This document shows, one piece after another, positions 1 through 64,000 of a stretch of DNA of 64,000 bases. The stretch is from Bacilli bacterium. Lineage in GTDB: Bacteria > Bacillota_I > Bacilli_A > RF39 > UBA660. The translations under genes were made by a program, and so were the position numbers. Positions within the stretch are counted from its first letter, which is position 1. Each line of letters starts with the position of its first letter. Under the pieces are notes generated by a model. The model saw only the letters and a list, made by a program, of their open reading frames with translations. It was not told the origin of the DNA and made no database searches. Where the stretch lies: positions 23,952 through 87,951 of the forward strand of contig JAFUTX010000009.1 in assembly GCA_017484065.1 (NCBI GenBank), written 5' to 3'.

Positions 1-483
1 TTCTGTTCCATAAATTGGAGCAATCATACCAACAATCATTGAACCAAAGATAGTAGCAAATGCTTGTAATTTAGTAGTTCCACTCCTTAATAAAACGCTT
101 ATTAAGAAAGGTACAAACACAAGTAATGCTAATGTTTGAGTAAGTAATGCAGTTAACACAACTATAATTAATGAGATAATAGGAATAAATATTTTCTTTT
201 TATCTTCTATTTTTTTAGCTAAAGTAACTACTAATTTTTGATATCCAGTAGTTCTATTTAATACACCATAACATCCAGCTAAGAAAATTAAATAAACAAT
301 TTTATCTAAGCTGAAATATATAGCATAATATAGTAATACAGGTATATCACTAAATCCGATACGTTTTAAATCCATATCTTGAAAAGTTGTCCCACTAAAT
401 GATCCAGTATGGAATATCCATGTCATGATAATAGCAAGTATAGCTATAACACCAATGACTTTTACTAACTTATTTTTTTTCAT
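1..483 (-). CDS. Polytopic membrane protein (putative transporter), N-terminal part only; gene continues beyond the window start
   Basis: ATG at 483-481 preceded by GGGAGG RBS. Translation MKKNKLVKVIGVIAILAII... is hydrophobic and multi-TM. Not in the ORF track because it is truncated by the window edge. Confidence 0.4.
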   Translation of the reverse strand, partial: MKKNKLVKVIGVIAILAIIMTWIFHTGSFSGTTFQDMDLKRIGFSDIPVLLYYAIYFSLDKIVYLIFLAGCYGVLNRTTGYQKLVVTLAKKIEDKKKIFIPIISLIIVVLTALLTQTLALLVFVPFLISVLLRSGTTKLQAFATIFGSMIVGMIAPIYGTE

Positions 484-523
484 ATATTTCCTCCCTATTT
501 AAAATTATAGCTCAAAAATCCCA

Positions 524-548
524 TAAAAAAAAGACTTTTCGTCTTTTA
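524..548 (-). terminator. Rho-independent terminator downstream of lysS
   Basis: Minus strand reads AAGAC-GAAAA-GTCTT followed by a T8 run. The stem is short (5 bp). Confidence 0.45.
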
Positions 549-574
549 ATAGGCATTTTTTGGCATTTTTTTAG

Positions 575-2044
575 CTAATTTTGTGGTTTCATTGTTGGGA
601 ATAATATAACATCTCTAATTGATGGTACATCATATGCAATCATCATTAATCTATCAATTCCAAAACCTAGTCCAGATATTGGAGGCATTCCTGTTTCCAT
701 AGCAAGAAGATAATCTTCATCTAAATCCATAGTTTCATCATCACCTTCAGCCTTAGCCTTTAATTGTTCTTCAAAAGTATTTCTTTGAATTTCTGGATTT
801 ACTAACTCAGAATAAGCATTACATATTTCACTACCACAAACTACTACTTGGAAACAATCTACTATATTACTATTATTATCGTTTCTTCTAGCTAATGGTT
901 TTAACATAGCTGGATAATTATACATAATAGTTGGTTCTATAATATTAGCTCTAATTAACTTTTTATATAAGAAGTCAGTTAATTGAGATACAGATTTATA
1001 TTCAATCATATCATTATAAGTAAATAATCCTTTATCTACTACTTTTTCCTTGTATTTATCAACATCTACTTCGTTTAAGAAATCAAATCCTAATATTTCA
1101 GTAAGCTTTTCAATGTAATTAATTCTATTATATTCACTTTTACCAAAATCTAGTTCATGTCCTTGATAATTTATAACAGTATTACCAGTTAAGAATTTAA
1201 TTGATTCTGATAAGAATTTTTGAAAAAATTTAATATTATCCTCAAAATCCCAGTAAGATGCATACCACTCTACTTGGGTAAATTCAGGACTATGTTCAGT
1301 ATCCATACCTTCATTTCTGAAACATTTAGATACTTCATATACACGATCAAATCCACCAGCAATACACTCTTTTAAATAACACTCTGGAGCAATTCTTAAA
1401 TTACAATCTAAGTCAAGGGCATTATAATGAGTAAAAAAAGGTTTTGCAGTTGCACCAGATACACTAGTTTGAACAATTGGAGTTTCAACTTCTAAGAAGC
1501 CATTTTCTGCTAAATAATTACGTAAGAATAAGTAATATTTACTTCTTCCTAAAAAAACTTTACGAGATTCTTCATTAGTTATTAAATCAACATAACGTTC
1601 ACGATACTTTAATTCAGTATCAGTTAAACCATGAAATTTTTCTGGAAGTGGTCTTAAAGCTTTACCTAAAAATTCAAATTCTTCTACTCTTAATGTCTTT
1701 TCACCAGTTTGAGTAGTAAATATTTCACCTTTAGCTCCAATAAAATCACCAGTATCTATTTGCTTTTTAAAGAAAGCATATTTTTCTTCACCTAGTAAAT
1801 CTATTTTCATTTCTAATTGAAAATTATCTTCAATATCTCTGATTTTAACAAATGATAATTTTCCCATTTTACGGGCAAAAACTATTCTACCTGCTACTTT
1901 AACATCAGTAGTACCATCACTTAAATTTTTAGCTTCACTTAAAGTATGTGTTCTTTCATATTTAGCTGGATACGGATTACATACATTGCTAATTTCTTGT
2001 AATTTTTCTCTTCTTACTATTTCTTGTTCACTTAAATTTCTCAT
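575..2044 (-). CDS. lysS: Lysyl-tRNA synthetase, class II
   Basis: 489 aa. N-terminal OB-fold region plus class II motifs (FRNEG, GLGxGxDR). Typical LysRS length and start. Confidence 0.95.
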   Translation of the reverse strand: MRNLSEQEIVRREKLQEISNVCNPYPAKYERTHTLSEAKNLSDGTTDVKVAGRIVFARKMGKLSFVKIRDIEDNFQLEMKIDLLGEEKYAFFKKQIDTGDFIGAKGEIFTTQTGEKTLRVEEFEFLGKALRPLPEKFHGLTDTELKYRERYVDLITNEESRKVFLGRSKYYLFLRNYLAENGFLEVETPIVQTSVSGATAKPFFTHYNALDLDCNLRIAPECYLKECIAGGFDRVYEVSKCFRNEGMDTEHSPEFTQVEWYASYWDFEDNIKFFQKFLSESIKFLTGNTVINYQGHELDFGKSEYNRINYIEKLTEILGFDFLNEVDVDKYKEKVVDKGLFTYNDMIEYKSVSQLTDFLYKKLIRANIIEPTIMYNYPAMLKPLARRNDNNSNIVDCFQVVVCGSEICNAYSELVNPEIQRNTFEEQLKAKAEGDDETMDLDEDYLLAMETGMPPISGLGFGIDRLMMIAYDVPSIRDVILFPTMKPQN

Positions 2045-2093
2045 TGTTATTTTCCTTTCTATGCAATAAAGTAAGGCCTTTATACATCTAAAA

Positions 2094-2121
2094 ATTATAC
2101 TGACTATTTCGAAAAAGTCAA
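2094..2121 (-). promoter_or_regulatory. Sigma-A-type promoter for lysS (TTGACT, 16 nt spacer, TATAAT)
   Basis: Reverse complement of 2094-2121 reads TTGACT tttcgaaatagtcag TATAAT, about 45 nt upstream of the lysS ATG. The AGGAAA RBS follows. Confidence 0.6.
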
Positions 2122-2155
2122 TACTTGTTACTGAAAAACTTAAAAAAAGAAAGAA

Positions 2156-2887
2156 CTATATTCTTCCTCTAATCTTTAGTACAAATACAAATCCTATTAA
2201 TAGAATAAATAATACTATACCTAATAATATAATAATTGTATTTTTTATACTACTATTACTCGAGTTATTGCTTTCTTCTCTATTAGTATTATCTTCTGTT
2301 ATAGTAGAACCACTCTTATCTTTATATTTCAAGTGAATACTACAATTATTTGGATTACTCTTATTAAAGTACCACATTAATGTATTATTTTCATTACGAG
2401 TTGCATTAGTTTCAACAACTTCATATTTATCAGCTAACTCTATTTTAATACTAACTGTATCTAAATTAGGAAATACTTCAAAACATTTAAATTTATTTAA
2501 TGTACTGATATCAACTGTATTATCACTACTATTCATTGTATAATCTATACTTCCAATACATGAAGTAGTTATAAATCCTCTAGATAGTTCACTTATATCT
2601 AAAAATCTATGAGATGATTTAGTAACACTTTTATCACTAGTTACATCAACATAATCATAATAGTGTATTCCCTCAACTTTCTCAGTTACTTCACTTGGAG
2701 GTAACTCATCATAATATAAAGGTATGTTGTTATTACGATATTGATATAAATCTTCGCCATCACCAACATAATATAAAATTGATTCATCAAAATCATCATC
2801 TATTTTTAAACGATATTCAGCAGTACAACCAGTCAATATAAATAAAATACTAACTAAACATATTAATCTTTTCATTATAATATTCAC
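2156..2887 (-). CDS. Lipoprotein with C-terminal TM anchor; last gene of the T4SS-like module
   Basis: 243 aa. Signal peptide with LTGC lipobox, Asn/Ser-rich body and a C-terminal hydrophobic helix followed by basic residues. Immediately adjoins the hydrolase gene, so probably co-transcribed. Confidence 0.5.
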   Translation of the reverse strand: MNIIMKRLICLVSILFILTGCTAEYRLKIDDDFDESILYYVGDGEDLYQYRNNNIPLYYDELPPSEVTEKVEGIHYYDYVDVTSDKSVTKSSHRFLDISELSRGFITTSCIGSIDYTMNSSDNTVDISTLNKFKCFEVFPNLDTVSIKIELADKYEVVETNATRNENNTLMWYFNKSNPNNCSIHLKYKDKSGSTITEDNTNREESNNSSNSSIKNTIIILLGIVLFILLIGFVFVLKIRGRI

Positions 2888-5803
2888 CTATTTTCCATAA
2901 TACTTTCTTAAATATTCATCCCAATCGACATTAGCTTCTACCAAATAAATCTTGGCATTGGTAAATCTCCCATAAGGAGGAAGTGATAAAGCACTTTTTT
3001 CTACTGGAGCATACACGTCAACTTGATTAGTTGCTAATCCTCCACCAGTATCACTAATATAGAAATATTTATTATTGGCATAAGTAGAAGAATCTGTTTC
3101 TATGTATATTACACTGCCATCTCCGACCCAACTACCTTTAGTAGCAACTTTACCTTTCTCAAGCAGTTCTCCATGCCGATCTAACTTACCACCTTCCATA
3201 GCTGAACCATCACCATTATAGTAAGTAATAATTCCCTGGTCAGTTAATAATCTAAAACCATCTTTATTCGGAGCACTTGCTTGTTCATACTTAAGTAATA
3301 AATCACCATAATTATTAACAATTACTGTTGTAATATCTTCTGCTATTTTATCTCTTTTATTAATGAAATTATTCATTGCAGTTCCATTATCATAAAATTC
3401 CGTTTCTAAATAAGTCATTGGTATACCCTTATCAATAAAGAACTTATAATCATCTAATCCACTAGGTTGATCTTGACACCCAATTTTACCATAACCAGTA
3501 TTTTTAGTTACAGCACTGATTATTTCGTCATCTACAGAAAGGCGAGAATATCCTGGCGAATAGCATGTTGTAGTACCAGTAGCAGTATGATTACCACTAG
3601 CATTAAAATGCAGCTCCATTACATATGAATAATCATTCCAATTAATACTTTGAAAACTAGCAGTATTATTGACTCTTTCATTTCTAAATGAAGCACAATC
3701 ACTACCATCATCACTTAATAATTCATTAGCAATATCAGCTTCTATTCCAGCATTTGCTAAAGCTTTTTGAATTGATTTTGCAAACTTTCTTGTTTCAACT
3801 TCTTCAGCATATCCACTAGAAGCTGTAACTCCACGACATTCACTTACTTGCGCTTGACCAGTAGATGTCGGTCCACCATCTTTTGTATGATTACAATAAT
3901 TATCTTTACCATTACAAGTTCCATTAGATGAATGCCCTGCTATTAACAATACTTTAGACATAGCTGCTACTGAATTTGAGCAATTTGAATTTGAACTATT
4001 TCTTCTAATTGTTTCAACATCTACATTACTAACATCTACACCAGTTACAGCCGAAAATTCTGTTTTATAAGCTTGAACATCTATCATATTATCTTCATTA
4101 GTATAATAACTATCCATATTTACTATTCCGAAAGTTCTTCCCTTTTCAATAGAAGTGGGATTTTTAGCAGCACCAACATGTTTAGATACTAACAAACCAT
4201 AAGTAAAATCTTGTTCTTCCGCTGTATAGATATCATCTCCATCAACACCTACTATTAACATAACGTGTCCGGTGCCTTGGGTTAGTACCAAATCTCCAGG
4301 CTTAGCGCTACAATTTGATGTACACCAATTATTAGAAAATTTAGTATACATTTCACTTGTCCCTTGACCAACATAGTTAAAACCACCATTTTTTAATGAC
4401 CAAGACACAAAACCTGAACAATCCAAAGCTGAATTTTGGCCAGCCCAATTTGGATTAGCACCTAATTGTTGATATTTTCCTCCCCAATCATATTCTAAAT
4501 TATATCCAGTAAGTTCTGGATAATAAACTGACAAAGCTAGTGCTGCAGCTACAACACCTTCTCGAGTTCCAATACCAGCACTTGCAACTTCATTAAATAG
4601 ATAAGTATTAAATTCATTTAAACTTGAACCTTTATTTTCTAAAGCTTTTGCAAAAGTAGTAGTTCCATTAGTAACAGTATAATCTTTAGAACTTATAGTT
4701 CCAATATAATTACTAGATGATCCCATGGCAATAGTTGCACCACTACCACTAGAACTAGCATTAATTGAATAATACTCAATATCATTACCATAATAATATG
4801 ATAATAATTCTTTATAATTCATACCTTTTTCCGTAGCAAGATAATAGGCTCCATATTGGCTCATACCTCGTCCATGTCCACCAGCCCCTACAGCTCTATA
4901 AGTAGCTGGTACATTATGTTCATTTACCCAACTAACTGGTATTTGTTGATCTTGTTGAGCCAAAGTATAAACAGCTGAATTAACTTCTTTTACATAAAAT
5001 GCATCGTATTCTGTACTAATTAAAGACCCATTACGCATTAATACTACACCACTAGTTTCACGAGCAGCTGATAAAAAAGCTTCATCATTAGTAGCACTAA
5101 ATACTTGAGTAGCAGTACTATTACCTATACTACAATCACTACCTACTCTATTTAAAACATAGGTACGAGCAGCAATAGCAAAAGCTTTTAAAGTATCCGG
5201 GGAATCACTAAATAATCCAACTTCACGTGATAAAACTCCTGCTACATAATCATCCATTTCATATCTAGAACCATCAACTGTAATTTCTTTACACTGAGCT
5301 TGATAATAGTTATAATTATTTGAACTACATCCATAATCATCAGCAAGTTCGTAACCTGACATAATTAATATCAACATAATTATAACTATTATTATAATAA
5401 TAACAGCCAATACCCATGGATTAGCAGCAATAAATTTTAATAATGCCGATTTTGCTTTTTCTTCTACAACACTTTTTGCTTTATCAACCGCCATGTTTTT
5501 TGCAGAATCTGCATTATCTTGTGCTGTTTCATTTACTTGTTCTTTTTGATCGTTTTCAGTATTGTTAATATTTTCATCTTCTACAACATCATCAACTTGT
5601 TCATTTACTATTTCTTCTTCATTTTGTAATTCTTCATTTACATTATTTCCATATTCTTCATTAGTATCAGCAACTACTTTTTGTTGAATATCTTTATTTT
5701 TTCTAAAAAATTTAGGTGAAGTATTACTAGCCACTTCATCACGACGATTTATATCTCTACGACGATTTATTCTATCAATCGCATTTTTATTGTTTTGTGC
5801 CAT
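2888..5803 (-). CDS. Conjugation-associated multidomain peptidoglycan hydrolase (SpoIID/LytB-like, NlpC/P60, Amidase_3-like, 3D domain)
   Basis: 971 aa. Acidic N-terminal region then one TM (AVIIIIIVIIMLILIM). SpoIID/LytB motif GHGRGMSQYGA. NlpC/P60 catalytic-Cys context DCSGFVSWSL with downstream His region. Amidase_3-like segment (LLIAGHS...E...ELHFNAS). C-terminal 3D-like Asp-rich segment. Sits where CwlT/TcpG/Orf14 sits in Gram-positive T4SS operons. Confidence 0.75.
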   Translation of the reverse strand: MAQNNKNAIDRINRRRDINRRDEVASNTSPKFFRKNKDIQQKVVADTNEEYGNNVNEELQNEEEIVNEQVDDVVEDENINNTENDQKEQVNETAQDNADSAKNMAVDKAKSVVEEKAKSALLKFIAANPWVLAVIIIIIVIIMLILIMSGYELADDYGCSSNNYNYYQAQCKEITVDGSRYEMDDYVAGVLSREVGLFSDSPDTLKAFAIAARTYVLNRVGSDCSIGNSTATQVFSATNDEAFLSAARETSGVVLMRNGSLISTEYDAFYVKEVNSAVYTLAQQDQQIPVSWVNEHNVPATYRAVGAGGHGRGMSQYGAYYLATEKGMNYKELLSYYYGNDIEYYSINASSSGSGATIAMGSSSNYIGTISSKDYTVTNGTTTFAKALENKGSSLNEFNTYLFNEVASAGIGTREGVVAAALALSVYYPELTGYNLEYDWGGKYQQLGANPNWAGQNSALDCSGFVSWSLKNGGFNYVGQGTSEMYTKFSNNWCTSNCSAKPGDLVLTQGTGHVMLIVGVDGDDIYTAEEQDFTYGLLVSKHVGAAKNPTSIEKGRTFGIVNMDSYYTNEDNMIDVQAYKTEFSAVTGVDVSNVDVETIRRNSSNSNCSNSVAAMSKVLLIAGHSSNGTCNGKDNYCNHTKDGGPTSTGQAQVSECRGVTASSGYAEEVETRKFAKSIQKALANAGIEADIANELLSDDGSDCASFRNERVNNTASFQSINWNDYSYVMELHFNASGNHTATGTTTCYSPGYSRLSVDDEIISAVTKNTGYGKIGCQDQPSGLDDYKFFIDKGIPMTYLETEFYDNGTAMNNFINKRDKIAEDITTVIVNNYGDLLLKYEQASAPNKDGFRLLTDQGIITYYNGDGSAMEGGKLDRHGELLEKGKVATKGSWVGDGSVIYIETDSSTYANNKYFYISDTGGGLATNQVDVYAPVEKSALSLPPYGRFTNAKIYLVEANVDWDEYLRKYYGK

Positions 5804-5828
5804 AATACTTCACCACCTTTATTGCTTT

Positions 5829-7613
5829 CTAGAAGCCTCCTCCTGCTCCAAATGAATCTAATTCTTCAGCAGTAACTACTACATTTATTCTCATTCTTCT
5901 TGAACCACAAATGAATAATCCTTCACCTTGGTTATAATATTTTATACTATTCTTTTCACTATCATTTAAATCTATTAATCTTGCTAAATCATCTACTGCT
6001 TGTTTTTTTAATCCCATTACTAAGTAATAAGATGCATTATCAAATATTGCTTTACCATGAACTAAAACATTAGGTGCAGCAAAGTCAGTAGGTTGTTGTG
6101 TAATGATTATAGTACCAGTATTATACTTTCTACTACGTCTTTGTATTTGAGCTAAGAATTCAGCTCCAAGTTCATTTGCACCAGTAAGAAGTACGTGAGC
6201 TTCATCTACCATCATTACTGTATTAATACTTTTATCTAAGCACATACCCCAAGCATATTTTAAAATATTAAAGAATAAAGCATTTTTTATATTAACATCA
6301 CTATTCATTAACTCTCTTATATTAAATACAACAAAGTTACTTTGAATATTTAGAGTTGTATGACCTGTAAAATAATATCTTAATTCATTTACTAATGGTC
6401 TTACTTTTAACTCTAATCTTTCCATTATATTTTTTTCTTGACTAGCCTCAGGCATAGCAAGTAAACGTCCCTTTATAGTAGCATATACGTCATCAAATGT
6501 AGGAAAGTCACTTGATTTAAATTGTGTAAAATCTGTATTAAAATCTATTTTAAATCTTTTATATGTATCTTGTACTACTTCACTGAACATTGTAAGTACA
6601 TCTTCTTCAATACTTGGAACATAATACTTCATAAATGCTTTTAATTGTTGCAATGTTCTAGTAAGAATTGTATATCCTAAACCTTGAGCAATTTCTTCTT
6701 CATCAGCATCTACTACGATTTCAAGAGGATTGATAAGTCCAAAGTTACCGCCTTTACCTAAATCGATAAAGTCTCCTCGCATAATACGTGCCATATCTTC
6801 AAGTTCTCCCTCAGGGTCTATACAAATAACACGACATCCATTACGGATATGATTTCTTAAAAGAAGCTTAGCTGCTGTAGATTTACCACTACCACTTGAA
6901 CCAAGTAATATCATATTAGCATTATTACGATTAAATTCCTTTTTTACTTGATACAAGAATTGATTAAATAAGATAACTCCACCAGAGAAATCAACACCAA
7001 ATAATGTAGCATTGCCTGGATCTTTAATACTATCAAACACAAATGGATACATAGCTGCTACAGTAATTGAAGGTATTGGTGTTCCTACTCTATTTTCAAT
7101 ATCTTGTTTAGGAAATATTGGTATTATAGATTTAAGAACTTTTTCTTGTTCAAACATTAATGGAACTCCACGCATTCCCATACCATCTAAATAATTACGT
7201 ACTTGAATTTTCTTTAAGTCTAATTCTTCTTTACTATCAGCAGTTATCATAACATGCATTTGAAAATCAAAAATTCTTGCTTGAGTAGCTGCTAATGTTT
7301 GAACAAATTTATCAATTGATTCGTAATCTTGGCGAATACGCTCTTGCATAGTTCTATCTTTTTCAGTTTGATATCTGTTTTTCAAATCAGCTATTTCTTT
7401 ATTTAGCATTTTTTGAACTGTTGAAAAATCTATAGGAATATGCTTAGCAACTACTTTAACACCATTTATGCTAGTAATATCTGAAAGATATCCTACTGGA
7501 ATACTTTTAGGATAACTAACTATAGATAAAATTGTACAATTTTTTCCACCTATAATAAATTCAGTTGGTTTAAAATCTAAACCTTTAGGTGCTACTTCAC
7601 TTTTGAAAGCCAT
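5829..7613 (-). CDS. VirB4/TraE/ConE-family conjugative ATPase, C-terminal approx 590 aa (ATPase domain)
   Basis: Walker A LLGSSGSGKST and Walker B-like MMVDEAH. N-terminus begins with the VirB4 SIVSYPKSIPVGYL-type segment. Overlaps the upstream ORF at a TAATG junction. Confidence 0.8.
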   Translation of the reverse strand: MAFKSEVAPKGLDFKPTEFIIGGKNCTILSIVSYPKSIPVGYLSDITSINGVKVVAKHIPIDFSTVQKMLNKEIADLKNRYQTEKDRTMQERIRQDYESIDKFVQTLAATQARIFDFQMHVMITADSKEELDLKKIQVRNYLDGMGMRGVPLMFEQEKVLKSIIPIFPKQDIENRVGTPIPSITVAAMYPFVFDSIKDPGNATLFGVDFSGGVILFNQFLYQVKKEFNRNNANMILLGSSGSGKSTAAKLLLRNHIRNGCRVICIDPEGELEDMARIMRGDFIDLGKGGNFGLINPLEIVVDADEEEIAQGLGYTILTRTLQQLKAFMKYYVPSIEEDVLTMFSEVVQDTYKRFKIDFNTDFTQFKSSDFPTFDDVYATIKGRLLAMPEASQEKNIMERLELKVRPLVNELRYYFTGHTTLNIQSNFVVFNIRELMNSDVNIKNALFFNILKYAWGMCLDKSINTVMMVDEAHVLLTGANELGAEFLAQIQRRSRKYNTGTIIITQQPTDFAAPNVLVHGKAIFDNASYYLVMGLKKQAVDDLARLIDLNDSEKNSIKYYNQGEGLFICGSRRMRINVVVTAEELDSFGAGGGF

Positions 7614-8209
7614 TATGCCATCACCGTCCCAAAATCAGTACTTACGCGATCATTAAAGAAATTATCCAATAACATTCTTAAATCATCATTGCTAACTTGA
7701 CTTGAATTAAGTCCACAATTAGCTAAAGAGGAAATCATATTATGCAAATTCTTTTGGATTAATTCAGGTCTTTTTTCTTTAAATAGAATAAAGTATTCAG
7801 TATCAACTACATTATAAGCTGCAGTCATAAACATATTTGCTTTATTTATATCTTGCATAATGATTTTACGAGATACTGCATCTTGAGTATTATTATATAA
7901 AACTTGTAATTGAGAAATGTACATATTTATATCTACAGGTCTATCAGCAATAATTAGCCAAAACTCATAATCTATCATATTATAAAATGTTTGTAATTGA
8001 TAAATTATATTATCTTGGGCACCTTGATCTAGTATAAATATATTTTTAGGTGCTACTTTAATACCAGTAACAAATTCACCATTTTCTAGTTCAATCATGC
8101 CATTAACAATTTGTTTTAGTGGTAGCCAATCTTCAGTATATGGGGAAGTTAAATTTTTATTTTTCTTCATGAATACTCCATCCTTTCCAATAATATCTTC
8201 TTCTTTCAA
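7613..8209 (-). CDS. VirB4-family ATPase N-terminal domain fragment (198 aa), separate ORF that appears to have split from the downstream ATPase ORF
   Basis: Ends ...DFGTVMA* and overlaps the ATG of the next ORF (MAFK...) by one base. Combined length of about 790 aa matches single-chain VirB4, Orf16, ConE and TcpF. Confidence 0.55.
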   Translation of the reverse strand: MKEEDIIGKDGVFMKKNKNLTSPYTEDWLPLKQIVNGMIELENGEFVTGIKVAPKNIFILDQGAQDNIIYQLQTFYNMIDYEFWLIIADRPVDINMYISQLQVLYNNTQDAVSRKIIMQDINKANMFMTAAYNVVDTEYFILFKEKRPELIQKNLHNMISSLANCGLNSSQVSNDDLRMLLDNFFNDRVSTDFGTVMA

Positions 8210-8471
8210 TAAAGAATTTAATTATATTAGTAATTAATTGCATTACGTTATGATAATGAGGTACAGGTAGTACCAAAAAACCAGATATTAATGCTGGTGA
8301 AAGTATAAGAATAGCATTCCATATACTACTATTAACTCCACTAATTAATAATAACATTACAAATGTTAAGACTATACCAGTTCCAAATATAGCTAAGTCT
8401 ATGCCAGTAAAGAAACCAAGTATTAGCATTTGTTTCTTTGAGTTAGCTGGTATTAAATAATCGTTATACAC
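8157..8471 (-). CDS. Small 2-3 TM membrane protein, VirB3/Orf17/ConD-like candidate
   Basis: 104 aa. GTG start 7 nt after an AGGAGG RBS. Two long hydrophobic helices. Located between the VirB6-like and VirB4-like genes. Confidence 0.45.
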   Translation of the reverse strand: MYNDYLIPANSKKQMLILGFFTGIDLAIFGTGIVLTFVMLLLISGVNSSIWNAILILSPALISGFLVLPVPHYHNVMQLITNIIKFFIERRRYYWKGWSIHEEK

Positions 8472-8489
8472 CTTTTTATTCCTCCTTTA

Positions 8490-18176: not shown

Positions 18177-19643
18177 TTATTTTATTTCTTTTAATTTTTC
18201 CCATATTTTAACCATAGCATAAGTATCTAATTCACAATATTTAAGTAAATTATGTCTCATAACTTCTTGTTCTTCTTTACTTAAATTACTTAAGTTAGCA
18301 TACGTATTCATAGCTTCACTACCATTATGTACTCCTTCTAGGTTGTGATAATCTAAACTTGGATCATCTTTAAATAAAGCAGGTAGTACATATTTAATTG
18401 AATAAGAACCATGCATATCTTTAGTATAGTATTCTCTATTTTTAAATGGAATCATTAAATCATACATATTATCATGAATGTTCATTAAATGTTTACTTAA
18501 GTCCGGATATATTCTAGCCAAATTTTTAATAACTGACTTTTCAAAGCTCATATTATAAGCAATTGTACATCCATCCATAGGTATATCATTAACTAAGCTT
18601 TCTGCTAATCTTCTTCTTGGATCAATACCTGCATCTGCTAAAAATTCTTTATGTTTTAAAGTACCATTTTCACTATCAATGTAATGAAGTGAATATTGAA
18701 ATGGAACTTGCATATATGGTTTTATATAATCATATTCTGGTATTGATTGTTGATATGTTTCAAAATCTAAGAAATATAAAGGATAATATAGGGTATCTAA
18801 AAAATTTTTTATACTATCTTTATTTATATAATCATCTTTATCATATAGTTCATACTCTATTTGTTGTTTGTATTTAGAATCAATATCACTATTTAATAAA
18901 TCATCATAGCTATATATTCCTTCACTATATAATTTGAATTTAGTAGAATTACGCATTAATCTTATATTAAATACATTATTTTTTGGTAAATGTTTACTAC
19001 AATATTTAAAAAATGGACAATCATATGGTTTAACACAATTAATACTTATATCATTAGGTATTTCTTCTTTATTTTCCATATATTCATTTATTTCTTTTAT
19101 TCTTGTTTTAACTTCTTCTTGTTTTAATATAATCTCATCAGTTACATCATTAATTTTAAATAGTTCTTGGAGATTTAAATCACCTATTCTTTCATAGAAA
19201 GGATTTATATGAACAATACATGCTTTAGTAACATTTAATCCTAAATTAGTTAAAACATAGTATTGATAAGCAATATCATCTTTATATATATCTTTTATTT
19301 CAGTAGAACTTTTAACTTCATATATTTCATAGTTATTATCATTCTTTTTTAAAATATCAACACTACAAAAATTATTATTATAATTAAAAGATGCTTCAGT
19401 AATAATACACTCTTTATTATTTAGTGCTTCTTTGGTATCACTTATCATTTTATTTAAGTTTTCATTAAATTCAATATCTATATACTCACCAAATAATTTT
19501 TTAGCATACTCTCCGACAAGAGATCCATTATCTAATACTGAATCGTTACTTACATCCATTTTTTCTTCTGGCTTATTCTTTTGTAACCATAACATTTTTT
19601 TACATTGGACACCATTACAATATTTCGATTTTGATAAATTCAT
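18177..19643 (-). CDS. DUF2779-family protein (putative nuclease-like with Cys cluster)
   Basis: N-terminus MNLSKSKYCNGVQCKKMLWL is characteristic of DUF2779. Later CVKPYDCPFFKYC cysteine cluster. Confidence 0.5.
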   Translation of the reverse strand: MNLSKSKYCNGVQCKKMLWLQKNKPEEKMDVSNDSVLDNGSLVGEYAKKLFGEYIDIEFNENLNKMISDTKEALNNKECIITEASFNYNNNFCSVDILKKNDNNYEIYEVKSSTEIKDIYKDDIAYQYYVLTNLGLNVTKACIVHINPFYERIGDLNLQELFKINDVTDEIILKQEEVKTRIKEINEYMENKEEIPNDISINCVKPYDCPFFKYCSKHLPKNNVFNIRLMRNSTKFKLYSEGIYSYDDLLNSDIDSKYKQQIEYELYDKDDYINKDSIKNFLDTLYYPLYFLDFETYQQSIPEYDYIKPYMQVPFQYSLHYIDSENGTLKHKEFLADAGIDPRRRLAESLVNDIPMDGCTIAYNMSFEKSVIKNLARIYPDLSKHLMNIHDNMYDLMIPFKNREYYTKDMHGSYSIKYVLPALFKDDPSLDYHNLEGVHNGSEAMNTYANLSNLSKEEQEVMRHNLLKYCELDTYAMVKIWEKLKEIK

Positions 19644-19695
19644 AACTACACCTTCTTAAAAAGAGTATAACAAAAACTTTTGTTATACTCCATAG

Positions 19696-21363
19696 TTAAT
19701 TTTGTCTCATACCTCTTCTTTGGCCACTTTGCATGTCTTGGTTATTACCACCATTTTGGTTACCTCGCATCATACCACCGCCTGGGCCACCTTGCATACC
19801 ACCATTACCACTATTAGTTACATTATCAGTTACCTCTACAGTAGTTACAACTTCACCACCAATTTCTAAATCATAACTCTTACCAGTTTCTAACTTACTA
19901 GATGATATAATTATTGAATTATATTGTTTACTTGGTTTATAAGTAATACCACCAAAGGTAAATTCGTCACTATAGTAATTTGATAGATTAATTAAAACAC
20001 TAACTTGATTTGCAGATGTAGCATTTTGAGACATGCCTGATGATCCAACAGCAATTAATGTTCCTCCAGTAATTTCCATAGTACCATTATAATCTAATGC
20101 TCCATTACCACTATTAGTTGGACCATCAACATATATTGTACCACCAGTTATTTTTATAGAACCATTACTATCTAAACCATCACCATCAGCATTTACCGAT
20201 ACATTACCACCATTAATAGTTAAATAACCATCTGTTGATGCAAACATATCCATTCTACCATTACCACCTGTATCATTACCACCAGATACGTTTACTCCAT
20301 CATCACTAGCTTTTATATTAATAGTACCATCATTGATTGTAATATCAGTAGCTTCTATACCCTCATAAGATTTAATTATGTTAATAGTTCCATTATCAAT
20401 AATTAACTTATCATCAGCATGAATACCATCATCACCACTACTTAACTCAAATGTACCATTAGTAATTGAAATACTAGCATTTGAATGAAGTGCATCATCT
20501 GTTGTATTTATAGTAAATGTACCATTTTCTATAACCATATTACTGGCAGCTTTTATACCTTTAGTACTTATTGTTGTATCAGTATTACTTGTTTTTAAAT
20601 TAAATGTTCCTCCACTAATTTTTAATGTACTGATACTATCAATAGCATCACCTTTACTAGTAATATTGATATTACCATCTATTATAGTAATAGAACCTTT
20701 TTCTTCTTCATTAGTAGTTTTAATTCCATCACCATCACTAGTAATACTTATATTACCATCATTAATTGTAATACTATCTTTTCCTCTAATTCCATCATCA
20801 CTTGTTATAATATTTAATGTACCACTATTAACTACTAAGTCATCTTTTGATACTATACCATCATAGTTACTTGTTAAATTAAGTGTGCCATCTCCTTCAA
20901 TTAATAAATTATCTTTCGAATAAATTGCTCCATCTAATTCTTCAGTAGTTGTTGATACTATTTTATTATTACCAACTAAATTAATATAAACATTTTTAGC
21001 ATTTTCTACATTAATAGCAGGTCCACTACTATTCGTAATAGAAACATTATCAAGTATTAATTTAACATTATCACTAGTATTAATAGTTATACTACCATTT
21101 TTTAAAGTACCAGTTATTGTATAAACACCTGCTTTAGTTATTGATGTATTATCACTATCTAAATTAATAGAATATTTTTCATAACTAGACCAATCAATAT
21201 TTACATCCATTTCATTATTGTTACTAACTGATTCGCTTATGCTAGTTGATGTATTTTCATCATTACTATCCTTTTTAAATATAGTAAAATATAATATTCC
21301 AGTTAAACATATAATAGCTAAAATTACTATTATAATTATTAAACTTTTTTTATTATTATTCAT
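19696..21363 (-). CDS. Membrane-anchored beta-helix carbohydrate-binding protein (Cthe_2159-like repeats)
   Basis: N-terminal TM anchor. About 20 tandem approx 22-aa repeats of the form (T/S)I(N/T)(D/G)G(T/N)(I/F)NI(T/K)S.DDG(I/V). Gly/Gln/Met-rich C-terminal tail. Confidence 0.55.
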   Translation of the reverse strand: MNNNKKSLIIIIVILAIICLTGILYFTIFKKDSNDENTSTSISESVSNNNEMDVNIDWSSYEKYSINLDSDNTSITKAGVYTITGTLKNGSITINTSDNVKLILDNVSITNSSGPAINVENAKNVYINLVGNNKIVSTTTEELDGAIYSKDNLLIEGDGTLNLTSNYDGIVSKDDLVVNSGTLNIITSDDGIRGKDSITINDGNISITSDGDGIKTTNEEEKGSITIIDGNINITSKGDAIDSISTLKISGGTFNLKTSNTDTTISTKGIKAASNMVIENGTFTINTTDDALHSNASISITNGTFELSSGDDGIHADDKLIIDNGTINIIKSYEGIEATDITINDGTINIKASDDGVNVSGGNDTGGNGRMDMFASTDGYLTINGGNVSVNADGDGLDSNGSIKITGGTIYVDGPTNSGNGALDYNGTMEITGGTLIAVGSSGMSQNATSANQVSVLINLSNYYSDEFTFGGITYKPSKQYNSIIISSSKLETGKSYDLEIGGEVVTTVEVTDNVTNSGNGGMQGGPGGGMMRGNQNGGNNQDMQSGQRRGMRQN

Positions 21364-22025
21364 TATAATTCTTGTTCAACTAAAGGATGAGTGATAGATA
21401 TTTTTAAGTTACCATTTTTTACTCTTAATTTATCTATAAACTCTTTTTCCTTTATACCTTTCTTAACATTAATATTGTATGTAAGTTCAAACATCGAACC
21501 CATATTAGTTGTTTTAGCTTGAATTAATTCATATTCATTTAAATATTTATTAAACTCATCTTTAAAACAATCTTCATAATCTAAATTTTCTGGAATTATT
21601 ATTTTTAATACTTTAGTATCTATTTTACTAGCTCCATAATTTGTAACATGTAATATCAATATCATTAAAGATACTGCTAGAGTAAATGCAACTGCAAAGC
21701 CTATATAACCTGTACCTACTGCTAGACCTACTGCCATAGCAAAGAAGACATCCATTATTTCTTTAGAATTACCTGGAATACTTCTAAATCTAACTAAAGA
21801 AAATGCTCCGACAATTGCTACTGATGTACCTAAATTACCATTTACAAGTAGTATTACCATTGTAACTAATGTAGGTAAAATAAATAATGTACTAATAAAA
21901 TTTTTATTTGATCTTGTTGTTCTCATATGTAAGAACGATATTATAAATCCTAAGATTAATGCTGTAACAATGCATATTGCAAAATTACTTAATGATAATG
22001 TTGTATCTAATATACTATTAAACAT
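21363..22025 (-). CDS. DUF4956-like membrane protein
   Basis: 220 aa. Four TM helices then a soluble C-terminal domain. Overlaps the upstream VTC-like gene, suggesting an operon. Confidence 0.45.
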   Translation of the reverse strand: MFNSILDTTLSLSNFAICIVTALILGFIISFLHMRTTRSNKNFISTLFILPTLVTMVILLVNGNLGTSVAIVGAFSLVRFRSIPGNSKEIMDVFFAMAVGLAVGTGYIGFAVAFTLAVSLMILILHVTNYGASKIDTKVLKIIIPENLDYEDCFKDEFNKYLNEYELIQAKTTNMGSMFELTYNINVKKGIKEKEFIDKLRVKNGNLKISITHPLVEQEL

Positions 22026-22740
22026 ATACTTCCTCCTTTTTGTTTTTCATGTATATTTTTCCAATTTTTGAAAACGATGTTGGATATATCTTTAACTCTG
22101 ACAAAATGTTAGTAAACCATAATGGTAATGCTCCTAAAGATTTAATTTCCATTATATATGTATTATTCTTAAAGTATTCATCTCCACTATTTCCATAATC
22201 TAATCTTAAATTATCTGTTCTACTAATCAATTTTTTATCAAAAGTTATTCTTAAATCTTTATTATCTTTATCATAATAAGAATTTCGATTATAACTTACA
22301 AAAAATTTTGGTTTTAAATCATATTTTTTAAAACAATAATCTATTTCATTCATTATCTGTTCATCTTTAATAGGTATTATTCCTTTTTCAAAATAGTCAT
22401 AAAATTCTTGTAGTGTTATTTCTATTCTTCTTTTATTAACAATATCGTTATATTTCTTTTTTATTTCTAAAAAGACAGTATCGTTTAATGATGGTATGCC
22501 ATAACTTCTTAATCTTATTTTTTCTTTATATATAGGTTTTTCTATAGAATTAATTATTAAATCATAATTATCATTATCAAAATATATATTATTGATATTA
22601 CTCTCAAAATAAGCATCTTTTTCTAAATGTTCATCAATACTATTCATTAAACTTTGATATTGTTCTTCATTTAAAAGATATTTCTTCTCTATTCTTTTAA
22701 ATATATTTATATTAATATACAATACCTCCCTTCGTTTCAA
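22018..22740 (-). CDS. VTC-domain (polyphosphate polymerase-like) protein
   Basis: N-terminal EKKYLL segment and overall size fit VTC-domain proteins, which commonly partner with DUF4956. Start codon uncertain. Confidence 0.4.
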   Translation of the reverse strand: MKRREVLYININIFKRIEKKYLLNEEQYQSLMNSIDEHLEKDAYFESNINNIYFDNDNYDLIINSIEKPIYKEKIRLRSYGIPSLNDTVFLEIKKKYNDIVNKRRIEITLQEFYDYFEKGIIPIKDEQIMNEIDYCFKKYDLKPKFFVSYNRNSYYDKDNKDLRITFDKKLISRTDNLRLDYGNSGDEYFKNNTYIMEIKSLGALPLWFTNILSELKIYPTSFSKIGKIYMKNKKEEVYV

Positions 22741-22888
22741 TAAGAATATAATCTATAAACATTGAAGTTTTATTGAAATTTTTTAAAACTATTTAATCAC
22801 TCCTTCTTCATTTGATAATTGAAGTATATTAAAGAAAGATTAAAATAAAATTGAAATTAAAAAAAATTATTCTTTTTTAGAATAACTT

Positions 22889-24037
22889 TTAAATTGTTAA
22901 TTTATATGGTTTATTTGCTGAACCATTTGAATTTGGTCCAGCTACTATTTTAACTGTTGATTTAAGGTATGCTACTGGACGAATGTCGAATAAATAATAT
23001 GATGAAGTATCGTAAATATGCCCTAAAGTATTAATATAAATTATATTAGTTGTATAATTAGCAGCTGATGTCATTGTCCATTGATGCCAACTTGAATCTA
23101 ATAACCAATCACTATTTCTGCAAGGTTCATTTGTACTACTATCCCAATTACGAAGTGCTATTGTTCTACAACTATTTCCTGATACTATTCCGCTACTTGC
23201 ATAACCATAATCACTTGGATACATTAAACCTAAATTACCTGACCATGTTATCAAATTATTGTTACCAACATTTGTTCTTTCTGCTTCATACCATTTTGAG
23301 TTTATCATTGTTGTACCATCAAAACTTCCATTGTTATTCCATGTATATCCTCCTAGATAATATGTTGCACTTTCTATTAAGTTTTTAGATATATTATTTA
23401 AACCATTAGTTGTAAAGTCAATTGCAGAGGTTGGATAATCTCGACCTTGTCCTGTAGCATATCCATGATATGCAGCATGAGTTCCATTATTGTAATAATT
23501 TGTTAATACTTCATTAATTGTACTATTTGGCCAATTATTATTATATCTTCTAGATGAACATGTATATGTTCCATCTCCATTATCTGTCCAGTTTTCATCT
23601 GCACAACTATCATAGAAAGGGAAGTTTCCTAAGCTTTCAGCTCTAATAAGTTTTACTCTACTAGCCCCATCTCCTGATACTTCTCCACCATCTATATTAT
23701 TCATTACACCAATAATGCGCCATAGTTCATTATTAAACTTAACATAATTATTCGGATTCGCTCCCATATATCTTATATTTTCATCTGGTGTATCATCTAT
23801 AAACATTGTATCAGGGTTATCTTCAACTATACTTGTTAAATACTCTACGGCATTAACTGGTTCTACTACTTTACCATTTATCATTTCATAGCTATCACTT
23901 ACTACTTCAAATTTAGCATAACTGTTGTATAGTTTTATTCCAATTACAATTAATGTTAATAAACATATACTTACTAACAATGTATTTCTTTTACGATTAT
24001 CTTTTATTCGATAATCAAATCTATGTAGGCGACTCAT
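22889..24037 (-). CDS. Membrane-anchored secreted protein, paralog A of the 49025-50179 gene
   Basis: 382 aa. Signal-anchor TM at residues 20-40. Near-identical to paralog B over the first approx 200 aa, diverged mid-region, conserved C-terminal motif PVAYLKS.VKIVAGPNS.GSA.KPYKLTI. Confidence 0.6.
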   Translation of the reverse strand: MSRLHRFDYRIKDNRKRNTLLVSICLLTLIVIGIKLYNSYAKFEVVSDSYEMINGKVVEPVNAVEYLTSIVEDNPDTMFIDDTPDENIRYMGANPNNYVKFNNELWRIIGVMNNIDGGEVSGDGASRVKLIRAESLGNFPFYDSCADENWTDNGDGTYTCSSRRYNNNWPNSTINEVLTNYYNNGTHAAYHGYATGQGRDYPTSAIDFTTNGLNNISKNLIESATYYLGGYTWNNNGSFDGTTMINSKWYEAERTNVGNNNLITWSGNLGLMYPSDYGYASSGIVSGNSCRTIALRNWDSSTNEPCRNSDWLLDSSWHQWTMTSAANYTTNIIYINTLGHIYDTSSYYLFDIRPVAYLKSTVKIVAGPNSNGSANKPYKLTI

Positions 24038-24262
24038 TGTTGTTCACCTACTAAAGTATTAGAAAGGCATCTTATTTTATTATAAAGATACCCCCCCCCT
24101 ATTGCTTAAAATCATATTTAACAACACCTTTCACTTTAAAATTCGTATATTTTTTTACACACAAATTCTATTTTTATCTAAAATAATAATATCATTACTC
24201 TCAACAAAAAACAACAAAAAAAGATATTGCAATGAGTGAATATCTTTTATATAATTATATTA
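24038..24262 (-). promoter_or_regulatory. Conserved leader cassette A with a G9-tract uORF (24115..24080, MILSNRGGVSL*)
   Basis: RBS-like GAAAGGTG 9 nt before the uORF ATG. C9 on the plus strand at 24091-24099. The same architecture recurs at 35498-35727 and 50180-50345. Confidence 0.6.
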
Positions 24263-24480
24263 GTAGAACGTTTAGGTTTCAACTAGACGGCTACATTTTG
24301 TGACCATCTAATCTAGATGGTTTTTGCAATTAATAGGATAATTATAGCTAGTAGTGCAGTCTCTAGCAACTTATGATAGAATTTATCGCTCATAAGTATC
24401 CCTCCTCTCATCAAGAAAAGTTAGGTATTACCAAAACCACCCTGAATAAGAGTAACCATCAACTAAATGTTCTGATGTTC
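24258..24480. repeat. Diverged copy of the approx 210-bp inverted-repeat element (see 35728-35936)
   Basis: Shares 5' flank ...tattgcaat...ttttatataattatatt.gtagaacg and 3' flank ...gttctgatgttctattata...aatttcaaccgattcgacaaatgttg with the two copies at 35.7-36.4 kb. Confidence 0.45.
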
Positions 24481-24613
24481 TATTATAGATAAAATATTGT
24501 GAATTTCAACCGATTCGACAAATGTTGTAATCATAAAAAAAGAAATAGCAATTGCTATCTCTTAGATATTATTCTTCAACTTATTTAATCTAAATCATTA
24601 AACATAATTGAAG

Positions 24614-24649
24614 GAAAAAATATGTACTAAATAATACCTGTGTACATAT
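24614..24649 (-). terminator. Rho-independent terminator of the YihY-like gene
   Basis: 8-bp stem ATATGTAC/GTACATAT followed by a T6 run on the minus strand, directly after the stop codon. Confidence 0.55.
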
Positions 24650-24654
24650 TAATA

Positions 24655-25500
24655 TTATTTACTATTATCTTCTTTAAATTCTTCCTTTTTTTGGTAGTTA
24701 ATCTCTTCACTATTAATAGCTATACCAACGGTTAAAGCAATTGATAATAAATAGAACCAGATCATTAATACTACAATTGTAGCTAAACTTCCATAATAAA
24801 TAGAATATCTGGCGTAATGTGTTACATAGAATGAATAAATAGCTGAAATTAATACCCATGCAAATGTTGTAAATATTGCACCCTTATTCATTTTACTACT
24901 TGGAATAGGTTCATCCGGAGCCATTGTAAATATAGTTTTAATAACAAAAAACGTTACTAGCCAATAAACAGGACCTTTTAAAATATGTAATAGCACTTGG
25001 ATATGAGTAGTAATCTCTGCTCCACCATTAACATATTTTATTAATTCTAATATTTTATTACCAAAGACTGGCACTATTAACATAAATACCAGTAACATTA
25101 TAATTATAAATATCATAAACATAGATTTAATCTTACGATATATAAAGGGTTTTTGTTCTATTTTATATAAAGTATTAGAGGTAACTATTATACTAGATGC
25201 AGCTTTACTAGCTATATAATAAGCTATTATCATTGTAATAACTATACTCGTACTTACTCCGTTACCAAACCCTTTAGATATAAATAAGCTAGCAATATCT
25301 TCATTAAACATTTTTGTAATAAAATTATACACAAAATCCATAGATAAGTGAAATAAAGAAGCAATATAAGAAAGCAAAGATATAGTAGGAACAATAGATA
25401 ATATTAAGAAAAACGCAATTTGTCCTGGTAAAACTATCATCTCTGGTCTTTTTAAGATTTTATATAACTTTTTTATTACTTCTTTAATTTTTTTCTTCAT
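24655..25500 (-). CDS. YihY/BrkB-family membrane protein
   Basis: 281 aa, 6 TM helices. Start MKKKIKEVIKKLYKILKRPEMIVLPGQIAFFLILSIVP is typical of the YihY family. Confidence 0.7.
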   Translation of the reverse strand: MKKKIKEVIKKLYKILKRPEMIVLPGQIAFFLILSIVPTISLLSYIASLFHLSMDFVYNFITKMFNEDIASLFISKGFGNGVSTSIVITMIIAYYIASKAASSIIVTSNTLYKIEQKPFIYRKIKSMFMIFIIIMLLVFMLIVPVFGNKILELIKYVNGGAEITTHIQVLLHILKGPVYWLVTFFVIKTIFTMAPDEPIPSSKMNKGAIFTTFAWVLISAIYSFYVTHYARYSIYYGSLATIVVLMIWFYLLSIALTVGIAINSEEINYQKKEEFKEDNSK

Positions 25501-27526
25501 CTTTACTCTCTTTAGTTAATTTTTTTTGACTACGCATTTCTTCTACTGCTTCATTAATAGCATCTTCAATAGTTTTAGCATTATCATTTATCATACTATA
25601 ACCTAATGCTACACCATATTCGTAGTCTAATTTATTAAATTCTTTATTTAATTTATGTAAATAGTTAGTTACTTGTTTTTGACTATAACCAATCATATAT
25701 ACTAAGAATTCATTTCCATCAGTACGCATAATATCTGTATTATCTATTTGAGTTCTAATAAGAATGTTAGCAACTGATTTAATTATTTCATCACCTTGTT
25801 CATAGCCTAAGGTATCATTAATCTTTTGTAAATCATTAATATCTACTATTAAAGTAGCTTGAGGATATATATTATTATTATTCCAATTAGTTATGTTTTC
25901 ATTTAAATAATTTCTATTTTTTAAACTTGTTAATTGGTCAATGAATTTCATTTTATCTTCTTTTTTTATTTTTTTAGCTATTTTAATTTTTTTACTCTTA
26001 TAATACAAGTACATTAGAATTAAACCAACTATAATAATTACTATGATTAAATATTTTGCAATTGTTCCTAATACAGTTCCGCTTTCAACTGTTTGGTTAT
26101 GATTTTCAACGCCTTTATAAACTAAAGTTTTATGATCTAATGTTGAAATATATGCTCCAAATAATTTATTGAATGCATTATCATATTTAGTTTTAAACAC
26201 ATATTCTTTATTAGCATAATCACTAAATCTTAAACTATAATTACTTAGTATGTTAGTTGAATAATATTCATAAGCATTATTATCCATGATTATTATTTCA
26301 TGTTTTCTAGCTAATTTCTTTAAATCACTATTATCTTCATAAGTATTTAATTTTAAATAACCATATTGTTTTAAGAATGATTCTAGTACACTATCTTTTT
26401 GTACATATACTTCTACATCGGATAAAGCTTTTAAACTGTTAACAACCTTAAAATCACTAGTGTCTGCTACTACATCAAATTTAATAGGAATATTGGATTT
26501 AATAGCATTATATTCATTAGAAGTATTAAAATAATCAAAATATAAATCTATATCTTTATCTTCAATATCATTATTAAACTTCTTTAAACTACTATATTTA
26601 TTAAAATCTATTTCTACACCACTAAAATCACTAAAATATTTTAAATATACTGCCGTTATACCACCATAATTACCACTTATTAATACTTCATATGGACTAT
26701 TGTTAATAAAACCATATTGATAATCAATACTAACCATAGCATCTAGTTCAGTTTGGCTAATATTTAATTCGTTTAAGAACAACTTTAGTTCTTGTTCATC
26801 TATACTTTTTGATAGATTATTCTCTTTCCAAACATTCAAAAATTTTCTTAATACACTACTAAAGTAATCATCACTAGTATTAAGTACATAATGTCTTTCA
26901 ATATCACTAAAATGATATACTATAGAATAATTATTTTTTAATATTACATCCATGTATTCAATTAATGGAACAATAATATAATTAATATCTTTTTGTTTGC
27001 TAAAGGCGTCAAGTAAAGCATCTTTACTGTCATATTCTGCAAATACTAAATTAGAAACATTTGTTAAATAATCACTTACATATGATAAATTACTGTTTAA
27101 TAAACCAATCTTTTTACCATTAATATTTCTTTCTTCGTTAATTAGCTCATATTCCTTACTTACTAAAACATAATGGTCATTATAAAACTCGTATTGATTA
27201 TCATTGATTTCATTTACTACAGATAATCCAACACCATCACTAGACTCTCCGTTATTAAATGTTACAGGATTTAAATCTAGACTGTATTCTTTTTCAAAAT
27301 CTTCTATAAAAGTATAGAAAACACCAACACCTTCATTGCCAAATATGTTTTCGTTATTTAAAACATTTATATTTTGAACTTTAGCACTGTTGTCAGTTAT
27401 CCATCTTTTTTCTGCTGATGTTATTTTATTTTCATCACTTAATACATTATAAATAATTATACCAACAATTATAATAAATACCATAGATATTATTGATATT
27501 ATTTTTGTTTTTTTATTATTTTTCAT
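25484..27526 (-). CDS. Membrane sensor with extracytoplasmic domain and C-terminal degenerate GGDEF domain
   Basis: N-terminal TM, about 450-aa extracellular region, second TM, then a GGDEF fold (DQLTSLKNRNYL ... RTDGNEF) in which the GG(D/E)EF motif reads DGNEF. Confidence 0.65.
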   Translation of the reverse strand: MKNNKKTKIISIISMVFIIIVGIIIYNVLSDENKITSAEKRWITDNSAKVQNINVLNNENIFGNEGVGVFYTFIEDFEKEYSLDLNPVTFNNGESSDGVGLSVVNEINDNQYEFYNDHYVLVSKEYELINEERNINGKKIGLLNSNLSYVSDYLTNVSNLVFAEYDSKDALLDAFSKQKDINYIIVPLIEYMDVILKNNYSIVYHFSDIERHYVLNTSDDYFSSVLRKFLNVWKENNLSKSIDEQELKLFLNELNISQTELDAMVSIDYQYGFINNSPYEVLISGNYGGITAVYLKYFSDFSGVEIDFNKYSSLKKFNNDIEDKDIDLYFDYFNTSNEYNAIKSNIPIKFDVVADTSDFKVVNSLKALSDVEVYVQKDSVLESFLKQYGYLKLNTYEDNSDLKKLARKHEIIIMDNNAYEYYSTNILSNYSLRFSDYANKEYVFKTKYDNAFNKLFGAYISTLDHKTLVYKGVENHNQTVESGTVLGTIAKYLIIVIIIVGLILMYLYYKSKKIKIAKKIKKEDKMKFIDQLTSLKNRNYLNENITNWNNNNIYPQATLIVDINDLQKINDTLGYEQGDEIIKSVANILIRTQIDNTDIMRTDGNEFLVYMIGYSQKQVTNYLHKLNKEFNKLDYEYGVALGYSMINDNAKTIEDAINEAVEEMRSQKKLTKESKDEEKN

Positions 27527-27535
27527 AAACTATCA

Positions 27536-28030
27536 CTACTCATTTTCCTCGGTTTTAACTGGAGTATTATTATTCCATACAATACTAGAGCGACCTTTAT
27601 TCTTTGCTCCCATAATTGTAAAACCATCATTATCATCTTTCTTTTCTTCTATTAAAGTAAAGTTGATATCATATGTTTTTTGAATCTTTTCACTAATCTT
27701 TTCAATAGATTGCAATGCTTTACTTTGAGCTTCTACTAAACTAATATTTTTAAAAGTTAATCTGATATAAATGATTTTTCCAGTTACACTTATTTTAACT
27801 TCACTTACATTTTCATCATTTTTAAAGAACTCTTGATATTCTTTTTTATCTTTATCAGATACTTTTACCTTCTTAGTTATTTCTAATCTATCACCATAAC
27901 TTGATTTGTTATTACCAATAAAGTATTTTGCTCCAATTCCCATAATGATAATAAAACAAACTATTAAAATGACAAATAATACAAATAAAACTCGATTATT
28001 CTTCCAAGCATTTATTATTTTATTTTTCAT
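27536..28030 (-). CDS. Membrane-anchored hypothetical protein
   Basis: 164 aa with an N-terminal TM anchor and charged soluble domain. Confidence 0.4.
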   Translation of the reverse strand: MKNKIINAWKNNRVLFVLFVILIVCFIIIMGIGAKYFIGNNKSSYGDRLEITKKVKVSDKDKKEYQEFFKNDENVSEVKISVTGKIIYIRLTFKNISLVEAQSKALQSIEKISEKIQKTYDINFTLIEEKKDDNDGFTIMGAKNKGRSSIVWNNNTPVKTEENE

Positions 28031-28126
28031 AAACTATCTCCTAACTAAACGTAAATATTATACTACATTAAATTATACTTTGCAATTTACTAAATATTAA
28101 CAACAAAGTCAGTATAGAAAACATCA

Positions 28127-28166
28127 AATAAATGTAAAAAAGATAATACCTTTATAGATATTATCT
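28127..28166 (-). terminator. Rho-independent terminator after the CotF-like gene
   Basis: AAGATAATA...TATTATCTT stem followed by T6 on the minus strand. Confidence 0.5.
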
Positions 28167-28478
28167 TTAATTTAAATCTTGAAATTCTTGATTTAATGTT
28201 TTTACTTTTTCATTTATCTTAGTAGTTCCGGCTTTTTCTAAAACATACCAACCATTTCTAAACATTAATTCAAATGTATCTCTTTGATCTTCTATTATAG
28301 TGTCAAATATTTTTTTATATTCTTTATATAATTCTTCATTAGATGCTTCAGTTAAAGCTACTGTCATATCTTTACTTAAATATTTTAAAGCTACTAATAG
28401 TTTTTCAATACAATCCTTATCATTAAGTGCTATACCAGTTGGTACTTCAACTTTTGGATTATTAACTTTATTATTCAT
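28167..28478 (-). CDS. Coat F domain (CotF-like) spore coat protein
   Basis: 103 aa. LNDKDCIEKLLVALKYLSKDMTVALTEASNEEL fits the Coat_F pattern ND.D.L.D.L...K.....Y..A..E..N..LR. Confidence 0.5.
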   Translation of the reverse strand: MNNKVNNPKVEVPTGIALNDKDCIEKLLVALKYLSKDMTVALTEASNEELYKEYKKIFDTIIEDQRDTFELMFRNGWYVLEKAGTTKINEKVKTLNQEFQDLN

Positions 28479-28716
28479 TTTGTCCCCCTTTTTCTAATAA
28501 ATCTAATACAGTATTCATATAATCATAAAAGTTATTACTGCATTTTTTCATTTGTTTTTTAATTTCATTATCATTAACTATTGTTAAATCATTTTCAACA
28601 CATTTATATGCATCATAAAACCATTTAAACATATCTGCTAGATAATCTAAATCTTTACCAGTAATTATATCTGGTACTTTTTTATAATTTTGTTCCATAT
28701 AATCAATTCCTTTCAT
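28471..28716 (-). CDS. Small hypothetical protein, co-transcribed with the CotF-like gene
   Basis: 81 aa. Overlaps the downstream gene start by 8 nt. Confidence 0.35.
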   Translation of the reverse strand: MKGIDYMEQNYKKVPDIITGKDLDYLADMFKWFYDAYKCVENDLTIVNDNEIKKQMKKCSNNFYDYMNTVLDLLEKGGQNE

Positions 28717-28798
28717 ATTTAGTATGAAAAATTTTTAATTAATTATACTAAAGCTATAAAAAAACTGAGTAATATCATATATTCTCAGTTTAATAACA

Positions 28799-31700
28799 TT
28801 ATATTTTTTCAATGTCACAAGCCACTTCATGATCATTAACATTTAACTTGTTAAAATTGTTATCACTCTTAATTATTTCAGTAGCTAATGTTTCACTAGA
28901 TACAAGTTCACCAAATTTACTAATCATTTCGTCAAATTCACTATCAGAGTTATAATGAATTTTAATTCTATCTGCTACATTGAATTCTTTTTCTTTACGC
29001 ATATTTTGAATTTTAGAAATGAATTCACGAGCTAAACCTTCTAATATTAATTCTTTAGTTCTTTCAGTATTCAATATAACAAATTTATTATTTTCTTCTG
29101 CTACATCAAATCCTTCTTTAGATTCTATACGTATATCAACCATTTCTAAATTGATATCATAATCTACTCCAGCTATATTCATTTTAATAGTTTCATTGTT
29201 TTCTAATGCTTTAATATCATCATTAGATAATTCTAATAATTTTTGTTGATATTCCTTAATATTTGGACCAAATACTTTACCAACCACTTTGAAATTAGGC
29301 TTAACATTAAAATTCATATACTTACTTAAATCATCAATAAATACTACATTTTTAACATTTAATTCTTCTTTAATTAAGTTAATAAAATCAGTTATCTTAT
29401 TTTGTAATTTTCCATCTAATAATACTTCTTTTAATGGCTCTCTTACTTTAATTTTTACTTCTTCGCGAATATTACGTCCAATACTAATTAAATCACGAAC
29501 TAAATCCATTTTTTCCTCTAACTCTTCATCAATTAATTCTACATTATATTTAGGGAAATCACTCAAATGAACTGAATCTTCTTTAGTTAATTTCTTATAC
29601 ATTTCTTCACTTAAGAAAGGCACTATAGGTGCTATCATTTGAGATAATCCAACTAATACTTCATAAGTAGTTATATATACACTCTTTTTAGAATTATCTA
29701 AAGTATTACCCCAGAAACGATTACGATTACGACGAATATACCAGTTAGATAAATCTTCACTTACAAAGTTAGTAATACTTCTTACTACTTTATTTAAATC
29801 ATATTCTTCGTAACTTTCTGTTACATATTTAAGCAATTTATTGTATTTACTTATTAACCAACGATCTATATCTTCACGCTCTTTAACTAATACATTACAC
29901 TCATTAATATCAATATTATCTGTATTAGCATATAGACTAAAGAAATTATAAGTATTTTTTAACGGATTAAAGAATTTAGAATATACTTCTTTAAGGCCAT
30001 TAATATCAAAACGTAATGGAGTCCATACAGGTGAAGCATAGAACATATACCATCTAACATTATCTGCTCCGTACTCACTTAAAGCTTTAATTGGATCAAT
30101 AATATTACCAACTGATTTACTCATCTTTTTACCATTACCATCAAGTACCATATCATTAACAACTACATTTTTAAAACTAGATTCACCACTTATAATAGTT
30201 GAAATTACTAGTAATACATAGAACCAACCTCTTGTTTGGTCAACTCCTTCTGCTATGAAATCAGCTGGAAATTGGCTCTCAAATAATTCTTTATTTTCAA
30301 ATGGATAATGGAACTCAGCATAAGGCATTGCACCACTATCAAACCATACATCTAATACATCAGTTACACGAGTTAAAGTATCTCCTGTTTTAGGTGATTT
30401 AATATGAACATTATCAATATATGGACGATGTAATTCCATGTTATAAACATCAATATCTTCAATAGCAAGTTTTTGTAATTCTTCACGTGATTCTACTACA
30501 TAGACTTCCCCAGTCTCTTCATTAGTCCATACAGGTAGAGGACATCCCCAATAACGATTTCTAGATATTCCCCAATCTACCATATTTTCAAGCCAGTTAT
30601 TAAATCTCTTTTCACCAACATAAGATGGATACCAGTTTACTTTTGAATTAGCTTCAATTATTTTATCTTTATATTCAGTTGTTTTAACATACCAAGCTGG
30701 TTTAGGATAACTAATTAATGCTGAATGACATCTCCAACAATGTGGATAATCATGAGTAATCTTTAATTTTTTAAATAGTTTATCATTCTCTTTTAACCAT
30801 TTAATAATATCAATTTCTAAGTCTTTATCAGTAACAAGTCTACCTTTCCATGGACCTTCTGTATAGCAACCATCTAATCCAACTGGGTTGATAAATCCAA
30901 TACCATTTTTTTGACATACACGGTTATCATCATCACCAAAGGCTGGAGCAATATGAACGATACCTGTACCATCACTTGCAGTTACATATTCATCAGCAAT
31001 AACTTCATGACATTTTCCTTCAACACTAACAAATGGCATTAATTGTTCATATTTTTCTCCAACTAAATCTTTACCTTTATAAGTTTCTAATACTTTATAA
31101 TCTTCTCCTAATACCTTATCAGCTAAACTTTCTGCTAAAATAAATTTATTACCAAGAGATTCAGCTTTTATATAAGTTAATTCAGGATTAACACAAATAG
31201 CTACGTTAGCAATTAAAGTCCATGGTGTTGTAGTCCATGCTAAAAAGTATACATCTTCATCTACTTTTTTTAGTGGTACTATTACTGTATTAACACTAGT
31301 TTCTTCATATCCTTGACTAACTTCATTAGCAGATAGTTCTGTACCACATCTAGGACAATACCAAAGTACTTTATTTCCATGGTATAAAAGACCCTTTTCA
31401 TAGATTTGTTTAATTAACCACCATTCAGTTTCAATATATTCATTACTACAAGTTATGTATGGATGATCTGTATCTATAAATTGCCCCATCATATCAGTTA
31501 CTTTATTAACTTCATCTATATTTTCAGCAGTAGATTTATTACATTCTTTACAAAAATTTTCTACTCCAAAATTTTCAATATCAGCTTTAGTTTTAAAGCC
31601 TAATTTTTTTTCAACATTAACTTCTATTGGAAGTCCATGAGTATCTAAGCCAATTTTGCGTAATACTCTATACCCTTGCATAGTCTTATACTTGCAAAAA

Positions 31701-31897
31701 CTATCTTTAATAGATTTAGCAAGTACATGGTGAATACCCGGTTTAGCATTAGCATAAATAGGTCCATCGTAGAATACAAAATCTTCACAATCTTTTCTAT
31801 TCTCAATTGTTTTTTCTAAAATATTCTCTTCTTTCCATCTTTTAGCAATTTCTGATTCAACTTCATTAGTATTTCTCTTATCTAGCTCTTCAAACAT
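28799..31897 (-). CDS. ileS: Isoleucyl-tRNA synthetase
   Basis: Class I HIGH-type (PGIHH at the HIGH position) and KMSKS motifs, editing domain, C-terminal Zn-binding region. True start MFEELDK at 31897 after an AGGAGG RBS. The track ORF start at 31960 runs into the T-box terminator. Confidence 0.95.
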   Translation of the reverse strand: MFEELDKRNTNEVESEIAKRWKEENILEKTIENRKDCEDFVFYDGPIYANAKPGIHHVLAKSIKDSFCKYKTMQGYRVLRKIGLDTHGLPIEVNVEKKLGFKTKADIENFGVENFCKECNKSTAENIDEVNKVTDMMGQFIDTDHPYITCSNEYIETEWWLIKQIYEKGLLYHGNKVLWYCPRCGTELSANEVSQGYEETSVNTVIVPLKKVDEDVYFLAWTTTPWTLIANVAICVNPELTYIKAESLGNKFILAESLADKVLGEDYKVLETYKGKDLVGEKYEQLMPFVSVEGKCHEVIADEYVTASDGTGIVHIAPAFGDDDNRVCQKNGIGFINPVGLDGCYTEGPWKGRLVTDKDLEIDIIKWLKENDKLFKKLKITHDYPHCWRCHSALISYPKPAWYVKTTEYKDKIIEANSKVNWYPSYVGEKRFNNWLENMVDWGISRNRYWGCPLPVWTNEETGEVYVVESREELQKLAIEDIDVYNMELHRPYIDNVHIKSPKTGDTLTRVTDVLDVWFDSGAMPYAEFHYPFENKELFESQFPADFIAEGVDQTRGWFYVLLVISTIISGESSFKNVVVNDMVLDGNGKKMSKSVGNIIDPIKALSEYGADNVRWYMFYASPVWTPLRFDINGLKEVYSKFFNPLKNTYNFFSLYANTDNIDINECNVLVKEREDIDRWLISKYNKLLKYVTESYEEYDLNKVVRSITNFVSEDLSNWYIRRNRNRFWGNTLDNSKKSVYITTYEVLVGLSQMIAPIVPFLSEEMYKKLTKEDSVHLSDFPKYNVELIDEELEEKMDLVRDLISIGRNIREEVKIKVREPLKEVLLDGKLQNKITDFINLIKEELNVKNVVFIDDLSKYMNFNVKPNFKVVGKVFGPNIKEYQQKLLELSNDDIKALENNETIKMNIAGVDYDINLEMVDIRIESKEGFDVAEENNKFVILNTERTKELILEGLAREFISKIQNMRKEKEFNVADRIKIHYNSDSEFDEMISKFGELVSSETLATEIIKSDNNFNKLNVNDHEVACDIEKI

Positions 31898-31914
31898 CTT
31901 TTTTCCTCCTTCAA

Positions 31915-32110
31915 AATAAAAAGATGATACCAAAAAGGACGAAATTATCCGTGGTACCACCTTTATTTATACTCTTTTTGTTAACGCAGTAGACCTGCGA
32001 GACTTTCTTACTAAATTTCAGAAATCCAACTCCCAAGTGATTTTCTATTAACCAATTTATCTATTTCCACCAACCATAGACTCTCTATTAAATTCAAATT
32101 AATATACTCT
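31915..32110 (-). promoter_or_regulatory. T-box riboswitch leader (Ile specifier AUC) for ileS
   Basis: Minus-strand RNA carries the T-box AAAGGUGGUACCACGG. A terminator hairpin with a UUUUUAUUUU run follows. The stem I specifier loop reads AUCA-CUUGGGAGUUGG. Confidence 0.8.
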
Positions 32111-32172
32111 TCTTGCTCATAATTTTTTAAAATTATAAACCTATTATAGTATTAAAATATGCAAAATGCAAA

Positions 32173-33579
32173 TTAAATTTCTTCAATCTTCATTAAGTTA
32201 GTATGAGCATCATTAGGGAAACCACCTACTACGGCAATTAAATCCCCCTTAGATAATCCTAATAATTCTTTAGCAGTTTCAATACCAATCTTAATAAAGT
32301 TATCTGCATCATCAGTAGCCGCAGCCACTTTAGAATAAACTCCCCATTTTAATGCTAAACATTTAGCTACTTTCTCATTTGGAGTAATAGCTACAATGTC
32401 ACAAGTTGGTCTAAGTGATGAAATATCTTCTGCAGTTTTACCTGTTGCAGTAGATACAACTATAGCTTTAATAGGTAAATCACGTGAAGCTGTAACTACA
32501 CATTTAGCTATAGTGTTATGAATTTCAGTTCCTTTTAATTTAAAGTCAACTGTTTCATATTTAGTAATTTTTTCAGTACTATTACAAATATTAGCCATAG
32601 TTTGGATAGTTTCAACTGGATGTTCACCCATAGTTGTTTCATCACTAGTCATAATAGCATCACAACCACGTAATACAGCATTAGATACATCTGTAACTTC
32701 TGCATTAGTTGGACGAATATTCTTTTTCATAGAATACATCATTTGAGTAGCCATAACTACACCTTTACCTTGTTTATGACATTCATCAATCATCATTTGT
32801 TGATATAAAGGTAAATTTTCATAACCAGTTTCAATACCTAAATCTCCACGAGCTATCATTATGTAATCTGAAGCTTCAACTATTGACGCTAAGTTATCCA
32901 TAGCATATTGAGTCTCAACCTTAGATATAATTAACATATCATCTCTACCACATTTTTTACATAAATCTCTAACAGCTTGAACATCTTCTGCAGTATTAAC
33001 AAATGAAATTGCTAAATAATCTCCATCATGTTCACAAGCATATTTAATATCTTCTTCATCTTGTTTAGAAATATATGGAACATCTAATTTAATACCTGGA
33101 ATACAAACTCCACGACGACTTGTAATAGTTCCGCTATTTTTAATTTCACAAGTTACTCCATCTGATTCAACAGAAATAACTTCTAATCTATAGAATCCAT
33201 CATCTAAAAGTACAGTAGATCCTACTTTTAAGTCTTTAACAATATTTCTGTAATTGAAAGAAATCTTTTCGGCGTCGCCTTCACTGCCTAAATCTTCTTC
33301 TACAATTCTAATTTTATTACCTGCTACTAATTCAATAACATCATTTTTAAAAGTACAAGTTCTTAAATCTGGTCCCTTAGTATCAAATAATATAGCAATA
33401 TTTGCTCCTAATTCTTCTCTTGCTCTTTTAACTAAACTTTCATCTAAAGCTCTTTCTTCCATAGTAGCATGAGAGAAATTAATACGAGCTACATTCATAC
33501 CAGCATCTACAATGCCTTTAAAGTTTTCCCAAACTTGTGTTTTTGGGCCAATACTACAAATAATTTTTGTTTTTTTCAT
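32173..33579 (-). CDS. pyk: Pyruvate kinase
   Basis: Typical PK N-terminus MKKTKIICSIGP after an AAGGAAG RBS. Conserved core. About 468 aa. Confidence 0.93.
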   Translation of the reverse strand: MKKTKIICSIGPKTQVWENFKGIVDAGMNVARINFSHATMEERALDESLVKRAREELGANIAILFDTKGPDLRTCTFKNDVIELVAGNKIRIVEEDLGSEGDAEKISFNYRNIVKDLKVGSTVLLDDGFYRLEVISVESDGVTCEIKNSGTITSRRGVCIPGIKLDVPYISKQDEEDIKYACEHDGDYLAISFVNTAEDVQAVRDLCKKCGRDDMLIISKVETQYAMDNLASIVEASDYIMIARGDLGIETGYENLPLYQQMMIDECHKQGKGVVMATQMMYSMKKNIRPTNAEVTDVSNAVLRGCDAIMTSDETTMGEHPVETIQTMANICNSTEKITKYETVDFKLKGTEIHNTIAKCVVTASRDLPIKAIVVSTATGKTAEDISSLRPTCDIVAITPNEKVAKCLALKWGVYSKVAAATDDADNFIKIGIETAKELLGLSKGDLIAVVGGFPNDAHTNLMKIEEI

Positions 33580-33595
33580 AATACACACTTCCTTC

Positions 33596-34201
33596 TTAAA
33601 TTTCTACTACTTTTGTCTTACATATTTTATCATGAAGACCTAGTCCATCTTTGCGGATTAATACTGTTAAAAGAATTATGATAACCATTATATTAGATAA
33701 TAAGCTTATTACTCCATTGGCTATTAAGAAGTTTTTACTACTAAATGTATAAACACTTATACAAGTCAATGCTACAAATATTAAATTATATAATATAACA
33801 CTTCTAATTATTGTTTTACCTAACGTTAACTTACCACTACTAGATTCCAGTTTAATATTTTGCCATTTCTTACCTAGCGTTTGACCACCTTTTTGATATT
33901 GGTATACACCTAAATAAGCAATTATAATAGCAATTTTAACTACATCATAAACTACACCATATTTAATAACATAGTAGCTATAATCAGTTAATTCGTCTAA
34001 CGATGCTTTTTCAGGATTCTTTACATATTCAGTATATGCATCCATATATTTTTCTGAATACTTTAAATATTCCTTATGGGTTGGATTAATAAAACTAATA
34101 GTAGATATAACATTAATTAAAAGAGTTATAATTATATAATCTACAATATAAGCTAATATACGCTTTTTTCTTAATGATTTCATTAATTCACTTCTTTCCA
34201 C
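33596..34201 (-). CDS. RDD-family membrane protein
   Basis: N-terminal RILAYIVDYIII segment and a 3-TM architecture typical of RDD. Confidence 0.6.
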   Translation of the reverse strand: MERSELMKSLRKKRILAYIVDYIIITLLINVISTISFINPTHKEYLKYSEKYMDAYTEYVKNPEKASLDELTDYSYYVIKYGVVYDVVKIAIIIAYLGVYQYQKGGQTLGKKWQNIKLESSSGKLTLGKTIIRSVILYNLIFVALTCISVYTFSSKNFLIANGVISLLSNIMVIIILLTVLIRKDGLGLHDKICKTKVVEI

Positions 34202-34252
34202 ATAAGTGATTATATCAAAAAACTAAACGAAAAAAAAGTAGTAATTACTACT

Positions 34253-35497
34253 TTAGTTAGGTATCCAGTTAGCAGTATAAGTTCTATTACCTGTACTACC
34301 TTGTGGTATTGTTACAGAAGTTTGTTTATCTATATATGGTTCCCAATCAGTTGCAATATCTCCTTCTTCTAGTTGAATTCTATATACTCCTTCATAACTT
34401 TTTATCATTATTCCTATATTATTTGACTCTGATAATGTGAATGTTCTTGTAACATTTTCCATATTAAATATAGGTACAGCTAATATATGATTATTATTAA
34501 AATCATAGAAATTTATTCCTCCATATTTAGAGACCAACTCACTAGATGGAATTGTAATAAAATTTAAAGATAATGTATAGTCACCTTGAGACAATCCTAC
34601 TTTACCATTATTTCTATCATAACTCCAACCACGATCATCACTACCATTAGGTGTACTACGATAAACATATCCATTTTCATCTACTTCATATCCAACATTT
34701 ACTGCACTGGTGCTTAATTCATTATAATTCAACAAGTTCTTACCACCACTCCATCCTGCAAAGGTGTATCCTTCTTTAGTTGGATTACTTATGCTAAATG
34801 TTGTATCGTTTTCATCATATTCATTTCTATTTATTTTGGTAAGTATTCCTCCATCTAAATCATACGTTATATGCCATTTAGTTGGATTACTATTTTCTGG
34901 TTCATTAACATTGTTTATTTCTATCTTACTTTCAAATGTTTTATTATTAATATCTTCATAAGGTGTATCTTCATCTATCCATAAATATAGATTATATTCT
35001 TTGGTAGTGTTTCCATCTATCTTTTCTATCTCTAATTTCTTAGCAGTATTATATCCATCTATATTTATTTCATTACTATCTGATAATTCACTTATTTGTG
35101 ATGGCCATACTATATAATCATTATCACTTATTAAAGATAATCTTAAATTGTTTGTTAATAATGTATTACTACTTTTCATATCTAATTGAATACTAACATA
35201 TTCATCTTCACTACAATTATTAGTTATTTTAAATGTGTATGGTACTTGTTCTAGGGCTTCATGATCACTTAGTTGATAAGAATTAACTAAGTTTATTGGT
35301 TTATTATCGTTAACTACTAAATCTAAACAGCTAATATTTACTTGATTGAAACCTTCTTGTTCTTCTGTAGCAGACCATAAAGCGTAACTATAACTGCTTA
35401 TAATTATTACAAGTATAGCTACTATTATTGTACTTATTATTATCTTTTTATTTTTATTATTCTTTTTTAAATAAAGATTTTTACCCCTGATTGTCAT
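34253..35497 (-). CDS. Membrane-anchored surface protein with Listeria-Bacteroides-type repeat (GYTFAGW)
   Basis: 414 aa. Signal anchor. C-terminal KEGYTFAGWSGG...RTYTANW matches the Listeria/Bacteroides repeat domain. Shares its 5' leader cassette with the two paralogs. Confidence 0.55.
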   Translation of the reverse strand: MTIRGKNLYLKKNNKNKKIIISTIIVAILVIIISSYSYALWSATEEQEGFNQVNISCLDLVVNDNKPINLVNSYQLSDHEALEQVPYTFKITNNCSEDEYVSIQLDMKSSNTLLTNNLRLSLISDNDYIVWPSQISELSDSNEINIDGYNTAKKLEIEKIDGNTTKEYNLYLWIDEDTPYEDINNKTFESKIEINNVNEPENSNPTKWHITYDLDGGILTKINRNEYDENDTTFSISNPTKEGYTFAGWSGGKNLLNYNELSTSAVNVGYEVDENGYVYRSTPNGSDDRGWSYDRNNGKVGLSQGDYTLSLNFITIPSSELVSKYGGINFYDFNNNHILAVPIFNMENVTRTFTLSESNNIGIMIKSYEGVYRIQLEEGDIATDWEPYIDKQTSVTIPQGSTGNRTYTANWIPN

Positions 35498-35727
35498 AGG
35501 TTTTCACCTACTAAAGTTTTAGAAAGGCTTATATTGTTATTACAAAGCCCCCCCCCGATTTTGATTTTTAGCCATAATTCAACAACACCTTTCATTTTTA
35601 AAATTTGTGATTTATTTTACCCACAAATTCTATTTTTATCTAAAATAATAATATCATTACTCTCAACAAAAAACAACAAAAAAAGCTATTGCAATAAATG
35701 AATAACTTTTATATAATTATATTGATA
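35498..35727 (-). promoter_or_regulatory. Conserved leader cassette B with a G9-tract uORF (35575..35540, MAKNQNRGGAL*)
   Basis: C9 at 35548-35556. GAAAGGTG RBS-like element 10 nt before the uORF ATG. About 150 nt further upstream is nearly identical to cassette A. Confidence 0.6.
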
Positions 35728-35936
35728 GAACGCAAGTTTTTCAGCGGCTATCGAAATGTTTGATATCCACCTATTAGGTGGTTTTTATTTAGTATAATAT
35801 TAGTAAAACTATTATTATAAAAAACAAGACAATTATAAATACTGGATTAATATCTTTCTTCAGTACCATCACCTGCACTTTCCATTGAATTATAAAACCC
35901 CCTGAAAAGCCGGAAAGCCGCCTAAGGCTTGCGTTC
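35728..35936. repeat. Approx 209-bp element with 9-bp terminal inverted repeats (GAACGCAAG...CTTGCGTTC), copy 1; MITE-like or structured ncRNA
   Basis: Perfect 9-bp TIR plus inner complementary GCGGCU/AGCCGC. AT-rich interior with a CCACC-tatta-GGTGG hairpin. Second copy at 36134-36341, diverged copy at 24258-24480. Confidence 0.55.
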
Positions 35937-36133
35937 TGATGCTCTATAATATATAAAAAAAATTGGAATTTCAACTGATTCGACAAAAGTTGTCAAAACT
36001 TATCAAATAACGACAAGTTTTTATGTTAAATACTAATTAACACTATTACTCATGCTTATTTTTGTTGACATTTTTTATTTAACAAAAAAAGTTATTGCAA
36101 TTAATCAATAAATTTTATATAATTATGTTGATA

Positions 36134-36341
36134 GAACGCAAGTTTTTCAGCGGCTATCCGATTTGGATATACCACCTATTAGGTGGTTTTTATTTAGTAT
36201 AATATTAGTAAAACTATTATTATAAAAAACAAGACAATTATAAATACCGGATTAATATCTTTCTTCATAACTATCACCTGCACTTTCCATTGAATTATAT
36301 AACCCCCTGAAAAGCCGGAAAGCCGCCTAAGGCTTGCGTTC
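36134..36341. repeat. Approx 208-bp inverted-repeat element, copy 2 (approx 95% identical to copy 1)
   Basis: Same TIRs and interior as 35728-35936. The flanks (approx 50 bp on each side) are also duplicated, giving an approx 320-bp direct repeat with a period of approx 406 bp. Confidence 0.55.
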
Positions 36342-36410
36342 TGATGTTCTATTATAAGTATAAAAATCTAAATTTCAACCGATTCGACAAATGTTGCCAA
36401 AACTTGTCAA

Positions 36411-37742
36411 TTATCGATGTTTATTAATTAACTCTTTTGATTTTTGATATTGATTTTCAAATCTATGACATAACTCATGATGACATAAATCATATTCAAC
36501 TTCCGGATCATTTTCATCATATATAAAATCAGCATCAATGATAACGATATCGCCTTTTTTTAATTGTTCACCACCAATATATGGTTGCAATCCTAATGAC
36601 CCATCAGATACTGGTAGATTTTTTCTCCAGTATCTTTTATTATCTTTTAATAAAATACCAACATTATCTAGTAATACATCAGTCCATATTAAACCAATAT
36701 CTCTTACCTTTTTATAAATCTCATATAAATCATTTTCATCTATTTTAGTATTCGTATCAACTCTTTCGCAAACTTCAATAAATATACTATTTAAATCGTC
36801 TATTTCTATTTTCTTACGCAATAGAGGTGCTACTATATATGGATTATTAGAAAATGTATCATTATTTCTATTAACTCCAAATTTAAAAACTTTTTCACCA
36901 ATTAATAAAGCTGTTGAAAAACTTCCATCACCAATTTGTTTGATATCTGTAATATCTATATTTTCATTGGCACATATATCTTTGATAACTAAATAAATTA
37001 TTTCAATACTGGAATTAATAGTATTTTTTTCTAATTCACTAAAAGAATGATAATCTAAACGATTTAGCAAGCATTTATTAACAAGTGCTGTTATTCTTAG
37101 TTTAGAATTAATAGTTATTTCATTATTTATAATATCTTTGTAATCTTCTCCTAATAAATCTTTTAAATAGAATAAATCTATTGTATTAGTTTGTAATATT
37201 AAATCAAGATTATCTTTAAATAAATATGTATAATCATGGGTATTTATTATAGAATTAATATATTCTAAAGTTGAATTGGTGTATTTTTTATTAGTTAGTA
37301 AAGAAATTAACATAGTTGGAATATAGTCTTTATAATTATCAAAAATTATTAAATATAAATAATTAATTACACATATATTGGTATAATTATAATTAAGATT
37401 TAATATTTTATTTAATAATTTAATACATTCTTCATTAGTAAGCTTATATACAGATATCACCTTAAGTATATTATATATACATTTTTCTAAAGAACTTGCT
37501 GGTATTTTATCTAAATTATCAATAAATACATTTAAAATATCTTTATTATTAAATAGTTTTGATATTTCATTTATCCAAGGATAACTAAATACTCCAGTTA
37601 ATTCACACATTAAAGGAATATTTTCTATTATTTGTTCATATTGATGTTCTTCTATTGCTTGTTTTAAAGCACCTGTTATAGAATAATAGTTATTATTTCC
37701 AGCTTTAATTCTAGTTCTTAATATTTCCTTTCTTAAATTCAT
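36411..37742 (-). CDS. Hypothetical protein (443 aa), possible kinase-like fold
   Basis: Intact ORF. Glycine-rich IGDGSFSTALLIGEKVFKFG and HHELCHRFEN loosely recall a kinase G-loop and catalytic loop. Confidence 0.4.
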   Translation of the reverse strand: MNLRKEILRTRIKAGNNNYYSITGALKQAIEEHQYEQIIENIPLMCELTGVFSYPWINEISKLFNNKDILNVFIDNLDKIPASSLEKCIYNILKVISVYKLTNEECIKLLNKILNLNYNYTNICVINYLYLIIFDNYKDYIPTMLISLLTNKKYTNSTLEYINSIINTHDYTYLFKDNLDLILQTNTIDLFYLKDLLGEDYKDIINNEITINSKLRITALVNKCLLNRLDYHSFSELEKNTINSSIEIIYLVIKDICANENIDITDIKQIGDGSFSTALLIGEKVFKFGVNRNNDTFSNNPYIVAPLLRKKIEIDDLNSIFIEVCERVDTNTKIDENDLYEIYKKVRDIGLIWTDVLLDNVGILLKDNKRYWRKNLPVSDGSLGLQPYIGGEQLKKGDIVIIDADFIYDENDPEVEYDLCHHELCHRFENQYQKSKELINKHR

Positions 37743-37803
37743 AAAAAAACACCCCTTCTTTATATATGGGTGTTATTATAACATAATTATTATTTATTGC
37801 AAG

Positions 37804-39966
37804 TTAACTTGTCTTTAATAGAGATAAACTCACCTTTTGTTTATCAACATGTATTTCATCAACATAACAATCAACTATATCTCCAACACTTAATACATCA
37901 CTAGGATGTTTAATATATTTATCAGTTATTTTAGATATATGAACTAAACCATCATTATGTAATCCTATGTCAATAAATGCTCCAAAATCTACAACATTAC
38001 GAACTGTACCTTGTAATTTCATACCAACTTTTAAATCTTCAATGGATAATACATCACTTTTAAGTAGTGGTTGAGGCATTTCATCACGAGGGTCTCTATT
38101 AGGGCTTATTAATGATTTAATAATGTCTTCTAAAGTATATATATCTGTATTAAGTTTTTTAGAATATTCATTAATATCAATGTTTTCTAACTTTTTCTTT
38201 AAAGTATCAGTACCAATATCTTTTAAAGTTAAATCTAATTCTTTTAATAAATTAAGTGTTACTTCATAACTTTCAGGATGGATTCCTGTTTCATCTAATA
38301 TATTAGTACCTTCAGTAATTCTAAGAAAACCTATAGCTTGTTCAAAAACTTTATCACTAAGTAATTTTTTCTTCTTAATTTCATCTCTTGAGTTAATACG
38401 TCCATGTTCTTCACGATAATTAATAATCTTCTCGATATTTTTCTTAGTAATACCTGCTACATAAGAAAGTAACGAAGTTGAAGCAGTATTTATATTTACT
38501 CCAACACTATTAACAGTTTTACTAACAACAAAATCTAAACTTTCTTTTAAATTTTTTGCAGATACATCATGTTGATATAATCCAACACCAATTCCTTCTG
38601 GTGGTATCTTAACTAGTTCTGATAATGGATCTTGTAATCTTCTACCAATGCTTACAGCACTACGTTTCTCTACTTCTAAATCTGGGAATTCTGAAATTGC
38701 TAATTTAGAGGCACTATAAATAGATGCTCCGGCTTCACTAACAATAACATATTTACAATTCAAATTATATTCTTTTATTAATTCACTACAGAATTTCTCA
38801 CTTTCACGAGATGCAGTACCATTACCAATAGCAATTAAATCAACATGATATTTATTAATTAATGCTACTATTTCCATTTTATATCTTTTTAGTAAATCAT
38901 CATTTATATTTTTCAAGAAAGGTTTAATTACGGTTGAATCTAAATACTTACCATTCTTATCAACTACTGCTATTTTACAACCATTAACAAAACCAGGGTC
39001 AAACGCAAGAACAATCTTTTCTTTCATTGGAGGTTGTAAAAGTAAACTTTCTAAATTCTTACTGAAATTAGCTATTGCAACTTCATCAGCCTTCTCTTTT
39101 AGTTCTGCTCTAATCTCTCTTTCTATACTTGGATATATTAACCTAATTAAACTATCAGCTATAGCATCTTTAATCATCTCATTACATTCACTATTATCAT
39201 GTTTAATTACTTTTTCATTTAAAAAATCAATTATCTTATCTTTATCTACATCAATACTAATTGATAATACATTTTCTTTTTCACCACGATTCATTGCTAG
39301 TATTCTGTGAGATTTAACATATTTAACAGGTTCTTGATAAGAATAATACATCTCATAAGTCTTATTTTCATCATTAGCATTCTTTTTTATTTTAGATTCA
39401 ATCACACCATTTTTATAAACGTAACCTCTTATCCATTTACGATAATAAGAATTATCAGATACATATTCACTAATAATATATTTAGCACCAGTTAGCGCCT
39501 CTTCTATTGTTGGTACTTTATCATTTATATATTTACTAGCAATAGTTTTAATATTGTCTTTACCAGCCATTATTTGTTTAGCTAAAGGCTCTAATCCATT
39601 GTTAATAGCTTCAGTAGCTTTAGTCTTTTTCTTTTCTTTATATGGACGATATATATCTTCTATTTCAACCAACTTTTGGCATTTTAAAATACTATTTTTA
39701 ATTTCATCAGTTAACATACCCTTTTCATCGATTAACCTTATTACGTCTTCTTTTCTTTTTTGTAAATTAACTTGATAATCATATACCTCTCCTATTTTAC
39801 GTATTTGTTCTTCATCTAGATTACCAGTAGCATCTTTTCGATAACGTGCTATAAAAGGAATAGTATCACCATCTGCAAGCATTTTTAATGTAGTTTCTAC
39901 TTGCTTGGCACTAACTCCTAACTCTTTACTTATTTCTATAATAATATCATTGTTCACTTTGCACAC
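37804..39966 (-). CDS. tex: Transcription accessory protein Tex (YqgF/HhH/S1 domains)
   Basis: 720 aa. Characteristic Tex N-terminus ...VSAKQVETTLKMLADGDTIPFIARYRKDATGNL. C-terminal S1 domain. Confidence 0.9.
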   Translation of the reverse strand: MCKVNNDIIIEISKELGVSAKQVETTLKMLADGDTIPFIARYRKDATGNLDEEQIRKIGEVYDYQVNLQKRKEDVIRLIDEKGMLTDEIKNSILKCQKLVEIEDIYRPYKEKKKTKATEAINNGLEPLAKQIMAGKDNIKTIASKYINDKVPTIEEALTGAKYIISEYVSDNSYYRKWIRGYVYKNGVIESKIKKNANDENKTYEMYYSYQEPVKYVKSHRILAMNRGEKENVLSISIDVDKDKIIDFLNEKVIKHDNSECNEMIKDAIADSLIRLIYPSIEREIRAELKEKADEVAIANFSKNLESLLLQPPMKEKIVLAFDPGFVNGCKIAVVDKNGKYLDSTVIKPFLKNINDDLLKRYKMEIVALINKYHVDLIAIGNGTASRESEKFCSELIKEYNLNCKYVIVSEAGASIYSASKLAISEFPDLEVEKRSAVSIGRRLQDPLSELVKIPPEGIGVGLYQHDVSAKNLKESLDFVVSKTVNSVGVNINTASTSLLSYVAGITKKNIEKIINYREEHGRINSRDEIKKKKLLSDKVFEQAIGFLRITEGTNILDETGIHPESYEVTLNLLKELDLTLKDIGTDTLKKKLENIDINEYSKKLNTDIYTLEDIIKSLISPNRDPRDEMPQPLLKSDVLSIEDLKVGMKLQGTVRNVVDFGAFIDIGLHNDGLVHISKITDKYIKHPSDVLSVGDIVDCYVDEIHVDKQKVSLSLLKTS

Positions 39967-40150
39967 CTACTCTATAAATTTCATACTTATTTAGTATAAT
40001 TGATTGAAAAGTAGTTGTCAATTAACTATCACAAAAATTAAATATTAACAAACTATTTTGTTGCAAATGCAACACCAAGTGTTTTTTTGTTATAATGCTA
40101 TTCCATTTATTATTTTTAGTGGTATACTATTAAAATGGAGGTAGTAAAAT

Positions 40151-42385
40151 ATGAAGTATAATGAATGGAACAATTTTAAAGAAGGTAAATGGTGTAATGA
40201 AATAAACGTTAGTGACTTTATTTTAAATAACTATACTCCTTATAAAGGGGACGAAACCTTTTTAAGCAATAAAACTAATAAAACTGATAAAGTATGGAAA
40301 AAGTGTGAGACTTTATTAAAAGAGGAATTAAAAAAACATGTATTAGATATTGATGTAGATACAATGTCTGGTATTAATGCTTTTAAACCTGGATATATAG
40401 ATAAAGAAAATGAAGTTATTTTTGGACTTCAAACCGATGCTCCACTAAAAAGAATAATTAATCCTTATGGTGGAACTAGAATGGTTTACCAAGAATTAGA
40501 AGCTTATGGTTATAAACTTAATCCAGATGTAGATAAGTATTTTAATACATTTAGAAAAACTCATAATCAAGGTGTATTTGATGCTTATACTAATGATATT
40601 AGAGCTGCTAGACACGTAGGATTATTAACTGGTTTACCAGATGCTTATGGCCGTGGACGTATCATTGGTGATTATCGTCGTATTGCTTTATATGGTATTG
40701 ATTACTTAATGGAGCAAAAAAAGAATGAATGGGATAACGAAGTAATTGTTGAAATGAGTGAAGAAATCATTCGTAAACGTGAAGAGTTATCTATGCAATA
40801 CAAAGCTTTAGATGAAATAAAGAAAATGGCAGCTGGTTATGGATTTGATATTTCTAAACCTGCTAAAAACTCATTTGAAGCTGTTCAATGGACTTATTTT
40901 GGGTATTTAGCAGCTGTTAAAGAAAATAATGGTGCTGCTGAAAGTATTGGTCGTGTTGATGCATTCTTTGATATTTATTTTGAAAGAGATTTAGCAAATG
41001 GTGTAATTACTGAAGAACAAATCCAAGAATTAATCGATCAATTTGTAATTAAATTAAGACTAATTAGACATTTAAGAACTCCAGAATATGATGAATTATT
41101 CTCAGGAGATCCTACTTGGGTTACTTGTAGTTTAGGTGGTATGGCTTGTAATGGTGAAACTTTAGTTAATAAAACATCTTATAGAATATTACATACACTA
41201 ACTAACTTAGATCCTGCTCCAGAGCCTAACATGACAGTATTATATAGTGTTGATTTACCAGAAAATTACAAAAAATATTGTGCTAAAATGTCAATTAATA
41301 CAGATGCTGTACAATATGAAAATGATGATTTAATGCGCCCTATTTATGGTGATGATTATGCTATAGCTTGTTGTGTATCAGCAATGCGTGTAGGTCGTGA
41401 TATGCAATTTTTTGGAGCACGTTGTAATTTAGCTAAAGCACTACTTTATGCTATTAACGGTGGAGTTGATGAAGTTAAAGGCGGAGTTATCTTAAAAGAT
41501 ATTCCTAAAATAGAAGATGATATTTTAGATTATGAAAAAGTAAAAGACGCATATTTTAAAGTATTAGAGCGTGTTGCTAAAGTATATAGTGATGCAATGA
41601 ATATAATTCACTATATGCATGATAAATATGCTTATGAAGCAAGCCAAATGGCTTTACACGATACTGATGTTCATAGATATATGGCTTATGGTGTAGCTGG
41701 CTTATCTGTAGCAGCAGACTCTCTTTCAGCCATTAAACATGCTAAGGTTAAACCTATTCGTAACGAAGAAGGTATTGCAATAGATTTTCAAGTTGAAGGA
41801 GATTATCCTAAATATGGTAATGATGATGATCGTGTAGATAATATTGCAAAAGAAATTTTAGAAAAGATGGTAACTGAATTAAGAAAGCACAAAACATATC
41901 GTAATGCTGAAGTTACTATGTCTGTTCTAACTATTACTTCAAATGTAGTTTATGGTAGTAAAACTGGTTCTACTCCAGATGGTAGAAAAAAAGGTGTTGC
42001 ATTTGCTCCAGGTGCTAATCCAATGCATGGTAGAGATGCTAGTGGTGCACTTGCTAGCTTAAATTCAGTAGCTAAACTTGATTACGCTAATTGTTGTAAA
42101 GATGGTATATCTAATACTTTCTCTATAGTTCCTACTACATTAGGTACTGATATGCCAAATAGAATTGACAATTTAGTTGGATTACTAGATGGTTATTTTT
42201 CTCAAGGTGCACATCACTTAAATGTTAATGTTTTAAATCGTGAAACTTTAATTGATGCAATGAATAACCCCGATAAATACCCACTACTTACAATAAGAGT
42301 ATCTGGATACTCTGTAAGATTTAATCGTTTAACTAGAAAACAACAAGAAGAAGTTATAGCAAGAACCTTCCATGAAAAGATGTAA
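40151..42385 (+). CDS. pflB: Pyruvate formate-lyase (formate C-acetyltransferase)
   Basis: 744 aa. N-terminal ...[19 protein letters not shown]. Active-site Cys-Cys pair (MACNGE-type) and C-terminal glycyl-radical motif RVSGYSVRF. Confidence 0.95.
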
Positions 42386-42387
42386 TT

Positions 42388-43107
42388 ATGAAAGGTAGTA
42401 TTGCTTCGATTGAAACCTTTGGGCTTGTAGATGGTCCAGGTATTAGAACTGTCGTATTCTTAAATGGTTGTACACTTCGCTGTAAATATTGTCATAATCC
42501 AGAAATGTTTGCTATGCAACAAATGAACTATACTTCAGAAGAATTAGTAGAAAAGATTTTACGTTTTAAACCATATTTTAAAAGAAATAATGGTGGAGTT
42601 ACTTTCTCCGGAGGAGAAGCTCTATTACAAGTTGATTTTCTGATTGAAGTATGTAAATTATTAAAAAAAGAAAATATTCATATTGCTTTAGATACCGCCG
42701 GAGTTGGTGTTGGCAAATATGAAGAATTACTTAAATACATAGATTTAATTTTATTTGATGTTAAACATACTGACCACGATAAATATAAAGAACTAACTGG
42801 TCGTGATGATAGTGAAAGTTTCAAGTTTTTGAGTGTTGCTAACAAACTTAATAAAGATTTTTGGATTAGGCAAGTAATTGTACCAGGTCTTATGGATAAC
42901 CATGAATATTTAATTAGTTTAAATGAATATTTAAATAAGAATATTAAAAATGTAAAAAGAGTTGACTTTCTACCCTATCACAAATTAGGTAGTGAAAAAT
43001 ATGAAAAATTAGGCATACCATACCCTTATAAAGATAAACCTGAAATGGATAAAGATAAATGCAATAAGCTATATGAAGATTTTATGAAAATCTATAAAAA
43101 TAACTAG
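42388..43107 (+). CDS. pflA: Pyruvate formate-lyase activating enzyme (radical SAM)
   Basis: 239 aa. CxxxCxxC cluster (CTLRCKYCHNPE). Immediately downstream of pflB. Confidence 0.9.
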   Translation: MKGSIASIETFGLVDGPGIRTVVFLNGCTLRCKYCHNPEMFAMQQMNYTSEELVEKILRFKPYFKRNNGGVTFSGGEALLQVDFLIEVCKLLKKENIHIALDTAGVGVGKYEELLKYIDLILFDVKHTDHDKYKELTGRDDSESFKFLSVANKLNKDFWIRQVIVPGLMDNHEYLISLNEYLNKNIKNVKRVDFLPYHKLGSEKYEKLGIPYPYKDKPEMDKDKCNKLYEDFMKIYKNN

Positions 43108-43135
43108 TTCAAAAATGAACTAGTTATTTTATTTG
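43104..43135. terminator. Bidirectional terminator between pflA and the convergent 88-aa gene
   Basis: CTAGTTCA-aaaa-TGAACTAG palindrome followed by TTATTTTATTT. Confidence 0.55.
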
Positions 43136-43402
43136 TTAATACATATATTTATAAATAAAGAATACTACTAAGATGAGAATCACTAATATAGATATAATAG
43201 CAAGTATTGCTCCTATACTACTTTGTTTATCATGATTTTCATAATTATAATTTTGATTATATATTTTATTAACAGGATTAATATTGTTATCTTTATTAAA
43301 TTGTTTTTGAAATTCTATTTGATCTTGACTCATCATTGCACCACAACCGCGACATATATAACTATTATTTGGTAATGCAGCACCACACTTCTTACATTGC
43401 AT
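43136..43402 (-). CDS. Small zinc-ribbon membrane protein
   Basis: 88 aa. CxxC...CxxC (CKKCGA...CRGCGA) then a C-terminal TM helix. Confidence 0.4.
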   Translation of the reverse strand: MQCKKCGAALPNNSYICRGCGAMMSQDQIEFQKQFNKDNNINPVNKIYNQNYNYENHDKQSSIGAILAIISILVILILVVFFIYKYMY

Positions 43403-43407
43403 TTATT

Positions 43408-44037
43408 TTACTCCTTTTCAGCTTTTAAATAATTTATTTTTATACCTTTACTACTAAACTTATCTTCATATTCCGTAGTTTCATTATCAATCTCACTATT
43501 AGCTAAATCTAAAGATATTTCAGTTATTTTATATCCCGCTTGATTTAAATTTACTATACTACTCTCAAATAACCCAACATTATCAGTTTTTTGTCTTATA
43601 ATCTTTTTATCAACAAATATATTTTCATAGCTTTTTAAATAAGTACCACTAGTTAATCTTCTTTCACTGTGTCTAGTTTTAGGCCATGGATCTGAAAAAT
43701 TAAGATATAAACAACTTATATTATGATTAAATATTTTACTAACATCAATAGCATCCATGTTAATAACTCTAATATTATTAATCTCATAATCATTAATTTT
43801 ATTAATTGCCCTTGCTAAAACATTTTCATATTTTTCAATACCAATAAAATTTATATTAGGATATTTCATTGCCATTTTAATTAAAAATTGCCCTTTGCCC
43901 ATACCTATTTCTAAATGAATTGGATTATCATTATCAAATAGTGTACAAACATCTAAATTATCTATATCTTTAATTAAATAATTGCAATTACTAATTATTT
44001 CATCTTTATTTTTTAAATTTCTAAGTCGCATAAACAA
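43408..44037 (-). CDS. trmB: tRNA (guanine46-N7)-methyltransferase
   Basis: 209 aa. The SAM-binding HLEIGMGKGQF motif and overall length fit TrmB. Confidence 0.8.
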   Translation of the reverse strand: MFMRLRNLKNKDEIISNCNYLIKDIDNLDVCTLFDNDNPIHLEIGMGKGQFLIKMAMKYPNINFIGIEKYENVLARAINKINDYEINNIRVINMDAIDVSKIFNHNISCLYLNFSDPWPKTRHSERRLTSGTYLKSYENIFVDKKIIRQKTDNVGLFESSIVNLNQAGYKITEISLDLANSEIDNETTEYEDKFSSKGIKINYLKAEKE

Positions 44038-44089
44038 TCACTACTTTCTTAAAATAAACATATAATAGAATTGTAAGGGAGGAAATCTC

Positions 44090-44431
44090 ATGAAGAAGAA
44101 TCGTAATGCTTTCTTTAGTGAAGCACAAATGAGTACACAAAGTTATTATCCGCAACAACCTATTATGATGAACCAAGCTGCACCTTATCAAGCAGCACAA
44201 TCAAGTCAAAGTTTCTATGCTGGACCTAGCATACCAGCTAATTACAATAATCAACCTAACAATACTAATTATGGTTATGATTATTCTACTACAAATGATA
44301 TAGAAACTAGATTATCTAAGATTGAGCGCCAGCTAAATAGAATAGATGCCAGATTAAATAAACTTGAATCTAATACATATTATACTACAGATATAACTGA
44401 AAACTCAAATACTTCATTATATATGGTCTAA
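44090..44431 (+). CDS. Hypothetical Gln/Asn/Tyr-rich protein with C-terminal coiled coil
   Basis: GGGAGG RBS before the ATG. Low-complexity N-terminal half. RLSKIERQLNRIDARLNKLE heptad region. Confidence 0.45.
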   Translation: MKKNRNAFFSEAQMSTQSYYPQQPIMMNQAAPYQAAQSSQSFYAGPSIPANYNNQPNNTNYGYDYSTTNDIETRLSKIERQLNRIDARLNKLESNTYYTTDITENSNTSLYMV

Positions 44432-44452
44432 CTTACTTTAAGGTAAGTTTTT

Positions 44453-44623
44453 TTAACTATAGATTATCATAGCTGAAAAACAATATATTTGTTCTTCACT
44501 AAACATTGAAATAGATACTTGATATTTAATATCTATAACTTCTCCACTTAACTTTGATAGGAACTCATTTATTTTTTGTTCTAGATCTTTTTCATGACTT
44601 TCATCAAATATTTTAACTTTCAT
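44453..44623 (-). CDS. Cse60-like small sporulation protein
   Basis: The segment MKVKIFDESHEKDLEQKINEFL resembles the Cse60/YteV family (approx 60 aa). GGTGA RBS before the ATG at 44623. Confidence 0.45.
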   Translation of the reverse strand: MKVKIFDESHEKDLEQKINEFLSKLSGEVIDIKYQVSISMFSEEQIYCFSAMIIYS

Positions 44624-44683
44624 TATAATCACCAATTATATTGTAATACATGAGTATTAAAAAAAATGTCGAATTAAGACATT

Positions 44684-45802
44684 TTAGTTAAAATTAAATG
44701 AATTTAATATTATTTCATTATCATTTTCACAGTTACTTTCATTTTGATAATCAAATTCATAGAAATACAATTTATCATTATGAACTGATGTATAGTATTT
44801 CTTATTAGTATATTTTTCACTAGTTAGGTTAGTGTTATACCAAGTAATACTATTATAATCAACTGTAGTAATATCACTACTTTTATAATAATCTTCATTA
44901 TTATCAGTGTAACTTTGTAACCAACTAGTTGCAGCATTATCTGTAAATACTGGATAACTACTAATATTAAATGAACAAGAATTATTTTTAGTTCGATAAT
45001 ATTTAAAATTTTTAATACTACTATTATAGATAGTATATCCAGCAGGTACTTTATAGTTTAACTCATCTATTTTAGCATCCTCTTCACTAGTTTTGTATTC
45101 ATCATCATAATCATCATCGTAATCATCATCGTAATCGTAATCATATTCTATACCGTATTTGTTAAGGTAATCTTCTATTTTTTTACTAGAAGATGAATTG
45201 TAACCATCTATAATACCAACTGTAAACAAAAATACTAAGAAAACAATTATTAAAATAATAAATACCATCCATAAAACGCCAAGAATAACAGGAGCTGCTA
45301 TATTAGTACCACCCTTTTTAGCACAAATACTCTCTAGTTCGCTTGTTGGTAATCCGTGATTACTATTTTTTATTTGATTTACTCTATTCTTTACTTGGTT
45401 TAAATAAATATCTTTAAATTTAATACTAATAACTAAATGTAAAACAAATATTGCTAATGTACCCATTCCTCCAAATAACAATGCAAAAAATGGAATTACT
45501 ATCATTATTAGGAATGCAAACAAATATAGCTTACGATACAAGAAGTAAAATCCTCTTAAGAAAAAATATGGTACTGAAAAAGATGTATTCATTATTTTTT
45601 CATAGTTAGGACCTATATAAGCTTTAATTAATCTTTCATCATCAGTTAAATAATCATTACTAGTTTGTGGATTATTATTAATTTCTTTATCTTCTACTTT
45701 TACTTCACTAGTTATATTCTCATACATTAAATTAGCTCCACAATTTTGACAGAATTTATCTCCGGGTTTTATATTTTCATTATCACAATATCGACATTTC
45801 AT
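44684..45802 (-). CDS. Zinc-ribbon plus TM protein with acidic DY repeat
   Basis: Probable start MKCRYCDNEN... (CxxC...CxxC) after an AGAGGT RBS. Two TM helices. DYDYDDDYDDDYDDEY tract. Confidence 0.45.
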   Translation of the reverse strand: MKCRYCDNENIKPGDKFCQNCGANLMYENITSEVKVEDKEINNNPQTSNDYLTDDERLIKAYIGPNYEKIMNTSFSVPYFFLRGFYFLYRKLYLFAFLIMIVIPFFALLFGGMGTLAIFVLHLVISIKFKDIYLNQVKNRVNQIKNSNHGLPTSELESICAKKGGTNIAAPVILGVLWMVFIILIIVFLVFLFTVGIIDGYNSSSSKKIEDYLNKYGIEYDYDYDDDYDDDYDDEYKTSEEDAKIDELNYKVPAGYTIYNSSIKNFKYYRTKNNSCSFNISSYPVFTDNAATSWLQSYTDNNEDYYKSSDITTVDYNSITWYNTNLTSEKYTNKKYYTSVHNDKLYFYEFDYQNESNCENDNEIILNSFNFN

Positions 45803-45895
45803 CACTAATACCTCTTTCTCTTTTAATATAATATCATACTTTTTAAAATATATGAAAAAAACATAATAAATAGAAAAAGAGATTATCAATAATCT

Positions 45896-48310
45896 CTATT
45901 TAACTACTATATTAACTATTTTCTTAGGAACATAAATAAATTTGACAATATTTAATCCCTCAGTGTATTTAGTTACATTTTCTAATTTTAATACTTTTTC
46001 TTTAACAGTTTCACTATCATCGTCATCATTAACTTCAATTTCTGCTCTTAATTTACCATTGACTTGAACTCCAACTGTAACTACTGTATCTATAGTTTTG
46101 TCTTCATCATAAGTTGGCCATGGTTCATTAACTATTGAATTGTTATGCCCTAATTTTTCCCATATTTCTTCAGTAATAAATGGTGTAATTGGATTTAATA
46201 ATTTAACAAAACCTTCAGCATAATCCCTTGGTAATACTTCTTCTTTGTAAACAGCATTAATAAAAATCATTAACTGACTAATAGCGGTATTAAAACTTAA
46301 CTTTTCAAAATCTTCAGTAACTTTTTTAACTGTTTGATGATATACCTTTTCTAAATTTTTATTTTCTTTATCTTGAATTTTATCACTTTCATATACACGC
46401 CATACTCTTTCCAAGAACTTTTTAGAGGCTTCTACCCCTTCATCACTCCATGGTTTATCAGCTTCAATAGGCCCCATAAACATTTCATATAATCTTAAAG
46501 TATCAGCACCATAATCTCTAATAATATCACTTGGATTTATACAATATTTAGGGAATCTTTTACCCATTTTAATACCATTTGCTCCTAAAATCATTCCTTG
46601 ATGAACTAATTTTTGGAATGGTTCTTCTACTGGAGAAATTCCTTTTTCATATAAGTATTTATTCCACATTCTAGAATATAGTAAGTGTCCTACTGCATGT
46701 TCAGGTCCACCCATATACAAATCTACTGGCATCCAATATTTAAGTAATTCTTTATCAGCTAACTCTTCGTTATTATGAGGATCAATATATCTTAAGAAAT
46801 ACCAGCTTGACCCTGCTGAACCAGGCATTGTAGATGTTTCTCTTTTTCCTTTTTTACCGTTGTAAGTAATATTAACCCAATCTAGAGCTTTAGATAAAGG
46901 AGAAGAACCGGTCTTACTTGGTGAATAGTCTTGTAATTCTGGTAATACTAATGGTAAATCTTTATCATCTAATACTCCAATAGTACCATCTTCATAATGA
47001 ATTATAGGAATAGGTTCACCCCAATATCTTTGACGAGCAAATATCCAATCTCTTAAACGATAATTATTCTTTTTACGACCTACTCTTAAATCAATTACTT
47101 TATTAGTAATAGCCTCTTTAGCGTCTAGTACATTCATTCCACTAAATTCTTCTGAATTAATTAATTTATAGTTTTTATTTAAATAATCTTGCTTTTCAAA
47201 GGCATGTTCTTCTATAGACTCACCATCAATTACTTGAATTATTGGAATATTATAAACTTTAGCATACTCATAATCTCTTTGATCATGCGCAGGTACAGCC
47301 ATAACTGCCCCTGTTCCGTAACTAGCTAAAACAAAGTCACCAATATAAATAGGTACTTCTTTATTATTAACTGGATTAATAGCATAAATACCTTTTAAAG
47401 GACATCCTGTTTTTTCTTTATTAAGTTCAGTACGATCTAAATCAGATTTTTTAGCAGTTTCTTCACGATATTTTACTACCTCATCCCAGTTTTCGATTCT
47501 ATCTTTTAATTCATCAATAAGCTTATTTTCTGGAGCTAATACCATAAATGTAATACCATAGATGGTTTCTATACAAGTTGTAAAAATTGAGAAGGAACCT
47601 CCACCAACAATATTAAAATCAACCTCTACTCCAGTAGATTTACCTATCCAATTTCTTTGGATTTCTTTAGTAGATTCTGGCCAATCAAGACTATCTAATC
47701 CTTCTAATAATTTATCAGCATATCTTGGTATATCTATTACCCATTGCTTCATATTTTTACGAACTACAGGAAATCCTCCACGTTCACTTTTACCATCAAT
47801 TATTTCATCATTAGCTAGTACTGTACCTAATTCTTCACACCAGTTAACTGGCATATCTTTATATTCTGCTAAACCATCTTCATATAATTTTTTAAATATC
47901 CATTGTGTCCATTTATAATAATTAGGTTCACAAGTTGATACTTCTTTATCCCAATCATAAGATAAACCTACTTCTCTTAGTTGACGTTTAAAAGTTTTTA
48001 TATTGTCAATTGTAAAGCCACTTGGATGGTTACCAGTTTTAATAGCATATTGTTCTGCAGGTAACCCAAATGAATCAAATCCCATTGGATGTAATACATT
48101 GTATCCTTGCATTCTTTTCATTCTAGCAATTATATCAGTAGCAGTATATCCTTCAATATGACCACAATGTAAAGCTACCCCTGATGGATAAGGAAACATA
48201 TCTAAAACATAGTATTTAGGTTTGCTAAAATCATGGACATCAGTTCTAAAAGCATCTATTTCTTCCCATTTATTTTTCCATTTATCTTCTATTTCTTTGT
48301 AATTATACAC
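45896..48310 (-). CDS. leuS: Leucyl-tRNA synthetase
   Basis: 804 aa. Class I HIGH-type (HCGH at the HIGH position) and KMGKR motifs, CP1 editing domain. AAGGA RBS. Start overlaps the stop of the upstream small ORF. Confidence 0.95.
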   Translation of the reverse strand: MYNYKEIEDKWKNKWEEIDAFRTDVHDFSKPKYYVLDMFPYPSGVALHCGHIEGYTATDIIARMKRMQGYNVLHPMGFDSFGLPAEQYAIKTGNHPSGFTIDNIKTFKRQLREVGLSYDWDKEVSTCEPNYYKWTQWIFKKLYEDGLAEYKDMPVNWCEELGTVLANDEIIDGKSERGGFPVVRKNMKQWVIDIPRYADKLLEGLDSLDWPESTKEIQRNWIGKSTGVEVDFNIVGGGSFSIFTTCIETIYGITFMVLAPENKLIDELKDRIENWDEVVKYREETAKKSDLDRTELNKEKTGCPLKGIYAINPVNNKEVPIYIGDFVLASYGTGAVMAVPAHDQRDYEYAKVYNIPIIQVIDGESIEEHAFEKQDYLNKNYKLINSEEFSGMNVLDAKEAITNKVIDLRVGRKKNNYRLRDWIFARQRYWGEPIPIIHYEDGTIGVLDDKDLPLVLPELQDYSPSKTGSSPLSKALDWVNITYNGKKGKRETSTMPGSAGSSWYFLRYIDPHNNEELADKELLKYWMPVDLYMGGPEHAVGHLLYSRMWNKYLYEKGISPVEEPFQKLVHQGMILGANGIKMGKRFPKYCINPSDIIRDYGADTLRLYEMFMGPIEADKPWSDEGVEASKKFLERVWRVYESDKIQDKENKNLEKVYHQTVKKVTEDFEKLSFNTAISQLMIFINAVYKEEVLPRDYAEGFVKLLNPITPFITEEIWEKLGHNNSIVNEPWPTYDEDKTIDTVVTVGVQVNGKLRAEIEVNDDDDSETVKEKVLKLENVTKYTEGLNIVKFIYVPKKIVNIVVK

Positions 48311-48747
48311 TATTTATCCTTCTTTCTTTTTGTTGTTTTCTTGATTTTCTTTTCTTCTTTTTTCTCATATCCTTTACTTATTAAGATATTACCATATATA
48401 TCATATATAGCGTAAATGAGTAAGAAAAGTAATACAAATCCAATAGACAGTTGCCATAGGATATGTAAATTAACAAAATTAATTACTGTAGATACTGTTG
48501 CAATAATGATTGAATCTAATGTAGCAATAATAATCATATGCTTCTTATTAAGTAATTTAGATTTATCAATATTTTTACGAACAGTTAAATAATTAACTTC
48601 CATTATTTCATATTCTTTTTTATTTCTTTTACTCTTATTTTTCAGTATTTTATTTAATTTATTACAATATATAATGTAAATTGCGATAAAAAGTATAATA
48701 AATACTATTAAGAAAAAATAAATATTAAATTCTACAGTGTTATCCAT
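48310..48747 (-). CDS. Small membrane protein with Lys-rich C-terminus, between the T-box and leuS
   Basis: 145 aa. Three TM helices and a KKEEKKIKKTTKRKKDK tail. Stop overlaps the leuS start (ATGA-type). Confidence 0.45.
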   Translation of the reverse strand: MDNTVEFNIYFFLIVFIILFIAIYIIYCNKLNKILKNKSKRNKKEYEIMEVNYLTVRKNIDKSKLLNKKHMIIIATLDSIIIATVSTVINFVNLHILWQLSIGFVLLFLLIYAIYDIYGNILISKGYEKKEEKKIKKTTKRKKDK

Positions 48748-48764
48748 AAAGTAACCTTCTTTCT

Positions 48765-48965
48765 AAAATAAAAACACGACATAACTCATCTTAAGGACGA
48801 AAGGACGAATTAGCCGTGGTACCACCTTATTTTCTAGTATGAACTAGCTCTATTCTCTTATAAGGGTGAGAAACCCAGAACAATCCAAAAGCAAGTTCAT
48901 AAATTCTTTATTGTTAATTTCCACCAACCATTAACTCTCTTTAAATAAATCCTTTACTAATACTC
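48765..48965 (-). promoter_or_regulatory. T-box riboswitch leader (Leu specifier CUU) upstream of the small ORF and leuS
   Basis: Minus-strand RNA carries AAUAAGGUGGUACCACGG. Terminator ...GUCGUG + UUUUUAUUUU. Specifier loop gaaCUUG. Putative promoter TTGTAT-17-TATAAT at approx 48980-49008. Confidence 0.75.
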
Positions 48966-49024
48966 TTTTTTCATCTGCCATTAAATGTATTATAATTGAT
49001 TTATTAAGAAAATACAAGAGTGTT

Positions 49025-50179
49025 TTAGATTGTTAATTTATATGGTTTACTTGCAGAACCATCTGAATTAGGTCCAGCAACTATTTTGACATTTGATTTT
49101 AGGTATGCTACTGGTGTTAAGCTGAAGCTATAATCTGAACCGCTATTGCCAACATACCCGCTATCGTTTACATATGCACCGCCATTAAAGTTATCAGCGC
49201 GTGGAGTCATTGTCCATTGCCATGATGAACCATTTAATAACCAATCGTTATTCACACAGGGTGTATTTGCAGTTGTATTCCATGTATATAAAGCTATATT
49301 TCTACATCTATTATCCGATACAGAACCGTTGCTTGCGTAACCATAATCGCTTGTATACATTAATCCTAAATTACCTGTCCATGTCAAATTATTATTTGAA
49401 CCGGTATTTGTTCTCTCAGCTGCATACCATTTTGAGGATATTATAGTTGCGTAGAAAAATTGATTACCCTCTGTTGTAGTAAAGCCGCCTAAATAATATG
49501 TTGCTGGTTCTATTAAATTTTTAGCAACACTATTTAAACCATTACTGGAAAAATCTATTGGAGATGTTGGAGTATCTACCCAATTACTATTTACATACTT
49601 TTTCCCATGATATGCAGCATGTGTACCATTATTATAATATGTTGTTAATATTTCATTTGCTGTACTATTTGGCCAATTATTATTATACCTTGGAGAAGAA
49701 CATGTATACGTTCCATCTCCATTATCTGTCCAATTTTCGTCTGCACAACTATCATAATATGGAAAATTACCCAAACTTTCAGCTCTTATAAGCTTTACTC
49801 TACTAGCTCCATCTCCTGAAACTTCTCCACCATCTATATTATTCATTACACCAATAATGCGCCATAGTTCATTATTAAATTTAACATAGTTATTAGGGTC
49901 AGCTCCCATATATCTTATATTTTCATCTGGTGTATCATCTATAAACATAGTATCTTGGTTATCATCAACTATACTTGTTAAATATTCTACAGCATTAACT
50001 GGCTCTACTACTTTACCATTTATCATTTCATAACTATCACTTACTACTTCAAATTTAGCATAGCTATTATATAATTTTATTCCAATAACAACAATTGTTA
50101 ATAAACATATACTTACTAACAATATATTTCTTTTACGATTATCTTTAATTCGATAATCAAATTTATGTAAGCGACTCAT
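49025..50179 (-). CDS. Membrane-anchored secreted protein, paralog B of the 22889-24037 gene
   Basis: 384 aa. N-terminal approx 200 aa about 95% identical to paralog A. Divergent mid-region, conserved C-terminal motif. Confidence 0.6.
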   Translation of the reverse strand: MSRLHKFDYRIKDNRKRNILLVSICLLTIVVIGIKLYNSYAKFEVVSDSYEMINGKVVEPVNAVEYLTSIVDDNQDTMFIDDTPDENIRYMGADPNNYVKFNNELWRIIGVMNNIDGGEVSGDGASRVKLIRAESLGNFPYYDSCADENWTDNGDGTYTCSSPRYNNNWPNSTANEILTTYYNNGTHAAYHGKKYVNSNWVDTPTSPIDFSSNGLNSVAKNLIEPATYYLGGFTTTEGNQFFYATIISSKWYAAERTNTGSNNNLTWTGNLGLMYTSDYGYASNGSVSDNRCRNIALYTWNTTANTPCVNNDWLLNGSSWQWTMTPRADNFNGGAYVNDSGYVGNSGSDYSFSLTPVAYLKSNVKIVAGPNSDGSASKPYKLTI

Positions 50180-50345
50180 AGTTTGTCACCTACTAAAAAA
50201 GTTTTAGAAAGGTATCTTATTTTATTGTAAAGATACCCCCCCCCTATTTGCTATTTTCATATTTCCACTACCTTTCAGATTATATACTAATTTTACCATA
50301 TTTTTATATTCATTCAATAAAAAAATTGTCTTAATAGACAACTTT
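50180..50345 (-). promoter_or_regulatory. Conserved leader cassette C with a G9-tract uORF (50260..50222, MKIANRGGVSLQ*)
   Basis: C9 at 50236-50244. GAAAGGTAGTGG RBS-like element upstream. The region upstream of the uORF differs from cassettes A and B. Confidence 0.55.
50319..50341 (-). terminator. Rho-independent terminator of the Gly/Tyr-rich protein gene
   Basis: TTGTCT-atta-AGACAA stem followed by T7 on the minus strand. Confidence 0.55.
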
Positions 50346-50348
50346 TAA

Positions 50349-50573
50349 TTAACGATAATATCCATAACCGTAATTGTAACCATAACTATATGGAGCATAG
50401 CCATAAGGTCTTGGTCCATAGTAACCATAATTAGGATAAGCATTAATTATTGGTCTTGGTCTAGTTAAACCAATAGCAGCTCCTCCAACTAAAGCACCTG
50501 TTAAAAATGGAAATATAAATCTATCGCCATTATTGTTATATGGATTTCTAAAATTATTTGGATATTGATACAT
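50349..50573 (-). CDS. Small Gly/Tyr/Pro-rich protein (possible spore coat or surface structural protein)
   Basis: 74 aa. One hydrophobic segment. YGYYGPRPYGYAPYSYGYNYGYGYY tail. Own terminator. Confidence 0.4.
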   Translation of the reverse strand: MYQYPNNFRNPYNNNGDRFIFPFLTGALVGGAAIGLTRPRPIINAYPNYGYYGPRPYGYAPYSYGYNYGYGYYR

Positions 50574-50619
50574 ATAAATCCCCTCTCATCACTATATATT
50601 ATGAGAGATAAATATAATG

Positions 50620-51852
50620 CTAATTATAAATACCTAGATAATAATTCTTTTTACCTTTTTTTATTATAATAACTTTTTGATCAATAGCATCCTTTTTAGA
50701 TACTACATATTCTAAATCATTTATCTTAGTATTATTTAAACTAATTGCATTACCACTAATCATTTCTCTAGCTTCTCTTTTGCTTGAACAGATATTATTA
50801 TTTACTAATATATCAATTAACGAAATATCTTTTGTTATATCAAATTTAGTTATATCAGTTAAACTATCAATAATATCTTCACTAGATAATTCCCAAACTT
50901 TATCACTAAATAACGATTCACTAATCATCTTAGCTTTTTCATATTCATCATGGCCATGTAAGAAAGTAATTACTTCTTCAGCTAATCTTTTTTGAGCTAA
51001 ACGTTCTTCTGGTTTTTCATTTTGATAAGCCATAATACTATCTACTTCTTCTTTATTTAAGAAAGTATATCTTTTTAAATAATCTTCCATCATGACATCT
51101 TCAAAATTCAAAATATATTGATATAACTCATAGCTAGATGTTTTATTTTTATCTAACCACAAAGCATTACCATAAGATTTACCTAATTTTTTACCAGTTG
51201 AATCTACTACAAGAGGCATTGAAAAAGCATATACTTCTTCATTATTCATTTTTCTAATAAGCTCAATACCTGTAGTTAAATTACCCCATTGATCTGAACC
51301 ACCAAATTGTAAAGTTACACCATACTTATCATGTAGATATTTAAAATCATAACCTTGGATTAACATATAAGAAAATTCTGCATATGAAATGCCTATGTCA
51401 AGTTGACGTTTTATTAGATCTTTATTTATCATATAGTTTACATTAATCAATTTACCAACTTCTCTTAAAAACTCAATATAGTTCATATCTTTAAACCAAT
51501 CATAATTATTAACTGATACTATATCTTCCCCAAATAACTTCTTCATTTGAGCTTGGATTTTAACAAAGTTAGATTCAATTACTTTAGCATCGGCTTTATC
51601 TCTTTCACCAGTTCCTCTAGGGTCGCCGACTAATCCAGTAGCTCCTCCAACTAGAACCATTGGTTTATGACCAGCTCTTTTCATTCTTTCAATCATTAAA
51701 AATGATGGTAATTGTCCAATATGTAAACTATCAGCAGTAGGATCAGCCCCTATATAGCATACTAATCCTCCCTTATTTAACTTTTCTTCTAATTCTGGAC
51801 TTGAAATATCTTTAATAAGTCCTCTCCATACTAATTCATCATAAAATTTCAT
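50620..51852 (-). CDS. tyrS: Tyrosyl-tRNA synthetase
   Basis: Class I HIGH-type (HIGQ at the HIGH position) and KLGKS motifs, C-terminal S4-like domain. True start MKFYDELVWRG at 51852 after a GGGAGGAAG RBS. The track ORF start at 51888 lies inside the T-box terminator. Confidence 0.93.
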   Translation of the reverse strand: MKFYDELVWRGLIKDISSPELEEKLNKGGLVCYIGADPTADSLHIGQLPSFLMIERMKRAGHKPMVLVGGATGLVGDPRGTGERDKADAKVIESNFVKIQAQMKKLFGEDIVSVNNYDWFKDMNYIEFLREVGKLINVNYMINKDLIKRQLDIGISYAEFSYMLIQGYDFKYLHDKYGVTLQFGGSDQWGNLTTGIELIRKMNNEEVYAFSMPLVVDSTGKKLGKSYGNALWLDKNKTSSYELYQYILNFEDVMMEDYLKRYTFLNKEEVDSIMAYQNEKPEERLAQKRLAEEVITFLHGHDEYEKAKMISESLFSDKVWELSSEDIIDSLTDITKFDITKDISLIDILVNNNICSSKREAREMISGNAISLNNTKINDLEYVVSKKDAIDQKVIIIKKGKKNYYLGIYN

Positions 51853-51867
51853 AATTCTTCCTCCCAA

Positions 51868-52075
51868 AATAAAACGCGACAAGCTCACCCTAAGGACGAA
51901 CTAGCCGCGGTACCACCTTAATTCATGAATAATCATGCTCTTTAATAACTATAACGCGTTACCGTTTTAACTCCAAGTGTATAACTTTTTAAATATCTAG
52001 CTTTGTTTACACCAACCACAAAGTCTCTATATTAACCAATATTTAATACTTCACTCTTCTTTGTTAAATTTCATT
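51868..52075 (-). promoter_or_regulatory. T-box riboswitch leader (Tyr specifier UAC) for tyrS
   Basis: Minus-strand RNA AAUUAAGGUGGUACCGCGG is a near-consensus T-box. Terminator CGCGGCUAG...CUUGUCGCG + UUUUAUUUU. Specifier loop guuaUACA-CUUGGAGUU. Confidence 0.8.
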
Positions 52076-52116
52076 AATCGTTAACTACTTTAACATAGTT
52101 TTATTATTAAAGCAAA

Positions 52117-52539
52117 TTATTTTTGTACTTTTACTGATGCTTCATCTAATTTAGTTGATGCATTTTTAAGTAAATCTGAAACTCTGCTTCTTAATTCATT
52201 AGCAGCTTTTTCTACTACTGGAGTACATTTTTCTTTAGTCATTTCAACTAATTCATCTAAATCTTGCTTAATCTTTTTAGCCTCAGTTTTAGCCATCTTA
52301 GCAACTTTTTCTTTATCTAAATCTTTAACTTCTTTTTTTATTTTATTTACTTTCTTAACAATAGCTTCTTTAGTTTCATCAATATCAATATTTTTTACTT
52401 TTTCCATTAATTCATCAAATTTAGCCATTAAATCATCTCTTGTTTCTTTTCCACTTTTTGGAGCAAAAAGCATTCCAAGTCCTACACCTACTGCAGCTCC
52501 TGCTAAAAATTTACCTACACCTTTACTCATCTTCATCAT
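52117..52539 (-). CDS. YtxH-like general-stress protein
   Basis: 140 aa. GKFLAGAAVGVGLGMLFAPKSGKETRDDL YtxH motif and a coiled-coil tail. Confidence 0.6.
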   Translation of the reverse strand: MMKMSKGVGKFLAGAAVGVGLGMLFAPKSGKETRDDLMAKFDELMEKVKNIDIDETKEAIVKKVNKIKKEVKDLDKEKVAKMAKTEAKKIKQDLDELVEMTKEKCTPVVEKAANELRSRVSDLLKNASTKLDEASVKVQK

Positions 52540-52819
52540 TTCCTTCCTCTTTATTTTTTCTTTTGAAAAATTTTCTTGTAAATAATCCTGATATAGCTCC
52601 CACTACTGTATCAGTAAGGCCAGCTATTTTGTCAGAAGCAAAATCAATTATATTAAAGAAAAAATTAAGTGATTGAACTTTTTCATTAACATCATCTACC
52701 ATTTTATCAACTTTAGATAATGTTCCAATTGACTTTACTCCTATTATTATAGCTACTATTAATAAAACAATTAGTAGTATATATATAATTATAGGCAAAA
52801 ATGAGCTCAAAAATTCCAT
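52523..52819 (-). CDS. DUF948 (YtxG-like) membrane protein
   Basis: 98 aa with an N-terminal TM. Overlaps the ytxH-like gene as in the Bacillus ytxG-ytxH arrangement. Confidence 0.5.
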   Translation of the reverse strand: MEFLSSFLPIIIYILLIVLLIVAIIIGVKSIGTLSKVDKMVDDVNEKVQSLNFFFNIIDFASDKIAGLTDTVVGAISGLFTRKFFKRKNKEEGNDEDE

Positions 52820-52822
52820 TTA

Positions 52823-53716
52823 CTATTCTCCCTTTCTATCCTCATACATTGAATCTATTAAATTAAATAAATCATTTTCTAATGTATCTTCTACATCTTT
52901 TTCTTTAGTTTTATTATCTAATACTTCTAGAGATTTTTCTTCTTCGTATCTAGGAATTTCTTTTACTTCTTCTCTTACAACTTTTCTTTCTTCTCTTTGC
53001 GGTTTTACATCTATTTCTTCATCACTACTTTCCATAAGTAGCTCATCAATAGTTTTACCTTTTAACTCGTTGTATCTTTCTTTTTCCGCAATAATTTCTT
53101 CCTTAATTGCTTCTTTAGGCTCACTAAATGTTAATTCAATATCATCTTCTAACTCCCCAAAAGCTTTTTTACGTACTCTATCTACATCTAACTCACGGCG
53201 AGTAAATTTCTTTTCTTCTTTTCTTCTTGGCATAATATCTTCTAATTTATAATCTTTATCTAAAATACCATAAACCGGAGATATATTTGGAGAAGGTTTA
53301 AATTTTTTCTTATTATCTTCTCTTGGTAATTCATAACTACTTTTTACTTCACTAGTATTATATTTACTAGTATAGCTATAGTTTTTAACCTCAGGTATTT
53401 CTTGCTTACGAGGCTCTTTCTTTTCTTCTTTTTTTACATTATTTACTTGAGGAATAAAGTTATCAAATTCATCTTCATCAAAAGATGGAAAATCAAATTG
53501 AATATCATTAAAATCTGTTGCATTTGTATCATCTTCAATAATTGCATCATCTTCTAAATCAGTAAATGACGGATATTCAGGTTCAATTTCTATTTTCTTT
53601 GGTTCCTCACGTTTTACAACCGGTTTTTCTTCCTTTTTTATTACTGGTATTTCTACTTCTTCTTCCTCAAATAATATATTTTTAATTTTATTAATAAATC
53701 CCATTAGCGAGCACAA
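52823..53716 (-). CDS. Glu/Lys-rich hypothetical protein
   Basis: 297 aa, highly charged low-complexity sequence. Intact ORF in an operon context. Confidence 0.4.
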   Translation of the reverse strand: MCSLMGFINKIKNILFEEEEVEIPVIKKEEKPVVKREEPKKIEIEPEYPSFTDLEDDAIIEDDTNATDFNDIQFDFPSFDEDEFDNFIPQVNNVKKEEKKEPRKQEIPEVKNYSYTSKYNTSEVKSSYELPREDNKKKFKPSPNISPVYGILDKDYKLEDIMPRRKEEKKFTRRELDVDRVRKKAFGELEDDIELTFSEPKEAIKEEIIAEKERYNELKGKTIDELLMESSDEEIDVKPQREERKVVREEVKEIPRYEEEKSLEVLDNKTKEKDVEDTLENDLFNLIDSMYEDRKGE

Positions 53717-53722
53717 TCCTTT

Positions 53723-54370
53723 CTACTTAATTAAATCGTTGTCTCTTAACTCATCATCTTTGTCATTATATTTATCGTATTCTTCTAGATAAAATAAATA
53801 TTTACTTTCATTCTTTGACTTAGAGAATATATCAAATTCTTCTTCACTAAAAGATAAGACATCTTCCTCTAACAAATTTGAAATAACACTATCATTATAC
53901 TTAATAGAATTTAAAATGCTTAATGAATAAGTTAGCACCTCATTAATATCATCTTTTTCTACTATTACTTCTATTTTAGCATAATTATACATAATTTCAA
54001 TTAAATATTTTTCATTATCTGATAAATTTATCTCAATATACCCTTTTTTACCATTATATTCTAAAGATTTTGTAAAGTAAGGTTCAATACTTGTTTCATA
54101 TACTAATTCTTTTTTATTATAATAACTTACTACATCTACATATAAATATAATTGATAACTCTTATAATTAATAACTTCATTATAATCAGTTTTATCTTTA
54201 ACTCTTAGACCTTGAGGTAAATAGTATTTATATCCTTTACGATATGTATTTGATTTCTTTATGTCTTTTATAGCTATTTCATTAGTTAAAGTATCTATAT
54301 TACTAGATCTTATAACAGTACATCCACTTATAAACAGTACAACTATAAGTAGTAATGGAATTTTTTTCAT
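53723..54370 (-). CDS. Lipoprotein
   Basis: Signal peptide with FISGC lipobox. 215 aa. Confidence 0.5.
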   Translation of the reverse strand: MKKIPLLLIVVLFISGCTVIRSSNIDTLTNEIAIKDIKKSNTYRKGYKYYLPQGLRVKDKTDYNEVINYKSYQLYLYVDVVSYYNKKELVYETSIEPYFTKSLEYNGKKGYIEINLSDNEKYLIEIMYNYAKIEVIVEKDDINEVLTYSLSILNSIKYNDSVISNLLEEDVLSFSEEEFDIFSKSKNESKYLFYLEEYDKYNDKDDELRDNDLIK

Positions 54371-54385
54371 TCGATCACCCTATTT

Positions 54386-56395
54386 TTAATCTATAAATTC
54401 GATATCCTTTAATATTTTATCATATATTTTGTAATCTTGATAATATTTTTTTTCAATAAACTCTTTACTATCCTCTTTTGCTTGTAATAGTATTTTATAA
54501 TCTCTATTTAAATCTGCCATATTAAAGTGCATTTCACCACTTTGTTTAACCCCAAATAAATCACCATGGCCTCGTAGTTCAAAATCCTTTTCACTAATAT
54601 AAAATCCATCATTACTTTCTGTTAGGCAAGTTAATCTTTCTTTAGTTTTGTCATTATCTTTATCAGTGATTAAACTGCAATAACTTTGTAAGTTGCTTCG
54701 ACCAACTCTTCCCCTTAATTGATGGAGTGTTGATAAACCAAATCTCTCAGCATTAAAAATAACCATCATCGTAGCATTAGCTACATCTACACCTACTTCA
54801 ATAACCGTAGTAGATACTAATATGTTTATTTTATTATTTTTAAAGTCATTTAATATTTTATCTTTTTCATCATTAGACATTCTGCTATGTAATATTTCTA
54901 CATTGATTTTATTGTTAAAAGCAAGTAAGAATTTATTTTTTAACTCTTCTACTCCTTTTAAATCTAATTCCTCATTATTTTCAATTATTGGAGATACTAC
55001 ATATATTTGATGATTAAGTTTTATTTCTTCATATATTTGATGTAATACATCTTTAATTTGTGAATTATTATAAATGGTAGTAATTACCTCTTTTCGACCA
55101 GCTGGTTTTGTTTTTATGGTTGATACATCTAAATCGCCATAAATTGTTAAAGCATAAGTACGAGGTATTGGTGTAGCACTCATATATAAGATATCAACAT
55201 TTTCTCCTTTGTTATGTAGCATTGTCCTTTGAAGTACACCAAAACGATGTTGTTCATCAGTTATAACTAAACCAAGACATGAGAATTCTACATTATCTGT
55301 AAATAATGCATGTGTACCTACTATTAAATCTATTTCTTTATTTTTAAGTTTTTCTATAACGGTATTCTTTTCTTTTTTAGTCATACTACCAGTAAGTAAG
55401 GCAATATTAATATCATAATCTTTAAATATATTTTTTAAATTATTATAATGTTGAGTTGCTAAAACCTCAGTAGGTGCCATCATTGCACTTTGATACCCAG
55501 CTAGAAAGCAAGCATACATAGCTATTTGGCCAACTATTGTCTTACCACTACCTACATCACCAATTACAATACGATTCATTCTTTTATCGCTTTTTAAATC
55601 ACTAATTATATCATCAACACATTTTAATTGATCAGTTGTTAACTTAAATGGTAAATTAGTTATTAAATTATTAACTTTTTCTATATCTATATTCTTAACT
55701 GGTTTTAATATCTTTTGCTTATTATTCTTTAACATTTGTACTTTAAACATAAAAGTAAATAATTCTTCATAAATTAAATGTAATTTTGCTTGTTTTAAAA
55801 TATTTATATTACTAGGTTTATGGATTTCTTTTATAGCAGTATATTTATCAATAAACTTATATTTTTCAAGTAGATATGTTGGTATATATTCATCTACTTT
55901 TAATTCCATATGTAATGCTTCATCTATATATTTACATAGATTAGCATATTTAAGTCCATTTATTAAATGATATACTGGTTCAATTTTTATTTTATCAAAA
56001 TCTTTAAACTTGATATCACTAGCGACAAAGGTATTTTTTTTAGGATTATACTTACCTATTAAAATAATATCTCTACCTATAGTTATATTCTTTTTTAAAA
56101 ATGCCCTATTAAAAATAGTTACATTAAATACTCGATTATTGTTAACAGCTTTAAATGTTAAACGATTAAAATTTTTCTTAATATAAAAAACATTAGCATT
56201 GCTTTCAACTTTAGCTTTTATACTTATTTGTAAACTTTCATCTATATCATTAGTTATATCAATCAAGTTATAAACATTATATCTAAATGGATAATAATTT
56301 ACTAAATCATTAATTGTATATATTCCTAATTCATTTAAGATATTTTTAGTAGTTGCTCCTACTCCTTTTAAAACTTCTATATTCATAATTACCAC
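54386..56395 (-). CDS. recG: ATP-dependent DNA helicase RecG
   Basis: Wedge domain, helicase motifs (GDVGSGKT, DEQHRFG, C-terminal RGRVGRS). Start may be M4 at 56386. Confidence 0.9.
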   Translation of the reverse strand: MVIMNIEVLKGVGATTKNILNELGIYTINDLVNYYPFRYNVYNLIDITNDIDESLQISIKAKVESNANVFYIKKNFNRLTFKAVNNNRVFNVTIFNRAFLKKNITIGRDIILIGKYNPKKNTFVASDIKFKDFDKIKIEPVYHLINGLKYANLCKYIDEALHMELKVDEYIPTYLLEKYKFIDKYTAIKEIHKPSNINILKQAKLHLIYEELFTFMFKVQMLKNNKQKILKPVKNIDIEKVNNLITNLPFKLTTDQLKCVDDIISDLKSDKRMNRIVIGDVGSGKTIVGQIAMYACFLAGYQSAMMAPTEVLATQHYNNLKNIFKDYDINIALLTGSMTKKEKNTVIEKLKNKEIDLIVGTHALFTDNVEFSCLGLVITDEQHRFGVLQRTMLHNKGENVDILYMSATPIPRTYALTIYGDLDVSTIKTKPAGRKEVITTIYNNSQIKDVLHQIYEEIKLNHQIYVVSPIIENNEELDLKGVEELKNKFLLAFNNKINVEILHSRMSNDEKDKILNDFKNNKINILVSTTVIEVGVDVANATMMVIFNAERFGLSTLHQLRGRVGRSNLQSYCSLITDKDNDKTKERLTCLTESNDGFYISEKDFELRGHGDLFGVKQSGEMHFNMADLNRDYKILLQAKEDSKEFIEKKYYQDYKIYDKILKDIEFID

Positions 56396-56497
56396 AAAAC
56401 TATTATATCAAATATCCTAAAAATAGACATAATATTTAACAAAATTATCCAATATAAAAGTTTTTTTAAATTTTTTAAATTTTTTTTCAAAAAGTTG

Positions 56498-56631
56498 TTG
56501 ACAAAATTAACTTTATCCATTAGTATAACAACTACCAATTCACTTATTGGCGAATTGGTGCTAGTATCACACTAGTCAACCCCTTTTTATTCTTTGAAGC
56601 TGTCTTCAGGGGGCAGCTTCTATTTTTTTTT
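56498..56631 (+). ncRNA. Candidate approx 95-nt small RNA: promoter (TTGACA-17-TAGTAT), three hairpins, intrinsic terminator
   Basis: -35 TTGACA at 56498-56503. Transcript approx 56533 onward with hairpins CCAATTC/GAATTGG, CTAGT/ACTAG and GAAGCTG...CAGCTTC + T9 (56596-56631). No ATG within the region. Confidence 0.35.
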
Positions 56632-56877
56632 GACATAAAATTAAACTATGATAATATGTATTTAGCAAGAGAACTTGCATAAAATGAAAAAGGGAAACAT
56701 TCAGTTTTGCAATGTTGAATGTCTCCCCGTTTAAATTGGTAAACATTTTAATTCTTATAGAATTAAAGTGTCTTTTTATTTGCTAATAATTATTAGCAGT
56801 ATTACGAAACCTAAAAAGGCTGAGGTAGATACTCAACAACTGATATTTCCTTTTAAATTACAATATACTGATTTTAT

Positions 56878-56905
56878 TTGACATTAACTATAAATAGTGT
56901 ATAAT
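56878..56905 (+). promoter_or_regulatory. Strong sigma-A promoter for rpsD (TTGACA-16-TGTATAAT)
   Basis: Perfect -35 and -10 hexamers with an upstream TG. About 170-nt 5' UTR precedes the rpsD start. Confidence 0.6.
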
Positions 56906-57073
56906 ATGAATTGCGATTACAAGTGGCAGTATTATTTATAGATATAATGTGTTTATTACCTACTTGGGTTCATAGTATTTAGGACTGCCCTAAAGAAAGA
57001 TTTAAATAAACTCCCTATATTTTGTAAATAATAAACCTTTGTTAAAGCAATATTTAAGAAAGGAGAAAAAATT

Positions 57074-57676
57074 ATGGCAAGATATACTGGTCCTATCTAC
57101 AAAAAAGCTAGAAGACTTAACTTTTCTGTTTTAGAAAATGGTAAAGAATTAGCTAAACGTCCTTATGCTCCTGGAGCTCATGGAACTGATCGTAGAAGAA
57201 AACTAAGTGAATATGGAATCCAATTACAAGAAAAACAAAAAGTTAGATTCATGTATGGATTAAATGAAAAACAATTCGAAAAAGTTTTTGAAAAAGCTTC
57301 AAAAATGAAAGGAATTGCTGGTGAAAACTTACTTAAACTTCTTGAAAGTCGTTTAGATAATTTAGTTTATCGTATGGGTCTTGCTAATACTAGACGTGGA
57401 GCTCGTCAACTTGTTAACCATGGACATATTACTGTTAATGGTAGAAAAGTTAACATTCCATCTTTCCAAGTTAAAGTTGGAAGTACAATTGCTGTTAAAG
57501 AACAATCTTTAGAACATCCAGCAATTAAAGCAGCTTTAGAAGCTAATATTAGTCGTCCAGCATTTGTAGAATTTGATAGTAAAAAAATGGCAGGTACTTA
57601 TTTAAGATTACCTGATAGAAGTGAACTTAATCAAGAAATTAATGAATCACTTATCGTTGAATACTACAACAGATAA
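57074..57676 (+). CDS. rpsD: 30S ribosomal protein S4
   Basis: [18 protein letters not shown]... is the canonical S4 N-terminus. 200 aa. AAGGAG RBS. Confidence 0.95.
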
Positions 57677-57681
57677 TAGAA

Positions 57682-57714
57682 AATACTTCTCAGAATTGAG
57701 AAGTATTTTTATTT
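57682..57714. terminator. Bidirectional rho-independent terminator (rpsD / M16 peptidase gene)
   Basis: AATACTTCTC-agaatt-GAGAAGTATT stem followed by TTTTTATTT. Confidence 0.65.
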
Positions 57715-58986
57715 ATTTGGAACCATATTAACTACAACTAGATTTTTTAAATCAATATTTTCTATTAACTTTTCGATATCACTAAGCTTAATTGATTTAT
57801 AAATATCTTTATAATCAGTTATAACTTTTCCATTATCTATTATTGAATAAGCAAGATTATCATTAACAATTTCTATATCATCATAATCTAATACTAAAGT
57901 GGCTATATTGGCTTTTATAATGCGATTTAATTCTTGTTCAGTTACCACTAAATTATTAAGTTTATCTTTTATTAGTTTAGTAACTTCTTCTGGGTACTTA
58001 GTTTGACAAGTTACTTGTAAAAGTACTATTCCATCTTTACAAAATACAGATGAATCAATAGCAGTGATTAATTCTTTTTCTAATAAGTCATTTCTAAATT
58101 CACTAGTTAAACCAAAGTTAATATTAAGTACAGTACCTAACATTACTTTAAGTTTAATATCACTATTAATCTTAAATCTAGCTTTATTTAACTTTATACC
58201 AATCTTAATTTTAGCTTCTCCAATATTACCTTCTATTTCTTCATAAGGTTTTACTACACTAATTGGTTCTTTATCATAAATTATTTCTGGATTAGCATAT
58301 GAAGCAAATTCCTTATTCTTTTGATTTTCTTTAATCAAAGCACTAGCTTCATAAGGATTAAAGTTACCAGTAATAACAATAAACATATTTTTAGGATGAT
58401 AAAAAGTATCAAAAACTAACTGTAAATCTTTAGCAGTTATTTTTTTTATTTCACTATTTTCCCCTATTACTAAATTACGATAATTTAAATTTTTAAAAAT
58501 ATTCTTAAAAAAAGTAAATTGTAAATCTTGATAAGGATTATCATGACCCATATTAGCTTCTTCTAATATTATTCCTCTTTCTTTATCTACTAACTTCTTA
58601 GTAATACATGGTGTCATAACATAATCTAGTAAATGATTTATATTTTCTTTAAAGAAAGATGATGCATATACTTGATATGTAGTATATTCAAATGTTGTAA
58701 AAGCATTTATGTAGCTGCCTAATTTAGCAAAGTATTCATGTGCAGTAGTACCATCTGGTTCATTAAACTTAATATGTTCCATATAATGAGCAGTTCCACT
58801 TGGTACTTCATAAATTTTATTTTTGCCATTTAATTTAAACTTAGTATGATTAGAGCCATACTTAACTGATAAAGTAGCATAAAAACTTTTAACATCTTTC
58901 TTTGGCCACATAAATATTTGTAAACCATTATCGCACTCATCATAATATAGTGTTTCTAAGGAATCTTTTAATTCAATTTCTTTCAT
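57709..58986 (-). CDS. M16-family zinc peptidase, catalytic subunit (HxxEH)
   Basis: HYMEH inverzincin motif near the N-terminus. 425 aa. Confidence 0.7.
   Translation of the reverse strand: MKEIELKDSLETLYYDECDNGLQIFMWPKKDVKSFYATLSVKYGSNHTKFKLNGKNKIYEVPSGTAHYMEHIKFNEPDGTTAHEYFAKLGSYINAFTTFEYTTYQVYASSFFKENINHLLDYVMTPCITKKLVDKERGIILEEANMGHDNPYQDLQFTFFKNIFKNLNYRNLVIGENSEIKKITAKDLQLVFDTFYHPKNMFIVITGNFNPYEASALIKENQKNKEFASYANPEIIYDKEPISVVKPYEEIEGNIGEAKIKIGIKLNKARFKINSDIKLKVMLGTVLNINFGLTSEFRNDLLEKELITAIDSSVFCKDGIVLLQVTCQTKYPEEVTKLIKDKLNNLVVTEQELNRIIKANIATLVLDYDDIEIVNDNLAYSIIDNGKVITDYKDIYKSIKLSDIEKLIENIDLKNLVVVNMVPNK

Positions 58987-64000: not shown

Follow-up and report, generated by a model that had tools for sequence, protein, structure and literature searches.

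The locus studied here, from an uncultured spore-forming gut Bacilli bacterium, encodes a single membrane-anchored enzyme with four predicted catalytic domains in the gene cluster of a type IV secretion system (T4SS). Conjugation in Gram-positive bacteria depends on wall hydrolases associated with the T4SS, and the few that have been characterised combine a lysozyme or SLT domain with a CHAP or NlpC/P60 domain. Conjugation hydrolases of this kind include CwlT of ICEBs1 (Bacillus subtilis), PrgK of pCF10, TraG of pIP501, TcpG of pCW3 and Orf14 of Tn916. CwlT (ICEBs1), PrgK, TraG, TcpG and Orf14 are all named in earlier work (PMC9324163, PMC4027160). We find that the protein is likely a type II (N-in, C-out) membrane-anchored hydrolase acting as the wall-breaching component of a Gram-positive T4SS-like apparatus. 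Its four-domain combination is new, while a wall-opening helper of a secretion machine is a well-known kind of enzyme.

The open reading frame (ORF) previously called from the sequence alone is real, lies on the minus strand and encodes 971 residues. Translation starts at an ATG with the SD-like sequence GGTGGTGA located 8 nt upstream. The identical protein is present on approximately ten contigs and is titled 'MAG: N-acetylmuramoyl-L-alanine amidase [Bacilli bacterium]' in NCBI. Its N-terminal low-complexity region differs among homologues and contains a helix at aa 94-127, with pLDDT <50 over aa 14-101 in the AF2 model. One transmembrane helix was found, as had been proposed. The full-length AF2 model, built on a 121-sequence alignment, is confident over aa 165-346, 375-600 and 615-836. 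The pLDDT of the C-terminal tail is only 26-47, because no homologue in this alignment spanned the tail; this region was then handled by an exhaustive phmmer search with the tail alone and by a second structure model.

Table 1. Features of the hydrolase and its gene cluster. Positions refer to the window, the whole 64-kb stretch of DNA that was analysed.
Feature	Position	Strand	Extent	Basis or remark
VirB6-like polytopic membrane protein	8490..10925	-	811 aa	MMCAP2_0566 family; TrbL_4 in homologue
PrgI/VirB3-like small membrane protein	8157..8471	-	104 aa	
VirB4 N-terminal (TraC-like) domain, separate gene	7613..8170	-		Stop overlaps ATPase start (TAATG)
VirB4-type ATPase domain, upstream gene	5829..7613	-	594 aa	NF045975 346 bits; P-loop_TraG
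Whole ORF, membrane-anchored four-domain peptidoglycan hydrolase	2888..5803	-	971 aa	Identical protein in NCBI and ENA
Charged low-complexity N-terminal region	5426..5803	-	aa 1-126	Predicted cytoplasmic, mostly disordered
Lone transmembrane helix, PWVLAVIIIIIVIIMLILIMSGY	5351..5419	-	aa 129-151	Sequence and AF2 model
SpoIID/LytB-type lytic transglycosylase domain	4766..5311	-	aa 165-346	Pfam, TIGR02669, phmmer, Foldseek, conservation
NlpC/P60 (CHAP-like) cysteine peptidase domain with N-terminal helical part	4079..4621	-	aa 395-575	Pfam, conservation, CwlO alignment
Amidase_3 (N-acetylmuramoyl-L-alanine amidase) domain	3290..3970	-	aa 612-838	Pfam, Foldseek, invariant residues, profile alignment
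3D/MltA-YuiC-type double-psi beta-barrel lytic transglycosylase domain	2891..3256	-	aa 850-971	
Lipoprotein MKRLICLVSILFILTGC with C-terminal TM helix, downstream gene	2156..2875	-	239 aa	Conserved hydrolase partner, all related clusters

The sequence-only reading had placed SpoIID/LytB-type, NlpC/P60, amidase-like and 3D domains behind this anchor. The assignment stood up to profile, structure and catalytic-residue analysis, and nothing in these analyses overturned it. The Pfam models for SpoIID, NLPC_P60 and Amidase_3 score above their GA thresholds, and the SpoIID glutamate, the NlpC/P60 Cys and His and the candidate Amidase_3 zinc ligands and catalytic glutamate are present, whereas 3D falls below GA in the full protein and a lysine (K889) occupies the position of its first aspartate.

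Within the SpoIID part, Pfam SpoIID (PF08486) matches aa 181-256 with 34.3 bits (GA 23; 38.9 bits for the isolated segment), and TIGR02669, a longer NCBIfam domain model, reaches 70.7 bits, under its cutoff of 83.3. The pLDDT exceeds 90 over aa 170-345, and the best Foldseek matches are the SpoIID structures 5i1t (E 2.7e-7) and 4rwr (E 2e-6), both of which were also aligned by phmmer. The motif GHGRGMSQYGA, quoted in support of the original assignment, is present at aa 309-319. The predicted catalytic glutamate E194, within 'LSREV', is invariant in 50 homologues and lines up with 'AGEM' of 5i1t and 'ASEM' of 4rwr; its counterpart in C. difficile SpoIID is the 'GE' glutamate, E101. The catalytic glutamate of SpoIID is E101 in C. 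difficile (PMC6221140) and E88 in B. subtilis (PMC6635528).

For the peptidase, Pfam NLPC_P60 (PF00877) matches aa 437-519 with 30.7 bits (GA 23; 33.5 bits for the isolated segment), and the CHAP model scores 23-25.6 bits, under its GA of 26. The DCSGF context reported for the catalytic cysteine lies in LDCSGF (aa 460-465). D461-C462-S463 and H513 (GHVML) do not vary across the 50 homologues, and C462 and H513 align with the catalytic Cys and His of CwlO (DCSSF, GHV). Candidates for the third polar catalytic residue are E529/E530 of the family-conserved 'AE(S)' and the invariant D521.

The amidase part is matched by Pfam Amidase_3 (PF01520) over aa 619-828 (41.2 bits, GA 27). Foldseek returned 1jwq (CwlV), 3qay (CD27L), 7rag (CwlD), 9jzo, 5emi and others at E ~5e-6 to 1e-4, while a single-sequence search against PDB sequences was near noise. 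Residues were read from a trimmed amidase alignment, as NlpC/P60 domains present in some members had dominated the untrimmed profile. H624 (AGHS), E667/E670 (YAEEVETR), H732 (ELHFN) and E802 (YLETEF) are invariant, such that H624, E667 or E670, and H732 are candidate His-Glu-His zinc ligands. E800, the putative catalytic glutamate, is nearly invariant; in a profile alignment to the endolysin 9jzo, the HFN motifs of both proteins coincide and E800 falls on the glutamate of the endolysin's 'IEVCF'. The domain also contains a Cys-containing insertion at ~aa 627-656. Its closest relatives are T4SS_pilin+Amidase_3 proteins and one post-VirB4 hydrolase.

The tail has a double-psi beta-barrel fold whose nearest neighbours are MltA and YuiC. 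Pfam 3D (PF06725) matches aa 896-939 of the full protein with 18.8 bits (GA 23.8), tail fragments scanned alone score 22.1 and 23.8 bits, and among ten homologous tail segments 3D is the sole recurrent match, above GA in one of them (26.7 bits). D918 (DTGGG) and D929 (VDVY) are invariant in the tail family and 11 residues apart, the same spacing as D297/D308 of MltA and D151/D162 of YuiC; D929 corresponds to the catalytic YuiC D162 and MltA D308. The conserved T860-x-Y862 of the tail matches YuiC T91/Y93. While MltA (D261, D297, D308) and YuiC (D129, D151, D162) each have three aspartates, the tail retains two of the three, the first position being K889 (VATK), which is variable across the family. 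Relative to MltA and YuiC, the tail represents a divergent subfamily that mostly falls under the Pfam 3D threshold and lacks the inserted domain of MltA. No PDB sequence matched the tail, whether searched by sequence or by profile. A homologue search with aa 575-971 recovered amidase relatives only and missed the tail family.

This type of tail was seen only as a module of multi-domain hydrolases, and its relatives are large proteins with Phage_lysozyme2, M23 and similar domains. Such company, together with a published remark on SpoIID-like domains in polyvalent proteins encoded by phages and by conjugative elements (PMC5512222), could suggest a phage or phage-tail-like (tail-associated or polyvalent) lysin left by a prophage remnant. 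The hydrolase is instead surrounded by genes for T4SS and housekeeping functions, among which no capsid, tail or integrase gene occurs. Neither the hydrolase nor the lipoprotein nor the VirB6-like protein matched any PHROG family at E <= 1e-3, and tblastn of the hydrolase core gave no match in 50,697 phage records or in a plasmid collection. We regard a prophage origin as extremely improbable, and because the PHROG and phage/plasmid searches gave no match it was set aside. The two closest relatives of the tail domain (P0138, P0143) lie on short contigs with unannotated neighbours, so that their surroundings carry no information on this point.

The T4SS context described previously was recovered: the hydrolase gene starts 25 bp after that of the VirB4 ATPase and abuts the lipoprotein gene. 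VirB4 retains its motifs (Walker A GSSGSGKS, Walker B VMMVDE), and its separation into TraC-N and ATPase genes is kept in all related loci. The VirB6-like protein carries a weak T4SS_pilin-like segment at its N-terminus. A promoter and terminator scan of positions 1900-11600 did not rise above shuffled expectation. Sporulation genes also lie in the vicinity, with CotE upstream and SpoIIIAH, GerE, GerM-like and YutH downstream.

Taken together, the position next to VirB4 in a T4SS cluster and the N-terminal anchor followed by extracytoplasmic glycan-cleaving and peptidase domains would place the protein among the Gram-positive T4SS hydrolases of the CwlT/PrgK/TraG/TcpG type, functional analogues of VirB1. 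In the proposed model, the single transmembrane helix would tether four extracytoplasmic catalytic domains beside the VirB4/VirB6 channel. The Amidase_3 domain would cut MurNAc-L-Ala bonds and strip stem peptides, and the SpoIID domain could then cut the denuded glycan left behind. SpoIID-type lytic transglycosylases require such glycan as their substrate, which is why this domain could act after the amidase; SpoIID shows no activity on intact peptidoglycan unless an amidase has acted first (PMC6221140; PMC6635528). The NlpC/P60 domain would cleave within stem peptides and break cross-links, and the C-terminal MltA/YuiC-type (3D) domain may act as another lytic transglycosylase, with a fold distinct from that of SpoIID. 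Jointly, the four domains would open a local hole in the thick wall for channel assembly.

The amidase and SpoIID pair mirrors the reaction logic of engulfment, in which SpoIIP acts before SpoIID. The protein could therefore be viewed as a sporulation enzyme, a fused SpoIID and SpoIIP-like amidase for engulfment or cortex remodelling whose T4SS neighbours are coincidental; the host is a spore-former, the sporulation genes listed above lie on both sides, and VirD4 is absent from the cluster. The likeness to the SpoIID/SpoIIP (DMP) machinery extends to the SpoIID fold, the catalytic glutamate, the membrane tether and the pairing of an amidase with a denuded-glycan-dependent lytic transglycosylase. 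However, the studied protein is no orthologue of the sporulation enzymes, with the TIGR02870 equivalog model giving only 33.2 bits against a cutoff of 234.75, and it holds both activities in one chain. Its amidase is of the Amidase_3/CwlV type and belongs to a T4SS-associated subfamily, its nearest relatives being the pilin-fused and post-VirB4 proteins noted above, and the gene is tightly packed between VirB4 and a conserved lipoprotein rather than located at spoIID/spoIIP loci.

Related loci argue in the same direction. Searches with the core alignment showed that the hydrolase-VirB4 cluster is conserved in many gut "Bacilli/Mollicutes" MAGs, with the order VirB6-like, PrgI-like, TraC-N, VirB4, hydrolase, TM/lipoprotein at more than 20 related loci. 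The common occupant of the hydrolase slot is a SpoIID+NlpC/P60 protein, represented by hundreds of homologues of 540-620 aa; those whose context was examined lie directly after VirB4, and carriers include MAGs labelled Mollicutes, Tenericutes and Mycoplasma sp. CAG:956. The occurrence of orthologous proteins in the same slot under such labels counts against a role in sporulation, which we consider very unlikely. It had been suggested that a SpoIID domain is unusual in a T4SS and fits a spore-former host. Given the TIGR02870 score and because SpoIID+NlpC/P60 is the common slot form, SpoIID is the rule in this T4SS family and not a sporulation-linked oddity.

We therefore return to the T4SS hydrolase reading, and to how complete the apparatus may be. 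No relaxase or integrase domain was found in the large ORFs and flanks inspected, which hold housekeeping or sporulation genes. The VirD4 coupling protein and the pilin-like proteins of related loci were both absent when compared with the window (tblastn for VirD4), and the rhodanese neighbour of the relatives' clusters is missing. The absence of VirD4 and pilin-like genes means that the apparatus may be incomplete or may serve something other than conjugation. On this basis, the enzyme might be a general autolysin or wall-turnover enzyme that was exapted, the cluster being a non-functional or repurposed remnant and the enlarged hydrolase now filling a housekeeping or other role. The loss of these neighbours fits such a view, as does the hydrolase being the fastest-evolving gene of the cluster, with two domains gained. 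Against it, the VirB6-like, PrgI-like, TraC-N, VirB4 and lipoprotein genes are full-length and tightly coupled with Walker A/B intact, and a VirD4 gene might lie in another part of the genome. VirB4 also shares 78-81% identity with the corresponding proteins of relatives, suggesting that the machine is still under selection. We judge this remnant scenario unlikely.

A more tentative extension of the T4SS reading, possible but not favoured, is that the machine is domesticated: a non-mobile, vertically inherited core chromosomal apparatus of an uncultured low-GC gut Bacilli clade, repurposed non-conjugatively. Relatives carry their clusters in conserved chromosomal synteny (Obg or F11/F14 upstream; rhodanese, VTT and RmuC downstream), with neither a relaxase nor an integrase observed in the flanks, and VirB4 diverges at a rate equal to that of Obg and RmuC; the cluster looks vertically inherited. 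The relatives possess VirD4. Loss of VirD4 and pilin-like genes combined with gain of an amidase and a second lytic transglycosylase would point to such domestication. The tasks of a domesticated T4SS might include taking up or releasing DNA, exchange between cells or wall remodelling under developmental control, for which the four-domain enzyme would be an adapted wall-opening tool.

Comparison with characterised enzymes places the novelty in the domain set. The studied protein resembles CwlT-type hydrolases in its N-terminal anchor, its multi-domain build with a glycan cutter and an NlpC/P60 or CHAP domain, its T4SS operon position next to VirB4 and its presumed role in local wall opening for the channel. 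However, the characterised enzymes cleave glycan with lysozyme, SLT or glucosaminidase-type domains and have two domains (three in PrgK), whereas here SpoIID-type and 3D/MltA-type lytic transglycosylases are joined by Amidase_3 to give four predicted catalytic domains, in a cluster that shows no relaxase or coupling protein. The premise that one glycosidase plus one peptidase is the normal make-up of conjugation hydrolases does not hold generally, as PrgK of pCF10 reportedly has three domains already. Literature searches on SpoIID with T4SS/VirB4, RF39 secretion and gut Mollicutes VirB4/VirD4 turned up no account of this hydrolase family or cluster; the brief remark on polyvalent proteins cited above was the only related text found.

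The unusual part of the protein is the joining of Amidase_3 and 3D to a SpoIID+NlpC/P60 core. Members of the SpoIID+NlpC/P60 family (P0003-P0120) are homologous to the studied protein over aa 1-573 (31-41% identity) and share its anchor and invariant residues, but they stop at NlpC/P60; Amidase_3 is added only in P0002 and P0019, the 3D tail is present in none, and the full set of four was not seen in any other protein. A fusion of the SpoIID+NlpC/P60 hydrolase common in this T4SS family with amidase and 3D modules, which are found in the same slot in sister clusters, probably gave rise to the architecture. Across the family, at least eight types of catalytic module are shuffled through this slot. 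Because its default glycan cutter is SpoIID-type, the question arises of how denuded glycan is obtained, and an amidase fused in cis would be a direct answer, thus offering a single-chain model of the SpoIIP-then-SpoIID reaction sequence. The hydrolase would also supply four muralytic activities, potentially separable from one another, for use against uncultured gut Firmicutes, and the cluster around it may represent a chromosomal T4SS domesticated in a very abundant, uncultured gut lineage. When the tail was compared by BLASTP with the C-termini of P0127 and P0133, no significant match resulted, the resemblance being at motif level only. Other forms in the slot are SpoIID+M23, M23+CHAP, M23+lysozyme and Amidase_3+NlpC/P60, the last with a possible DTGG/IDI motif at its C-terminus.

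The hydrolase is a 971-residue enzyme whose gene starts with ATG. An SD-like sequence, GGTGGTGA, sits 8 nt 5' of the start, and a gap of 25 bp separates the ORF from the stop of the preceding gene. The identical protein is recorded publicly as 'MAG: N-acetylmuramoyl-L-alanine amidase [Bacilli bacterium]' and is present on ~10 contigs, the longest of 106 kb. In addition to the Pfam matches (see table), the NCBIfam model SpoIID_LytB (TIGR02669) scored 70.7 bits over two stretches. The sequence-only reading had assigned SpoIID, NlpC/P60, Amidase_3-like and 3D-like domains. Both motifs that it named were found (GHGRGMSQYGA at aa 309-319, LDCSGF at aa 460-465), and HMM scores, structure models and catalytic-residue alignments agree that the assignments are correct. 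The observation is confirmed, and its interpretation is supported subject to corrections.

The gene cluster around the hydrolase, the hydrolase domains and other features of the window
Feature	Window position	Strand	Residues	Details
VirB6-like	8490-10925	minus		811 aa
VirB3/VirB4 split, three genes	5829-8471	minus		Stops overlap starts (TAATG)
PrgI/VirB3-like	8157-8471	minus		104 aa
TraC-like VirB4 N-domain	7613-8170	minus		~185 aa
VirB4 ATPase	5829-7613	minus		594 aa; both Walker motifs (A and B) intact; Mycoplasma ICE VirB4 family scores best in NCBIfam
Hydrolase	2888-5803	minus		971 aa
SpoIID			181-256	34.3 bits vs GA 23 (Pfam, whole protein)
NLPC_P60			437-519	30.7 bits vs GA 23 (Pfam, whole protein)
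CHAP			Same region as NLPC_P60	23.3 bits vs GA 26 (Pfam, whole protein)
Amidase_3			619-828	41.2 bits vs GA 27 (Pfam, whole protein)
Amidase_3 insertion	~3836-3925	minus	627-656	Between first Zn-His and Glu helix
Fourth domain	2891-3256	minus		Divergent 3D/MltA-YuiC-type barrel
3D			896-939	18.8 bits vs GA 23.8, below GA (Pfam, whole protein)
Lipoprotein	2156-2875	minus		239 aa; C-terminal TM helix
CotE and others	13587-14123; 14614-15864; 25484-27526	minus		CotE scores 154 bits

After a single-pass membrane anchor come four domains outside the cytoplasm, in which active-site residues are conserved. In the full-length AlphaFold2 model (121 sequences, mean pLDDT 72) the N-terminus is disordered, a long helix enters the TM segment at aa 129-151, and three confident folded blocks follow (aa 165-346, ~375-600 and 615-836, mostly pLDDT >85). 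The top Foldseek PDB matches were SpoIID of C. difficile and B. anthracis (5i1t, 4rwr; E 3e-7 to 4e-6), and the next were many Amidase_3 structures (CwlV 1jwq, CD27L 3qay, CwlD 7rag, AmiC2 5emi, Ami1 and LytH; E ~5e-6 to 1e-4). The Amidase_3 domain carries an insertion with pLDDT <50 at aa 633-652. It is flanked by two subfamily-invariant cysteines (GHSxxxxC ... EC-R-G) and may form a disulfide or metal site.

The C-terminal tail was left unmodelled because none of the homologues first collected covered it (aa 838-971). An exhaustive tail-only phmmer search against 1.84 billion representatives returned 47 clusters (at 50% identity), with best matches 50-60% identical. In all clusters found (P0138-P0184) the tail-type domain is part of a wall hydrolase with several domains; its partners include NlpC/P60, Phage_lysozyme2, M23, M15_4, C39_2, glucosaminidase, GDSL, CHAP and SpoIID. 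The sole recurrent Pfam family on these segments was 3D, mostly sub-threshold, with one match above at 26.7 bits. Expansins and other double-psi beta-barrels ranked below the 3D/MltA-YuiC type and Foldseek concurred, which makes the fourth domain a divergent barrel of the 3D/MltA-YuiC type. The tail represents a distinct double-psi beta-barrel subfamily with a conserved C-terminal helix motif, NVSWEEY..KY.

Catalytic residues are conserved in each domain, and all four thus look catalytically competent from their alignments. In the SpoIID domain, E194 pairs with the Glu of 'AGEM' (5i1t) and of 'ASEM' (4rwr); the catalytic Glu is E101 in C. difficile (PMC6221140) and E88 in B. subtilis (PMC6635528). 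E194, H310-G-x-G-x-S and the cysteine pair C171 and C224 are invariant across 50 homologues, as are D461-C462-S463 and H513 of the NlpC/P60 domain, which match the catalytic Cys and His of CwlO; candidates for the third catalytic residue are E529/E530 and D521. Within the Amidase_3 subfamily, H624, E667/E670, H732 and E802 are invariant and E800 almost so, and profile alignment with the endolysin 9jzo places 'HFN' over 'HFN' and E800 over the Glu of 'IEVCF'. In the 3D domain, D918 (DTGGG) and D929 (VDVY) are invariant and spaced by 11 residues, a spacing also found in YuiC (D151/D162) and MltA (D297/D308), where D162/D308 is the catalytic carboxylate (PMC4499186). T860-x-Y862 is equivalent to T91/Y93 of YuiC, and K889 occupies the first Asp position of the triad, which is variable across the tail family.

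The hydrolase is obligately linked to VirB4 and VirB6. The Mycoplasma ICE VirB4 model NF045975 (894 positions) spans the PrgI-like protein, the TraC-like N-domain and the ATPase as a single protein; their separation into three genes is kept in all related loci and so is no frameshift artefact. The lipoprotein, with signal MKRLICLVSILFILTGC, matched no Pfam or PHROG family and gave merely a weak EssA-like match at its C-terminus; its gene is found in nearly all related clusters, at times duplicated. Directly after it lies lysS, while the opposite flank holds phosphoesterase, UDPGP, CotE and FIST protein genes. The neighbourhood includes a FIST/NosP-like sensor gene and that of a GGDEF protein. 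Farther away are a PBP gene and, just beyond the window, SpoIIIAH, GerE, GerM-like and YutH genes; together with CotE, the latter four identify the host (~27% GC) as a spore-former.

The cluster was found in more than 20 gut MAG loci (L001, L002, L008-L012, L015, L017-L021, L025-L028, L034, L035, L037, L051, L090) labelled Bacilli, Mollicutes, Tenericutes, Erysipelotrichaceae or Mycoplasma sp. CAG:956. There, the cluster is preceded by one to three pilin-like genes and followed by that of a VirD4 coupling protein. All related loci with sufficient flank differ in this from the locus studied here: neither it nor the rest of the window has T4SS_pilin genes or the rhodanese neighbour, and tblastn detected no VirD4 homologue within the 64 kb. 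The nearest annotated relatives of the cluster are Mycoplasma ICE components. Chromosomal synteny is conserved (upstream Obg and DUF6512, or the genes F14 and F11, which have no Pfam match; downstream rhodanese, VTT and RmuC), and VirB4 identity parallels that of Obg/RmuC between the same genome pairs (87-89% vs 83-89%; 66-68% vs 64-68%). Neither relaxase nor integrase was seen at the related loci or among the window ORFs and flanks examined. The T4SS-like cluster resembles a core apparatus passed on vertically more than it does an ICE. The Mycoplasma ICE kinship and the loss of VirD4 in a spore-forming member are worth following.

The proposal that the SpoIID domain reflects a spore-forming host was not supported, SpoIID being the default of this T4SS family across many lineages. 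The domain is no orthologue of sporulation SpoIID: the equivalog spore_II_D, whose cutoff is 235 bits, scored just 33 (NCBIfam). SpoIID-type lytic transglycosylases cut glycan strands once an amidase has stripped the stem peptides (PMC6635528, PMC6221140), and C. difficile SpoIID by itself is inactive toward intact peptidoglycan (PMC6221140). In the model we propose, the Amidase_3 domain would supply the SpoIID domain in cis, the NlpC/P60 domain would cut stem peptides and cross-links, and the MltA/YuiC-type domain would add a second glycan cleavage by a different mechanism, the outcome being a local wall breach for channel assembly. Such a breach has been proposed for CwlT, PrgK, TraG and TcpG, and T4SS-associated multi-domain wall hydrolases are a known kind of enzyme. 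To our knowledge, none of those characterised has SpoIID, Amidase_3 or 3D domains, and no published description of this hydrolase family was found in the literature. The one related passage that turned up is a brief remark: SpoIID-like domains occur in a small number of polyvalent proteins from phages and conjugative elements (PMC5512222).

The hydrolase slot is modular, and its occupant evolves faster than any other gene in the cluster (28-55% identity where VirB4 shows 65-89% between genome pairs). Hundreds of proteins of 540-620 aa combine SpoIID with NlpC/P60. Other loci encode SpoIID+M23 (L019), M23+CHAP (L028), M23+phage lysozyme with a separate NlpC-like protein (L034), or Amidase_3+NlpC/P60 with a possible C-terminal DTGG...IDI motif and a separate glucosaminidase protein (L090, P0133). 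SpoIID+NlpC/P60+Amidase_3 occurs in P0002 (L001) and P0019, SpoIID+3D-like in P0161 and NlpC/P60+3D-like in P0160 and P0165; none of the homologues searched combined all four. The tail is 50-60% identical to modules of other large hydrolases. The nearest relatives of the amidase part (38-45% identity) are P0133-type hydrolases and Amidase_3 proteins of 355-385 aa, several with an N-terminal T4SS_pilin. P0121 and P0125 belong to the latter class, the closest stand-alone relatives of the amidase module, in which the T4SS_pilin-like N-terminal domain, where present, is a TM domain. The P0125 gene (positions 10001-11071 of locus L088) lies away from T4SS genes and adjoins restriction-modification and defence-like genes.

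What the first reader, a model, noticed from the sequence alone, without database searches (positions are those of the whole stretch)
7590..7640. VirB4 ATPase split into two ORFs at an overlapping TAATG junction that looks like an 8-bp duplication
The 198-aa ORF ends ...DFGTVMA* and the 594-aa ATPase ORF starts MAFKSEV... one base later (GTG ATG GCA TAA TGG CTT TC). Removing the 8 nt ATGGCATA restores a continuous ...DFGTVMAFKSEV... reading frame of about 790 aa, the normal VirB4 length. The repeated ATGGC(A/T) suggests a slippage duplication. The consequence is either an inactivating frameshift (consistent with a decaying element) or an expressed two-piece VirB4 joined by translational coupling.
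Basis: seen in the sequence. Interest (0 to 1): 0.5.

Follow-up and report, generated by a model that had tools for sequence, protein, structure and literature searches.

The report
Naturally two-gene VirB4 (TrsD/TrsE-type)
The "broken" VirB4 secretion ATPase is not broken: it is an old, conserved two-gene version of the protein, as in the staphylococcal plasmid genes trsD and trsE, and the second gene's ribosome-binding site lies inside the end of the first, so the finding is ordinary.

Summary
The sequence facts are correct. On the minus strand a 198-aa ORF (7613..8209) ends ...DFGTVMA-TAA. A 594-aa ATPase ORF (5829..7613) starts at the overlapping ATG (TAATG).

The split is not a recent duplication, a frameshift or decay. 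All 84 related loci fetched (80 of them species-representative genomes) are split at the same homologous position. They use four different stop/start geometries and three frame offsets, and none is fused. The 120 best database hits to each piece are stand-alone proteins of 183-214 aa and 583-596 aa. Both pieces are under strong purifying selection (dN/dS 0.00-0.06 in close pairs).

A GGTGA(T) Shine-Dalgarno motif, written in codons that are rare in this 27% GC genome, ends 6-7 nt before the downstream ATG in 80 of 85 loci. The "ATGGC repeat" is at chance level (P = 0.21).

The same PrgI/TrsC, TrsD-like, TrsE-like gene order occurs in conjugative plasmids of Bacillus thuringiensis and Staphylococcus aureus (pSK41/pGO1 type). 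The literature already notes that TrsD resembles the VirB4 N-terminus.

Verdict: a new member of a known kind, of low interest. A side observation: in the window's clade this T4SS module has no adjacent VirD4, relaxase or integrase.

The parts
8157..8471 (-). PrgI/VirB3-like small membrane protein (104 aa), the TrsC equivalent. It is the first of three ORFs that together tile the fused VirB3-VirB4 profile.
   Evidence: Pfam PrgI E 5.9e-4. NF045975 positions 3-97. Found in 83 of 84 related loci at a median 58% identity. The same slot is annotated 'PrgI family' in pBLB1_56.
7613..8209 (-). VirB4 N-terminal piece, TrsD-like (198 aa from TTG 8209; 185 aa from ATG 8170, the start used in the NCBI record). 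It corresponds to the first half of the canonical VirB4 N-terminal domain.
   Evidence: NF045975 positions 92-279, E 3.5e-16. 7519 homolog clusters, and the best 120 are all 183-214 aa with precomputed Pfam PF26593 'TraC-like'. AF2 model pLDDT 76.7. The 14 best Foldseek PDB hits are all TrwK/VirB4 of R388. hhalign to S. aureus TrsD: probability 96.3%, E 1.9e-9.
7620..7625 (-). Shine-Dalgarno motif GGTGAT for the downstream ATPase gene, embedded in the last codons (Thr-Val-Met) of the N piece, with 6 nt between it and the ATG.
   Evidence: GGG, ACG and GTG are 4.3%, 2.1% and 3.6% of their codon families in the window. GGTGA ends 6-7 nt before the ATG in 80 of 85 loci. The background frequency of GGTGA is 6e-4 per position. 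AGGTGA, GGAGG and GGTGAT motifs are usual upstream of other genes in the window.
7611..7615 (-). TAATG stop/start overlap: stop of the N piece at 7615..7613, start of the C piece at 7613..7611.
   Evidence: Among 85 loci the junction is TAATG in 35, ATGA in 28, stop+1 nt+ATG in 21 and TAAATG in 1.
5829..7613 (-). VirB4 C piece, TrsE-like ATPase (594 aa). Residues 1 to about 198 are the second half of the N-terminal domain. Residues 199-592 are the C-terminal P-loop ATPase domain (Walker A GSSGSGKS at residue 238, Walker B VMMVDE at residue 466).
   Evidence: PDB 4AG5 VirB4 CTD E 3.8e-54 over residues 199-592. NF045975 positions 297-890, E 2.6e-103. The best 120 homologs are all 583-596 aa. BLASTP to S. 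aureus TrsE E 2e-39. Motifs.
8490..10925 (-). VirB6/TrbL-like polytopic membrane protein (811 aa) of the same module.
   Evidence: Weak hits to T4SS_pilin and to the MMCAP2_0566 family. The orthologous slot carries TrbL hits in L001. Found in 65 of 84 loci at a median 37% identity.
2888..5803 (-). Cell-wall hydrolase (971 aa; SpoIID, NlpC/P60-CHAP and Amidase_3 domains), the functional counterpart of VirB1/TrsG.
   Evidence: The same slot holds SpoIID/CHAP proteins in L001 and L003 and a CHAP protein in the S. aureus trs operon.
2156..2887 (-). 243-aa protein of unknown function that travels with the module.
   Evidence: Proteins of 233-262 aa occupy the same slot in L001, L003 and L025. Found in 18 of 84 loci at a median 28% identity.

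Best explanation
This is a natural, ancient two-gene form of the VirB4 type IV secretion ATPase. It is not a mutation.

Gene 1 (198 aa, TrsD-like) encodes the first half of the VirB4 N-terminal domain. Gene 2 (594 aa, TrsE-like) encodes the rest of that domain plus the P-loop ATPase domain. They follow a PrgI/VirB3-like gene, in the same order as trsC-trsD-trsE of pGO1/pSK41 and its counterparts in Bacillus conjugative plasmids. The break lies where fused relatives carry a variable linker of roughly 30-55 residues.

Shown here: the split is conserved, both pieces are under purifying selection, the pieces are collinear with fused VirB4, and the N piece has the VirB4 N-terminal fold. A GGTGA(T) motif at fixed spacing upstream of the second ATG is conserved in rare codons, while the stop codon position drifts.

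Inferred: the two genes are translationally coupled through that Shine-Dalgarno site and the overlapping or abutting stop and start. This would deliver roughly equimolar products, which reassemble non-covalently into a VirB4-like unit. By analogy with R388, where VirB3 wraps the VirB4 N-terminal domain, the N piece would bind the PrgI/VirB3-like membrane protein and anchor the ATPase hexamer to the membrane.
For: Conservation of the split:
- 198-aa query: 7519 homolog clusters; the best 120 are all 183-214 aa at 63-100% identity.
- 594-aa query: the best 120 are all 583-596 aa at 78-91% identity.
- 497 species-representative genomes encode a close relative.
- All 84 loci fetched are split at the same homologous site, with four geometries and three frame offsets, and none is fused. 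All complete C genes are 593-595 codons.

Selection: dN/dS is 0.00-0.06 in unsaturated pairs for both pieces. Walker A and B motifs are intact.

Ribosome-binding site: rare codons GGG-ACG-GTG at the junction; GGTGA ends 6-7 nt before the ATG in 80 of 85 loci against a background of 6e-4 per position; SD motifs are the norm in this genome.

Depth of the architecture:
- Stand-alone homologs persist down to 25-31% identity, and fused relatives appear only at 36% identity or below.
- Distant stand-alone members lie in PrgI | TraC-like | ATPase clusters with a MobL relaxase and VirD4, again with tight junctions and SD-like motifs.
- B. thuringiensis pBLB1_56 has PrgI | 227 aa | 630 aa with a 3-nt gap. 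An S. aureus plasmid has 'traD' (227 aa) followed by TrsE (670 aa).

Homology: hhalign of the N family gives probability 98.3% against the Bt protein and 96.3%, E 1.9e-9 against TrsD. Intermediate members hit both NF041427 TrsD/TraD and the N-terminal part of VirB4 models.

Fold: the N-piece model matches R388 TrwK/VirB4, and the C piece matches 4AG5.

[quoted passage not shown] VirB3 wraps the VirB4 N-terminal domain in R388 (PMC9259494).
Against: - There are no expression, proteomic or interaction data. Translational coupling and reassembly of the two pieces are inferences.
- The window's N piece does not itself hit NF041427 TrsD/TraD. A shallow profile of close homologs did not detect S. 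aureus TrsD (E 0.11). The link needs a more diverse profile and bridging sequences.
- The fold match to TrwK is moderate (TM about 0.45, rmsd 5-6 A).
- The 85 loci are phylogenetically related, so counts of conserved features are not independent events.
- The 16S rRNA 3' end of this organism is not in the window, so complementarity to the SD motif rests on the general Bacillota anti-SD sequence.
Confidence: 0.88

Rival explanations
1. A recent 8-bp slippage duplication (ATGGCATA) frameshifted an intact gene of about 790 codons, leaving an inactivated VirB4 in a decaying element.
For: Deleting the 8 nt restores one frame, and the fusion is collinear with VirB4. ATGGC occurs twice, 8 nt apart. 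The window has no VirD4, relaxase or integrase near the module.
Against: The same split is present in 84 of 84 related loci with different junction sequences and frame offsets, and in distant plasmid systems. No fused close homolog appears among the best 120 hits for either piece. dN/dS is well below 1 for both pieces and the ATPase motifs are intact. The repeat is at chance level (P = 0.21). Fused relatives carry a linker of roughly 30-55 residues at the break, not a seamless join.
Confidence: 0.01
2. A sequencing or assembly error created a false stop in a single VirB4 gene.
For: None specific. The source appears to be a metagenome-assembled genome, where indel errors do occur.
Against: The identical N-piece protein is recorded on 5 contigs from several sources. 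Independent assemblies of hundreds of species show the split. The SD motif and ATG are conserved at the junction.
Confidence: 0.005
3. Programmed recoding (ribosomal frameshifting or readthrough) at the junction yields a full-length fused VirB4, alone or together with the separate pieces.
For: The genes overlap or abut, and the fusion would be collinear with VirB4.
Against: The required shift differs between lineages: offsets of +1, +2 and 0, the last with an in-frame stop. There is no conserved slippery heptamer. What is conserved is an SD motif at initiation spacing and an ATG. In S. aureus the two genes are 20 nt apart.
Confidence: 0.02
4. The split is natural and functional, but the two genes are translated independently, and GGTGAT is simply an ordinary ribosome-binding site without stop-start coupling.
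For: SD motifs are ubiquitous in this genome. Some family members have gaps of 3-20 nt between the two genes.
Against: In 85 of 85 loci of this family the stop and start overlap or lie within 1 nt of each other. Such proximity is the classical signature of coupling (established knowledge), but it does not prove it.
Confidence: 0.15

Closest known systems
TrsC-TrsD-TrsE of staphylococcal conjugative plasmids pGO1/pSK41 (MPF_FATA subclass; NCBIfam NF041427 'TrsD/TraD family conjugative transfer protein')
   Same: The gene order is the same: a small VirB3-like membrane protein, then a protein of about 200-230 aa homologous to the VirB4 N-terminus, then a VirB4-like ATPase of about 600-670 aa that lacks that N-terminal part. 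A peptidoglycan hydrolase lies nearby. The literature already notes that TrsD resembles the VirB4 N-terminus (PMC12102498).
   Different: Sequence similarity is very remote. The window's N piece does not hit NF041427, and identity between the C piece and TrsE is 24%. In S. aureus the genes are 20 nt apart rather than overlapping. The staphylococcal system lies on a plasmid with a relaxase and a coupling protein, whereas the window's module is flanked by housekeeping genes with no VirD4 in 64 kb.
Conjugation modules of Bacillus thuringiensis/cereus plasmids (for example pBLB1_56, NZ_CP116331.1)
   Same: The order is PrgI family | 227-aa 'hypothetical protein' | 630-aa DUF87 ATPase with a 3-nt gap. 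These are the closest annotated relatives of both pieces: about 30% identity for N and 29% for C, with hhalign probability 98.3% for N.
   Different: They are embedded in a complete conjugative set (MobP3 relaxase, VirD4-like, TrbL) on a plasmid. The junction is not overlapping.
Mollicutes ICE VirB4 (Mbov_0397 family, NF045975; 'CDS17' of mycoplasma ICEs)
   Same: This is the best-scoring NCBIfam model for all three ORFs, which tile it collinearly. The neighbouring VirB6-like protein hits a Mycoplasma ICE family, MMCAP2_0566.
   Different: In that family VirB3, the VirB4 N part and the VirB4 C part form one polypeptide of about 890 aa; here they are three genes. Scores are below the family cut-off (346 bits against 590).
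Patescibacteria (CPR) chromosomal T4SS with TrsD next to VirB4 (PMC12102498)
   Same: A TrsD-like protein is encoded beside VirB4 with PrgI/VirB3 and VirB6. The module is chromosomal and widely conserved in reduced-genome bacteria, and the coupling protein is usually not adjacent (compared).
   Different: The phylum is different. No direct sequence comparison with CPR proteins was made here, and there is no functional evidence for the gut Bacilli lineage.
Canonical single-chain VirB4 (TrwK of R388; T. pseudethanolicus VirB4, PDB 4AG5)
   Same: The fold of both parts matches, the order of the parts is collinear, and the Walker motifs are present.
   Different: It is one polypeptide of about 800 aa; here there are two, broken in the middle of the N-terminal domain.

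Membership tests
VirB4 T4SS ATPase (functional class) | C-terminal P-loop ATPase domain homologous to the VirB4 CTD, with Walker A and B motifs | tested here: met
   4AG5 E 3.8e-54 over residues 199-592. VirB4-type NCBIfam hits. GSSGSGKS at residue 238 and VMMVDE at residue 466.
VirB4 T4SS ATPase (functional class) | VirB4-type N-terminal domain | tested here: met
   It is present but divided between two ORFs. The N piece matches NF045975 positions 92-279 and the TrwK fold. The C piece, residues 1 to about 198, continues the profile from position 297.
VirB4 T4SS ATPase (functional class) | Single polypeptide of about 750-900 aa | tested here: not met
   Two ORFs in the window and in 84 of 84 related loci.
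VirB4 T4SS ATPase (functional class) | Encoded with other T4SS inner-membrane components (VirB3-like, VirB6-like) | tested here: met
   PrgI-like and VirB6/TrbL-like neighbours.
TrsD/TraD family (NCBIfam NF041427) | Score at or above the curated cut-off (200 bits) against the family model | tested here: not met
   The window's N piece has no hit at E <= 0.01. Intermediate relatives score 30-67 bits. S. aureus TrsD scores 227.6 bits.
TrsD/TraD family (NCBIfam NF041427) | Detectable homology to bona fide TrsD | tested here: met
   hhalign with the diverse profile A2 against S. aureus TrsD: probability 96.3%, E 1.9e-9 over 152 columns. The shallow profile A1 was not significant (E 0.11).
TrsD/TraD family (NCBIfam NF041427) | Stand-alone protein of about 200-230 aa encoded between a VirB3-like gene and a VirB4-like ATPase gene | tested here: met
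   Window ORFs; the same layout in S. aureus, B. thuringiensis, and L085/L087.
Pfam PF26593 'TraC-like' | Match to the Pfam model | tested here: met
   Precomputed PF26593.2 hits on all 120 best homologs, including the 100%-identical P0001. The local Pfam copy does not appear to hold this model, since it gave 0 hits even at E = 10, so the match could not be recomputed.
Mbov_0397 family ICE VirB4 (NF045975, equivalog) | Score at or above 590 bits and a fused VirB3-VirB4 single chain | tested here: not met
   346, 58 and 20 bits for the three ORFs, which are three separate genes.
Frameshifted pseudogene | Disruption absent from close orthologs, with relaxed selection downstream | tested here: not met
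Programmed ribosomal frameshift gene | Conserved slippery site and a constant frame offset across orthologs | tested here: not met
   Frame offsets of +1, +2 and 0 occur in different lineages. What is conserved is an SD motif and an ATG.
Translationally coupled gene pair | Stop and start overlapping or adjacent, with an SD motif inside the upstream gene at initiation spacing | tested here: met
Translationally coupled gene pair | Downstream translation depends on upstream translation | not testable with these tools
   This needs reporter or ribosome-profiling experiments.

The most novel reading that the evidence does not exclude
In the window's clade of uncultured gut Bacilli (records labelled 'Tenericutes' or 'Mycoplasma sp. 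CAG:776'; RF39-like by my recollection of GTDB, which I did not test), the split-VirB4 module may be a chromosomally fixed, domesticated T4SS rather than part of a conjugative element.

For this reading:
- The ATPase is 78-91% identical across at least 80 species-level genomes, and 497 such genomes encode a relative, although synonymous sites are saturated.
- The module is flanked by housekeeping genes.
- The clade with the FGTVM[S/N/A]*-TAATG junction has no adjacent VirD4 in 16 of 16 loci with at least 5 kb of downstream flank, against 36 of 37 in sister clades.
- No relaxase or integrase was seen in three inspected contexts.

This would parallel the Patescibacteria T4SS with TrsD, which was reported essential for an epibiotic lifestyle (PMC12102498). 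It would imply a function other than conjugation, such as DNA or nutrient uptake or cell-cell interaction.

Against or untested: only about 8 kb of flank was examined in fragmented MAGs; VirD4 and a relaxase could lie elsewhere in the genome; and congruence with the species tree was not tested.
Probability: 0.25. Interest if true: 0.6.

Novelty: new member of a known kind. Interest (0 to 1): 0.15.

Why it matters
**For annotation.** This junction should not be flagged as a pseudogene or "fixed" by merging the ORFs. The N piece, now labelled "hypothetical protein", can be named a TrsD-like VirB4 N-terminal-domain protein, and the C piece a TrsE-like VirB4 ATPase.

**For T4SS biology.** It adds a very large, strongly conserved family to the evidence that monoderm VirB4 can work as two chains broken in the middle of the N-terminal domain: thousands of clusters, in at least 497 species-level genomes of uncultured gut Bacilli. 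It also suggests a concrete role for TrsD, which the literature lists as having no assigned function: it would be the VirB3-binding half of the VirB4 N-terminal domain.

The junction is also a clear example of a C-terminal peptide tail whose conservation is probably driven by an embedded ribosome-binding site. None of this is surprising to a specialist.

Tried and rejected
- The local Pfam scan of the N piece gave 0 hits even at E = 10. The PF26593 model seems to be missing from the local copy, so I relied on the precomputed hits.
- A PDB sequence search with the N piece found nothing, so I used structure prediction and Foldseek instead.
- hhalign of the shallow close-homolog profile A1 against S. 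aureus TrsD was not significant. It became significant only with the diverse profile A2.
- Literature searches for a described "split VirB4" found nothing direct. The 2025 FEMS T4SS review has no mention of it. The 2026 H. pylori ComB paper was irrelevant, because "split" there means a split-luciferase assay or split loci. Searches for RF39 together with T4SS found nothing relevant.
- The first staphylococcal plasmid I examined (p59458-1) has a truncated trsD ORF and could not serve as a reference. I used CP030522.1 instead.
- The dN/dS of 1.76 for the L065 N piece was an artefact of my HSP-based trimming; the gene is intact.
- I considered and rejected an ancient 8-bp duplication as a demonstrable origin. 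The repeat is at chance level, and fused relatives have a long linker at the break. The ultimate origin of the split remains unknown.
- I did not predict the structure of a concatenated N+C chain, because only window or database sequences may be submitted.
Full report
**1. Observation**

The genes lie on the minus strand, which reads ...gat ttt ggg acg gtg atg gca TAA TGg ctt tca aaa gtg....
- ORF 7613..8209(-) is 198 aa from a TTG start, or 185 aa from the ATG at 8170 used in the NCBI record. It ends DFGTVMA*.
- ORF 5829..7613(-) is 594 aa and starts MAFKSEV.
- The stop TAA (7615-7613) and the start ATG (7613-7611) share one base.
- Removing ATGGCATA would indeed give one frame of 790 codons.

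So the described sequence is there. The resemblance to a duplication is weak. ATGGCATA and ATGGCTTT agree at 6 of 8 positions, and three of those are an ATG that is required on both sides.

**2. What the pieces are**

*Collinear tiling of a fused VirB4 model.* Against NCBIfam, three consecutive ORFs tile the 894-position model NF045975 (Mollicutes ICE VirB3-VirB4 fusion) in order:

| ORF | Profile positions | E-value |
|---|---|---|
| 104 aa, PrgI-like (8157..8471) | 3-97 | 7.9e-5 |
| 198 aa | 92-279 | 3.5e-16 |
| 594 aa | 297-890 | 2.6e-103 |

*The C piece.* Residues 199-592 match the crystal structure of the T. pseudethanolicus VirB4 C-terminal domain (4AG5, E 3.8e-54). Walker A (GSSGSGKS, residue 238) and Walker B (VMMVDE, residue 466) are intact. 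The C piece therefore also carries about 198 residues of the N-terminal region, and the break lies in the middle of the canonical VirB4 N-terminal domain.

*The N piece.* An AlphaFold2 model has pLDDT 76.7, with the core at about 85-93 and a low-confidence C-terminal tail (about 61 over residues 181-190, about 42 over 191-198). Its 14 best Foldseek PDB hits are all TrwK/VirB4 chains of the R388 T4SS (probability 0.99-1.00, E 5e-5 to 1e-2). Unrelated folds start at E > 0.3.

*Collinearity with fused relatives.* A virtual N+C fusion aligns as one HSP across the junction with three fused relatives of 800, 839 and 892 aa (E 4e-96 to 2e-111). These relatives carry a variable, poorly conserved linker of roughly 30-55 residues exactly at the break.

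**3. Is the split a lesion or a conserved state?**

*Database hits.* The 198-aa query finds 7519 homolog clusters, and the best 120 (63-100% identity) are all 183-214 aa. The 594-aa query's best 120 hits (78-91% identity) are all 583-596 aa.

*Gene contexts.* L001 and L003 show PrgI-like (about 102 aa) | TraC-like (189 aa) | ATPase (594 aa).

*Systematic junction survey.* A scan of species-representative genomes found 497 that encode a close relative. All are uncultured gut Bacilli or 'Tenericutes' MAGs, for example Mycoplasma sp. CAG:776, Ca. Onthocola and Ca. Caccenecus. In all 84 fetched loci plus the window, the gene is split at the same homologous position, and none is fused:

| Junction | Loci |
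|---|---|
| TAATG | 35 |
| ATGA | 28 |
| stop + 1 nt + ATG | 21 |
| TAAATG (in frame) | 1 (confirmed) |

So there are three different frame offsets. All complete C genes are 593-595 codons.

*Selection.* dN/dS is 0.00-0.06 for both pieces in unsaturated close pairs, and 0.07-0.22 against the window at saturated dS. The one outlier, the L065 N piece, was an artefact of my trimming.

*The repeat.* A 5-nt ATGNN repeat across the TAATG occurs in 15 of 35 loci, against 12.9 +/- 2.0 expected after shuffling (P = 0.21).

**4. How the junction works**

The window is 26.8% GC. GGG, ACG and GTG make up only 4.3%, 2.1% and 3.6% of the Gly, Thr and Val codons, yet the N piece ends GGG-ACG-GTG-ATG.

This spells GGTGAT (7625..7620), 6 nt upstream of the downstream ATG. 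From established knowledge, GGUGAU is complementary to the 5'-GAUCACC-3' stretch of the Bacillota 16S rRNA 3' end. No rRNA gene lies in the window, so this was not checked for this organism.

GGTGA is present in 82 of 85 loci, and in 80 of them it ends 6-7 nt before the ATG, although the stop codon position varies. Its background frequency in the window is 6e-4 per position. AGGTGA, GGAGG and GGTGAT motifs precede most other genes in the window.

The tail of the N piece has low model confidence. Its conserved G-T-V-M peptide may therefore largely reflect the embedded ribosome-binding site.

- **Shown:** a conserved SD-like motif at fixed spacing, and stop and start overlapping or within 1 nt in 85 of 85 loci.
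- **Inferred:** translational coupling that gives matched amounts of the two chains.

Programmed frameshifting is rejected, because the required shift differs between lineages and the conserved elements are initiation signals.

**5. Comparison with what is known**

*Depth of the architecture.* An exhaustive search of representatives shows stand-alone proteins of about 210-230 aa down to 25-31% identity, and fused relatives only at 36% identity or below.

*Distant stand-alone members.* Two of them lie in PrgI | TraC-like (212-220 aa) | ATPase (612-616 aa) | M23 peptidase clusters. One cluster also holds a MobL relaxase, VirD4 and TrbL; the other holds TrbC and TrbL. Their junctions are also tight and carry SD-like motifs.

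*Annotated plasmids.*
- The N piece matches 40 records, 36 of them Bacillus and 38 predicted conjugative.
- pBLB1_56 has MobP3 relaxase | VirD4-like | hypothetical | TrbL | PrgI family | 227-aa hypothetical | 630-aa DUF87, with a 3-nt gap between the last two.
- An S. aureus pSK41/pGO1-type plasmid has a 135-aa protein | 'traD' (227 aa) | DUF87 (670 aa, TrsE), with a 20-nt gap.

*Homology tests.*

| Comparison | Result |
|---|---|
| C piece vs TrsE (BLASTP) | E 2e-39 |
| N family (A1) vs the Bt 227-aa protein | probability 98.3%, E 2.5e-14 |
| N family, shallow profile (A1) vs S. aureus TrsD | E 0.11, not significant |
| N family, diverse profile (A2) vs S. aureus TrsD | probability 96.3%, E 1.9e-9 |

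Intermediate members hit both NF041427 'TrsD/TraD family' and the N-terminal part of VirB4 models. The window's N piece itself does not reach NF041427. It is therefore a remote homolog of TrsD and a functional counterpart, not a member of that subfamily as NCBI defines it.

*Literature.* The architecture is already recognised. [quoted passage not shown] That is the basis for inferring that the stand-alone N piece links the PrgI/VirB3-like protein to the ATPase chain.

**6. Verdict**

The junction is a natural, ancient and selectively maintained two-gene VirB4 of the TrsD/TrsE type. The '8-bp duplication / inactivating frameshift / decaying element' reading does not.

Novelty is that of a new, very large member family of a known architecture, and interest is low.

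**7. Beyond the finding**

- In this lineage the ATPase is far more conserved (median 80% identity) than its neighbours: VirB6-like 37%, hydrolase 30%, 243-aa protein 28%.
- The outer flanks are housekeeping genes that differ between genomes.
- No relaxase or integrase was seen in three inspected contexts.
- The window has no VirD4 in 64 kb.
- Among loci with at least 5 kb of downstream flank, VirD4 is adjacent in 36 of 37 loci with ATGA, +1 or TAAATG junctions. It is adjacent in only 2 of 18 TAATG loci, and in none of the 16 of the window's FGTVM[S/N/A]* subtype.

This is compatible with a chromosomally domesticated T4SS, as proposed for Patescibacteria. The evidence is limited to flanks of 8 kb or less in fragmented MAGs, so I record it as the most novel reading not excluded (probability about 0.25).

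Noticed in passing
window 1..64000; module at 2156..10925(-); loci L005-L084: The window has no VirD4 coupling protein, relaxase or integrase near the T4SS module. Its flanks are housekeeping genes: LysRS at 575..2044, then a Metallophos protein, UDPGP, CotE and a FIST protein from 11474 onward. Across relatives with at least 5 kb of downstream flank, an adjacent VirD4 tracks the junction class. It is present in 36 of 37 ATGA, +1 or TAAATG loci, in 2 of 18 TAATG loci, and in 0 of 16 loci of the window's FGTVM[S/N/A]* subtype.
   Followed up: partly
window 5829..7613(-) compared with 8490..10925(-), 2888..5803(-) and 2156..2887(-): Evolutionary rates within one module are very uneven. The ATPase piece has a median 80% identity across species, the N piece 67% and the PrgI-like protein 58%. 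The VirB6-like protein has 37%, the hydrolase 30% and the 243-aa protein 28%.
   Followed up: no
window 13587..14123(-): There is a clear homolog of the outer spore coat protein CotE (Pfam E 3.6e-45) in a 26.8% GC genome whose relatives are labelled 'Tenericutes' or 'Mycoplasma'. This suggests that the lineage keeps sporulation genes.
   Followed up: no
window 8157..8209(-): The start of the N piece is ambiguous. TTG at 8209 would give a 53-nt overlap with the PrgI-like ORF, and ATG at 8170 a 14-nt overlap, as in L001 and L003. Many predicted homologs carry a conserved N-terminal extension (..E.D.IGK.GV..) upstream of the MKNK start. The overlap region may therefore be read in two frames, or the extension may be an artefact of gene calling.
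   Followed up: no
L089 (S. aureus p59458-1, NZ_AP024724.1) 2224..2923: In this staphylococcal plasmid the trsD ORF stops after 176 aa, compared with 227 aa in CP030522.1, and the gene is missing from the PLSDB gene table, which omits pseudogenes. This may be a real example of a frameshifted TrsD.
   Followed up: partly
window 31932..32129(-) and 48798..48983(-): Two T-box leaders lie above the Rfam gathering score (125 and 101 bits), upstream of the 1053-aa ORF (28799..31960) and the 145-aa ORF (48310..48747).
   Followed up: no
P0288, P0362 and P0381 aligned to the window N+C fusion: The fused VirB4 relatives carry a variable insertion of roughly 30-55 residues exactly where this family is split. 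This marks an inter-subdomain linker as the site that tolerates fission or fusion.
   Followed up: partly
window 8490..10925(-): The 811-aa VirB6-like protein combines a weak T4SS-pilin-like segment (residues 53-116) with a domain of the Mycoplasma ICE family MMCAP2_0566 (residues 326-470). In L007 a separate 255-aa pilin-like gene is present instead.
   Followed up: no
tool libraries: The local Pfam-A copy returned no hit for the N piece even at E = 10, although precomputed annotations list PF26593.2 'TraC-like' for all of its homologs. The model appears to be absent from the local copy.
   Followed up: yes

What the first reader, a model, noticed from the sequence alone, without database searches (positions are those of the whole stretch)
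24038..24120. Three surface-protein genes share a leader uORF spanning a G9 homopolymer; a -1 slip would couple the uORF to the main ORF through an ATGA overlap
In this roughly 27% GC genome a C9/G9 run occurs only three times (24091-24099, 35548-35556, 50236-50244). Each lies 51-57 nt upstream of the start of a membrane-anchored surface protein gene (22889-24037, 34253-35497, 49025-50179). Each is embedded in a short ORF preceded by a GAAAGGTG-like RBS. On the minus strand these uORFs read ATG ATT TTA AGC AAT AGG GGG GGG GTA TCT TTA TAA (A), ATG GCT AAA AAT CAA AAT CGG GGG GGG GCT TTG TAA (B) and ATG AAA ATA GCA AAT AGG GGG GGG GTA TCT TTA CAA TAA (C). With G8 instead of G9, the uORF in all three copies stays open for 18, 17 and 19 further codons through otherwise diverged AT-rich sequence. 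It terminates exactly on a TGA that overlaps the main-gene ATG (CAATGAGT, CTATGACA, CTATGAGT). The spacer lengths of 54, 51 and 57 nt differ only by multiples of 3, as expected if the -1 frame is under selection. This is the signature of a slipped-strand phase switch acting through termination-reinitiation coupling. I do not recognise it as a described system. All three loci are in the apparently uncoupled G9 state here. The target gene products differ (two paralogs plus an unrelated Listeria-Bacteroides-repeat protein), so the cassette looks like a portable regulatory module.
Basis: partly seen in the sequence, partly recalled or inferred. Interest (0 to 1): 0.9.

Follow-up and report, generated by a model that had tools for sequence, protein, structure and literature searches.

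The report
Poly-G switch in leader ORFs
Three surface-protein genes of an uncultured gut bacterium each carry a run of nine Gs inside a tiny leader gene, most likely a mutational on/off switch acting through the leader's reading frame, a new twist on a known kind of phase variation.

Summary
The window's only three G/C runs of 8 or more are G9 tracts. Each lies in a short leader ORF with its own Shine-Dalgarno (SD) sequence, 50-56 nt upstream of a membrane-anchored surface-protein gene. Ten distinct cassettes from two or three related genomes share one design: promoter, SD, ATG, 4-5 codons, (A/C)GG-GGG-GGG, then a covarying hairpin whose 5' arm is the G run. In the G9 and G10 frames the leader stops in the hairpin loop. 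In the G8/G11 frame it stays open to the main start in 10 of 10 cassettes. It ends at ATGA in the window's genome and at ATGAGTAG in a second genome. In genes A and C the main SD is locked in a second hairpin. Sister loci fuse the same leader directly to the protein. Clusters of near-identical proteins show full-length versus N-terminally truncated forms, and two assemblies have G10. Best reading: a slipped-strand contingency tract that switches expression through leader-to-gene translational coupling. The tract lies in the transcribed leader, not in a promoter spacer. The coupling step is inferred, not shown. No copy in the predicted ON state (G8) was seen at a coupled locus. The closest described system is the Streptococcus gallolyticus pil1 leader-peptide switch, so this is a new variant of a known kind.

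The parts
24125..24132 (-). Cassette A: Shine-Dalgarno (SD) sequence of the leader ORF (GAAAGGTG), 9 nt before its ATG
   Evidence: Read directly from the sequence.
24080..24115 (-). Cassette A: leader ORF as it reads in the G9 state (MILSNRGGVSL*). Its stop TAA (24082-24080) lies in the loop of hairpin 1.
24091..24099 (-). Cassette A: G9 homopolymer, read as A-GG GGG GGG G. These are rare codons: AGG 1.05 and GGG 2.26 per 1000.
   Evidence: Another sample's contig has G10 here, 5 nt from the contig end.
24061..24097 (-). Cassette A: hairpin 1. Seven Gs plus UAUCUU pair with AAGAUG-CCUUUCU over 13 bp including G-U pairs, so the structure is specific to the RNA strand.
   Evidence: -14.9 kcal/mol, z -3.9. 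The stems covary across six sequence types.
24034..24115 (-). Cassette A: extent of the long leader ORF if the tract were G8 or G11. It ends on TGA 24036-24034, overlapping the main ATG 24037-24035.
24025..24051 (-). Cassette A: hairpin 2. The main SD GUAGGUG (24051-24045) pairs with codons 3-5, CGCCUAC (24031-24025), and the AUG sits in the loop.
   Evidence: -11.4 kcal/mol, z -3.8. P(SD unpaired) is 0.00. SD accessibility is second lowest of 45 window ORFs.
22889..24037 (-). Gene A: surface protein of 382 aa with an N-terminal membrane anchor. The family is uncharacterised.
35586..35593 (-). Cassette B: SD of the leader ORF (GAAAGGTG)
35540..35575 (-). Cassette B: leader ORF in the G9 state (MAKNQNRGGAL*)
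35548..35556 (-). Cassette B: G9 homopolymer, read as C-GG GGG GGG G. CGG occurs at 0.22 per 1000 codons.
35521..35554 (-). Cassette B: hairpin 1 (G7 plus CUU pairs with AAG-CCUUUCU). An alternative pairing joins the leader SD GAAAGGU to GCCUUUC.
   Evidence: -11.6 kcal/mol, z -2.8. The alternative fold appears.
35496..35511 (-). Cassette B: small hairpin 2 (GUAGGU-GAAA-ACCUAU) covering the main SD and the first two bases of the AUG. It is weaker than in A and C.
   Evidence: -6.2 kcal/mol, z -1.1. P(SD unpaired) is 0.21.
34253..35497 (-). Gene B: membrane-anchored protein of 414 aa with a Listeria-Bacteroides repeat. Its N-terminal domain is shared with long family members.
50290..50317 (-). 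Cassette C: promoter-like site TTGAAT-16-TGgTAAAAT, 13 nt upstream of the leader SD
   Evidence: It is conserved in paralogue locus L006.
50271..50276 (-). Cassette C: SD of the leader ORF (GAAAGG)
50222..50260 (-). Cassette C: leader ORF in the G9 state (MKIANRGGVSLQ*)
50236..50244 (-). Cassette C: G9 homopolymer
50206..50242 (-). Cassette C: hairpin 1 (13 bp)
   Evidence: -14.9 kcal/mol, z -4.1.
50167..50193 (-). Cassette C: hairpin 2 (GUAGGUG pairs with CGCUUAC), sequestering the main SD
   Evidence: -11.5 kcal/mol, z -4.7. SD accessibility is the lowest of 45 window ORFs.
49025..50179 (-). Gene C: paralogue of A (384 aa, 76% identity)

Best explanation

The tract length sets the leader's reading frame. 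With 3n or 3n+1 Gs (G9, G10), the ribosome stops in the loop of a conserved hairpin, 5-16 nt after the tract. With 3n+2 Gs (G8, G11), it reads on for 17-19 codons, passes over the main Shine-Dalgarno (SD) sequence, and terminates on the TGA that overlaps the main ATG.

That passage opens the hairpin that hides the main SD and lets the ribosome restart on the main ORF. The gene is then ON or high. Otherwise it is OFF or low.

What is shown: the anatomy, frame conservation in 10 of 10 cassettes, covarying hairpins, the tract's position in the transcribed leader, fused sister loci, and natural length and ON/OFF polymorphism in the family.

What is inferred: that slippage occurs at these three loci, that the leader is translated, and that coupling rather than independent initiation drives the main ORF.
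For: 1. Tracts. The only G/C runs of 6 or more in the window are these three.

2. Conserved design. Ten distinct cassettes were found: A, B, C, L006, L008, L013, L015 and three in L016, all with G9. L017 has G10, and L002 (locus A in another sample) has G10. All share an SD, an ATG and 4-5 codons, and read the tract as Arg-Gly-Gly.

3. Frame conservation. The G8 frame is open to the main start in 10 of 10. Each has a shuffle probability of 0.18-0.24, and the product for the four least related types is 0.002. The other two frames always stop in the loop. Length differences within a genome are all multiples of 3 (53/50/56 nt, and 52/49 nt).

4. Position in the leader. Consensus promoters TTGCAA-17-TATAAT end 45 nt upstream of the tract in the second genome, and TTGAAT-16-TGgTAAAAT lies upstream of C. 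The tract is therefore in the 5' leader.

5. Main SD sequestration. In A, C, L006, L008 and L017 the main SD is sequestered (dG -10 to -12.7 kcal/mol; P(unpaired) 0.00-0.03). A and C rank lowest of 45 window ORFs for SD accessibility. The pairing uses the rare codon CGC, at 0.99 per 1000.

6. Fused sister loci. In the third L016 cassette, the G8 frame runs straight into a membrane-anchor ORF that has no other start codon. P0149 begins MNYNINRGGYFNKQKYPK, the same G8-frame leader peptide (identical from NRGG to YPK) already in frame with its protein. P0121, from the same genome as the window, begins MDYQTNIRGGGIF.

7. Natural polymorphism. The cluster mate of P0121 starts at Met34 on contigs 1-2 nt shorter. 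Other clusters at 90% identity or more show 462 vs 404 aa (contigs of 9197 vs 9198 nt), 527 vs 424 aa, and alternative N-termini around GGG. N-terminal GGG occurs in 12 of 264 family proteins against 1.9 expected.
Against: - No G8 or G11 copy of a coupled-type cassette was seen. All 12 full-length readings at coupled-type loci are G9 (10, re-observations included) or G10 (2), which are the predicted OFF states. The 11th G9 tract (L016 7869-7877) is of the fused type.
- One G10 lies at a contig end, and Illumina assemblies are unreliable at poly-G.
- The main genes have good SD sequences of their own. SD sequestration is only moderate for B (z -1.1) and absent in the second genome (-3.5 kcal/mol, z -0.3), so dependence on coupling is not general.
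- The exact ATGA overlap is replaced by ATGAGTAG in the second genome.
- The role of hairpin 1 is unexplained.
- No expression or read-level data are available.
Confidence: 0.6

Rival explanations
1. Programmed recoding at a fixed G9. The tract is kept at nine Gs, and a fraction of ribosomes shift +1 on the rare-codon run (A/C)GG-GGG-GGG-G. Alternatively, RNA polymerase slips on the run. Either way the long leader, or the fused protein, is made without any DNA change.
For: - G9 is found at 10 of 10 distinct complete loci with an internal tract in two genomes, apart from L017.
- AGG, CGG and GGG are all rare codons, at 1.05, 0.22 and 2.26 per 1000.
- A glycyl-tRNA on GGG can re-pair perfectly one base downstream (read from the sequence).
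- The fused locus L016 7869-7877 is out of frame at G9.
Against: - In-frame DNA alleles exist, so recoding is not needed: P0149 (G8-type) and P0121 (G10-type).
- Near-identical proteins differ between full-length and truncated calls, with contig lengths differing by 1 nt.
- G10 variants exist (L017, L002).
- Hairpin 1 is already unwound when the ribosome sits on the tract, so it cannot act as a downstream stimulator.
- From general knowledge: polymerase slippage is known for A/T runs and much less for G/C runs.
- From general knowledge: uniform G9 is also expected from a mutational attractor, as reported for Campylobacter poly-G tracts.
Confidence: 0.12
2. Evolutionary relic. The cassette descends from the fused, intragenic arrangement. 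In the window's three genes the main ORF has acquired its own SD and ATG and is expressed independently, so the tract has little or no effect.
For: - All coupled-type loci have a strong SD (TAGGTGA) at good spacing.
- SD sequestration is weak in B and in the second genome.
- Fused forms are common in the family.
Against: - A relic should decay. Instead the tract is intact, and the G8 frame is open in 10 of 10 cassettes despite very different spacer sequences. All indels are multiples of 3.
- Every intergenic TAGTAGGTG+ATG site in the loci held has a tract upstream.
- The SD of A and C is the most occluded of 45 ORFs.
Confidence: 0.15
3. RNA-structure rheostat. Tract length acts through hairpin 1 rather than through the reading frame. 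It could alter hairpin stability, RNase III processing, or binding of a C/U-rich small RNA. The hairpin pairs the G run with the anti-SD-like CCUUUCU or CCUCC sequence, and this competes with pairing to the leader SD GAAAGG.
For: - Hairpin 1 is significant and covaries in all six sequence types.
- It uses G-U pairs, so it is RNA-specific.
- In B the minimum-energy fold instead pairs the leader SD with CCUUUC.
- Precedents exist: the hmw 5'-UTR repeat hairpin cut by RNase III (PMC12721329) and RepG pairing with a G-repeat (PMC8295292).
Against: - It does not explain the conserved ATG, SD and frame of the leader, the open G8 frame, or the multiple-of-3 indels.
- It does not explain the fused loci.
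- One G more or less changes a hairpin of 10-13 bp only slightly.
Confidence: 0.08
4. Promoter-spacer tract. The G run lies between a -35 and a -10 box (TATAAT follows the tract in A), and its length tunes transcription.
For: TATAAT or TACAAT lies 6 nt after the tract in A and C.
Against: - No acceptable -35 box precedes it.
- The -10-like box is not conserved in position in B, L008 or the second genome.
- Strong consensus promoters lie upstream of the leader SD.
- The promoter scan reports no site with the tract in its spacer.
Confidence: 0.02

Closest known systems
Streptococcus gallolyticus pil1 (and pil3) leader-peptide phase variation (Danne et al. 2014, PMC3894217)
   Same: - A simple repeat inside a translated leader ORF lies upstream of a surface-structure gene in a Firmicute.
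- Repeat number sets the leader's frame and hence where it stops.
- The short leader gives low expression. The long leader, whose ribosome reaches a downstream hairpin, gives high expression.
- Most cells are in the low state.
   Different: - There the repeat is (GCAGA)n and the target hairpin is an intrinsic transcription terminator, so the mechanism is attenuation.
- Here the repeat is a G9 homopolymer and no terminator-like site exists.
- Here the long leader ends on or just past the main start codon, and the hairpin it would open hides the SD. This points to translational coupling.
- The same cassette also occurs fused in frame to the protein.
Classical intragenic homopolymer phase variation near the 5' end of surface-protein genes (Campylobacter poly-G, Neisseria pilC poly-G, Mycoplasma hominis vaa poly-A; from general knowledge)
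   Same: - A homopolymer of about 9 nt follows just after the start codon of variable surface proteins in a multigene family.
- Two of three lengths are out of frame.
- Sister loci here (L016 7869-7877, P0149, P0121, cluster P0203) have exactly this arrangement.
   Different: In the window's three loci the tract-bearing ORF is separate from the protein ORF. In its open frame it ends at the protein's start codon, so the frame cannot act by truncating the protein.
Haemophilus influenzae hmw1A 5'-UTR repeat hairpin processed by RNase III (PMC12721329)
   Same: A repeat tract transcribed in the 5' leader of an adhesin gene forms one arm of a long hairpin with a complementary purine- or pyrimidine-rich arm.
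   Different: - There the repeat is a heptamer, no leader ORF is involved, and the effect is graded through RNase III.
- RNase III involvement was not tested here.
Helicobacter pylori RepG small RNA and the tlpB G-repeat (PMC8295292)
   Same: A variable G homopolymer in an mRNA leader is base-paired by a C/U-rich RNA segment.
   Different: - There the partner is a trans-acting small RNA and the regulation is gradual.
- Here the C/U-rich partner lies in cis, 20-30 nt downstream, and the tract is inside an ORF.
Translational coupling by termination-reinitiation at overlapping stop and start codons (ATGA), with the downstream SD hidden in structure (general bacterial mechanism; from general knowledge)
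   Same: The upstream ORF's stop overlaps the downstream ATG. The downstream SD is paired in A and C and would be opened by the arriving ribosome.
   Different: Here the overlap exists only in one of the three tract-length classes, so coupling itself would be the switched step.

Membership tests
Slipped-strand contingency locus (homopolymer phase variation) | Long homopolymer, far beyond what composition predicts, in or next to a surface-protein gene | tested here: met
   There are three G9 runs, giving six overlapping G8 matches against 0.05 expected, and no other G/C run of 6 or more. All lie 50-56 nt before genes for membrane-anchored proteins.
Slipped-strand contingency locus (homopolymer phase variation) | Tract length differs between strains or samples at the same locus (the window's three loci) | tested here: inconclusive
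   Locus A is G9 in the window and in L001 but G10 in L002, where the tract is 5 nt from the contig end. Loci B and C are G9 in the one other contig read for each. Read-level data are not available.
Slipped-strand contingency locus (homopolymer phase variation) | Tract-linked ON/OFF polymorphism in the wider gene family | tested here: met
   - L008 has G9 and L017 has G10.
- P0121 (531 aa) has a cluster mate of 498 aa that starts at Met34.
- Clusters P0203, P0147, P0135 and P0212 each hold full-length and N-terminally truncated forms or forms with alternative N-termini. Contig lengths differ by 1 nt (9197 vs 9198).
Slipped-strand contingency locus (homopolymer phase variation) | A change in length reversibly changes expression | not testable with these tools
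   This needs reporters or single-cell expression data.
Leader-peptide phase variation with attenuation (S. gallolyticus pil1 type) | Repeat inside a translated leader ORF, whose stop position depends on repeat number | tested here: met
   The G9 and G10 frames stop 5-16 nt after the tract. The G8 frame stops at the main start.
Leader-peptide phase variation with attenuation (S. gallolyticus pil1 type) | Intrinsic transcription terminator between the short-leader stop and the gene, melted by the long-leader ribosome | tested here: not met
   No terminator-like site lies in or after the cassettes. Hairpin 1 is followed by AAUAC or GAAAAAA, not a U tract. Hairpin 2 has a 13-nt loop that holds the AUG.
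Translational coupling (termination-reinitiation) | The upstream stop overlaps or lies within a few nt of the downstream start | tested here: met
   This holds in the G8 frame only. The stop is the TGA of ATGA in six cassettes of the window's lineage, and the TAG of ATGAGTAG in four cassettes of the second genome.
Translational coupling (termination-reinitiation) | The downstream ribosome-binding site is occluded unless the upstream ORF is translated | tested here: inconclusive
   Occlusion is strong for A, C, L006, L008 and L017 (P(unpaired) 0.00-0.03). It is moderate for B (0.21) and weak in the second genome (0.33-0.45). These are predictions only.
Promoter-spacer homopolymer switch (vlp, fim, opc type) | The tract lies between the -35 and -10 boxes | tested here: not met
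   Consensus promoters end 45 nt upstream of the tract, and about 45 nt upstream in C. No scan hit has the tract in its spacer.
Programmed +1 ribosomal frameshift site | Conserved slippery site with a slow codon, and a product obtainable only by recoding | tested here: inconclusive
   A slippery rare-codon run is present and G9 predominates. However, in-frame DNA alleles exist (P0149, P0121), so recoding is not required.
Known RNA families (Rfam) | Match to a curated covariance model | tested here: not met
   No hit with E up to 1 over 23950-24700 or 35400-36500. At gathering score the window holds only two T-boxes.

The most novel reading that the evidence does not exclude
The cassette is a self-contained, portable phase-variation module made of promoter, SD, ATG, G9 and hairpin. 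It can be placed in front of any gene, either fused to it or coupled through an overlapping stop and start.

Its conserved hairpin, which pairs the G run with an anti-SD-like pyrimidine tract, may not be a passive structure. It could tune the tract's own instability or processing, as recently shown for the hmw repeat hairpin. Alternatively it could work with the rare Arg-Gly-Gly codons to give a programmed +1 shift, so that G9 would be a leaky, regulated state rather than OFF.
Probability: 0.15. Interest if true: 0.75.

Novelty: new variant of a known kind. Interest (0 to 1): 0.55.

Why it matters
If confirmed, this would add a third way for a repeat tract to switch a gene. The known ways are frame-shifting the protein itself and re-spacing a promoter. 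Here the tract would switch translational coupling from a leader ORF.

It would also show that one small cassette can be moved between unrelated surface-protein genes, either as a fusion or as a coupled upstream ORF. The cassette marks a large, uncharacterised family of variable surface proteins in uncultured low-GC gut and rumen Bacilli (4892 cluster representatives with E up to 0.001). This suggests that antigenic or adhesive variation is important for these commensals.

There is a practical point too. Gene callers mis-start or truncate these genes, and assemblies break at the tract.

Tried and rejected
- A scan of genome contigs with CCTTTCTAAN{3,12}TTTAGTAGGTGA found only a chance hit inside a coding region of a Clostridia MAG.
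- A scan of metagenome contigs with GGGGGGGN{14,40}CCTTTCTN{6,24}TAGTAGGTG found only a chance hit in eukaryote-like DNA.
- Two protein searches found nothing: the predicted fused N-terminus and the N-terminal 203 aa of P0020.
- The longer paralogues in the same genome (L007, L010-L012, about 54 kb) have no cassette and no G run of 6 or more.
- Rfam gave no family match.
- A terminator or attenuator reading of hairpin 1 was rejected, because no U tract follows it and the scans report no terminator-like site.
- The promoter-spacer reading was rejected (see the rival explanations).
- A MAFFT alignment of hairpin 1 did not bring the 3' arms into register. No formal pair count was made, and covariation is argued from the individual folds.
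- In the window's lineage the G9-frame stop lies exactly 45 nt before the main ATG in five cassettes. This is not kept in the second genome (47 or 44 nt), so I did not build on it.
- DNA for the ON/OFF protein pairs (P0121 vs P0122, P0275 vs P0276) could not be fetched.
Full report
**Observation**

The window has 26.75% GC, and its only G or C runs of 6 or more are three G9 runs on the minus strand: 24091-24099, 35548-35556 and 50236-50244. Chance expectation for G8 is 0.05 matches. Each ORF is preceded by GAAAGGTG, GAAAGGTG or GAAAGGTA.

The downstream genes are 22889-24037 (A), 34253-35497 (B) and 49025-50179 (C). All three encode proteins with an N-terminal membrane anchor. A and C are 76% identical, and B carries a Listeria-Bacteroides repeat. 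The tract-to-ATG distances are 53, 50 and 56 nt. With one G fewer, each leader runs on and ends on the TGA of ATGA at the main start. Long uninterrupted ORFs such as the 1053-aa isoleucyl-tRNA synthetase show that TGA is a stop codon in this organism.

**Related copies**

The organism is an uncultured 'Bacilli bacterium' MAG (locus tags IJ574_) that recurs in ruminant gut metagenomes. Scans of the genome and JGI metagenome collections with DNA patterns gave only chance hits. Exact-protein look-ups were more productive. They recovered the same three loci from other samples, a fourth cassette in the same genome (L006), two cassettes from related strains (L008, L017), and five cassettes from a second, more distant MAG with 25% GC, GCA_947629125.1 (L013, L015 and three in L016).

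Ten distinct loci have G9. L017 has G10. L002, which is locus A in another sample, has G10 at 5 nt from its contig end, and L014 begins inside the tract. The longer paralogues in L007 and L010-L012 have no cassette.

**Anatomy**

All cassettes share one layout.

- Promoter. In the second genome this is an unambiguous TTGCAA-17-TATAAT that ends 45 nt before the tract. Upstream of C and L006 it is TTGAAT-16-TGgTAAAAT.
- A Shine-Dalgarno (SD) sequence, then an ATG, then 4-5 codons.
- The tract, always read as (A/C)GG GGG GGG G.
- Hairpin 1, then a spacer, then the main SD (TAGGTGA or TAGGTGG), then the main ATG.

The tract is therefore in the transcribed leader, not in a promoter spacer. AGG, CGG and GGG are rare codons here, at 1.05, 0.22 and 2.26 per 1000 among 18111 codons.

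In hairpin 1, five to nine of the Gs plus the next 2-7 nt pair with a downstream segment that ends in a pyrimidine tract (CCUUUCU, CCUUCCUCUU, CCUCC or CCC). It scores -10.5 to -16.3 kcal/mol, with z -2.5 to -4.1, in all six sequence types. The non-G part of the stem differs and compensates between types: UAUCUU/AAGAUR, CUU/AAG, CU/AG plus UUC/GAA, UAUUUUA/UAGAAUA and UAUUU/AAGUA. Its G-U pairs make it specific to the sense RNA. It is not followed by a U tract, and no terminator-like site was found. No Rfam family matches.

**Frames**

In the G9 and G10 frames the leader stops inside the loop of hairpin 1. The G10-frame stop is always at +16 after the tract. In the G8/G11 frame the leader is open all the way to the main start in 10 of 10 cassettes. 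It ends on the TGA of ATGA in the six cassettes of the window's lineage, and on the TAG of ATGAGTAG, 3 nt past the ATG, in the four coupled-type cassettes of the second genome.

Shuffled spacers keep that frame open with probability 0.18-0.24 each. The product over the four least related types is 0.002. Within each genome the spacers differ only by multiples of 3: 53, 50 and 56 nt in one, and 52 and 49 nt in the other. This is what selection on the frame predicts and what a purely structural RNA does not.

**Why coupling could matter**

With 42 nt of coding sequence included in the fold, the main SD of A, C, L006, L008 and L017 pairs with codons 3-5 of the main ORF (GUAGGUG with CGCCUAC or CGCUUAC; UAGGUGGC with GCCGCUUA or GCCGCCUA), leaving the AUG in the loop. 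The energies are -10 to -12.7 kcal/mol, z is -2.3 to -4.7, and P(SD unpaired) is 0.00-0.03. The pairing uses the rare Arg codon CGC, at 0.99 per 1000.

Among 45 ORFs of the window, A and C have the two least accessible SD regions. B has a smaller hairpin, GUAGGU-GAAA-ACCUAU (-6.2 kcal/mol, z -1.1). In the second genome the equivalent pairing is weak (-3.5 kcal/mol). A ribosome arriving in the G8 frame would unwind this hairpin and terminate on or beside the start codon. That is the classical setting for reinitiation. This step is inferred from established knowledge of translational coupling and is not shown here.

**Evidence that tract length varies and that the G8 frame is productive**

- The third cassette on L016 (7869-7877, G9) has no separate main start. 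In the G8 frame its leader continues as MNNSTNRGGYFNKQKYPKEKYVIGASICLVLLIVVGVTYALW..., a typical anchor of this family.
- A database protein, P0149, begins MNYNINRGGYFNKQKYPK... It is the in-frame (G8-type) form of such a fusion.
- P0121, from the same MAG as the window (IJ574_02900), begins MDYQTNIRGGGIFHRK...TM. Its cluster mate at 90% identity or more, P0122, starts only at Met34, on contigs of 64696 nt against 64697 and 64698 nt.
- Further clusters of near-identical proteins show the same pattern. Cluster P0203 has 462-aa forms (MLGGGL.., MFGGGL..), 466- and 467-aa forms (MKQKYVGGGL.., MKQKYVWGGGL..) and 404-aa forms starting at an internal Met, with contigs of 9197 vs 9198 nt. Cluster P0147 has 527 vs 424 aa. 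Clusters P0135 and P0212 behave likewise.
- Gly-Gly-Gly within the first 25 residues occurs in 12 of 264 family proteins, against 1.9 expected.
- Together with G9 vs G10 in L008 and L017, this shows that the 5' poly-G tract is a family-wide variable feature.

**Interpretation**

The best-supported reading is a slipped-strand contingency tract in a translated leader ORF. Lengths of 3n+2 extend the leader to the main start and couple translation. Lengths of 3n and 3n+1 uncouple it.

I put this at 0.6. The phase-variable tract itself is well supported, and the coupling step less so.

The main weakness is that every coupled-type copy seen is G9 or G10, the predicted OFF states. This fits a family in which each locus is ON in a minority of cells and G9 is the mutational attractor. 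It equally fits selection for G9 itself. For that reason I keep two rivals alive: programmed +1 frameshifting or transcriptional slippage (0.12) and a decoupled relic (0.15). A purely structural rheostat (0.08) does not explain the frame data. The promoter-spacer idea (0.02) is contradicted by the promoter positions.

The function of hairpin 1 remains unexplained. It is present in the fused copies too, so it belongs to the tract module rather than to the coupling.

**Comparison with known systems**

In Streptococcus gallolyticus pil1, GCAGA repeats in a leader-peptide ORF shift its frame. The longer leader peptides stop within or after a hairpin, and the ribosome prevents that hairpin from forming (PMC3894217). 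There the hairpin is a transcription terminator. Here no terminator exists, and the long leader ends at the start codon, beside an SD-sequestering hairpin.

Other relatives in kind are listed below.

- Classical intragenic poly-G switches, which the sister loci literally are.
- The hmw 5'-UTR repeat hairpin cut by RNase III (PMC12721329).
- The RepG-tlpB G-repeat (PMC8295292).

Full-text searches combining phase variation with upstream ORFs, translational coupling and leader peptides found no description of a homopolymer switch that acts through termination-reinitiation. The library is incomplete, so this is weak evidence of absence.

**Verdict**

It is a new variant of a known kind, in a large uncharacterised family of surface proteins from uncultured gut Bacilli. 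The family has no Pfam, NCBIfam or PDB match for A, and 4892 cluster representatives match with E up to 0.001.

Noticed in passing
window 24250-24530 (minus); 35700-36000 and 36100-36400 (minus, two tandem copies); L008 100-330: A conserved module lies upstream of cassettes A and B and in L008.
- It starts with the promoter TTGACAACWTTTGTCGAATCGGTTGAAAT-N16-TATAAT, followed by a structured leader.
- It has an SD and a tiny hydrophobic ORF (MKKDINPVFIIVLFFIIIVLLILY* or MSDKFYHKLLETALLAIIILLIAKTI*).
- A hairpin follows whose T run is on the opposite strand.
- A 3' segment (AGCCGC..CTTGCGTTCT) is complementary to the 5' leader (AGAACGCAAG..GGCGGCT).
- A convergent promoter-like site lies on the plus strand (24227-24255).

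It looks like a type I toxin-antitoxin locus. There is no Rfam or Pfam match.
   Followed up: partly
window 31932-32129 and 48798-48983 (minus): Two T-box leaders, at 125 and 101 bits. One is upstream of the isoleucyl-tRNA synthetase gene. The other is upstream of a small ORF followed by a class I tRNA synthetase (804 aa).
   Followed up: no
window 24080-24082, 35540-35542, 50222-50224; L006, L008: In the five G9 cassettes of the window's lineage, the G9-frame stop lies exactly 45 nt before the main ATG, although the spacers are 53, 50 or 56 nt. Changes in the loop and downstream of it compensate for each other. The G10-frame stop is at +16 after the tract in all ten cassettes. The 45-nt rule does not hold in the second genome (47 or 44 nt).
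   Followed up: partly
window 24125-24132 with 24062-24068; 35586-35593 with 35522-35528: The leader's SD (GAAAGG) is the exact complement of the CCUUUC in the 3' arm of hairpin 1. That sequence is also identical to the 3' tail of Firmicute 16S rRNA (from general knowledge). In B the minimum-energy fold uses this long-range pairing instead of the G-run hairpin, and in L008 it extends to 10 bp. This could be an alternative structure that hides the leader's own ribosome-binding site.
   Followed up: partly
L002 1-15; L014 1-6: Two metagenome contigs begin at or inside the poly-G tract. Assemblies therefore break there, which is consistent with read heterogeneity or sequencing trouble at the tract.
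   Followed up: no
protein clusters P0203/P0275/P0282/P0288, P0135/P0272 and P0212/P0273: Some fused family members appear to have two upstream start codons in different frames (for example MKQKYVWGGGL... and MFGGGL...). Two of the three tract-length classes would then give a full-length protein with different N-termini, and only one class would be OFF.
   Followed up: no
P0084 (N-terminus MTVGGGVFCIIDIDRKLGLRK-MKLEKFKEKDNKRK...): This is a third arrangement. A GGG-containing leader reads in frame through to a main ORF that keeps its own canonical start (MKLEKFK...).
   Followed up: no
window 50350-50570 (minus); L004 2607-2831: A small ORF just upstream of cassette C encodes a Tyr/Gly-rich peptide ending ...YGYAPYSYGYNYGYGYYR*. 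It is followed by a terminator-like hairpin.
   Followed up: no
P0020/P0121 versus genes A and B: The protein family is modular. P0020 combines a B-like N-terminal domain (29% identity over residues 40-222) with an A-like C-terminal domain (46% identity over residues 201-530). Both domains lack any Pfam, NCBIfam or PDB annotation.
   Followed up: partly

Follow-up and report, generated by a model that had tools for sequence, protein, structure and literature searches.

What is an element of roughly 210 bp that stands twice, in tandem, between the genes of an uncultured gut bacterium of the Bacilli? In a preliminary description of the window (the whole 64,000-nucleotide stretch of DNA analyzed here), a miniature transposable element (MITE), a cis-regulatory RNA and a part of the machinery mobilizing the nearby leader cassettes were put forward as possible answers. 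Type I toxin-antitoxin loci, for their part, were classically discovered through tandem intergenic repeats (LDR, SIB/QUAD, and zor-orz). On the basis of the analysis below, the duplicated element most likely represents two small toxin-antitoxin-type gene pairs and not a transposon; judging from the sequence, each repeat unit is probably a self-contained type I toxin-antitoxin-like module, with two modules (B1 and B2) in tandem and a paralogue (A) located 11.5 kb away. Coordinates are collected in Table 1.

Layout and copies of the repeat unit

The two tandem copies had been described as about 95% identical, and a direct repeat of 195 nt (35767-35961 versus 36172-36366) indeed showed 95% identity. 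The reported duplication of the flanks was recovered as well, with 94% identity on one side (35675-35752 versus 36081-36158) and 84% on the other (35958-36013 versus 36362-36417). Since these three direct-repeat blocks recur with a period of 404 to 406 bp, the repeat unit spans ~340 bp, leaving ~65 bp of unique spacer between units. B1 and B2 share 95% identity in the predicted transcribed core but just 77 to 78% in the flanks. The terminal repeats (GAACGCAAG...CTTGCGTTC) are present as described and measure 10 bp when the flanking A/T is counted; inspection of the sequence also bore out the inner GCGGCT/AGCCGC pair, and the CCACC-TATTA-GGTGG hairpin, directly followed by T5, scores as a plus-strand intrinsic terminator. 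The motif reported to mark one end of all copies (AATTTCAACCGATTCGACAAATGTTG) occurs three times at no more than two mismatches, against zero expected from shuffled sequences. Finally, the diverged third copy at 24258-24480 (copy A) is real and has mainly its flanks in common with the B copies: these are 78 to 86% identical to those of B1, whereas the interior is only ~61% identical to the B copies, the terminal repeat (GAACGTTTAG/CTAAATGTTC) is unlike the B-copy sequence and the encoded peptide differs. A 136-nt flank common to A and B1 (91% identity) reaches into the leader cassette.

By walking out from paralogues of the neighboring surface-protein gene and from truB, we found two additional copies in the same genome. 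Copy C (L040:7561..7244; 72.7% identical to A) lies beside, and convergent with, ligA, and remnant D, a decayed copy without the open reading frame (ORF), lies beside truB. The same walk-outs yielded no copy from another species. Among 5.8 billion proteins, the nearest TruB to that of this lineage is 64 to 66% identical. The loci that harbor the copies are unrelated (beside a BrkB-family gene, a gene of 443 aa, ligA, and truB), and what lies downstream varies, from a leader cassette gene or a further module to the 3' end of ligA and, in another assembly (L001), fpg. L001 matches the window up to the U-run at 35676 and diverges immediately beyond it, and homology among the copies likewise stops exactly at the U-run; in L001, B1 is followed not by the cassette but by fpg, a gene with an extended -10 promoter of its own.

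Table 1. Predicted features of the modules in the window (.. in descending order marks minus-strand hexamers)
Feature	Module	Position	Strand	Details
Terminal repeats	B1	35727-35736/35928-35937
Terminal repeats	B2	36133-36142/36333-36342
Predicted toxin-type mRNA	B2	36081..36343	-	~260 nt; predicted ends, start placed just before AGAACGCAAG
mRNA terminator	B2		-	AU-rich hairpin + U7 at predicted 3' end
Toxin promoter	B2	36378..36351	-	TTGAAA-16-TATAAT
Toxin promoter and conserved upstream block	B2	36351..36417	-	TTGNCAA-like repeats, ~10-nt phasing
Putative ORF	B2	36194..36268	-	MKKDINPVFIIVLFFIIIVLLILY; 24 codons + stop; SD AGGTGA 5 nt before ATG
Antisense unit	B2	36095..36196	+	TTGCAA-17-TATAAT (36095-36123); predicted RNA of ~65 nt from ~36130
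Antisense terminator	B2	36171-36187	+	hairpin, then U-run
Predicted toxin-type mRNA	B1	35676..35938	-	closing-helix arms 35928-35937, 35727-35736
mRNA terminator	B1	35676-35708	-	hairpin + U-run
Toxin promoter	B1	35974..35946	-	TTGAAA-17-TATTAT
Toxin promoter and conserved upstream block	B1	35946..36013	-	includes the motif of the preliminary description
Putative ORF	B1	35789..35869	-	MVLKKDINPVFIIVLFFIIIVLLILY; CTG where B2 has its well-placed ATG
Antisense unit	B1	35689..35790	+	promoter 35689-35717; predicted RNA from ~35724
Antisense terminator	B1	35767-35781	+	hairpin, then U5
Predicted toxin-type mRNA	A	24208..24474	-	closing-helix arms 24463-24473, 24265-24275
mRNA terminator	A	24216-24246	-
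Toxin promoter and upstream conserved block	A	24482..24527	-	TTGAAA 24509..24504, 16-nt spacer, TATAAT 24487..24482
Putative ORF	A	24313..24393	-	MSDKFYHKLLETALLAIIILLIAKTI; 26 codons + stop; SD GAGGAGGG 6 nt before ATG
Antisense unit	A	24227..24325	+	TTGCAA (24227-24232)-17-TATAAT (24250-24255); predicted RNA from ~24262
Antisense terminator	A	24304-24320	+	hairpin, then U5

Predicted transcripts and small hydrophobic peptides

Each unit is bounded by two convergent, conserved sigma-70-type promoter-like sites. Their hexamers are conserved in A, B1, B2, and C, with TTGCAA/TTGTAA and TATAAT/TATTAT as the sole differences and with variable spacers; those of the minus-strand (toxin) promoter are invariant except for one T/A change in the -10 element of B1. 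A scan of the region found 12 promoter-like sites against 9 expected, such consensus motifs being common at 27% GC. Unit A starts immediately after the terminator of the BrkB-family gene.

The minus-strand promoter (TTGAAA-16/17-TATAAT) would drive transcription of a structured mRNA of ~260 nt encoding a peptide of 24 to 26 residues, and the first 10 to 12 nt of this mRNA (AGAACGCAAG in the B copies, AGAACGUUUAG in A and C) would pair near its 3' end. In the modeled folds, the reported terminal inverted repeats are this 5'-3' closing helix, with a length of 10 to 12 bp in all four complete copies. As for the compensatory change that a conserved RNA structure calls for, the paralogues keep the helix through changes on both sides (four positions, A/C type versus B type); likewise, the stem of the mRNA terminator varies among copies with pairing retained, and A and C preserve the closing helix, both terminators and the ORF despite their sequence differences from the B copies. 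The mRNA terminators (AU-rich stems, U6-7) were not called by our terminator scan. Minimum free energies of the predicted mRNAs were -78.5 kcal/mol for B2 (z = -7.9, with a 10-bp closing helix), -73.5 kcal/mol for B1 (z = -6.1), and -69.8 kcal/mol for A (z = -4.4). The earlier suggestion of a structured RNA stands in part: the complementary pairs do close a domain of ~200 nt, but global folding favors the minus strand, and not the strand that had been read, by 12 to 20 kcal/mol in four of four copies (z = -5.0 to -8.0 versus -2.7 to -6.1 for the plus strand). The wobble pattern of the closing helix, taken alone, slightly favors the plus strand, on which copy A has a G-U pair where the minus strand has an A/C mismatch. 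In the predicted folds, the start codon would be held within local secondary structure (unpaired probability of the AUG, ~0 in A, C, and B2) and the Shine-Dalgarno (SD) sequence is partly paired (unpaired probability, 0.30 to 0.64); the toxin-type mRNA is predicted to be highly structured, with its ribosome-binding region sequestered.

At the equivalent minus-strand position, A, B2, and C each contain an SD sequence, an ATG and a hydrophobic ORF. Only four ORFs combining an SD sequence, an ATG and a hydrophobic stretch were found in the whole 64 kb, both strands considered; two lie inside long genes and the two intergenic ones are module ORFs (B2 among them), with a simulated chance of such an ORF of 0.3 to 0.7% per module. 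B1 failed the SD-spacing test, a well-spaced ATG being absent, and since the well-placed ATG of B2 is CTG in B1, the latter copy may be weakened or may start elsewhere. The peptides consist of a short polar N terminus and one predicted membrane-spanning hydrophobic stretch, the best 15 residues of which are hydrophobic at 13 to 15 positions (15 of 15 in B2). All of them fall within the limits of the type I toxin screen of Fozo et al., namely, 16 to 70 aa, at least 10 hydrophobic residues in 15, and a tandem repeat in a single intergenic region (PMC2887945). The ORFs of A and C are of equal length (26 codons) and differ by six synonymous-only codon changes, a TAG/TAA stop change and replacements that are mostly hydrophobic for hydrophobic; by codon position, the differences are distributed 8/7/12, a mild skew only. 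Plus-strand ORFs within the modules were dropped, as they begin upstream of the predicted plus-strand transcription start site (TSS) or are not conserved in C.

On the plus strand, a conserved promoter-like site together with a strong intrinsic terminator delimits a predicted unit of ~65 nt in all complete copies. Starting from the convergent promoter (TTGCAA-17-TATAAT), the predicted RNA would stop at the CCACC/GGTGG hairpin and its U-run; it is perfectly complementary to the 3' untranslated region (UTR) of the mRNA, including the 3' arm of the closing helix, and starts with the same 10 to 25 nt as the toxin mRNA (AGAACGCAAG...GCGGCU). Its fold has z scores of -2.9 in B2 and -5.25 in A, and its terminator shows a U-A to C-G swap between copies. 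The mRNA's own terminator overlaps the antisense promoter.

Searches for known relatives of the RNAs returned no module match in Rfam at the gathering threshold, across the whole window and L040 (T-box leaders were found elsewhere only), and nothing above noise at E values up to 10 for both module regions; ARAGORN identified neither a tRNA nor a tmRNA. With the peptides, no Pfam match was obtained at E values up to 10, and NCBIfam gave only chance matches to PTS families. None of eight ORF variants had an exact counterpart in a collection of 15 billion proteins, and phmmer with the 33-aa ORF against 1.84 billion representative proteins gave no matches. Comparison with known toxin and antitoxin families (Fst/Ldr, Hok, TxpA/BsrG, Ibs, TisB, and the Rfam antitoxin RNAs) produced no significant match. 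A scan of genome, metagenome and viral contigs with a 19-mer of the toxin promoter hit only chance matches in coding or high-GC DNA, the antitoxin-promoter pattern had no match in viral contigs, and the only match that blastn and tblastn yielded in plasmids and phages was a chance one of 55 nt, in a parA gene. Since these genome, metagenome, plasmid and phage searches revealed no homologue outside this species, the comparative evidence consists of four to five paralogues of one genome.

Alternative readings of the repeat

A MITE or other mobile element, delimited by the 9-bp inverted repeats, would explain why such repeats exist, why copies sit at several unrelated intergenic loci of the genome and why assemblies are interrupted or disagree where the module ends. 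The inverted repeats, however, differ among copies (GCAAG versus GTTTAG) while ~60 bp outside them is conserved on each side, which is the reverse of a transposon pattern, and the junctions of A, B1, B2, C, and D, when read through, showed no target-site duplications or other flanking direct repeats; conserved flanks around variable "termini" and the lack of such duplications argue against a MITE. The conserved flanks correspond to the predicted convergent promoters, and the interior, in which A/C-type and B-type copies are only ~61% identical, holds a ribosome-binding site and the hydrophobic ORF, along with terminators. With no copies in other genome, metagenome, plasmid or phage collections either, we consider a mobile element highly improbable. 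Even less can be said for a neutral, functionless local segmental duplication of intergenic DNA: the adjacency and 95% identity of B1 and B2 fit it, as does the A/B1 flank running into the leader cassette, but the core of B1 and B2 is better conserved than the flanks, distant paralogues keep promoters, terminators, helices and ORF length despite their sequence differences, and fold z scores go down to -8, so that this reading is hardly tenable.

The minus-strand RNA might instead be noncoding and control the downstream surface-protein genes and cassettes in cis, as a leader or attenuator, with the ORF being fortuitous or encoding a leader peptide. Read in the minus direction, A and B1 do immediately precede conserved leader cassettes and the paralogous genes at 22889-24037 and 34253-35497, the fold z scores are strong, and, given the weak mRNA terminator, read-through into the downstream genes is conceivable. 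Against this, what follows B2 is B1 and not a gene, C and ligA are convergent, the fpg gene that follows B1 in L001 has a promoter of its own, no module accompanies the cassette at 50193-50264, for which a separate promoter-like site was found, A and C retain both ORF and SD sequence, and no Rfam family matched. We therefore find a leader quite unlikely and, because the downstream neighbors are not constant and no described RNA family was matched, rejected a riboswitch as well as the cis-regulatory RNA proposed in the preliminary description. The proposed role in mobilizing leader cassettes is not supported either, as C and D lie at loci without a cassette, the cassette at 50193-50264 lacks a module and B1 precedes fpg in L001. 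There remains the reading that shares most with ours, namely, a small membrane-peptide gene with a cis-antisense RNA whose product is an ordinary small membrane protein and not a toxin. The peptides match no known toxin family, and some of the candidates predicted by Fozo et al. were nontoxic on overproduction (PMC2887945); a multicopy tandem layout, decayed copies, rapid sequence turnover and a locked mRNA are nonetheless hallmarks of type I toxins, unlike housekeeping small proteins, and we deem this reading unlikely.

Proposed antitoxin action and known type I systems

If the modules are of the type I toxin-antitoxin kind, the antisense RNA would, by analogy with txpA/RatA and bsrG/SR4 of Bacillus subtilis, pair with the 3' UTR of the toxin mRNA, beginning at complementary hairpin loops and proceeding to a duplex of ~65 bp. 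This duplex would push the 5' end of the mRNA out of the closing helix and target the transcript to RNase III and to decay that depends on its 5' end, such that little peptide is produced; were the antisense RNA lost, the stable closed mRNA would persist and the membrane peptide would be made. When the 3' UTR was blocked in the model, neither the SD sequence nor the AUG became consistently more or less accessible; translational control by the antisense RNA is therefore not supported, and we do not claim it.

The architecture matches that of chromosomal type I loci in its tandem repeats (B1 and B2 in one intergenic region, with A, C, and D elsewhere in the genome), its predicted 3'-overlapping antisense RNA and its predicted long-distance mRNA pairing. 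With txpA/RatA, bsrG/SR4, bsrE/SR5, and yonT/SR6 of B. subtilis, the modules share a Firmicute host and, in their predicted form, an mRNA for a small hydrophobic peptide, a convergent short antisense RNA complementary to the 3' end of that mRNA and an SD sequence or start codon in local structure. Antitoxins with such a 3' overlap work through RNase III and conformational change (PMC3834814, PMC6562991), and, by analogy, duplex formation with RNase III action, after first contact by the terminator loop, might be expected here as well. In contrast to these systems, which show no peptide or RNA sequence similarity to the modules, the predicted module antisense RNA (~65 nt) lies entirely within the mRNA 3' UTR, the mRNA is predicted to be closed by a helix joining its two ends, with the 3' arm in the antitoxin target, and the loci are not visibly located in prophages. 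The module peptides, at 24 to 26 aa, are also shorter: YonT has 58 aa, and TxpA, BsrG, and BsrE are larger than 24 to 26 aa too.

A toxin mRNA of ~250 nt is found in hok/Sok (plasmid R1) and aapA1/IsoA1 (Helicobacter pylori), in which a long-distance 5'-3' interaction yields a compact, stable and poorly translated full-length mRNA, and both belong to chromosomal multicopy families that, like the modules, include inactivated copies (PMC5416894). In those systems, from Proteobacteria and Epsilonproteobacteria, the antitoxin targets the 5' region, the long-distance pairing sequesters the SD sequence and activation needs 3' trimming, whereas the module antisense RNA is predicted to cover the 3' arm of a closing helix that excludes the SD sequence. 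The Escherichia coli systems ldr/Rdl (LDR repeats), ibs/Sib, and zorO/OrzO were found as tandem intergenic repeats of a few hundred base pairs, each with a tiny hydrophobic ORF and a cis-encoded small RNA (PMC2887945). They differ in belonging to another phylum, in showing no homology and in having an antitoxin that overlaps either the ORF or the 5' end. The B peptide is similar to Ibs in its size and in its composition, being very hydrophobic and having an aromatic residue at the C terminus.

The par locus of Enterococcus faecalis pAD1 (Fst/RNA II) resembles the modules as predicted here in its convergent toxin mRNA and antitoxin, its Firmicute host and its small single-span peptide. Both RNAs of par share a terminator region, whereas the module mRNA is predicted to read past the shared hairpin to a second terminator; complementarity in par runs through dispersed direct repeats, whereas that of the modules is continuous. 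The module peptides, without a Pfam or NCBIfam match, also lack the conserved Trp after the membrane helix and the charged tail of the Fst/Ldr superfamily (PMC2887945).

A doubtful extension is that the modules form an undescribed type I family that joins two designs so far separate, the end-to-end lock of the hok/aapA1 style and the 3'-overlapping antitoxin of the Bacillus style. Since the predicted antitoxin shares the first 10 to 25 nt of the toxin mRNA, it would imitate the mRNA 5' end and compete for the 3' arm, and its binding might unzip the mRNA, bare the 5' end and trigger decay. Furthermore, one chassis of promoters, UTRs and terminators carries two unrelated peptides (A/C type and B type), a hint that toxin ORFs are exchanged as modules while the regulatory frame stays fixed.

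No new principle is involved: the modules are probably a new sequence family, found in an uncultured gut bacterium, of a module type that is well known in bacteria. The type I toxin-antitoxin reading accounts for an otherwise unannotated intergenic repeat and flags the modules as repeats where the assembly of this organism from metagenomes is interrupted or jumps to another path. If confirmed, it would contribute one more type I toxin-antitoxin family, from a lineage of gut Bacilli that is low in GC, uncultured and poorly known, and would provide a natural case in which the antitoxin target contains one arm of an end-to-end mRNA helix, useful for the study of antisense pairing versus mRNA locking.

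Predicted convergent transcription units in the repeat modules

The two tandem repeats (modules B1 and B2) have a period of 404 to 406 bp, and re-examination of the repeats, their bounding sequences and their flank motif showed the coordinates of the preliminary description to be accurate throughout, bearing out a duplicated element of about 210 bp whose core is 95% identical between copies and whose flanks are duplicated as well. Both cores are bounded by AGAACGCAAG...CTTGCGTTCT and do contain the GCGGCT/AGCCGC inner pair and the CCACC-TATTA-GGTGG hairpin attributed to them. The 26-nt flank motif occurs at three sites in the window (≤2 mismatches), versus none in 100 shuffles, and the third site marks a diverged unit, A (~24200-24535), confirming the claimed third copy upstream of the first leader cassette (a conserved minus-strand 5' UTR block).

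The conserved flanks of each unit are predicted promoters pointing at each other, with transcription expected to begin a few bases ahead of one AGAACG on the plus strand and of the other on the minus strand; the minus-strand -35 (TTGAAA) is part of the motif noted in the preliminary description. Since promoter-like hexamers are common at 27% GC (12 sites versus 9 expected), the promoter argument rests on conservation: the hexamers are kept in four paralogues, with TTGCAA/TTGTAA and TATAAT/TATTAT as the only differences, while the spacers are free to vary. The predicted plus-strand unit (~65 nt) stops at the CCACC/GGTGG hairpin and its T5 tail, the sole kind of terminator called in our scan (2 calls versus 0.3 expected). 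Read on the minus strand, this hairpin has no U-run after it, and the minus-strand unit is predicted to run on past the second AGAACG arm as far as an AU-rich hairpin with U6-7, which overlaps the plus-strand -35.

Between its start and the AU-rich hairpin, the minus-strand unit has a Shine-Dalgarno (SD) sequence, an ATG and a short, very hydrophobic ORF, with B1 having CTG in place of the well-spaced ATG of B2. ORFs of 16 to 70 codons were screened for a strict SD 5-mer ending 4 to 11 nt before ATG and for at least 10/15 hydrophobic residues, the latter threshold being taken from Fozo et al. 2010 (PMC2887945); on both strands of the 64-kb window only four passed (A, B2 and two within long genes), and 0.3 to 0.7% of sequences simulated with the modules' own dinucleotide statistics did so. 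Some 30 to 40 nt into the 5' UTR, a G-rich SD-like motif is kept in every toxin-type mRNA, as well as in a decayed copy, remnant D. There are also upstream ORFs of twelve codons (A, MVTLIQGGFGNT; copy C, MATLFQGGFWYL; B, MESAGD(G/S)(T/Y)EERY), of which the B-type one overlaps the toxin start; by analogy with mok/hok, these elements might serve as a standby site or as a coupling ORF. Additionally, TTGNCAA-like repeats with 10-nt phasing, which B1, B2, C and D keep and A retains in part, could form an UP-like element or an array bound by a regulator.

In predicted folds of all four complete minus-strand RNAs (z-scores of -4.4 to -7.9), the first 10 to 12 nt pair with the region just before the terminator. 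Past the invariant AGAAC(G), this closing helix reads UUUAG/CUAAA in A and C and CAAG/CUUG in the B type, four positions having changed on both sides with pairing intact. The antisense terminator stem has U-A in A and C and C-G in the B type, and one position of the mRNA terminator stem is U-G, A-U or U-A by copy, again still paired. Predicted folding of the element alone favored the minus strand in every copy, by 12 to 20 kcal/mol over the plus strand, with more negative z-scores and about twice as many G-U pairs; these models therefore place the large structure on the minus strand. Taken alone, wobble pairing within the closing helix leans toward the plus strand: copy A is mismatched (A/C) on the minus strand and has a G-U pair on the plus strand, where the B copies could form two extra U-G pairs.

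Features of the repeat modules and their surroundings
Feature	Position	Strand	Details
Repeat core	35767-35961 vs 36172-36366		95% identity, 195 nt
Repeat left part	35675-35752 vs 36081-36158		94% identity
Repeat right part	35958-36013 vs 36362-36417		84% identity
Predicted promoters (B1, B2, A)	35689-35717, 36095-36123, 24227-24255	+	TTGCAA-17-TATAAT
Predicted promoters (B1, B2, A)	35974..35946, 36378..36351, 24509..24482	-	TTGAAA-16/17-TATAAT; B1, TATTAT
B2 ORF	36268..36194	-	MKKDINPVFIIVLFFIIIVLLILY; SD AGGTGA
B1 ORF	35869..35789	-	MVLKKDINPVFIIVLFFIIIVLLILY
A ORF	24393..24313	-	MSDKFYHKLLETALLAIIILLIAKTI; SD GAGGAGGG
G-rich SD-like motif	~36310-36300, 35905-35895, 24445-24435; L040 ~7470-7460	-	UUCAGGGGG, UUCAGGGUGG or UUCAAGGGGG
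TTGNCAA-like repeats (n=3)	36379-36417, 35975-36013, 24510-24527; L040:7532-7561		TTGACAA/TTGGCAA/TTGTCGAA; upstream of toxin -35
Copy C	L040:7561..7244		Between ligA 3' end and unrelated gene
Remnant D	L048:10893-11025		Decayed B-type module downstream of truB
Leader cassettes, window	24048-24119, 35508-35579, 50193-50264	-	5' UTRs of genes 22889-24037, 34253-35497, 49025-50179
Leader cassettes, outside window	L034:266-274, L035:7402-7410, L038:9936-9944, L040:858-865
Paralogous gene family	22889-24037, 49025-50179; P0001-P0024	-	377-538 aa, no Pfam domain
T-box leaders (n=2)	31932-32129, 48798-48983	-	Above Rfam gathering threshold, 125 and 101 bits
Candidate small ORF	50354-50573	-	Gly/Tyr/Pro/Asn-rich by reading; between cassette 50193-50264 and gene 50620-51888

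Further copies and alternative readings

The source is the MAG of an uncultured Bacilli bacterium (locus tags IJ574_*), and the window sequence recurs at 99.99 to 100% identity in several gut-type metagenome assemblies. By walking out from paralogues of the neighboring gene we reached C and D, both in the same genome. Copy C shares 72.7% identity with A along 322 nt. The two predicted promoters are present (TTGAAA-16-TATAAT and TTGTAA-17-TATAAT), as are the two terminators, and the closing helix is a perfect 12 bp. The ORF of C (MSDKSFHKLLIIILICVIILLIEKTI) has 26 codons, the same length as that of A, from which it differs by six synonymous-only codons, nine replacements (mostly hydrophobic for hydrophobic) and TAA instead of TAG as stop. 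In remnant D, the B-type promoter and 5' UTR, with AGAAAGCAAG where the B modules have AGAACGCAAG, are fused straight to the inner 3' arm GATAGCCGCT; ORF, antisense unit and outer 3' arm are missing. No search returned a module homologue outside the species, which fits with, and may be due to, the remoteness of the lineage, whose nearest TruB relative is only 64 to 66% identical. One assembled contig (L001, ERZ27256833) matches window positions 47742..35676 at 99.99% identity and diverges exactly after the B1 U-run (L001:12067, window 35676) into fpg-dnaE, which is not in the window; either the locus is truly rearranged at the module, or another B-type copy lies before fpg and was collapsed in assembly. 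Other contigs stop inside modules or beside them.

The closing-helix arms had been described as terminal inverted repeats, suggesting a miniature transposable element. We rejected this reading: the supposed terminal repeats vary while the flanks outside them are conserved, no target-site duplications were found at the copies, and the unit has predicted promoters, terminators and an ORF of its own. A cis-regulatory RNA acting as a dedicated leader was likewise discarded, since the downstream neighbors differ by copy, being a cassette gene, another module, a convergent ligA or, in L001, fpg. As for the proposed linkage to the leader cassettes, it is physical, A and B1 sharing a 136-nt flank (91% identity) that reaches into the cassette, but not obligatory: cassette 50193-50264 lacks a module, and no cassette accompanies C or D.

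Leader cassettes and other neighbors

On the RNA strand, the leader cassette carries a G9 homopolymer tract (9 nt at seven sites, 8 nt at one), at once followed by a hairpin with compensatory changes (GGUAUCUU/AAGAUACC vs GGCUU/AAGCC) and then an SD; the tract may act as a slipped-strand switch or bind a protein or RNA. The gene family has at least 12 paralogues from the source MAG and thousands of remoter relatives, and probably encodes surface proteins; a neighboring 414-aa protein has a Flg_new (Listeria-Bacteroides repeat) domain. Elsewhere in the window, the T-box leaders lie upstream of a 1053-aa tRNA-synthetase-type gene (28799-31960) and of a 145-aa/804-aa gene pair, respectively, and the candidate small ORF has its own terminator-like hairpin (~50325-50345).

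A predicted type I toxin-antitoxin-like architecture

The predicted unit combines convergent promoters, a long, locked mRNA with a tiny hydrophobic ORF, and a short antisense RNA that ends at its own terminator and covers the mRNA 3' UTR; its copies are tandem, dispersed and, in one case, decayed. By analogy, this architecture is that of chromosomal type I toxin-antitoxin loci, for which a published screen was built on tandem intergenic repeats (PMC2887945). The predicted antisense RNA overlaps the mRNA 3' UTR, as do the antitoxins of txpA/RatA and bsrG/SR4, which cause RNase III-dependent decay and induced refolding (PMC3834814, PMC6562991); similarly, the predicted mRNA pairs end to end, as do the ~250-nt toxin mRNAs of aapA1 and hok (PMC5416894). 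By the same analogy, antisense pairing with the mRNA 3' UTR would lead to decay. Because both predicted RNAs begin with the same sequence, antisense binding would have to displace the mRNA 5' end from the closing helix. When binding was modeled, the first 11 nt were more likely to be unpaired in three of four copies (probability 0.44-0.52, up from 0.01-0.11) and barely more so in B1 (0.10 to 0.15), and no consistent SD or AUG change was seen. We therefore favor control by decay over translational control.

Neither the peptides nor the RNAs matched described families, and the modules probably constitute a new sequence family of this well-known kind. For specialists, the point of design is that the predicted antitoxin target takes in the 3' arm of the mRNA closing helix, so that the antitoxin would mimic the mRNA's own 5' end.
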